Notes under the pieces: model-generated
The model's database searches: none
Told to the model about the DNA's origin: nothing
The model's input: the letters and a program-made list of their open reading frames with translations, nothing else
Translations under genes and position numbers: made by a program
Origin: Octopus sinensis
Lineage: Eukaryota
Direction of reading: 5' to 3'
DNA length: 31,382 nucleotides
NCBI RefSeq assembly: GCF_006345805.1
Contig: NW_021832308.1
Coordinates: forward strand, 1-31,382
Shown here: piece after piece, positions 1 through 31,382 of the stretch
Layout of the letters: every line of letters begins with the position of its first letter
How positions within the stretch are numbered: the first letter of the stretch is position 1

Positions 1-971
1 ATTAAAATTCGACACTTATTCGTTTGTTGGATTACCTTACAACTTTGGACAGCCACATCAATGAAAAGTACTGTCGAAGAAGATTGTAGTTAAATTCGAC
101 GATCGAAAGCTTGTAGATTAAAACGTTTCTACAAAAGATAACAAAAGAGAAACCACCAATAACGTAGATCACATAGTCCATGTGTAGTCTGGAGCATAAG
201 AATCTGTTCTCGTTACGGGTCATTATCGATCAAGTAACGCAGATGACCTATGATCACCTGGATTTTTTACGGAAAGTTCGTTATGTCAAAATCTGTGACA
301 AAGTTGAATGTCGGGAATCCGCAACTAAGTTTGATCGAAGGACCCACACAAGCTTACAATCAGTCAGTGATTATCCGAAAAACACTGGAGAGTATTTATA
401 CAGAAAATAAGTTTAGAATGATCCCGCCGAGAGAACGCCAAAAGTCGCGGTTTACAAATATAACAACGGAGAAAGCTTTGCCGAGTGTGCCTATTGAGTC
501 AAACTTGAGATTAAAAACTTTATCCTAACCATTTTGTTTAAAAAATTGAAATGACTTAAAAAATTTGTTTAAAAATCTAAAAAGTTGACATAATTGATCA
601 AAAAACTTTATAGAAACTTTTTTTGGCATTTTTATAAATTAATCAAGGCAGTAATAGACATTAATTGAAAAATAATTTTATTTGGATTTTTATTTTTCAA
701 TTTTTGTGAAAAATTGAATGTAATACTTTTCTAAAAGAAAGTAAAGCATCTAATGAATTGTCCAAAAAATGTATTTAAGAATGCAGCTTAATTCTATTCA
801 AAATAATAAATTTTATGTTCGATGATACTTTTTAGACTTCGAGAGACTTTTATAAAATTTTTACAGAATTTAATTTGTCTGGTAAAACCAACACTGCTAA
901 AATAGCAAGTAATAGTTGAAATTAATTAAGACCAAAAAAGGAAAATAAAATTAAAGTTAACGTAGAATCGG

Positions 972-1788
972 TCATGAATCATCAATTTCCACATATCCAG
1001 TTATGCATAGAATATTATATGGCTCCATGAGGTCGCATTTATCGCAGGCTATTGATAATTAAGTAAGACATACAATATGTTTCAGACAATGTTAGAATTT
1101 TTATTGAACGCCATTTACTTCTCAGTATAACATCTGTAGTATCAAAATATAGATAAGAATCCTTCATTGTAACCCTATATAAGAAAGTCTCTGAATACAT
1201 TGTATACTCTTCCAACTCGCCATTGTATATGCACATCTTGTTCGATGAAGACATGCTAAACAATGATTGACTAAAATACCGAATAGATGTCTTGGTCTTA
1301 AAATTAGGTTGTTTAAAAATGGAGTTCTGTGGCATTATTCTTTAGAATTAAAAATGATTATTACATTGTTTTTAAAAGGGTGAGATCTGAGAAAGCATCG
1401 ACGTCAATAAAATTCAAATTATCACAATATTCCAGATCGCTAATGATTATAAGTGTTTAGATGTACATTTCAAGCAATTTAGGCAAATTGTCAAAAGAAT
1501 GTGCCCATATTTCGTAAAATGAACTGGATTGACACTGACTATTATTAATATAAAACTTTTCAGTACAAGATTGCTGCATCTCTAAATTCAAACTCGGAAT
1601 TCCATTTTGGTGGGGAATTCAGTATTTTTATAGTTCGTGGATTATCACCCCGTTCGAATAATGAATAATAGCAGTCACAGTTAAAACTAACACAAATTAA
1701 TATTCATAAAAAACTCTCCAATTTGGCTTAAATTATTTGCAGTTAAATTATTTATTAAAATTAGAGCAATAAGATAAAATCCGAGCAT
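972..1788 (-). CDS. Secreted/membrane leucine-rich-repeat protein resembling the glycoprotein-hormone-receptor (LGR type A) ectodomain; multi-exon, 3' end unresolved
   Basis: ATG at 1788 starts a signal-peptide-like MLGFYLIALILINNLTA. Phase-2 GT-AG introns at 1714-1687 (28 nt), 1566-1539 (28), 1466-1440 (27) and 1364-1340 (25) remove all stops; candidate in-frame introns lie at 1279-1256 and 1198-1175 (24 each). Exons of 72 and 75 nt encode SSFYEIWAHSFDNLPKLLEI and DLEYCDNLNFIDVDAFSDLTLLKTI, like TSHR/FSHR LRRs. The stop is at 1039 or, with a 25-nt intron 1073-1049, at 972. Confidence 0.6.
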
Positions 1789-2018
1789 TTTGTAAATTGA
1801 CAATATTTTATTATTATTTAAATGGTTTTTAAAAATGAATTTATATATTATTTTTATTAAAATATCAAATAAATCCAACTTTATGAGAAAATCATTTTTC
1901 TTAAAAAGTTAGAAAATGCTAATTCTTACGGACAAGCCACCATTCTTGAAAACGCAAATTATTTTTGCTTCCCTAAAATTATCTAAAATGATTGTAGCAT
2001 GTTTTAGATTATTCTTTT

Positions 2019-2564
2019 ACAATCCTCACCGAAACAAAAGTAGAATATAACAAGCCAGATATCTTTGTCCACGACAAAGTCAGAAACGAAATAAATCTAA
2101 TTGAAGTGGGTATTACTTCACAGGATCGCCTCAAGCAAGTGGAGGTTGAAAAGTGTCACAAGTATGACCTATTGGCAAGTGAGCTTTCGCTTCTGTATAG
2201 CTGTCAAGTAAAAATAATTCCTGTGGTTATGACATGGGATAAAGTTGTCTCGAAATGCTTCAAAAATTATATGAAGAAACTATCTATTGAAGCAGGAACG
2301 AGGACATACATCCAATCCGTTGTACTGAAAAGAACGCTCAAGAGTATGATGATCGAACACAAGCACGGAATGAAGGTATCTGGTGAAGAATACGCTTCTG
2401 CTTCCAACCGGTATGTGGAGATGACATGCAAAAATGAAGACGACCCAATGAATGCTAAAGAAGATGCAATGGTTGAATCAGATGTGGTAGTGGGGAGTAA
2501 GAGGCAGCTGGAAGTAGACTCTTCTTCCAAGAGAAGGAGAGTGGATATCAGCGAGCTGGAGTGA
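2019..2564 (+). mobile_element. 5'-truncated non-LTR retrotransposon fragment: restriction-like endonuclease (RLE) C-terminus, R4/Dong-like
   Basis: The frame is open from about 2019: ...YNKPDIFVHDK...LIEVGITSQDRLKQVEVEKCHKYDLLASEL...IIPVVMTWD, which is the PD-(D/E)xK RLE signature (PD, EV, K..KY..L). No RT domain upstream. Confidence 0.8.
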
Positions 2565-3049
2565 GATCTGCTTAGTTTCTGATTAACTATTAATTTATTA
2601 TTGGTTTAAAAACGTTGACCCAGAGCGTTCATTTGGTCAGCATTTGAGTTGGGTGTTTAGGCTAATCGTTTAAAACTGTTATTTAACAAATGTTTTAATG
2701 AGGAATCGAACCTGGATATGACAATAAATTATATTGAAGGCCGGTATTAAAGACAAGAGAGAGTGAGGTTAACACAAATACGAAGCACACACCATTGCAA
2801 AGGATTTGTAGACTTAAAGTAAATCTTCTTTTTATGAATTGGTTATACTGACTATTTGTGTTATTTTTATGATGGTGTGATAGATGATGTTTATTTTATT
2901 TTGTTTGAGAATAATGTTCTGGTTAAGAATGACACTAATAAAGTCGAGTGTTAAACATAATGAAAAACCACAAGACTGAAATATAACTGAAAAAATCTTT
3001 GCCGTGAACACAGAACGCATGATATTTGGTTTGATTTCTCTCGCTAGTT

Positions 3050-3800
3050 TCAATACACGTTTTTTCTGACGACTCACAAAACTGGAGAACGTTTCTATGG
3101 GGTATTGTAACTCTATTTCGCTGCAGAAATTACAAGACGCTTCCATACAAAGAATATACTCTCTATGGGATTTATAAAGGAAAGTATTGTAGTAAATTTT
3201 AATATTAAAATTTGGAATGACTTCAGTAATTCTTTATAATGGTGTATCGATAATTATCTATTATAAATAATGGACCTGGCTCTCTTTTTTCGCACGCATA
3301 CAAACTGAAAATCCTACTTCATCCAGAAAAATGATGCTCTTATCTTCGATTTCAATTTGTAAGCGTCGAAAATTATTCGCATAATTTTTCAAGTTCAATG
3401 GTAGCATTACATTTTGCCTCACTGGTATTTTCACAATTTGTTTCACTGTGTAGTGAAAGTCTTCTGTTGATAGACTCGGACTGATATTTATCCGATATTC
3501 AGAAAACAGCATGTCTTAGTTTTGATAGTGTCAATAATGGATTATCATCGACGCATTAAGAATTTATTGCTTGTATAAATCATTCAATTTAGAAAAATAA
3601 TCTCCACCACGAGATTTGCTCTCAATATTTCTGGATTTTCTCAATTGACAAAGTATTCGGCTTATGAAGGATTGAGGCATATTTATATAGTCACTTATTT
3701 CTTTGTTAGATTTTTCATTAATTGAATGTTCAACAATCAGTTTTTTGGTTGAAAAAGATATAGTATTTCTTTTTTGTCCATATATAGCTCTCACTCTAAC
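3050..3800 (-). mobile_element. Decayed Tc1/IS630-like DNA transposase
   Basis: N-terminal HTH (KSNKEISDYINMPQSFISRIL...RGG), first catalytic Asp motif IIFLDEVGF, and C-terminal FINPIESIFFVWK (catalytic Glu, about 3130-3180). Frameshifts and an internal deletion are present. Confidence 0.75.
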
Positions 3801-6800
3801 ATAGAATTTTCCGAAAACCGTTAATTCTTGCTTATATGCGAAAATTAGCACTAATGTTTGGTGCATTAACACTAATGCTTGCGCTTTTAACGCTGTTGGC
3901 CTCAAGAATAGCTCTGAAACATGCAATTTTGAAGACTATTGTAGGAAATGTAAAGAAAAGGAGTGTGGTGCATAGAAAAATCAATTTTCGAATATTTTTA
4001 AAGGCATAAACAAATATGATTTATCCCTTTCCAATTAATATATTGAATTAGTCAATAATGAACCAAAAGATTTTGAAAATATTGATTTGGAAATTCGACG
4101 TGTATATTATCTAAATATAAAATTTTTCTGAAATTGGCTAAAAAAAGAGACTGTAAATAAGTCGAACTAGAGAATGAGTCTTACTTCAATTAATATGAAA
4201 AGCGAAAATATGTTGTTTCAATTTATTGATGATTTTAAAAGAAAATCGAACATCTCTTTAAAAGAATGGAATCTTGCGGGTCTTAAAAGCAAAAAAATAT
4301 GATCGCTTGATTTCTATCTTTGAAGTATAAATTGAATCTAACTCGAGCTGATATCAAACCTTTCAAAGAATCGCAGGAAAAGTTTTTCTCTTTAAATGAT
4401 TTGATAGACTGCATCTACTGGCTTCTTAGCAATTGCTGAGAAATATTAACGCTTCTTATCTAACATTTAGGCCAAACAACGCAAGATTTAAAATAAACTA
4501 TAAAACGGTTGTTTTCAAGCGAAAAACACACTATTAACTTAAAAGAAAAACACATGACTTGTTACTTGTGCTGGCATATCTCATTGTTAAGAATGGGCAG
4601 AGTGGAAAATTACACGTGATTTGGAATAGTTGTCTGCCTCAAACTCGCGCTAGCTAAGTTTTCGGATATGCCATTTCGGTGACATAAGCACATAATAGTT
4701 TGGATGTGATATTAGTACAGTTAAACTGCTCCAGATTGTGCTAATCAAATCCATTGGCACTGCAAAGGGAGTGAGATGGCTCTTATTTTCCTGGAGACCT
4801 ATTTTGGCCAACTACCTGGTATATATTCATACACCAACAATTACCCCGGAGGCATTTCATTTACATTATTCACAGACCTTATGGAGACTGTATGTCTTTA
4901 TTCTTGCAAAATTGGTGGCTGTTGATCGCGTGTTTGTATTTACATAGGTTGTATAGGATAGGACGACTTTACATTGGCAGCAGCTCATGATTACTGCCAA
5001 TCAATTTAGTATACAAAAAATGTGTCATGGAGCCGAAAAATAGGTGTATTACCAGTGTATCAGTGTGTCATTAATCAATCAATATATCAACCAAAAAGAT
5101 GGCAAAAACATAGATTGATGTGAAGTAAGTTTTCGATTCTGTTAATAACAACTTTTTAGACTATTTGTTACCTTGGCTGTTTTATTCAAAGCCTGATAAA
5201 GAAATGGAAAATAAGATTTAATTTTGGTTTCCAAGTCATTAGAAGTGAAAATCAAAAGAGAAATTTTGCAAGGAAACTTTCTGTTGCCACAAATCTTTGT
5301 TATTTGATCCTTCAAGTCAAATTTTGGATAGCAAAATATCTGAAAGTAACATTGGGGATAGGATATGCTCACTTAGTCTATGTAGCAAATCATCTGCTCT
5401 TATAAATTGCATCTTTTTTTATGAAGCTCGCTAACGAATACTGATATCTGGGCTAAATTTGATATCGAACCTGAAAAATTTAAATAAAGTGATATTAATG
5501 TTCACAGAATCCTTACGGAGAAGCATATTCAATTGCGACCGAAAGAAGGTTCAAGTTCGTTAGCCACAAATCTAAGCAAATTCTTTTTCTATTTTATCAT
5601 GACTTGAAACATTAAGCCAATTACTGTCTGAAGAATTATGTAAGTCGTTAATTCAAAAACACACACATGATCTCTATCGTAGAATTCATTTCCCGAAACT
5701 ACAATATTACAAATGTTAATGATTTGAGCTTATTATCCAGTTGGATATGATTTTCTCAACGTGGAAATATGAAAGTGGTCATGAAAACCAATCGTCCGGA
5801 TACTCTTAATCAAGAATGAGAGACTTCATAAAAGTTGTATTCAATAAACATTAAAAAAATTTCAAAAAAGTGCATGGCTAATAGGCGAGCGGAGATTTCT
5901 ACAAAAAAGGGTTTTTCGACCGCTGCAAATAATTCCTGCAAAAAGTAAATAAGCCAGCTGATTTGACAATAACCCAAATTTAATTAGATCTAAAACTTTT
6001 TTATAGAATGGAATGAAAACATTTTAATAAAATCTAGTTCAGTAGATACTTGTTCCGGACATCGACCACCATTTTTTTATTAACCGCGGAAACCGCAGTC
6101 CGACGTAGTTGAGCTGATCCTTGGACTCTCGACTACTCTTCTACCTTACCTAGCATCCCACCTTTTCTCTACTTTTCCTATCTCGCTTAGTAAAAATTTT
6201 ATTATTCTAGTAAATATTTAGTTAGTAGGTTAATAGCACTTCCGTCTTGCCATAGACACGTTTTTGTGGGCACATGGCCAGATTTTTTTGTAAAAAAATA
6301 AAATAATAGTAAAAATAAAACATTAAAATTTAATCAATTAAAATTTATGAATAATAGGTTTTGTTGGCCTTCGAAAAGGCCTCGTGAGACAACCAAAACG
6401 TAGCTGACCCGACTCCTTTCGTCCCCCAACCCCTTGTCCAGCCATCTGGGGACCCAGTTGGGCAGTGACCCAATATTTCACAATCGAGTATTTTTTCACC
6501 ACGGTTTGGGCTAGCATGTTGTAACTGAGTTTTAAACAATACCAGAGAAAGTGTCCGAAAAAGTTATACGTTCAATTCTGAGAGAGAAAATGGCAAATTT
6601 TCAAGGCGCATATTCTACAGTTACGGAGATTACTTTGTATATTTTATTGATACAGACTGTGAGTGGAAACGGGCACTTTTTTAAATCACTTTCAGAATAT
6701 TTCACAGATCCTTGGCTAGTACATTGGCGAGTACTTTCTCCACATGACTTGAGAACATCATAGTCGACAACTTTGTGCATGCGCACTTTAATAAATAACT

Positions 6801-7879
6801 AAAATCCCCCTTTATAGTAAAGTCAAAGAGTCTAATAAAGAGAAAATTAGCATGGGGGCAAACAGGTGCAAGCCATGCCCTTCTATATTCGAATAGTTCT
6901 TGAACTTTTTGAAAATCTAGCCTAGTTAGCTCAATTAATAATAATCTTGAGCCCGGTGATGAAATTTTGGAAGATTGTTTGATAAAGTCCTTAATGAACG
7001 TAAAAGGGACGTTCCCGCACGCCCGTGCTTGACTTGATCACAGTGTCGCGATTACAGAGAAGCTCCAATCCGCTGATACTTTATGCCCGTTTTTTGATGT
7101 TTCTAAAATACAACTAAGCTTGATAAAAGAATTGTGCTCTCTTGGTTTGTAATTTACATAAATTGAGTAAGCTACCCAATAAGACACTTAAATTAAATTT
7201 AGAAAGGATTATCTGAGGAAAACTTGGCAACTTTAAGATATAATGCACTATAAACACAGATTCGAATTCTTTGGTAGCTAAAGACCTAAGAGGAGTTTGC
7301 AAATTATAAATCCAAAGATAAACACTTGTGCGCAAACTGAGCATATTTTCGTGTGACTATAAAATACTCGGGTTAATTGTATTTACCTATAAAACTCGAA
7401 ATTCGATGTAAATATAATTTTGTTAATCCAGAAGTTCAAAAGGGGTGAATCCATGTGGAGGAAGTACTCGCCATTTAATTATAAATATATAATAATACAA
7501 ATTTCCTGTTGTTTAAATTAAAAATAAGGAAACGTGGGAGAAGAAAGTCAGTAAACTCTGTCTCCGTATATGGTTATAGTCAATAAACAGGAGAAGGGAA
7601 TATGAAAAGCAAAGGAGAACAAAGCAGCAAAAAAAAATTGTAGAGAAAGTCCTCAAAAAGCAGGTTGGACGGAAAAAGAAATTGAAATCCGCCGTTTCAG
7701 AACAAGTCAGGATGATTTCCACTCTCTTCACGAAATCGGGAACTTTAATAAGTTACTTCGAGAACTACGAACCGGCAGAGAAGATATACAAGTATAAATA
7801 CGCACTCGATAATTCAGTCCACCTTAGCCACGAGAAATGACCTGTGGGGCGGCTGGCTGTTCGAATTCGAGGAAATACT

Positions 7880-8167
7880 CCTTTTCTTGTGTCTGGAAAC
7901 TAAATCTGCTGCTAAGAAGGCTGAATATTTAAAGCTATTTAAATATTCTGCCCTTCGGATGAGTTTTTCGTGGTGCCGATAGCGGTGGAGACGTCGGGTG
8001 CTCTTGGTCCAAAGACGGAAAAATTCCTCCGCAAGCTCGGGGTCAAAATCTCTATGCGCACTCGCGATCCTCGCGAGGTAGACTGGCTTCTTCAACGGTT
8101 CTCGATCGCCGTCATTAGGGGGAACAGTTTGGCAATCCGCCAGGCTGCTAGCCCTCCCTTTGATTAA
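7880..8167 (+). mobile_element. 3' relic of a CRE-like RLE retrotransposon
   Basis: SAAKKAE...KY...PIAVETSGALG...WLLQRFSIAVIRGNS matches the C-terminus of the element at 25695-28548 (PIVVETSGVFG...LIQRILLAVMRGNS). One frameshift. Confidence 0.8.
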
Positions 8168-8208
8168 TCTTTTATCACTTTTGCTTGAACTAAATGAAAT
8201 TTGCGTTT

Positions 8209-8705
8209 AGCGGCCCCGGAGTATGACAAGATTCAAATGGTCTGTTTTAAAAATGCGCCGAATTTTTTGGTGTTTTTGCTTACAAACCTTTTCAATTCCA
8301 GTCTGTAGAAAGTATACGTTTCCAAATCATGAAAAAAATGAATTTTGAATGGTTCGAAAACCTAAGAAACATAAAGAAAAGGTCTTAAGCTATAGGCATA
8401 TAAGCCTAATTTGTTCTACTTTAAAGAAAACAAGAAGATCATTTATAACAGGCTAGTATTGAATATAGAAAAGAATCACTGACTTTTTCACAATCAGTGG
8501 AGTTTTCGTCCGGGGCGGTTCTGTGCTAACTACATCTATCGACTGAATTCTTTAGTATCCAAAGCACAGAATTCTGCTTATCGACCACTATCATCTGTTT
8601 CGATGTGTCGAATGGTTTACACAGTGTCTGTCACTCCGTATTGGTAGAAAATCTTAGAAACTGTCAAATTGATGCAAAAACACTTGGCTGGTCAGCGAGT
8701 TTTCA
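8209..8705 (+). mobile_element. Degenerate non-LTR reverse transcriptase fragment (CR1/L2/Jockey-like RT subdomains 0-3)
   Basis: Conceptual translation through stops and frameshifts gives APEYDKI...LTNLFNSSL...NQWSFRPGRFC...ICFDVSNGLHSVCHSVL, corresponding to the canonical QxGFRxGRST and DxSKAFDxVxH motifs. Confidence 0.7.
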
Positions 8706-8729
8706 AGTTTAAAAATTTGAATATATAAA

Positions 8730-10614
8730 TGTCACCGGCCACAACTGTTACTCCGCCAGATATGTTTACACCAACATCAAATTGTCAAGTTGGAAAAAAC
8801 TTAAAACATGAATCCTTTGGTATATTTCTATGAAATCAAAGAAAACTTATAAATTTTTAAAAAATATTGATGTTTTTTTAAATTACAAATACACGTTAAA
8901 AATGCGTTTAGTGCAAGTAACAAAGGAAGACTTAGAATTACTTAAGGAACTTAAGAGCAATCCTGAGCTCGTATTCGTCAGCAGGACGCTTTCGCGGATG
9001 CAAAGATCAAGACTACTGAAATTAGCAAATAAATTTGATTTTTTGGATGGAGCTCCATATATCACTAAAGATGGACTTAAATTAAGATTTTTCTGCAGCG
9101 ATGAAGCTGAACTTAAAGATAAATATATTGAAGTTTGCATAATAAATGTTTATTTCAATTGGCTGAACATAATTTGAATCATTTTGGTCGAGACCGGTTG
9201 TTTTCAAAATTGGCGCGCTTATACCACGGAATATCACGTGCAGAGATCAATCGTGTCATAAAACGATGTATTCCTTGCCAGTTTTAAGTTTTTTTTATTA
9301 ATTTTTTAGTCAAAAAAATCATTGGCTACTAAACCCCCAGTTACGCCGATCATTGCAAGGCGGAGTCGCGATCGGTATATCGCCGATTTAGTGGACCTAA
9401 GGAGATATTCAGATATTAATGATTCTTATAACTGGGTACTTTTGGCTATATAAAGATTAGATTCTTGTAATGTCGATTCTTTTTCGAAATTCGCGATAGT
9501 TGAGTTATCTTTTACCAAAAGAGCTCATGAAATTGCTTCGTTATTTCAGAACATCTTTTATTATATTGGGCCACCATTGATCTTGCATACAGACAATGGT
9601 AAAGAATTTTGCAATGACCATGTCGCCCGTTTATGTGAAAAGTACAAAATTAAACATGTCCGTGGACGACCAAGGCTCCTTGGGTACAGGGACAGGTGGA
9701 AAGGTTGTAAGATAACATTATTCTTTAGACTAAATCAGAGTATCAAAAGATGGATTTCATCTAAAAGTTACTCTGATGAATGTTTTGGACGCTATTGCGA
9801 TATAATCAAAGACATTGTTTTTGATTATAACAATACTGTCCATTCCACCACAAAAAAAGTCCCATTTAATCTATTTATGGGCATAAAATATCCTATTGAA
9901 ACATCAGAGGAGGAACTAGAATCATTGTTATTGCAAAATGATGACATAGAATATTTGGAAGAGGAAAGGAATGAAGCGTATGTAAATATTCTGTTGGCAG
10001 CTGATAAAATGGCTCAGAGAAGAAAATGGAAGTATGACGAGGCTACTTTTAGTGTAGGAGAGATAGTAATCTTAAGGTATTTGGGATGTATAAACATGTA
10101 ATTTAGGCAAGATAATGACGCTAACAAACGACAATATCCACTTTATGATGGATTAGAGATGGTGAAATACACAATTGTGGCAAAAGACGATTTTGTAGTA
10201 ACAATACAAGTGAGACAGGTGACATGTATGAGAAAATACATGTTTCACGCTTATTAAAATTGGGAATGATCCTCTTTTTTGTGATTCCTTGATAGAAAAC
10301 GTTTTAAACTAATAAGAGGCTTTTAAAATTTTTTTTATTAAAAAAAAAGAATAATTATTTAATAAAAAAAAGATATGGATAAGCCAAAATTAAATAGATT
10401 GCTAAATAATTTAAAACTCATATTTTACACGGTATGTTGGTTTTTGGGAAAAAATTCATGTTTCAGTCCAAATTTTTTCTATTCAGAAAAGCATATTTTT
10501 GCGAACAATTAGGTTATGTTTTGTATTAATTTTTAATTTTAAAAGTTTATATTTCTATTTATATGAATTTTTAGTGTAACATATCTGGCGGAGTAACAGT
10601 TGTGGCCTGTGACA
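8730..10614 (+). mobile_element. GingerRoot/Ginger-like integrase-type DNA transposon, 1885 bp, with TIRs and a 6-bp TSD
   Basis: Left TIR 8730-8771 TGTCACCGGCCACAACTGTTACTCCGCCAGATATGTTTACAC. Right TIR 10574-10614 is its reverse complement with 1 substitution and 1 indel. Termini are TGT...ACA. TATAAA is duplicated at 8724-8729 and 10615-10620. Confidence 0.9.
8830..10257 (+). pseudogene. Intron-containing rve-type transposase of the element (HHCC zinc-binding plus DDE), disrupted by 1-nt deletions
   Basis: Spliced translation gives EHNLNHFGRD...RCIPCQ (HHCC), RYIADLVDL (D), LHTDNGKEF (D) and QGQVER|LNQSIKRW (E). At least five 25-30 nt intron-like inserts. Three single-base deletions are needed to keep the frame. 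Confidence 0.8.
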
Positions 10615-11380
10615 TATAAATATGTGAATATATAAATATCTCAAAAAAGTTCATATAAATTAAATTATTTTTTTATATTTAAAATTCTTTGAAACGCACA
10701 AAATATGTCTAAGGTTGGGAAACTATGAATTATCCTAAGGAAAAAACAATGTACACAAATTATTATCTGCCTAATTGAATTTCGTCTACTTTCGGAGACT
10801 GCTATTTATTTATCGGGCAGCTATTCTTCCTGTGTTGATGTATGTGAGGGCAAACCTTGTCCTCTTCTAAAACAAGAATCATCAAATTAGTTGAGAAAAC
10901 AAGGAGATTAACGTTCAAGGCGGCCCTTAGCGTGAATTTGATAGACGAAATTCCGAACTGGTACGAAACATTATCGATAATTGTTAAAAACCAGTTCCAG
11001 AAATTTCTAGACAAGAGAAGAAAATAAATATGAACGACTTACATTGCCTACAACTGGCCCTTAATTTTTATGTCAGCTATTTATCAATTATGGCCAAATC
11101 CACAATCCACAGAGTCAAGTAAAATTAAATCTCGTGGGACTTAAATGACGCCAAATTTGAATATTTTAAATCCTTAAATAATGAAAATAATTTTTTTAGA
11201 TACTGTAAATTAGATTATCACGAGATGATCTTTAATACAACTATTTCTGATTCCCAAAAAGATAAATTAAAATTTCAATAGCAAATATCTAACAGGATGA
11301 GAGAGATGTGACTGTGGACGGGATTCCAGTCAAATGCTAATTCTGGCACAAAAGATTGAGTTGTAAAAAGAATTGATTCG

Positions 11381-12416
11381 TCAGATTGAAAGAAACCGTT
11401 GAGCGACAACTCGTCTACGAAGAAAAATATTTGGGTGCGCTCTGTTAAAAGAACTGTTCAACAGCTTATGCCAACCCTCCAATGAATTGGTCGTCCTGGG
11501 CATTGACTTTAATACTCGATAAAAACAACTCCAAAAACTGACGTCATAAGATGGGTCAGCAATAAATTGGTTTTGAAAATAAACCAAAAAATTCATTATC
11601 TGTTGGTTGTTTTCTTTTTTTGTCGCATCAAGAGAAAATTTTTCAAATTCCATTAAAACATTTTCCACAGGGATGAAAGCTAAATGGTAGCATTTTCTCA
11701 ATAATTTTCGTTCCCACGATGAAACGTCTTTGTAGGCTCCCACAAGACCAAGACATTGTATTTTCCGCCATATGATTTGGCCGAAATGGAAATTGCAGCC
11801 AAATACATAGACGACGAAAAAACTGATTTTGTGGATTAATTACCCCTTTTCAAAATCAATTAAAATACCTGCTGGTGAAGTAACAACAAGTGTCTTTATT
11901 TCTTCAAATAATGCACAGTAGGAATTTTCTGTTTTGTTGAGCAAAAGAGCGTGCGCAAGAGGCCAGAATTTACCTAAGTATTTCCTTGTATTGTAATCAT
12001 TTGTTCGAATTGATTAGGCACGCTTTTAAAGGTACCATCAATAACCCAGACATCTGATTTTTTTCAAAATGTCAATCTGATAATCCGAACAAAAAATGAC
12101 GTAACGATTTACATCATTAATTCCAGAATCCTGCGATAAAAAATTTCGCCCCGATCATTATACCACAAACTTTCAGGAATTTCAGGAATGGTCGGAACAA
12201 AATTTGTATCAGTGTTTCTCTTTCCCGTTGAACGAGACGAGTCAATGAACGTTCCTTTGGCAAGATTTTAATGACGTCAACATTGGCTCCAATGAGGCTT
12301 CTTGACACCACATTCATAGTTCTGTCTTCTGACGCCTTTGCGGAATCTTTCAGGTCAGAAACTAGTTTCATGCTTTTTATCTCATGATCCTCAAAGGGGC
12401 CATGATTATTTAGCAT
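11381..12416 (-). mobile_element. Decayed Mutator-like (MULE) transposase
   Basis: WVIDGTFKSVP (D), ILIDFE (D), GCNFHFGQ (CxxH) and PRTTNSLEGWH (E). Frameshifts and an in-frame stop are present; the 5' end abuts another element at about 12430. Confidence 0.85.
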
Positions 12417-12431
12417 TTTTTGTGCTCAACT

Positions 12432-12707
12432 TGTTTTAGGAGATTATGTTAATTCTCAGGCATTAATGCTAATTTAAACTGAAAACTTGAAATTTTAAAA
12501 ATCTACTCGAAAAAATCAAGTTTTTAATATTACTTAATATTAGAATTTTTTACAGAAAATAAAGGAAATAAAAAAACTATCTAAAAAAACTCCAAGAAAA
12601 TAACAATGTCTATTTCGTTATGACGTATTACAAATTTCAGAAATTAAAAAATTGAGAATTCAAGTTCATTATGGTAATTGCCCGGATTAATGACTTTCCC
12701 CGTAACA
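12432..12707 (+). mobile_element. Short (about 280 bp) internally deleted, non-autonomous derivative of a KRBA2-like TGT...ACA transposon
   Basis: Contains RYDVLQISEIKKL and EFKFIMV (KRBA2/SCAND3-type transposase pieces) fused to a terminal ...ATTGCCCGGATTAATGACTTTCCCCGTAACA. 12443-12475 matches the inner TIR seen at 28581-28612 in inverted orientation. No TSD found. Confidence 0.6.
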
Positions 12708-13452
12708 TATACACCAACAAATACGTTATTCTACTAATGTCAGTCAGTCATGTACAAACACGATGGGTATTATCACTCGTCCAGAGATCCTCCATTTCAA
12801 AGATGATAAACAGTAAAAGAAAATGATTTTAGATTTGAGTAAACCAGTTTACAAATACTGAAATTGGAATATATTTGAGAAAAAGACCAAAGTAACAAGA
12901 AAATTAAGCTTTGGTAGCCTCAAAAAGGGCAGCTTCCTCAGCAATCAAGGTCTCTCTCTCCTGACTGCTAAAAAAAACGAACATGAATATTATTCTGATG
13001 AGAATATTCAGACAAGTTCACATCCGTACAAAGCGTGACTGAGGTTGATCTCACAAAGAGAGAGGATCAACTTATCACATAAAATGGGTTCCCGAAACCG
13101 AATAAAATGACTTGATAAATGTGATTGAATACTCTTTTGATATTCTTCGGACTTCTTCGATCAAAACATTCGCATCCACAGTTGTTGCCACAGTGTCACT
13201 GTGTTATGCTTTATTAATGTAACTCGTGTAGTTTGTATATTTTCTCGGGATGATACGTCGAGAAGAGAATGAACTGCTCTCTACTCTGATTTATTCTAGG
13301 CAGTTTATTCCTATGCAGGGGGATGACTTCTGATTGCCTTCATGGAGTATTCTATTTAATGTAGCCCCCTTCTGGTGAGAATGTTGTCGTGTATATATTG
13401 TGACTAAATTATCCTTATTAGATCTATATTAACATATTATTAATCATTTTAT

Positions 13453-15203
13453 TCAAGTTAACAAGTAATTATGCCGAATGTCAATATCGCCGAGAGTAAT
13501 GTCGATCAGAGTGCAATCTGAATGAATCACCGGAATGTCTGATGGACTAATAATTGATATATCAGGTGTTGAATATTCAAACATATTGTCGTGATGAATC
13601 ACCTCGGTTATTCCCCCAGTCTGTCCACCCTCGTTTGACTGACCCCACATGCGGGTGCCTCTTCTCGTAGTGGACTTCTCGTCGACTTACATATATTCTC
13701 TTGGCTAATTCTGCTCGTTCTCTCTCTAACTTTTCTCTCTCTCGTTTCAATGCCTCCCGTTCTCTTTCAAGTCGCCTTTCTTCTTCTCTCAGGTAACCAT
13801 GGTGACCTCCCCTTTCTTTGATGTGCCGACGGTTGTCATGACGATTGGGAGTATGTTGTTTTTGGCGGGAATATCGACGAGGAGGGGACTTTCTGGAATA
13901 CTGATAATCAGGGAAACGCCGAATTTTGGACTCATCATTTGGGCGGGAATTTTTTTCTTGTTTTTTGGCGGGAAGTTTGAATCTGTTTTTCCCAAAAAGT
14001 GAGTCATCTGAGTCACTCCAATTCAAATTCGGTCGTTGTGGTACTGCTATTTGATAGATGGGGTTATTCGAGGATTCAAACGTTTTTTGGCGGGAGAAGG
14101 AGACCGTTTTTGGGGGGTTTTTTGAGAATTCAACATTTTGAGGATGTGGAGACTTGGCTAAATTATTCCCGCTCTTTTTAACCTGGTCAAATTTGAGGAC
14201 TGATCCTTCAATTTGTGACTCATCTCCACTTTCCAGACACTTTTTTGCAGACGCGGGAAATGAAAACTCGACAAAGCCGAATTTGGTGGACTCCTTCTCC
14301 GAATTTCGCGCCAAAATGAGTGCCCTCACCACCTGGATTGACTTATTTAACCAACCTGTCCATATTTTGTGAAATATGTCCTCAGATAATCTGCACAGAC
14401 TGTGTTTGGAAAGTTATATACTAACACACTTGACTGACTAAGTAATTCCAGATCTAATATAATATATTTTAATTTAATTTAAACTAAATATTTATTCATA
14501 TAATATTATTTAAATAAATTATTTTAATATATAAATTAAATAGAGCGAAAATTTAACTATTTGTTATATGTTCTTGTGGTACCAATATTCGTTTTGTAAT
14601 ACATATAATTAATTAGTGTTTTAATAGTACTAATTAATTTACTAAATGTATATTTATACTATTAATTAACAAATAATGACTAATTAATATATAATAAACC
14701 TGTTTTATCATCCATTGTACTTTCATCCCTCAAGACAATCATATCCGGGCTTGTGGAGACAGATTCTTTGGGGAAATTACCTCCACAGTTCTTCTTCTTG
14801 GCCTCATTGATGGACTTTCTCAAATCATTTTCATTTAAAGTATAAGAAACACTAAAAAATAACTTTTAGCACACAATAAACGTCTCTTCTGAGTTGGAAT
14901 TGCCGTCTTGTTGCTTCTGGGCAATTTTTACCAGCAAATTTTGCCGAAGAATGTTCTCGTGGGCCAATTTATTTTCATTTTCGTAGAGTAATCGAGTCGT
15001 GTCTGTCTCTGCTGACCTGTGGGGGTTTCTCTCTGCTTGATATGTTGAGACAGTGGGAGTTACCTGTGGATATTTCAGAGTCTGATCCATTGTCGTGGAA
15101 GATGTAGTCATCTGTGTATTCTGGGTCAAAGTCGGGGTACTGGGGGGTTCCTTCTATGGTTAGGTTTGTAAAGAAAACCGTCTTTTTTGGGGTATTTATT
15201 CAT
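13453..15203 (-). CDS. SAFB/SLTM-like RNA-binding protein (acidic N-terminus, single RRM, R/E-rich coiled coil)
   Basis: ATG at 15203. Introns at 15178-15154 (25 nt), 15063-15036 (28), 14881-14852 (30), 14699-14454 (246, AT-rich) and 14355-14333 (23) give a continuous frame. The RRM VLVYNF...FTKYGQ|VVRAL...KFGFVEFS...AKKCL resembles the SAFB RRM; downstream is EERRLEREREALKREREKLERERAE. The stop is at 13577 unspliced, or at 13453 with a 28-nt intron 13648-13621. Confidence 0.75.
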
Positions 15204-15575
15204 TTTATGCTGTTTTTAGGTCTAAAATGTTGATAAAATGGTTATTTTTGTATTATAATTGGTAATGTTAGGATAATGGTAAACACACCACAACAAACGG
15301 TATTAAATAAAGTGAGTCATTATATTAATATTTATATTTAAATAATAAATTATAATAATAAGATATATTTATTAAAGAGATGATTTATTTATTAATTTTA
15401 ATGCTAATAACATTTAATTATTAATTTTCTTTTGCCACCTGAATTTATTTAAAAACGTCATTTTTAATATTTTATTATTTTTATTCTGTATTTTTATTTT
15501 AAAATTTAAATGTATAAATATAATTAATATTGGCAAACCTAGACTAATAAATATTGATAATTAATTTATTCATAA
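15204..15575. promoter_or_regulatory. Putative bidirectional promoter (very AT-rich spacer between divergent start codons)
   Basis: 372 bp between the SAFB-like ATG (minus) and the Arp3 ATG (plus); the core 15300-15570 is almost only A/T. Inferred from gene layout; no specific motif identified. Confidence 0.5.
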
Positions 15576-16988
15576 ATGGACACTCTTCCTTGTATTATCG
15601 ATGTCGGGACAGGGTACATTCTACAAATAATCTAGACGGACAAAAATGGGATTCGCCGGCCATGAGATCCCCCAGTACACAATCCCCTCATACGTGGGAG
15701 TAAAAGAGAGCACAGGAAAGGGCAAAGTGGGCGTAGTCCCCAAAGTGCTGCAAGACCTCGACTACGCAATAGGAGACGACATATATGCACATGCAAGCCT
15801 AACACAAAAAGTAGTTATAAACCATCACGTAGTCCCCGATGAAACACGGAATAATCCACGACTACACACTCTATGAGAAACTAATGAGTTCGTCGATATA
15901 TTCCTTCCTTGGAGTAGACCCCACCAACCATCTATTCTTTTTGGTGATTAAGTCATCATTAAATAGACCGAACCACCCTTAAATACTCCTGAGAACAGAG
16001 AATTCTTAGCAGAATTAATGTTTGAGAATTTTGGTGTGCGTGGAATGTATATTGGAACTCAGGCTGTGATGGCCTTGATGGCTTCCTGGGTCAATCGGGA
16101 CTCAAAAGATAGGCCAACTACAGGAATTGTGGTCGATTCTGGGCATGGATTGACTCATATAATTCCAATTGTACAAAAATAGGAATATTTTAGGCTGATT
16201 GTTACGCGATTGGGACTGCTATGAAATATGTCCCGATTGCGGGGACGGAAATGACAGCCTTCACTCAACAACTAATCCGCGACAGAGAAAATGGAATCCC
16301 CCCAGAATCAGTTTACGACGTAGCCAAAATAATCAAAGTAAATAAAACTGATAAATGACAGGAACAACACTGCTATGTCTGCAAAAATATTGTCAATGAA
16401 TTTGACAAATTTGAATCCACGCCTGAAAAAATACTCAAAATATTCAAAGGGGCTCATCCCGTCACCAACAAGCCATTCGAATTCAACATGGCCTATGAAC
16501 GGTTCATGGCCCCTGAACTCCTCTTCCAACCTGATCTCTTCAATTCTGAGTTCAACACGTCTTTGGACAAACTCATCTTCTCCTCAGTCATGGACTGCCC
16601 TATCGATGTCCGTAGAGGACTTTTTAAGGTTTTTTCCCGCGCTTATTGATTTTTTTAGAATATAGTTTTTAGTGGGGGGTCGACGTGTTATCCTAATCTT
16701 CACCGACGAGTTGAACAGGACTTGAAAAAACATGTGGGAGCGCGGGAACAAGGGGTTGTTTATATTTGTTGATTTTTTAGGGGAAATTGATGGAGGTTGT
16801 GGTCAATGCTCATTCCAAACAAATGTTTGCTGTGTTTTTTGGGTGTTCGATGATGGCCTCGACGGTTTTTTGGGTGTTTTTTTGAGGTTTAGCCTGAATT
16901 TAAGAAGGTGGTGCACACTCGTGCTGATTATTTGGAACATGGGCCTGCCATTTGTCGACATAATCAACTTTTTGGTGTGTTAGGCTGA
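15576..16988 (+). CDS. ARP3: Actin-related protein 3 (Arp2/3 complex), 404 aa, 9 exons
   Basis: GT-AG introns at 15614-15635, 15811-15832, 15944-15966, 16171-16193, 16338-16361, 16629-16658, 16755-16780 and 16865-16892 (22, 22, 23, 23, 24, 30, 26, 28 nt; total 198). The spliced CDS is 1215 nt with no internal stop. Motifs: [39 protein letters not shown], and the Arp3-specific C-terminus [13 protein letters not shown]. Confidence 0.97.
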
Positions 16989-17255
16989 TTGTTGTGGGAT
17001 ATTTCATAATAGACAGAAATATTAAATAATTTTTTTGACTAATAAAGAATATATTGGAATTGGTTTTCTTTTTAAAAATTGGTTTCTATTTTAACTAAAT
17101 AATGTACAAATTAAGAATATGGATTATGACAATCCAGATATACCCCACAAGGACATATTTGTAAAATATTTTATACTAAAATTAAAAAACAAATTAATTT
17201 GATGTTAATAAGATTAAAAGATATAACGAAATTGGTTAATAAAAGTTAATTTAAT

Positions 17256-17441
17256 TTACTTCATATATGCATATCTACCATTATTAAAGGGATCGTTAGA
17301 GTTTTGGTGGTGATTCTTTTGGAAATAACTGTGGAGAGGCGGCAATACGATTTTCTCGACATACCGTTTGTTATTGGCAGTTTGTGTAACTTGATAGACA
17401 GTCCCATTCTTGTCTCGCACATTTGTTACTTTATAGTTCAT
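17256..17441 (-). CDS. Possible small gene or terminal exon, unknown product (61 aa)
   Basis: ATG-started ORF ending at the AT-rich spacer that also ends Arp3 (convergent layout). No recognisable motif. Confidence 0.25.
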   Translation of the reverse strand: MNYKVTNVRDKNGTVYQVTQTANNKRYVEKIVLPPLHSYFQKNHHQNSNDPFNNGRYAYMK

Positions 17442-18199
17442 TAGAAATTGTCAAATGAACTACGATTTATTATATAGACAAAAATTTGGATTATATTTGT
17501 GGTTAGGTTGATATTGGTTATTTTTAGATATATTTTTGTTTTAATTTATGAAACATGTTCTTTAAATTTGAAATTAGAGCTTATCCACGTTCTCAATAAA
17601 CTTCCATCTTTCCAAAATGCTTTTCCTTGTAAGCTAAAATTGATATTTACTCTCCAGAGGTTTTTTAGGAACAACCCGAAAAGACGCTGTTGATTTGAAT
17701 GACTAGATCTATGAAACAATAACCATGTTTATTTGACTTTTATAAGATTCAGATCTTTCATAAAAAGTGTCAAAATACAATCCCACGTTGATCATTTATT
17801 ATTTTAGAAGGTTGCTGTTAATGGTGTTATCGACAGGAGCTACAATTCATTATATCCTTTTTTTTATTTAATTTACTCTCCGATATCAAAATTTTTTTCA
17901 AATTTCCAAAATGAAAACTTGATCTTTGAATGTATCTCAAATGATTGTAGTGTGCTTTGCCGTTCCGGAAATCGTATATTGAAAAAGAAAAAACAAAATT
18001 TCATTAAAATGACCAGATTGCTATCAAAAAATTGTTGGTCTATTTGGCGACATATACAAATCCAAGTGGCTCACAAACTGTTTGCAAAGCACGGGTCATA
18101 CGGAGACTAAAGGCTTATATGTACAGATTAAAGGAATAAATCAAAAACTTTCAAAATATAAAATAGACAGATAAAAGAAATTAATTATCACAAAAATGA

Positions 18200-19790
18200 T
18201 GAAATTTTAGATAAGTTAATCATTAAAAGAAACTAAAACACAAAATATATCTTCCGAATTTAAAAATGTTTTGATTTTGACCTACTCAGTCCAATCAGAG
18301 GCCTAAGAGTTTATTCGAATAAGAGTTGATACAAAAATCACAACTGATACTGTCAAAACTAACAAACAGGATATTTTAAACAGACGAGGAATACGATAAC
18401 GCTTCCGAATCTTGAATTAGGAAAATGATCAAAGACAATGACAAAATTTTCCTTTTCTTGATCGCTCTAAAAGAAGATAGACATGCATATCAGCTTGAGA
18501 AAAGTGAACTAGCCATCTCCATTTCTAGCCAAAAGTGATGGTCGAGTGTCCAAGTCAATTTCAAATTACAGAAAATTAAAAAGCTCCTGTCTGCTATAAG
18601 TGAACAACACGTTTTGGATAATAATCACGGAATAGAAAATATCCGAACACTTGAAAAAGATAAACACAAAATCTTTCAGCGCCACTAGCCAACATGGTAT
18701 TACTTGTTCTCTCCATCATCCGATTCGTTTACTTCTCTCTACTTTTGGGTTGTCGATCAAATTTGGCTATCCCATGTCCAAACCGGGTAACGTAGTTTTT
18801 CAGGTGCTATATCTTCTCTGCTCCCACTAATGTTTTTTCTGTTGGTTTGTATTTATATTGACATGAATAGTGACATACAAGTCATATTTCCTTTTAATCA
18901 CCTGTCCAAAACTAAATAAAGCTTTCGTTTGTGAATCCAAGACTGAACGAAATTTTGGTTTTTGGACAGATTTTATCAGGATCGAACTCCTTGACTGTCC
19001 AAGACTGTCAACTAGACCACTCCTTACCCAGAATAGCACATCCACGTTGATCACACAATCAATGACCAACTCCTTATTGGAATCTGTTTTTTATGTAAAT
19101 GAGAAGTGTCGATATCGGAAAAATGGGGAGATTATGTGAGCAAGAAAACTCGGCATAGTGGACTTGTCATAACATTGACTCTAATAAGTCATTATCTCTC
19201 TCCGTAGTTTAATCAAAGTGTTCATTAGAAGTTTGATTCTGTAATAGATGAGGCGTACTCCATAGATATAAACATAACGGGAATCAGTTTCCAATAAAAG
19301 TGGTTGGAAAGTAGTAGAAATAGACGGGTATTAAATGAAACTGATAACTTGTGCAGCAGAGAAAAAGTACCTTTTACAGCATCGCATATTTGAACATTGA
19401 TATAAAATACTTTGACTTGTTCATTGAGAACAGGGACGCCACAAACGACCAAATAACTACCCAGAGAGCCCTAGAAATTGCTACCCAAATAAAATATTGT
19501 GGAAGGGACAACCTTCCGTAAGCCAATCCTCTGTAGGAATGTCCCTCAAATAGTACCCAACTGGACTAACCCAATAACTATCAGTCAACAGTCTCATGCT
19601 AACCAGTTCGAGGTACACAGAGACTTCAAAGGAAAGTTCGAGAAGATTCGAGAAGGTTCGAAAGGACTTAAAGTCGGAGGGTGGGTGGGCATAGAAGAAC
19701 TGCGACGGAGATGTGCATTCTGAGTTTATTACGGCTGTTAAAGACAATTTGGATTCTTATTTTGGGTAATGTAATGATTACTATCATTTC
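18200..19790 (-). other. Possible unidentified intron-split gene or pseudogene divergent from KSR
   Basis: GC-richer than the spacers, with several 70-90 codon minus-strand open frames and multiple 23-34 nt GT-AG candidates. I could not assemble a unique or recognisable protein. Confidence 0.25.
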
Positions 19791-19890
19791 TTTTTATAAT
19801 AAAGATAATAATTAAAAATATATTATGAAAAATTGATATATAAGTAAAATAATAAAATAATCCGGTTTGAGGTTTAGGGTTGATGTGGGT

Positions 19891-22481
19891 ATGAATGATT
19901 CAAAAAAGATATACAAAAAATGTCATATTATATCCAAATTAATCGCCGCCAAATACGAGTATATGAGACTACTGGAAGCGGAGACTGATGAATCATTTCA
20001 AATAGTAGAAGAGTTGAAAGTATATCTATTAAACGATTAAGCATTCAATTCTCCACTTTATGGCACTTCAAATATTTCTGAGACAGTCCGTTGACTGTGG
20101 AGGCCTTGAGGACTTTCCTGACTCACGATGCTTTTTTTATGCTATTGGAATATGCAAAAAATCTTATCAGGTTTTTTTATTAATTAATTAAATATTTATA
20201 TTATTTATTAATAATTTATTTAAGATGTCTACCCAAAAAATAATAGACTATTTTGTTTAGAAGGTATGATGTGGCACTTTTGTATATTTTGAAGGTAATA
20301 CCACATTCCTCGGTCTATGACCTAACCACCATGAATAATGAAGACCTAAAAAGGACATTATCCTCAATCTCCCTCAACCAGAATGAAATAAACATAATAT
20401 ATAACAACATTAAAAAACTAGCAGGATTAGTCGGTATAATCAGTTCAACAAAAATAAAGATTTACTTCAAAAAACACCCAATTTTGATTGGATGCTCTCC
20501 TCTTCAATACAGCAGAAGACTGTAGGGGAGATTCTACGTGGAGGACAGCCTCAACACGTAGACAGGGGTATCGATGTGTATATTTCTGCCCATGTAGTAA
20601 TCGACTCAGCCATCTCGCCGGAAAAACACAAAAAAGAGAACATTTTTAAGTCGAATTTATTAAAGTTGTGATTAAATAATACAAAATAGATTTAAAAATC
20701 ATTTTAAGGCACTGAGTGTCTCATCCGATGCTAAGAGTTCACAAACTAGCCTTCAAAGTACGTCTGTAATGAGTGTACCACTAGCAGAGGTATTTTAAAA
20801 TATTTATTAAAATATTATTTTATGTTTATTAATATTTTAATTATTAGGATGATACATTAAAATATAGAAATGAACTATTAACTGGTATAATTTATATTAT
20901 GATAATTCAAGTCAAAAGGGCAGCGGATCTCTTTGAAGATCTAAAGAGGGAAGCCGGTCCTCATTCGTAGGGTTTTATAACTAAGAAATAGATTTGTACA
21001 AAAGTCAATAATGTTTATGTGCGATGTATGTAAAGGATATATTCTCAGAGGAGTTATTTGTGAGTTTTGCAAGTATAAATAATAATAATAAATATTATAA
21101 AATATTTATAATATTATTTTTAGATTTAAATGTCATGAAAAATGTTCACAAATACAGAAAATTTGCATTCCAAAACACGAATTTAAAAAATTTGTAGAAA
21201 ATTTAAAAAAAGAAGCCAATCACAACCAAAATGTCGTTTCTATTGCTAATGAATTAAAAAAATCTCTTTACCGACAAATTCCGTTAGTCATTTCTCCCTC
21301 TGACTACTCCCCGGTGACCCCAATCAGTAAATCTTTATCCAAAAGTTTATTCCATAACTTTAATTCCTGGTTCCACGTCTCCAATGATTCAAAAAACATC
21401 AAAGGAAATTGCCGGTCCCTTTGATGTATGTTCAAAGTGATTGAATATTAGTTCAACGATGAAATCAAGCAGTGGGAGATAAACCACGACGAGTTGGAGT
21501 TTATTTCGATTATAAAAAACGGACCTCGTTCGACCATGTTTAGGTTATTGGAGAGGGTGTGAGGATAGGGGTCGCTGGCATGGGGATATGGCCATTAAAG
21601 TATTCGAGGCTGATCATTTCGGAAGGAATCGTTTAGATTTTTTGAGAGAAGTATTTTTGTTTTTTTAGTTTTTGGTGTCGGTTTTGATGAAGACGAGACA
21701 CGATGGGTTGGTTCAGTTTATGGGGATTTCGATGAACGGTCCTCAACTTATGATTGTATCACGGTTTATGTTTTTTATTTTTATTGGCAGTTTTTGTCGA
21801 GGGAAAAAGTTGGATTCATATTTAAAGTGTCAGAGGAGTGGTCCTTCTTATCAAAGGGTACTGTCCTTGGGTGTTCAAATAGCTCAGGTGGTGGTTGTGG
21901 GGTACTTTTATTTCATAGGCATTGGGGTACCTGCATAGTCGGGATATTACTCACTGTGATCTCAGATCTGTCAATATATTTGTCGATAGTGGGAAAATAA
22001 CTATTATTAATTTTGGGATATATAAACTGGAAAGGTTTATTCTTTCTAGAACATTCTAGAACGTTCTAGAACATTTGGAATTTTAAGATTCAGTCGTGGT
22101 TGGTTGTCCTCCTTGGCGCCTGAAATCATTCGGAAGGTCTCAGGTTTTTCTACTGACTTTGAATTTACCAAGTTTTCAGATGTTTTTGCCTTTGGGTATT
22201 TTTTTAGTTAATTTGAAGTGCATTATTATTTGAAATGTTTGGGTTGGAAAAGCCATTTGAGAATGATTGTGCAGAACAGGTCATTTTAAAGGTAGGGAAT
22301 GGGGTATTCCCGTCAATTGGATCATTGTCTATTCCGAGAGAGACTATGGTGGATGTCGGGTTATATTGGATAGGACTTGGTCTCTCATTGTATGCGATTT
22401 GACCCACTGAAACGACCTTCGTTTGAAATGCTGATTGACCGATTGAACACAATCTCAAGCCGACACAAAAAAGCACTTTAA
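19891..22481 (+). CDS. KSR: Kinase suppressor of Ras (KSR) scaffold pseudokinase: CC-SAM, C1 zinc finger and TKL kinase domain; about 17 introns
   Basis: N-terminal LEDFPDSRCFFYAIG...VYDLTTMNNEDLKRTL (CC-SAM-like); C1 domain HSFVQK...CDVC...CEFCK|FKCHEKC...C; kinase motifs RGRWHGDMAIK, KTRHDGLVQFMG, YLHSRDITHCDLRSVNIF, GWLSSLAPEIIR and SDVFAFG. Introns: 20020-41, 20171-294, 20434-59, 20665-89, 20790-847, 20885-911, 20967-91, 21073-123, one of 21327-45 or 21377-404, 21426-51, 21544-68, 21651-68 (or -74), 21764-90, 21888-918, 22035-69, 22196-218, 22349-73. Stop TAA at 22479-81. Confidence 0.92.
22044..22073. repeat. 10-bp tandem triplication (TTCTAGAACA/TTCTAGAACG/TTCTAGAACA) across a KSR 3' splice site; perfect heat-shock-element geometry
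   Basis: TTC-TA-GAA-CA-TTC-TA-GAA-CG-TTC-TA-GAA gives six alternating nGAAn units and includes CTAGAACATTCTAG. Function is unproven. Confidence 0.85.
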
Positions 22482-22609
22482 TAGAATTTTGTTTTAAATG
22501 ACCTAATTAAAGACGATTATATTTATTATTATATTTGTGGGGTTTCATGATATAGATTGAATAATTATTGTAGAGGAAATAACAGCTAAAATCAAATATA
22601 GTTTATATG

Positions 22610-22814
22610 TGTTATGGGCAATGTCATTAATCCGGGCAATTACCATAGTGATCTTAAATTCTCTATCGGGTTGAGTTTGCATATCAATCAAATCAATTTG
22701 GCATCTTGAATTAAAATGTTCACTTTGAATAGGTTTAACTACAATTTCCTTCTTGTGAATTTTCGCTTTTTCTGGCGTTAAATAATGAAATTTGATTTTA
22801 TCAAATCCAGACAT
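22610..22814 (-). mobile_element. KRBA2/SCAND3-like (GingerRoot-type) transposase fragment fused to a TGT-type TIR
   Basis: VVKPIQSEHFNSRCQIDLIDMQTQPDREFK followed by the same coding-to-TIR junction as 12654-12707 (48/54 nt identical, opposite orientation). Confidence 0.75.
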
Positions 22815-22821
22815 CTAACTA

Positions 22822-23340
22822 CAGTCAAACCTCTCGAATCCGTCATTTTTCAAATCCAATTGTTTTAGTTAAAAATTTTGAATTTCTTATAGAAGATTTT
22901 CGAATCCGCTCGTCATTAATTTGAAACAAAAAATTTTTTTTCTTAATTGTTAATTAAATTAATTGTCATTTAAATAACACGTCACATTGTTTTCTTGAGA
23001 TGCCTCGTTGTACTAGATTTTGTATCACGAAAAAATTTTTATTTTTGGTTATATTTCTGAAACTCGTCAATGGATTTCTAGAATATGGCTATATTGAAAA
23101 TTAAAACTATTGAATTTTTGGAAGGGCAATCTCGAGAAGATGAAATACTTCAATCAGTACTTGATTTTATTTAATGACTTAAATTAGGAAACAAGTAATG
23201 TTGAAAAAAAAGTTGAGCTTTCGGAAGCTTACAGAGCACTAACGAACATTAAACTTACATTTCTCAAATCAAAAATTCAAATATTGATGATCCCGAAAAT
23301 ATTACAAAAATTGGCGAACCGGGTAGAAAATCAAATAAAA
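22822..23340. mobile_element. pogo/Tigger-like remnant
   Basis: TA followed by CAGTCAAACCTCTCGAATCCG (pogo-type TIR start) at 22820-22842, and decayed coding-like sequence including ELSEAYRAL. Other TIR not found. Confidence 0.45.
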
Positions 23341-23377
23341 AAGAAAATATTTATTTGAAAAAAATAAATTTATTATA

Positions 23378-24120
23378 CAGTTGAACCTCTGCACCAATAG
23401 AAATCCGCCCCAAATACAGAGGGTATGATAATTTATGATTCACAATTTCAATACCACACCAATCATATAATTGAGAGTCATTTTCAGTTCCATCAAATTC
23501 TATTTGCATTAAATCTGAATTATGAGTCTCCAAAAGTTCAAATTGAATGTTTTGATTAATTTCGAAATCATTAATTCATTTATTTTATTTTAACAATTAT
23601 GTCTTTTGTTACTCGATTCAATGCTTCTCTTACATATATGATAACTTGTCGCATATTTATCTTCAATAATGTCTCATAATAATGTCTAATAAATATCGGC
23701 AATACAAATTTCTCATAAAAAACATTTGAATAAGTAATTTAAAAGAATTGATGATCCCCATTTCAAGGGTTTAAAGAATGGTAGTTGTATTCTTTGGAGG
23801 TTTGAGGAATGTAAGATTTGAATAATTTAGACATCTATGACATTATTAAGAAGAATTAAAATTTTTGGATTTTGTGAAAATATTTCATCATTGTTTTAAA
23901 TCATTACTTCATAATCTTGAGTTCTTATATTTTTAAGACACCTGGGTGATTTATACTTTCCAATAACCAAAGGTTTTAACTTTTCACCTTTAATAGAACA
24001 GCATAAAAAATTGTTATTTTTTCTTTACAGATTTTTCTATCAAAGCAATTTTCATCTTTAGTGACAAATGATTTATTCGGATTTTTTTAATGAAAAGCAG
24101 GTTTCTTCACAATTAAAAAT
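23378..24120 (-). mobile_element. Decayed pogo/Tigger (DDE_1) transposase with TIR
   Basis: TA|CAGTTGAACCTCT at 23376-23390. Minus-strand translation gives NCEETCF...LCCSIKGEKLKPLVIGKYKSPRCLKN...KILILLNN...PPKNTTTIL.PLEMGIINSFK. Confidence 0.75.
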
Positions 24121-24867
24121 GTCAAAAAAAAACGGTTAGTGTTGTGGTGCTTTTACAGTTTCTGAAAATTATCTCGATATAACCTTACTTTACACAATGG
24201 GGAAAGACCTGGCACCCACCCCTTTCTTCTTGTTGCCTTGCAAATTCTTCTGACAAATCCTTCACGGATCCTTCTGCCCAAATTATCAATAACGTTACCC
24301 TTTCCTACTAATGTGCGCATTGCGGATTCTCACAAAGGCACGTGCTTCGGGAGAATGGTATAGGAAAAGAAATCTTGCTGTCTTGTTCGCTGGAAAAAGG
24401 AAGCAGAATAGCAGAGCTGGTGGGGGATAGAGTTCGTGGAGGGACTTGTCTTACAGAATCGCCAATGGCCGGAATCGGCTGAATATGGCTTAACTAACTA
24501 ACTATGTTGAATTTATCATAAAGTCACCGTATTCTTCGTAAAATTTTTTTAATTGAATTTTTGTCAGAGGAATTTTTTCACCAGACATTGATAGTTCATG
24601 ACGTTTTTTAAAGCGGTCTAGCATCCATTAGAGACTTTAAAGCTGCTAAATTTATAGGAGTTGCGATATTTCTGCAATTTTTGTAAATTAAACATCAGGA
24701 AATTGAAATTCCATCTTGCCTCAGATTCCTTAAAAGATCAAAAACCAGACGATCGAGTTTCGATGATTTGATTCATAATTTTTGTATAGAAATGCGTCAG
24801 TAATAGGATTGGAATCAAATCCTTGTTTATCGTTATTATTAACGCACTTATTGTAGAGCCATAATAA

Positions 24868-25267
24868 CTATAGTCCAAAACCCAAAACAATGTTAGTAAC
24901 GAGTCTCCTCCATTTTCCTCGGTTAAGCGCTGTGAGCCGCAGCCTGTCCAAGTCATCACCGGTCTTGAGACAGGATTTGATATGGGCGAGGTCCGCATTC
25001 GGAACGACAGGTAACGTAGTGCGTAGGCGTCCCCAGAACCTTGGTTTGTCACATTGGAAGTAATCCTCCATTATCGTATTTGCGGGTGTGAATCCCTGCC
25101 AATAGTGCTTCTATTTGCTGGGAAGTAGGATAGACGATAGTTTCCATATGATTCATCAGCCCCTTCCAAGAACTTCGTTTCTTGTATACATCCGATTGAT
25201 ACATTGTATCTCTCAAAATCTTCGCACAATTGTTGTCATTTATATGTATTTGAAATTTTCCTGACAT
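24868..25267 (-). mobile_element. C-terminal relic of an RTE-like non-LTR RT ORF
   Basis: GRLRTTLPVVPNADL...LKTGDDLDRLRLTALNRGKWRRLV resembles RTE-type C-termini. Heavily decayed. Confidence 0.5.
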
Positions 25268-25379
25268 TAAAAGTGACGATAGATAGTCCCAACAATTAAT
25301 TTAGGTGTTTTCCATACATTATGCAATAGAGCTACGTCACCAGATCAACCAAAATTCTTGTTTAGTTTTTATTTGTATT

Positions 25380-25480
25380 ATAGATACTGTTCCCTTCCCA
25401 ACTTTAAACATCTTGGATATTTCCCTTTCGGACATAGAGTTTACCAACGGCTCAAAATTTTTTTTCCTTAAAGAACAAGA
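25380..25480 (-). mobile_element. HTH-psq/CENP-B-type N-terminal fragment of a pogo/Tigger transposase
   Basis: MSEREISKMFKVGKGTVS is collinear with the DDE remnant at 23378-24120, suggesting one element split by insertions. Confidence 0.45.
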
Positions 25481-25694
25481 AAATTGTTGTATAATTACTA
25501 AACCAGACGCTATAATTTAAAATAAAATAATGCATTAAAATTTCATTTAAAATTATTTATAAAATGTCCCAATACGCGGGGTCAATAAATTTTTATAGAT
25601 TTTAAAAATGTAACTTTTAATTAGAATTGATTATTTAAAATTTTAATTCTCTAAGCATAAATAATGAGTTTTCCCGATTAAATTAACATATCAT

Positions 25695-28548
25695 GCCTTT
25701 TTCCATTTATCCTGCATCAAGCTTTCTAAGAAATCTGCCTCTTCCCTTTCCCGATGGGTTTGCTCTGCTTGCTCTTCTTTCCCCCCGTCATATTTCGCTC
25801 CTGCCATCTGTACCGGGTCCTCTGATTTTACTAATCCTATCCCTTCGCCGGACCCCTTCCTGCTTAATCCAGAGTCTGTCTTAAGACTCGCTCGTGATTA
25901 CCGGGCGTCCTATCGTATTCCTATAAGAATTCCTCGTTCTGCCCGTTTTTCCGCGGCGAAGGCTCTGTCTGCTTTGATCGAGTCAGTCATTTGTGTTCAG
26001 TCCATTCCGAATTGGAACCGTTTGTTTTGCTTTGCCATATTTGCCCTGGGCTCCCCAGTTCAAGGCTTGGGCTCGGTAAAATCCCTTTCCTCTTCCATCA
26101 AGGAAAATATTAATAAGTTCATGGAGGATTCCTTCATTCTGCCTCCTCTTCTGGGCAAGTCCCATGAACCAACTACTCTTAAAGATAATCGTATTCGTTT
26201 ACGCAAACGTGTCAATTCCTGCCTTATGGCGCATGATGTCGGCTCTGCGGTCCGTATTCTTTCGTCTTCCGATTCCGTCCGTTCGATAACCCCGGATGTC
26301 CTCAAAATTCTCAGCGCCAAGCACCCGGCTGGCGATGTCCCTGCCTTTTGTGCCCGGACCCCTGAGGAGGTCTCGATCGCCTCTTCATCTGTCCAACAAC
26401 TTTTGTTAGCTTTGAAATCTTTCAGGGGGAACAGTAGTGGTGGTGTTGACGGTCTCCGTCCCATTCACTTAATGGACCTCATCTCCAATACTGCTGAGGC
26501 TGGAAACCGTCTTTCTCAATCCATTGCCAAGCTTTGTAACCTATTTCTCCGTGGGGACATATCCGAGCATGCCAGACTGCTCTTCTTCTCTGCGAACCTG
26601 TCTGCTTTGGGGAAGAAAGACGGCGGCATCAGACCTATTGCCGTCGGGAACGTTTTTCGTCGCTTGTTTGCAAAGGTCGGATGCAAGCTTGTAATTCCTT
26701 CTATTAGCGACGAACTCCAGCCCATTCAGTTGGGTGTGGGGGTACCTGGTGGGTGCGAGGCCTCGGTCCACGCTGCCCGGTGTTTCATTGAATCGGCTCG
26801 TCTCTCAGAGCGGCCCCAGTTATTATTAAAATTGGATGTGAAGAACGCTTTCAATTCGCTCAATAGAAAGCATCTTCTTGAGGTTTGCAAGGCCAGAATT
26901 CCTTCTCTGCTGCCCTTCATTTTTCTTTCTTATGGTAACCCGACCCTCTTGGTTGCTGGCGATTCTTTCATTTCGTCTTCCTGTGGCGTACAGCAAGGCG
27001 ATCCTTTGGGTCCTTTATTATTTGCCCTCTCGGTGGACTTTGTCGCCCGCAGGATTGCGTCCCCTCTTAATATTTGGTATTTGGACGACTGTACTATTGG
27101 TGGTCCGCCCGACATTTTGCTAAACGACTTGCAATCTCTACTCCCGGCGTTGTCATCTATTGGTCTTGAAATCAATTCTCTAAAATCTGAAATCGTTAAT
27201 CTTAACGTCGAAGACCTCACCTTCGAAGACCTTTTTGCCCAGTTTCGTGGCCTCTTGCCCGATCTGAGGCAGACCTCTTATCTGAACTTGAAATCCTGGG
27301 TGCCCCGATCCACCACCAATCGGTCTCTCGTATTCTCGATTCCAAGAGAAATGCTCTTGCTTCTCTTTGTGATAAACTTGTGGACATCGATCCCCATCCC
27401 GCTTTTTTTATCCTCAAAAACTTTCTTTTGATTCCGAGGATCAATTATGTCCTAAGGAGTTCCTGTTGCTTTTCTGTTCCCTCTGCTTTGGAGTCTTTTG
27501 ACGCTCTGGTGCGTTCTTCAGCCGAGATTATTTTTAACGTCAAGTTCGATGATGTCGGTTGGCGTCAGGCCAAACTTCCTGTTCCTTTTGGTGGGCTTGG
27601 GCTCCGCTCGGCTCTCGACATTTCTCTTCCCGCTTTCCTTTCATCGTCTTCAGGATTGTATCTTCTTGTCCATAAGATTCTTGAAAAATCGCCCGGATCT
27701 CGTTTGGACTCTGATATTAATTCTGCACTTTTGCTTTGAAGGAAAAAGGGCTTGAGTTCCCTTCTGATAGGTCCCTCCAACGTGAATGGGATAAAATTCT
27801 TAGTAAGCATCATGCGGACTCGTTGGAGGCTCTCCTGAACCAGCACAGACTGGCTTGTTACCGTGCCAGCCGCCAACCGCATTCTGGCTCTTGGCTTAAC
27901 TGCCTTCCTTCGACCCATTTGGACACCTGTCTTGACTCCGACGCCCTCCGTTTTGGCATTTGCCTCCGCCTCGGACTTCCGATCTGTAGTCCCCACCCCT
28001 GCCGGTGCGGATCTACTATGGACGTATACGGGCTCCATGCCCTCTCCTGCAAGAAAAGCGCGGGTCGTATTCCACGCCATTCGGCGATTAACAGAATCAT
28101 TCTCGACTCACTCGAAAAGGCCGGCTACCCTTCTGTCCTTGAGCCTAAGGGTCTCGACCGTGGTGACGGGAAAAGGCCGGACGGCTCTACGTTGTTCTCG
28201 TTTTATTCTGGGAGACCTTTGGTCTGGGATTCCACTTGTGTGGATACCTTCTCAAAGTCTTTCATCAACGAATCGGCCTCTCTTGCTGGGTCTCGTGCTA
28301 ATAAGGCTGAGCTTTCGAAGTGCCGGAAATATCAGTCTTTGATGGATGACTTTTGGTTTTGGCCAATCGTTGTCGAGACTTCCGGCGTCTTTGGCTCCGG
28401 GACCCTCACTTCCCTAAAGAAATTGGGACATCTTTGTTCTTCGCGGTCCAAGGACCCTAGGGAATTTACTTTCCTCATTCAGAGGATCCTGCTGGCTGTC
28501 ATGCGTGGCAACAGCTGTTCCCTCCGTCTCGCTGGGAGAATTTATTAG
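25695..28548 (+). mobile_element. Near-complete CRE-clade non-LTR retrotransposon: partial PHD-like finger, RT, CCHC and RLE; two 1-nt frameshifts
   Basis: RT motifs GGVDGLRP, KKDGGIRPIAVG, KLDVKNAFNS, GVQQGDPLGPLLF and WYLDD; CRCG...HALSC zinc knuckle; RLE KRPDG...WDSTCVDT...K..KY...VETSG. The frame is open from about 25668 to 27280, then shifts at about 27278 and about 27737. Confidence 0.93.
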
Positions 28549-28580
28549 TTTGTTGACTTTACTTAGTAGTTTGACCCTAA

Positions 28581-28643
28581 GGAATTAACATTAATGCTCA
28601 GGAATTAACATAATTGCCCAGATTAATGACTTTGCCAGTAACA
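28581..28643. repeat. Solo TIR of the KRBA2-like TGT...ACA family
   Basis: 28611-28643 is 30/33 identical to 12675-12707 and ends in GTAACA. Internal direct repeat GGAATTAACAT at 28581 and 28601. Confidence 0.65.
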
Positions 28644-29059
28644 TATTCATTGTTTTTTCATTTAAGTCGAGTTAGTTAGAAATGAATACGAAAAGCTACT
28701 TTTTTTAATTTCTATTTGCTCAAAAACCAAAAAATAACGTTAATGGCACGAGAATAATTAATATTGATACGCGGTCCAGCCACTGACAAATCCCAATTGC
28801 TAATGTAACTTTTTTTTGTTTTCTTTCAGAAAGAAAAATTTTAAAAAAATACATGAAATTAAATCTTTTTTGAAATTTTGCATGAAAAATTAATAAATAT
28901 GGAAAAAATAATATTTCCCAATTTTTATGAAACTTGTTCTTAGGAATTAACTGCTAAGTCAGATACCTTTGAAGTGAACACAGGATGGCTCTTTACTCAC
29001 CTCCTTCCATTCTTCCTGTTCTCTAGAAGTGGTGCTAAAATGAATGTCTTTACAAAATT

Positions 29060-29800
29060 TTCAGTTCGCGGCCTATAACCATTGATGTGCTGAAAAGCCG
29101 ATAGGCCCTCTTTGGAAAAATCTTAGAAATGGATGAAATATCGCCATTAAAGTCTACTTAAAATACAAGAGTTTCGTAATTTTATAAGAAGGCTTAGAAA
29201 CTACCTAATAAGGTGCTAAAAGAAAATCTATCTCTATTAAACATAAAAATATGGACATACCTTTTCTACCAATATTTTTTTAGTAAATATAAAAGAGCAT
29301 TTTTACCTTTAAATATGAACAGTCTTGATTCAATCCCAATTGAACTTCTGAAAAATGTATTTGACTCACACTCGATGATAATAGCTTAAATTTTAACAGC
29401 TGTTTTCTACTTCATTGTTTTCCCATTGGGAGAGGGATTATTAATCCCTATCCAAAAGCCGGGAAAAAAAAGGAGTGACCAGAGGCCGATTGTTGTGGTG
29501 ACTAATACAAAGAAATGTTTGTTGATCATTGCATTTGATAGAATATCAAAATACGTCATGCAAGATCTGTCCTTAGGCAAAAGTTGTTTTGTTCCAGAAA
29601 GATCGACAGCCGATGTAGTTTAAAGCCAACGTTAATTCGTTTCGTTATGTCAGAAGTATACAGATGTGATCCATATCCTCAGAATTGATCTCAGCAAAGC
29701 GTTCTATTGGATTGATTGGAATAAACTACTCAAATTGATAAAGAATATTGTTGACAAAGACAATAACTTTAAGGCTAAAACAGTTCAGGCCAAAATGAAG
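29060..29800 (+). mobile_element. Decayed RTE-like RT fragments
   Basis: ITIDVLKSR.ALFGKIL (about 29075-29130) and GLLIPIQKPGK...RPI...ERSTADVV...RIDLSKAF (29426-29710), with stops and frameshifts. Confidence 0.7.
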
Positions 29801-29915
29801 TCTTGATTCTCACTTTGAAATCGAAGTTCCTTCTTTCCAATACTTTTTTAAAGATATCTTCAAAATTCTTTCGCACGGCACTCCCCAAATTGTCTACTCA
29901 TAGTCCGAAGACTCC

Positions 29916-30015
29916 AAGTTTATTGTCAAGCTGGATGTCAGTAATGCTTTTAGCCGTGTTCGACAGGACAATTTACTCGAGGTGGTTTCTTTCCGATGCC
30001 CAGAGTTCCTAGCGT
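29916..30015 (+). mobile_element. Small CRE-like RT subdomain-3 relic
   Basis: KFIVKLDVSNAFSRVRQDNLLEVVSFRCPEFLAF aligns with LLLKLDVKNAFNSLNRKHLLEVCKARIPSLLPF in the full element. Confidence 0.6.
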
Positions 30016-30257
30016 TTAATCAGCCCACTACAATAAGAAGAAACTATAAGAGAAGAGTAATTAATGGTCTTCCTACTTTGAAATTAATTAAAAATAATTA
30101 ACTCTCTGGCTCTCTTTTTTTTAAATTATGTGTCTGGCATAAGCGAAACACTTACGTGCTTATGGCAACGCAGAAGTGCTATTTACATTATTGTAGGAAT
30201 GGTTGTTATAATTTTTGGTTTCACCAGTACAATCTTATACAAATATGTGTAAAAGGG

Positions 30258-30810
30258 CAAAGGTTCCCAACCTACGCGTTTTTGCGTCGCTAAATATATT
30301 TTGATGCGTCGCGAAAAATTTTAAATATAAAAAAATCAATTTAATTTATATGAATTTTGTCAAAATTATCAAAAATGTGCCTCGTCCCCTTTTCATTATT
30401 TATGACGAATATTTAAATAACGAAAAAATGCTTTCAAATAATTTAAAAGGACATTTCCAAACAAAACATCCTGAAATGGTTAACTAATTGCCATCTTTTT
30501 GATGGAAAATTATAATGGTTTCAGAAAAGGCAATCAATTATTTCTATGAACCCATTTTACGATCTACAATTGAAAAAAATTGTTAATAAAATTGATTTGA
30601 GACAAAATGTATTAAATGTTGTGGAATATGCACTAATGGTGCAAAAATAAGTACCGAAACAAATTATTACTGGCGAATTCATTAGCATAAAAATATCAAA
30701 CATGAATGTGGATATCAATGAGGTTATTAGTATTAACAGTAAAAACAACATTCGGTTCGATAACATCAATGCTCGCGCATGTGACAGCGTTATCCCATTC
30801 TCCATAAATT
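30258..30810 (+). mobile_element. Decayed hAT (Buster/ZBED5-type) element
   Basis: TIR-like CAAAGGTTCCCAACCT at 30258; BED-finger remnant LNNEKMLSNNLKGHFQTKHPE; catalytic-region remnant KCCGICTNGA. Confidence 0.65.
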
Positions 30811-30941
30811 AAAATAAAACAATTCTATATAGAAAATAGATTATAAATGACAAGGAAGTTAAAAATTAAAATTTTACAGTAATTAAATCAAAGTTTGATA
30901 AAAACAAGACATACAAGAAACTACAATCGATATTTAAAAAT

Positions 30942-31382
30942 GCATTGAATGTGATACGACGTGCCCTAGAGGCAGCAGGATTCCAAGCAAGACTGGAACC
31001 TGCGGGTCTTAACCGTAATGATGGGAGAAGGCCAGATGGAGTGACTCTTTCCCCCTACTCAGGGGGAAAACCACTAGTTTGGGACTCGACATGCGTGGAC
31101 ACTTTCACTCGAAGGAACATCAACATTTCCTTGCGTTCACCTGGATCGGCCGCTAACTTTGCTGAAAAAGCAAAAATTGCCAAATATTCCACAATCGGGG
31201 ATTCGTACCGCTTTGTTCCTGTGGCAGTCGAGACTTCGGGTGTCACAGGAACTGTAACTGAGTCATTCCTTAAAGAAATTGGACGAAAAATTGCTCATGT
31301 AAAAAACGATTGGAGGGAACCAACATGGCTTCGACAAAGAATAGGTTTGGCCGTTGTTCGCGGCAATGCTTATTCGATTATG
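30942..31382 (+). mobile_element. 5'-truncated CRE-like RLE domain running off the window end
   Basis: Uninterrupted frame: NVIRRALEAAG...EPAGL...RRPDGVT...WDSTCVDT...KIAKY...PVAVETSG...RQRIGLAVVRGNAYSI. Absent from the ORF track, probably because it has no stop inside the window. Confidence 0.85.

Follow-up and report, generated by a model that had tools for sequence, protein, structure and literature searches.

A switch from A/C-rich to G/T-rich coding strand within short-intron genes of a dicyemid contig filed under octopus

Within the genes Arp3 and KSR, the coding strand passes from A/C-rich to G/T-rich at a point inside the gene, introns and silent sites included, and the last third is likewise more G/T-rich than the first in all nine genes sampled from other contigs. 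The flip points to a DNA- or transcription-level process. The asymmetry is both kilobase-scale and strand-asymmetric, as a reading of the sequence alone had claimed, with domains of 0.9–2.5 kb.

Composition domains in Arp3 and KSR

The window is the whole stretch analysed, 31,382 nucleotides, and corresponds to contig VCDQ01008173.1 of the Octopus sinensis assembly. Introns in its curated genes measure 18–58 nt, plus a single one of 246 nt; genes with introns of 18–60 nt therefore identify the contig as contamination from a dicyemid, a kidney parasite, rather than octopus DNA. Judged by intron size, GC, repeats and gene type, this assignment used as its criteria metazoan genes, a median intron of about 26–38 nt, GC of about 37%, about half repeats including LINEs, and Octopus sinensis as host. 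The window has a GC of 0.35 and is rich in transposons, Arp3 and KSR are metazoan-type genes, and the short introns, GC, LINEs and repeats, and host agree with published figures for Dicyema. D. japonicum, whose host is O. sinensis, has 36.7% GC, 48.9% repeats and a mean intron of 38 bp (PMC6736024), and its median intron is 27 bp (PMC6543705). Long contigs of 31 kb and 80 kb, independent of each other, carry these genes in colinear order, and the genome is compact, with spacers of 100–300 nt. Two allelic contigs differ by 213 substitutions, a number too small and too patchy for a mutation spectrum.

The product of Arp3 matches bovine Arp3 in the PDB (E=5e-129). The intron counts made by hand in the sequence-only reading (A50 T33 C13 G18 in introns 1–5, A9 T51 C5 G19 in introns 6–8) are reproduced exactly, and with the GT/AG dinucleotides left out the two groups differ both in A versus T (Fisher P=5e-9) and in A+C versus G+T (P=9e-10). 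We expressed the asymmetry as keto excess, (G+T-A-C)/n, and compared the 5′ part of each gene with the 3′ part by site class. In Arp3 the keto excess moves from -0.23 to +0.69 in introns, from -0.26 to +0.38 at 4-fold sites, from -0.21 to +0.24 at cp3, from -0.13 to +0.04 at cp2 and from 0.00 to +0.10 at cp1. GC skew changes from -0.21 to +0.24 at 4-fold sites and from -0.06 in the first third to +0.18 in the last, and it holds at +0.25 for 400 nt past the stop codon.

KSR behaves similarly. Its protein carries the Pfam domain PK_Tyr_Ser-Thr (E=6e-33) plus C1, and the keto excess goes from 0.00 to +0.45 in introns and from -0.27 to +0.17 at 4-fold sites; GC skew goes from -0.37 to +0.33 at 4-fold sites, with -0.02 in the first third and +0.29 in the last. 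The two introns quoted earlier as examples lie at 20434–20459 and 21888–21918. The flip described for both genes is borne out, with the keto sign changing at about 16.5–16.6 kb and 21.4–21.5 kb. Split points in Arp3 and KSR were picked after inspecting the data; the P values are nonetheless 1e-5 to 1e-11.

The view that protein coding is not the cause also holds, as the effect rises from cp1–2 through cp3 and 4-fold sites to introns. Across 60 orthologs, the proportion of G/T-type residues moves only from 0.28 in part 1 of Arp3 to 0.33 in part 2, so that little of the flip can be put down to the amino-acid make-up of orthologs. Penalised segmentation, run blind over the whole window, recovers the A/C-rich and G/T-rich domains of Table 1 and finds none in the transposon-rich two thirds. 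The G/T-rich domain that begins within Arp3 overruns the gene, so the gene is not its boundary. Runs of G lie on the sense strand in the 3′ parts of both Arp3 and KSR.

Table 1. Features of the window, in order of position
Feature	Position	Strand	Basis
Integrase-like transposon fragment	12651..13050	+	Repeat search, translations
Gene with RRM and Arg/Glu-rich parts (SAFB-like in the sequence-only reading; RefSeq: ZC3H13-like); sense strand A/C-rich throughout, no flip	about 13608..15203	-	Model, Pfam RRM_1, sense-strand bins, thirds
AT-rich spacer, GC about 0.14, between divergent 5′ ends of SAFB-like gene and Arp3	15293..15547	.	AT-island list, flank comparison
A/C-rich domain, keto -0.11, AT skew +0.14, over 5′ 70% of Arp3	15501..16600	+	Segmentation, 60-nt profile
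Arp3 gene, 8 introns of 22–30 nt; composition flips inside at about 16500–16620	15576..16988	+	Curated model, PDB match, site-class table
G/T-rich domain, keto +0.19, GC skew +0.29; Arp3 3′ third, AT-rich spacer and small minus-strand ORF	16601..17570	+	Segmentation, profile
AT-rich spacer downstream of Arp3, convergent side	17046..17241	.	Flank comparison, profile
Small complete ORF, 61 aa; own sense strand A/C-rich	17259..17441	-	ORF list, sense-strand bins
Plus strand reverts from G/T-rich to A/C-rich (18000–18500 about -0.17)	17571..17980	.	Segmentation
KSR-like gene, C1 and kinase domains, 17 introns of 18–58 nt; flip at about 21430–21520	19891..22481	+	Curated model, Pfam, site-class table
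G/T-rich domain, keto +0.27, GC skew +0.36, AT skew -0.22; KSR kinase-domain exons and introns	21491..22400	+	Segmentation, profile
LINE reverse-transcriptase element, GC about 50%, internal control; without 5′-to-3′ keto gradient	25693..28564	+	

Recurrence in other genes

The further sample comprises nine independent short-intron genes, with approximate gene ends, on contigs L001, L003 and L007. In nine of nine, G+T is more prevalent in the last third than in the first (mean keto difference +0.21, Wilcoxon P=0.004), and nine LINE ORFs used as a control give a difference of +0.02, which is not significant. The overall sample thus stands at 12 genes on four contigs, with the pattern in all nine further genes and in two of the three window genes, and the gradient in this sample is neither flat, nor accounted for by amino-acid composition, nor limited to the window genes. 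ECH, RPP30, RRP4 and Snf7 are Pfam-confirmed on a single exon, as is a WW-domain gene outside the nine; the rest of the nine (RapGEF, PNO1, PSMB, STPG and an unnamed coiled-coil gene) are recognised by motif only. Change points lie mostly within stretches with recognisably homologous translation, at positions from 11% to 73% of gene length.

Both skews take part in the shift. GC skew rises from -0.17 in the first third to +0.14 in the last in RPP30 and from +0.07 to +0.45 in ECH, and several genes have only a weak C bias at the 5′ end; the mean shift over the nine genes is -0.27 for AT skew and +0.13 for GC skew. The T:A ratio of introns climbs from 0.6 to 8. Across gene bins AT skew and GC skew are anticorrelated (Spearman -0.63, P=3e-4), as predicted by C-to-T pressure on one strand, because T rises as C falls. 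Individual genes vary: SAFB-like and STPG are A/C-rich over their full length, in zones of about 2 kb that are uniform and without decay, long genes such as RapGEF and KSR come close to neutral away from the switch, and the Snf7/STPG pair flips far from its midpoint. STPG and the 61-aa ORF, both convergent, have 3′ ends that are A/C-rich, not G-rich, on their own sense strands.

Weak selection on the nucleic acid at all sites could produce such a gradient, although we consider it unlikely. A 5′ part poor in G and U would leave nascent RNA and mRNA without structure or R-loops, and a G-rich 3′ part would brake RNA polymerase II or stop it ahead of the tightly packed next gene; C avoidance or a CTP ramp, as suggested in fungi, is a variant of this idea. 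The compact genome and the sense-strand G runs noted above suit this account, as does the location of the strongest G skew (L007 20021–20280, +0.51), at a 3′ end abutting the next promoter, with the RPP30 ATG about 70 nt past the switch; adaptive accounts have also been put forward for the fungal pattern (PMC3315797). However, the shift is greater in introns and at 4-fold sites than where constraint acts, as under mutation pressure (weak selection would look alike), and the A/C-rich 3′ ends of STPG and the small ORF run the wrong way for it. The G/T-rich zone moreover starts 0.5–1 kb ahead of the stop codon, earlier than a terminator would, and the A/C-rich zone far exceeds the roughly 50 nt over which avoidance of 5′ structure is known to act.

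Switch points between genes

On the plus strand, switches from G/T-rich back to A/C-rich occur only at spacers that hold a 5′ gene end, whether divergent or tandem, and these are putative promoters. Across the divergent spacer between the SAFB-like gene and Arp3, directly ahead of a start codon, the plus strand goes from G/T-rich on the left (+0.17) to A/C-rich on the right (-0.07), and at about 20280 on L007, 70 nt before the RPP30 ATG, the keto excess drops from +0.40 to -0.18. The convergent spacer downstream of Arp3 has no switch (plus-strand keto +0.17 left, +0.12 right), nor does a second convergent 3′–3′ junction (L003, about 6240). A process running inward from both AT-rich flanks of each gene, as had been proposed, does not fit: flank comparison shows that most AT-rich islands are not switch points, and the G/T-rich block crosses the spacer downstream of Arp3 and continues to about 17570. 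A repeat search found no terminal or junction motif at the switch points. Over the 300 nt upstream of the ATG, the sense strand is near neutral on average unless a neighbouring gene is present. The key statistic is unchanged by reverse complementation, so it cannot tell a pattern that follows genes from 5′ to 3′ from one that spreads out of promoters.

Sign switches at fixed points regardless of gene orientation are origin-like, and flips fall near what would be the midpoints of neighbouring switches in Arp3 (16.5 versus 16.56 kb) and KSR (21.4 versus 21.35 kb). Replication from origins fixed at promoter spacers every few kilobases, with termination between them and an A/C-rich leading strand, is nevertheless highly improbable as the source. 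The skew is not carried to the midpoint in RapGEF and KSR, whose far parts are nearly neutral, the Snf7/STPG flip is distant from the midpoint, and the amplitude is far over that of nuclear replication skews. Touchon et al. are said to have described replication skew domains in 2005, for bacterial chromosomes and human N-domains; these resemble the present domains in their keto-type skew, abrupt switches at fixed points and independence of gene orientation, but they span 100 kb to Mb against 1–3 kb here, which is 10- to 100-fold smaller than known replicons, and have the opposite sign at the putative source. Transposon-rich stretches of the same contigs, moreover, have no domains. Given domains of 1–3 kb, dense replication origins are the least likely of the mechanisms listed in the sequence-only reading.

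Recurrent double-strand breaks, meiotic or mitotic, in promoter or nucleosome-free spacers are an improbable cause, despite several points of agreement. After 5′-to-3′ resection, cytosines would be deaminated on the surviving 3′-ended strand; to the left of a break the plus strand would survive and become G/T-rich, and to the right survival of the minus strand would leave the plus strand A/C-rich. This sign fits every clear switch without an extra assumption (15293–15547, about 17.6 kb, about 22.4–22.9 kb and L007 20280). The four switches thus match a G/T-rich 3′-ended strand and kilobase tracts, a match that bidirectional transcription would give as well. The pattern is also symmetric about the switch, as expected, its 0.3–2 kb scale fits resection tracts as generally known, and the anticorrelated skews fit deamination. 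In addition, the two allelic contigs differ most in the switch region at 17571–17980, with about 25 substitutions in 400 nt.

In yeast, strand-coordinated clusters of C or G mutations that change strand at a break are established, and Roberts et al. reportedly traced such clusters to resected double-strand breaks in yeast and cancers in 2012. The likeness extends to C-type and G-type changes on opposite sides, the kilobase scale, deamination of ssDNA and the sign. Unlike the pattern here, those clusters are individual somatic or experimental events, and we know of no description of an evolutionary, equilibrium-level imprint on gene composition. Yeast and birds with stable promoter hotspots are not known for skews this large, repair from the homolog tends to remove changes near the break, and dicyemid reproduction is largely asexual. 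The roughly 2-kb A/C-rich zones of SAFB-like and STPG, uniform rather than decaying, and the many AT-rich islands that lack a switch also argue against breaks.

Extrachromosomal circular DNAs and somatic genome rearrangement in dicyemids are mentioned in PMC6543705 (citing Noto et al. 2003). Dicyemid-specific processing of gene-sized DNA, in which chromatin diminution and extrachromosomal circles would expose fragment ends as single strands, would suit the symmetry of the pattern within each unit, but we regard it as extremely improbable. The kind reported takes place in somatic cells, whose changes are not passed on, and most of the circles described are non-coding, at a median of about 700 bp (PMC6543705). 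Colinearity of the genes on the 31-kb and 80-kb contigs and the lack of terminal or junction motifs in the repeat search also speak against it.

Precedents and a proposed promoter-anchored mutation pressure

The sequence-only reading knew of no description at this scale in an animal, which calls for a qualification: genes with a 5′ bias to C and a 3′ bias to G have been published for unicellular fungi (PMC3315797). These opposite GC skews are the closest precedent, and a pattern of this type is known so far from fungi only. In most unicellular fungi the bias of the coding strand includes 4-fold sites and UTRs, and regions around the TSS of invertebrates are C-biased (PMC3315797). The first and last thirds of the present genes likewise have a C-biased start and a G-biased end, the bias reaches 4-fold sites and extends beyond the coding region (Arp3, KSR), the amino-acid effect is slight, and strength varies from gene to gene. 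In fungi, however, AT skew stays level from one end of the gene to the other and correlates positively with GC skew; C-to-T deamination is an explanation that the authors argue against (PMC3315797). Here AT skew flips as strongly as GC skew and the correlation between them is negative; the present case also differs in being an animal, in ultra-short introns that show the effect directly, in its much larger amplitude and in a switch that is often abrupt instead of a ramp.

Classical transcription asymmetry has one sign along the gene and amounts to a few percent, with a special regime in the first 1–2 kb of human genes; reports of it in animal introns are said to include those of Green et al. 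in 2003, Touchon et al. in 2004, and Polak and Arndt in 2008. The asymmetry described here similarly affects non-coding transcribed DNA, with a G+T excess on the coding strand in 3′ parts, and it is present in introns and absent from transposon and LINE DNA, which is assumed to be untranscribed. In contrast to the classical form, it shows a 5′ A+C excess with a flip inside the gene, and skews at neutral sites reach 0.4–0.7. Ginno et al. reportedly defined classes of GC skew and R-loops at the 5′ and 3′ ends of human genes in 2013. Positive GC skew at the 3′ ends of packed genes, possibly linked to termination, is shared with those classes, whereas human promoters have positive GC skew downstream of the TSS, no AT-skew flip and a bond to CpG islands.

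We tentatively favor a transcription- or promoter-anchored, strand-asymmetric mutation or repair pressure of the C-to-T (cytosine-deamination) type. The asymmetry, its gradient over site classes, its return in other genes and the location of the switches are observed; we infer that mutation and not weak selection is the source, that transcription is involved and that the switch-bearing spacers are promoters. The asymmetry is strong in the dicyemid's own genes and anchored at 5′ ends, in these putative promoter spacers. Over the first few hundred to about 2000 nt, the strand running 5′ to 3′ away from such a spacer is A+C-rich, and it turns G+T-rich beyond. C-to-T change on one strand would leave that strand T-rich and C-poor, with the net sign of the bias changing along the transcription unit. 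Initiation-proximal and distal phases of transcription may expose or repair different strands; alternatively, the distal part of a gene may lie within the transcription zone of the next promoter, that of a convergent neighbor or the upstream-antisense transcription of a tandem one.

Several observations speak against a transcription-based reading. Animal asymmetry of the classical kind is a uniform G+T excess on the coding strand and has no A+C-rich 5′ part, and the amplitude is far beyond known nuclear transcription skews. SAFB-like and STPG are unflipped, the change point is widely spread along genes, and the statistic is symmetric. The antisense or upstream transcription that the second route calls on is hypothetical.

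It is rather unlikely that promoter-anchored bidirectional deamination of ssDNA, through break resection or through bidirectional transcription with very asymmetric exposure or repair, drove animal nuclear genes to near-mitochondrial skew at kilobase scale. If it did, sequence alone would reveal promoters or hotspots and how far the process reaches, and distance and direction from the nearest promoter would determine even the splice-relevant make-up of ultra-short introns (A-rich or U-rich).

The 61-aa ORF had no family match in a Pfam search; it possibly represents a transcription unit on the minus strand that faces Arp3. An LRR gene named in the sequence-only reading was not located in the window. 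The SAFB-like gene had been thought to share the trend of Arp3 and KSR, but it has no flip: introns 1–2 are A/C-rich and G-poor, intron 3 is T-rich, and the gene is A-rich right to its end. The A/C-rich plus-strand block at 12650–13050, taken as its G/T-rich 3′ end, was rejected as such: it is a transposon fragment that recurs at 22606–22666 (inverted) and 28604–28649.

Source of the contig and its transposons

The contig is the complete VCDQ01008173.1 of assembly GCA_006345805.1 and was annotated as octopus by RefSeq, such that a protein derived from it, XP_029655222.1 ('zinc finger CCCH domain-containing protein 13-like'), is labelled Octopus sinensis. In the piece of VCDQ01008173.1 that was compared with the window, Arp3 starts at identical coordinates. 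Introns in the contig's Arp3 gene, KSR-like kinase gene, and RRM plus Arg/Glu-rich (SAFB-like) gene are 18-60 nt, and transposons account for about two-thirds of the window, where ORFs of LINE, integrase, Tc1/mariner-like, and MULE-like type are present. The published description of Dicyema japonicum, which parasitises the kidney and was sampled from O. sinensis, gives 36.7% GC, 48.9% repeats, and a mean intron of 38 bp (PMC6736024), with a median intron of 27 bp (PMC6543705). Short-intron metazoan genes, 35% GC, many LINEs, and the same host match this description and point to parasite DNA in a host assembly; the window fits dicyemid contamination of the Octopus sinensis assembly, which extends to the proteins that RefSeq and UniRef took from it. 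The Arp3 product has no protein-database match above 50% identity, and this organism's proteins are absent there as full-length models.

Other contigs of the same assembly were reached through LINE relatives labelled Octopus sinensis, and in three of them (L001, L003, and L007) exons can be chained into genes across introns of ≤70 nt. The short-intron genes on these other contigs are RapGEF, PNO1, Snf7, STPG, PSMB, RRP4, ECH, and RPP30, and because they hold such genes, L001, L002, L003, and L007 are probably dicyemid as well, including contigs of about half a megabase. The locus L006, with its single-exon cadherin gene, may be true octopus DNA. In practical terms, the Octopus sinensis assembly appears to include dicyemid DNA in the window and in several other contigs, the largest of 509 kb, and the RefSeq proteins derived from them carry an octopus label.

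The window sequence is no assembly quirk, as L002 is an allelic copy with 97.9% identity over 19.9 kb (window 4361-24140) and an identical Arp3. The 213 substitutions and 259 gap columns between the two are very unevenly spread, with no substitutions at 8-11 kb or 14-17 kb, about 25 within 400 nt at 17580-17980, and about 18 in G/T-rich domains, a pattern that looks like two haplotypes with identity-by-descent blocks. With so few differences in the relevant domains, this comparison was uninformative as a mutation spectrum.

A LINE reverse-transcriptase element at 25693-28564 has a GC content of ~50% against a 30% background, and its near-identical copy on the 509-kb contig (99.5% identity over 2874 bp) suggests that this LINE family of the parasite was recently active. 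Host-to-parasite transposon transfer was considered and dropped, since the 509-kb contig is dicyemid too, judging by its RapGEF gene, whose 20 introns are all ≤70 nt. Inspected by eye in translation, segments at 2832-3926 (-), 8812-10098 (+), 10800-12425 (-), 1998-2561 (+), and 7580-8206 (+) look like remnants of Tc1/mariner-like transposase, retroviral-type integrase, MULE-like transposase, and LINE C-terminal (restriction-like endonuclease) sequences. Two copies of an integrase-like fragment, inverted relative to each other, border a 10-kb island of host genes, meaning the dicyemid's own genes as opposed to transposons.

Coordinates of genes, introns, and repeated fragments in the window, and related contigs of the same assembly
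Feature	Position or length	Strand	Description
Arp3	15576-16988	+	8 introns
KSR-like kinase	19891-22481	+	17 introns
RRM + Arg/Glu-rich (SAFB-like) gene	15203 to ~13608	-	
KSR intron of ~51-58 nt	20171-20224		
KSR intron of ~51-58 nt	20790-20847		
KSR intron of ~51-58 nt	21073-21123		
Integrase-like fragment	12651-12711		peptide '...MVIARIND...'
Integrase-like fragment	22606-22666		inverted copy
Integrase-like fragment	28604-28649		
L001 (VCDQ01001009.1)	509 kb		short-intron genes
L002 (VCDQ01012423.1)	80 kb		short-intron genes; allelic to window
L003 (VCDQ01002209.1)	491 kb		short-intron genes
L007 (VCDQ01010278.1)	58 kb		short-intron genes

Strand composition along genes

The sequence-only reading held that strand composition flips from A/C-rich to G/T-rich along genes, introns included, and its hand count of the Arp3 introns is exact: introns 1-5 total A50 T33 C13 G18, and introns 6-8 total A9 T51 C5 G19 (Fisher P=9e-10 for A+C versus G+T, with the GT/AG ends left out). 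We express this as keto excess, (G+T-A-C)/n, with each gene divided at its own flip point. From the 5′ to the 3′ part of Arp3, keto excess moves from -0.23 to +0.69 in introns, -0.26 to +0.38 at 4-fold sites, -0.21 to +0.24 at third positions, -0.13 to +0.04 at second positions, and 0.00 to +0.10 at first positions; KSR follows the same trend, as had been proposed, its introns starting at 0.00 and reaching +0.45 while its 4-fold sites pass from -0.27 to +0.17. The size of the shift thus rises as protein constraint on the site class falls. Among 60 aligned Arp3 orthologs, the share of residues with G/T-rich codons changes slightly between the two parts (0.28 to 0.33), and the dicyemid protein slightly overshoots this shift in the expected direction. 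Amino-acid composition can therefore be set aside as the cause of the flip and is instead a consequence of the skew, in keeping with the earlier view that the flip is not protein-driven.

The SAFB-like gene had been said to behave likewise, and its first two introns are indeed A/C-rich and G-poor, but the third is T-rich and the sense strand stays A-rich to the end, with no flip. What mimics a G/T-rich 3′ end in this gene is an adjoining A/C-rich block of the + strand (12650-13050), which is a repeated integrase-like transposon fragment. An AT-rich gap of 246 nt in the gene (14454-14699) could be one long intron, or else it separates two genes. An LRR gene named in the same reading was not found in a motif scan of the window.

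Penalised segmentation of the whole window, with gene information withheld, returned blocks that match the domains seen in genes, with keto excess of +0.12 (13181-15500), -0.11 (15501-16600), +0.19 (16601-17570), -0.05 (17571-21490), and +0.27 (21491-22400); the transposon-rich parts of the window (1-13 kb and 22.4-31.4 kb) yielded none. Transitions between domains are abrupt, taking place within 60-120 nt, and the domain borders are not marked by long repeats, whether inverted or direct, or by junction motifs. Seven ORFs at 17.2-19.8 kb and one at 22548-22814 have no Pfam match.

The pattern recurs in nine genes that were not picked by composition: ECH, RPP30, RRP4, Snf7, RapGEF, PNO1, PSMB, STPG, and an unnamed coiled-coil gene. 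ECH, RPP30, RRP4, and Snf7, together with a WW-domain gene outside this set, have Pfam confirmation on single exons, and RapGEF, PNO1, the proteasome beta subunit, and the STPG-repeat gene were identified by eye from motifs in translated exons or chains, without a family search. Fewest-intron and longest-chain dynamic programming is unreliable here, reading through real introns in G/T-rich DNA and over-extending across transposons; for this reason, Arp3 and KSR were curated manually on the basis of homology, and approximate spans were assigned to the nine genes. With gene ends approximate and a total sample of 12 genes, G/T-richness is higher in the last third than in the first in all nine (mean difference +0.21; t-test P=8e-4, Wilcoxon P=0.004), with mean shifts of -0.27 in AT skew and +0.13 in GC skew. 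Mean keto excess over deciles 1 to 10 is -0.07, -0.11, -0.12, +0.01, +0.03, +0.05, +0.11, +0.07, +0.15, and +0.10. For nine LINE ORFs taken from these loci, the thirds difference is +0.02, which is not significant, and host genes exceed them (Mann-Whitney P=0.001). In RRP4, ECH, RPP30, PNO1, and PSMB, the best single change point falls within coding sequence of recognisable homology. In this small sample, then, the metagene profile is not flat and the pattern extends beyond the genes in which it was first seen. A further G/T-rich segment, at 2781-3040 of L007 (keto excess +0.47), was discarded as a degenerate interstitial TTAGGG-like array (2780-3000, GC skew +0.77).

Gene junctions and AT-rich islands

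'A/C-rich then G/T-rich' reads identically on both strands, so the thirds statistic ignores gene strand and alone cannot separate a 5′-to-3′ gene gradient from a spread out of a unit's two borders. We therefore examined junctions, which are few: a single divergent one, two tandem ones (the first clear, the second weak, at RapGEF-L001x, L001 ~17.6 kb), and two convergent ones. Where the SAFB-like gene and Arp3 diverge, in their shared spacer (15293-15547), the + strand switches from G/T-rich to A/C-rich (left +0.17, right -0.07), and at the clear tandem junction, where the ECH 3′ end adjoins the RPP30 start (L007 ~20280), keto excess passes from +0.40 to -0.18 at 70 nt before the ATG. There is no switch at the convergent 3′-3′ junctions in the window (17046-17241; +0.17 versus +0.12) or between Snf7 and STPG (L003 ~6240; +0.10 versus +0.16). 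The G/T-rich block of the Arp3 end runs past the gene, across the AT-rich spacer and the ORF at 17259-17441, to ~17570. This small ORF (-), a candidate gene tail-to-tail with Arp3, is complete, with 61 aa (MNYKVTNVRDKNG...) and no Pfam match. In both convergent pairs, one member (STPG or the small ORF) keeps an A/C-rich sense strand to its end, and the block extends into the gene opposite, over its 3′ part; 'G/T-rich 3′ ends' is not an independent rule. Weak selection on nascent RNA or DNA—through avoidance of 5′ structure or R-loops, G-rich 3′ pause or termination zones, or a CTP ramp—fits poorly both with these convergent genes and with G/T-rich zones that begin up to 1 kb before the stop codon, and we consider it unlikely.

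A process running inward from both AT-rich flanks of each gene had been proposed, and this form of the idea does not hold, given the block that crosses the spacer and the behaviour of most islands. Among 25 AT-rich islands in eight loci, left-minus-right keto excess is above +0.1 in only four (three at +0.24 to +0.27, and window 12494-12596 at +0.13), so that not every island can be a source; the others are within ~0.1 of zero or negative, down to -0.17, and among islands remote from host-gene starts most lack a switch. With switches at 5′-end spacers and none at convergent junctions or most islands, the sources appear to be spacers that hold the 5′ ends of genes. Breaks and resection at promoter spacers would predict the right sign, symmetry, and length scale, but would need an evolutionary imprint without precedent, and we regard them as rather improbable. 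Dense replication origins are also unlikely, requiring a spacing of 1-3 kb and sitting poorly with long genes that are nearly neutral at mid-length.

Possible causes and comparison with other skew systems

GC and AT skews are anticorrelated across 200-nt bins of the three window genes (rho -0.63, P=3e-4). An excess of C-to-T changes on one strand produces this relationship, as that strand gains T and loses C, and the same logic applies to bacterial leading strands, vertebrate mitochondrial DNA, and the non-template strand of transcribed genes. The signature suggests that the more exposed or less repaired strand would be the antisense strand in 5′ zones and the sense strand in 3′ zones. We tentatively favour, as a plausible but far from secure cause, a mutational asymmetry anchored to transcription or promoters, because the A/C-rich zone starts at gene starts, sequence upstream of ATGs is near neutral except where a neighbour gene is present, transposon ORFs lack the pattern, and a transcription-linked pattern in fungi has the same GC-skew polarity (PMC3315797). 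The sign reversal could arise if early and late transcription are under different regimes, or if transcription from the next promoter—that of a convergent gene, or upstream-antisense transcription of a tandem neighbour—comes to dominate; the second route would account for the junction behaviour through transcripts that are hypothetical. That promoter-anchored single-strand deamination is strong enough to set the composition of genes and introns is a doubtful proposition. Somatic DNA processing into circles (PMC6543705) is highly improbable as a source of the asymmetry, as its changes are not heritable.

The closest described phenomenon is the opposite 5′ and 3′ GC skew of genes in most unicellular fungi, which is transcription-linked and seen at 4-fold sites and into UTRs (PMC3315797). 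The two share GC-skew polarity and an effect on silent sites. They differ in AT skew, which in the dicyemid flips and runs opposite to GC skew but in fungi is flat and positively correlated with it; the dicyemid pattern is also much greater in amplitude and abruptness, and it occurs in an animal whose ultra-short introns hold the largest signal. Classical transcription-coupled asymmetry is defined by a single sign, which dicyemid genes do not have, and the dicyemid domains fall outside the size criterion of replication skew domains.

If the pattern is genome-wide, a strand skew that reverses sign within genes would have its first animal example in dicyemids, with an unusually large amplitude, and their ultra-short introns ease the reading of a neutral-site signal. 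Together with the fungal precedent, this would make opposite strand biases of initiation-proximal and distal gene parts testable in a second, very different lineage. The skew touches the usage of codons and amino acids along proteins as well as the make-up of introns of 20-30 nt, and so bears on gene prediction, models of short-intron recognition, and phylogenetic work on these taxa, which have long branches. Introns of 22-27 nt are present in myxobolid myxozoans as well. Intron lengths in the window fall into more than one class: next to introns of 18-35 nt, others of ~51-58 nt consist almost entirely of A+T (0-1 G or C), and the long KSR introns are T-rich even within the A/C-rich 5′ half of the gene.
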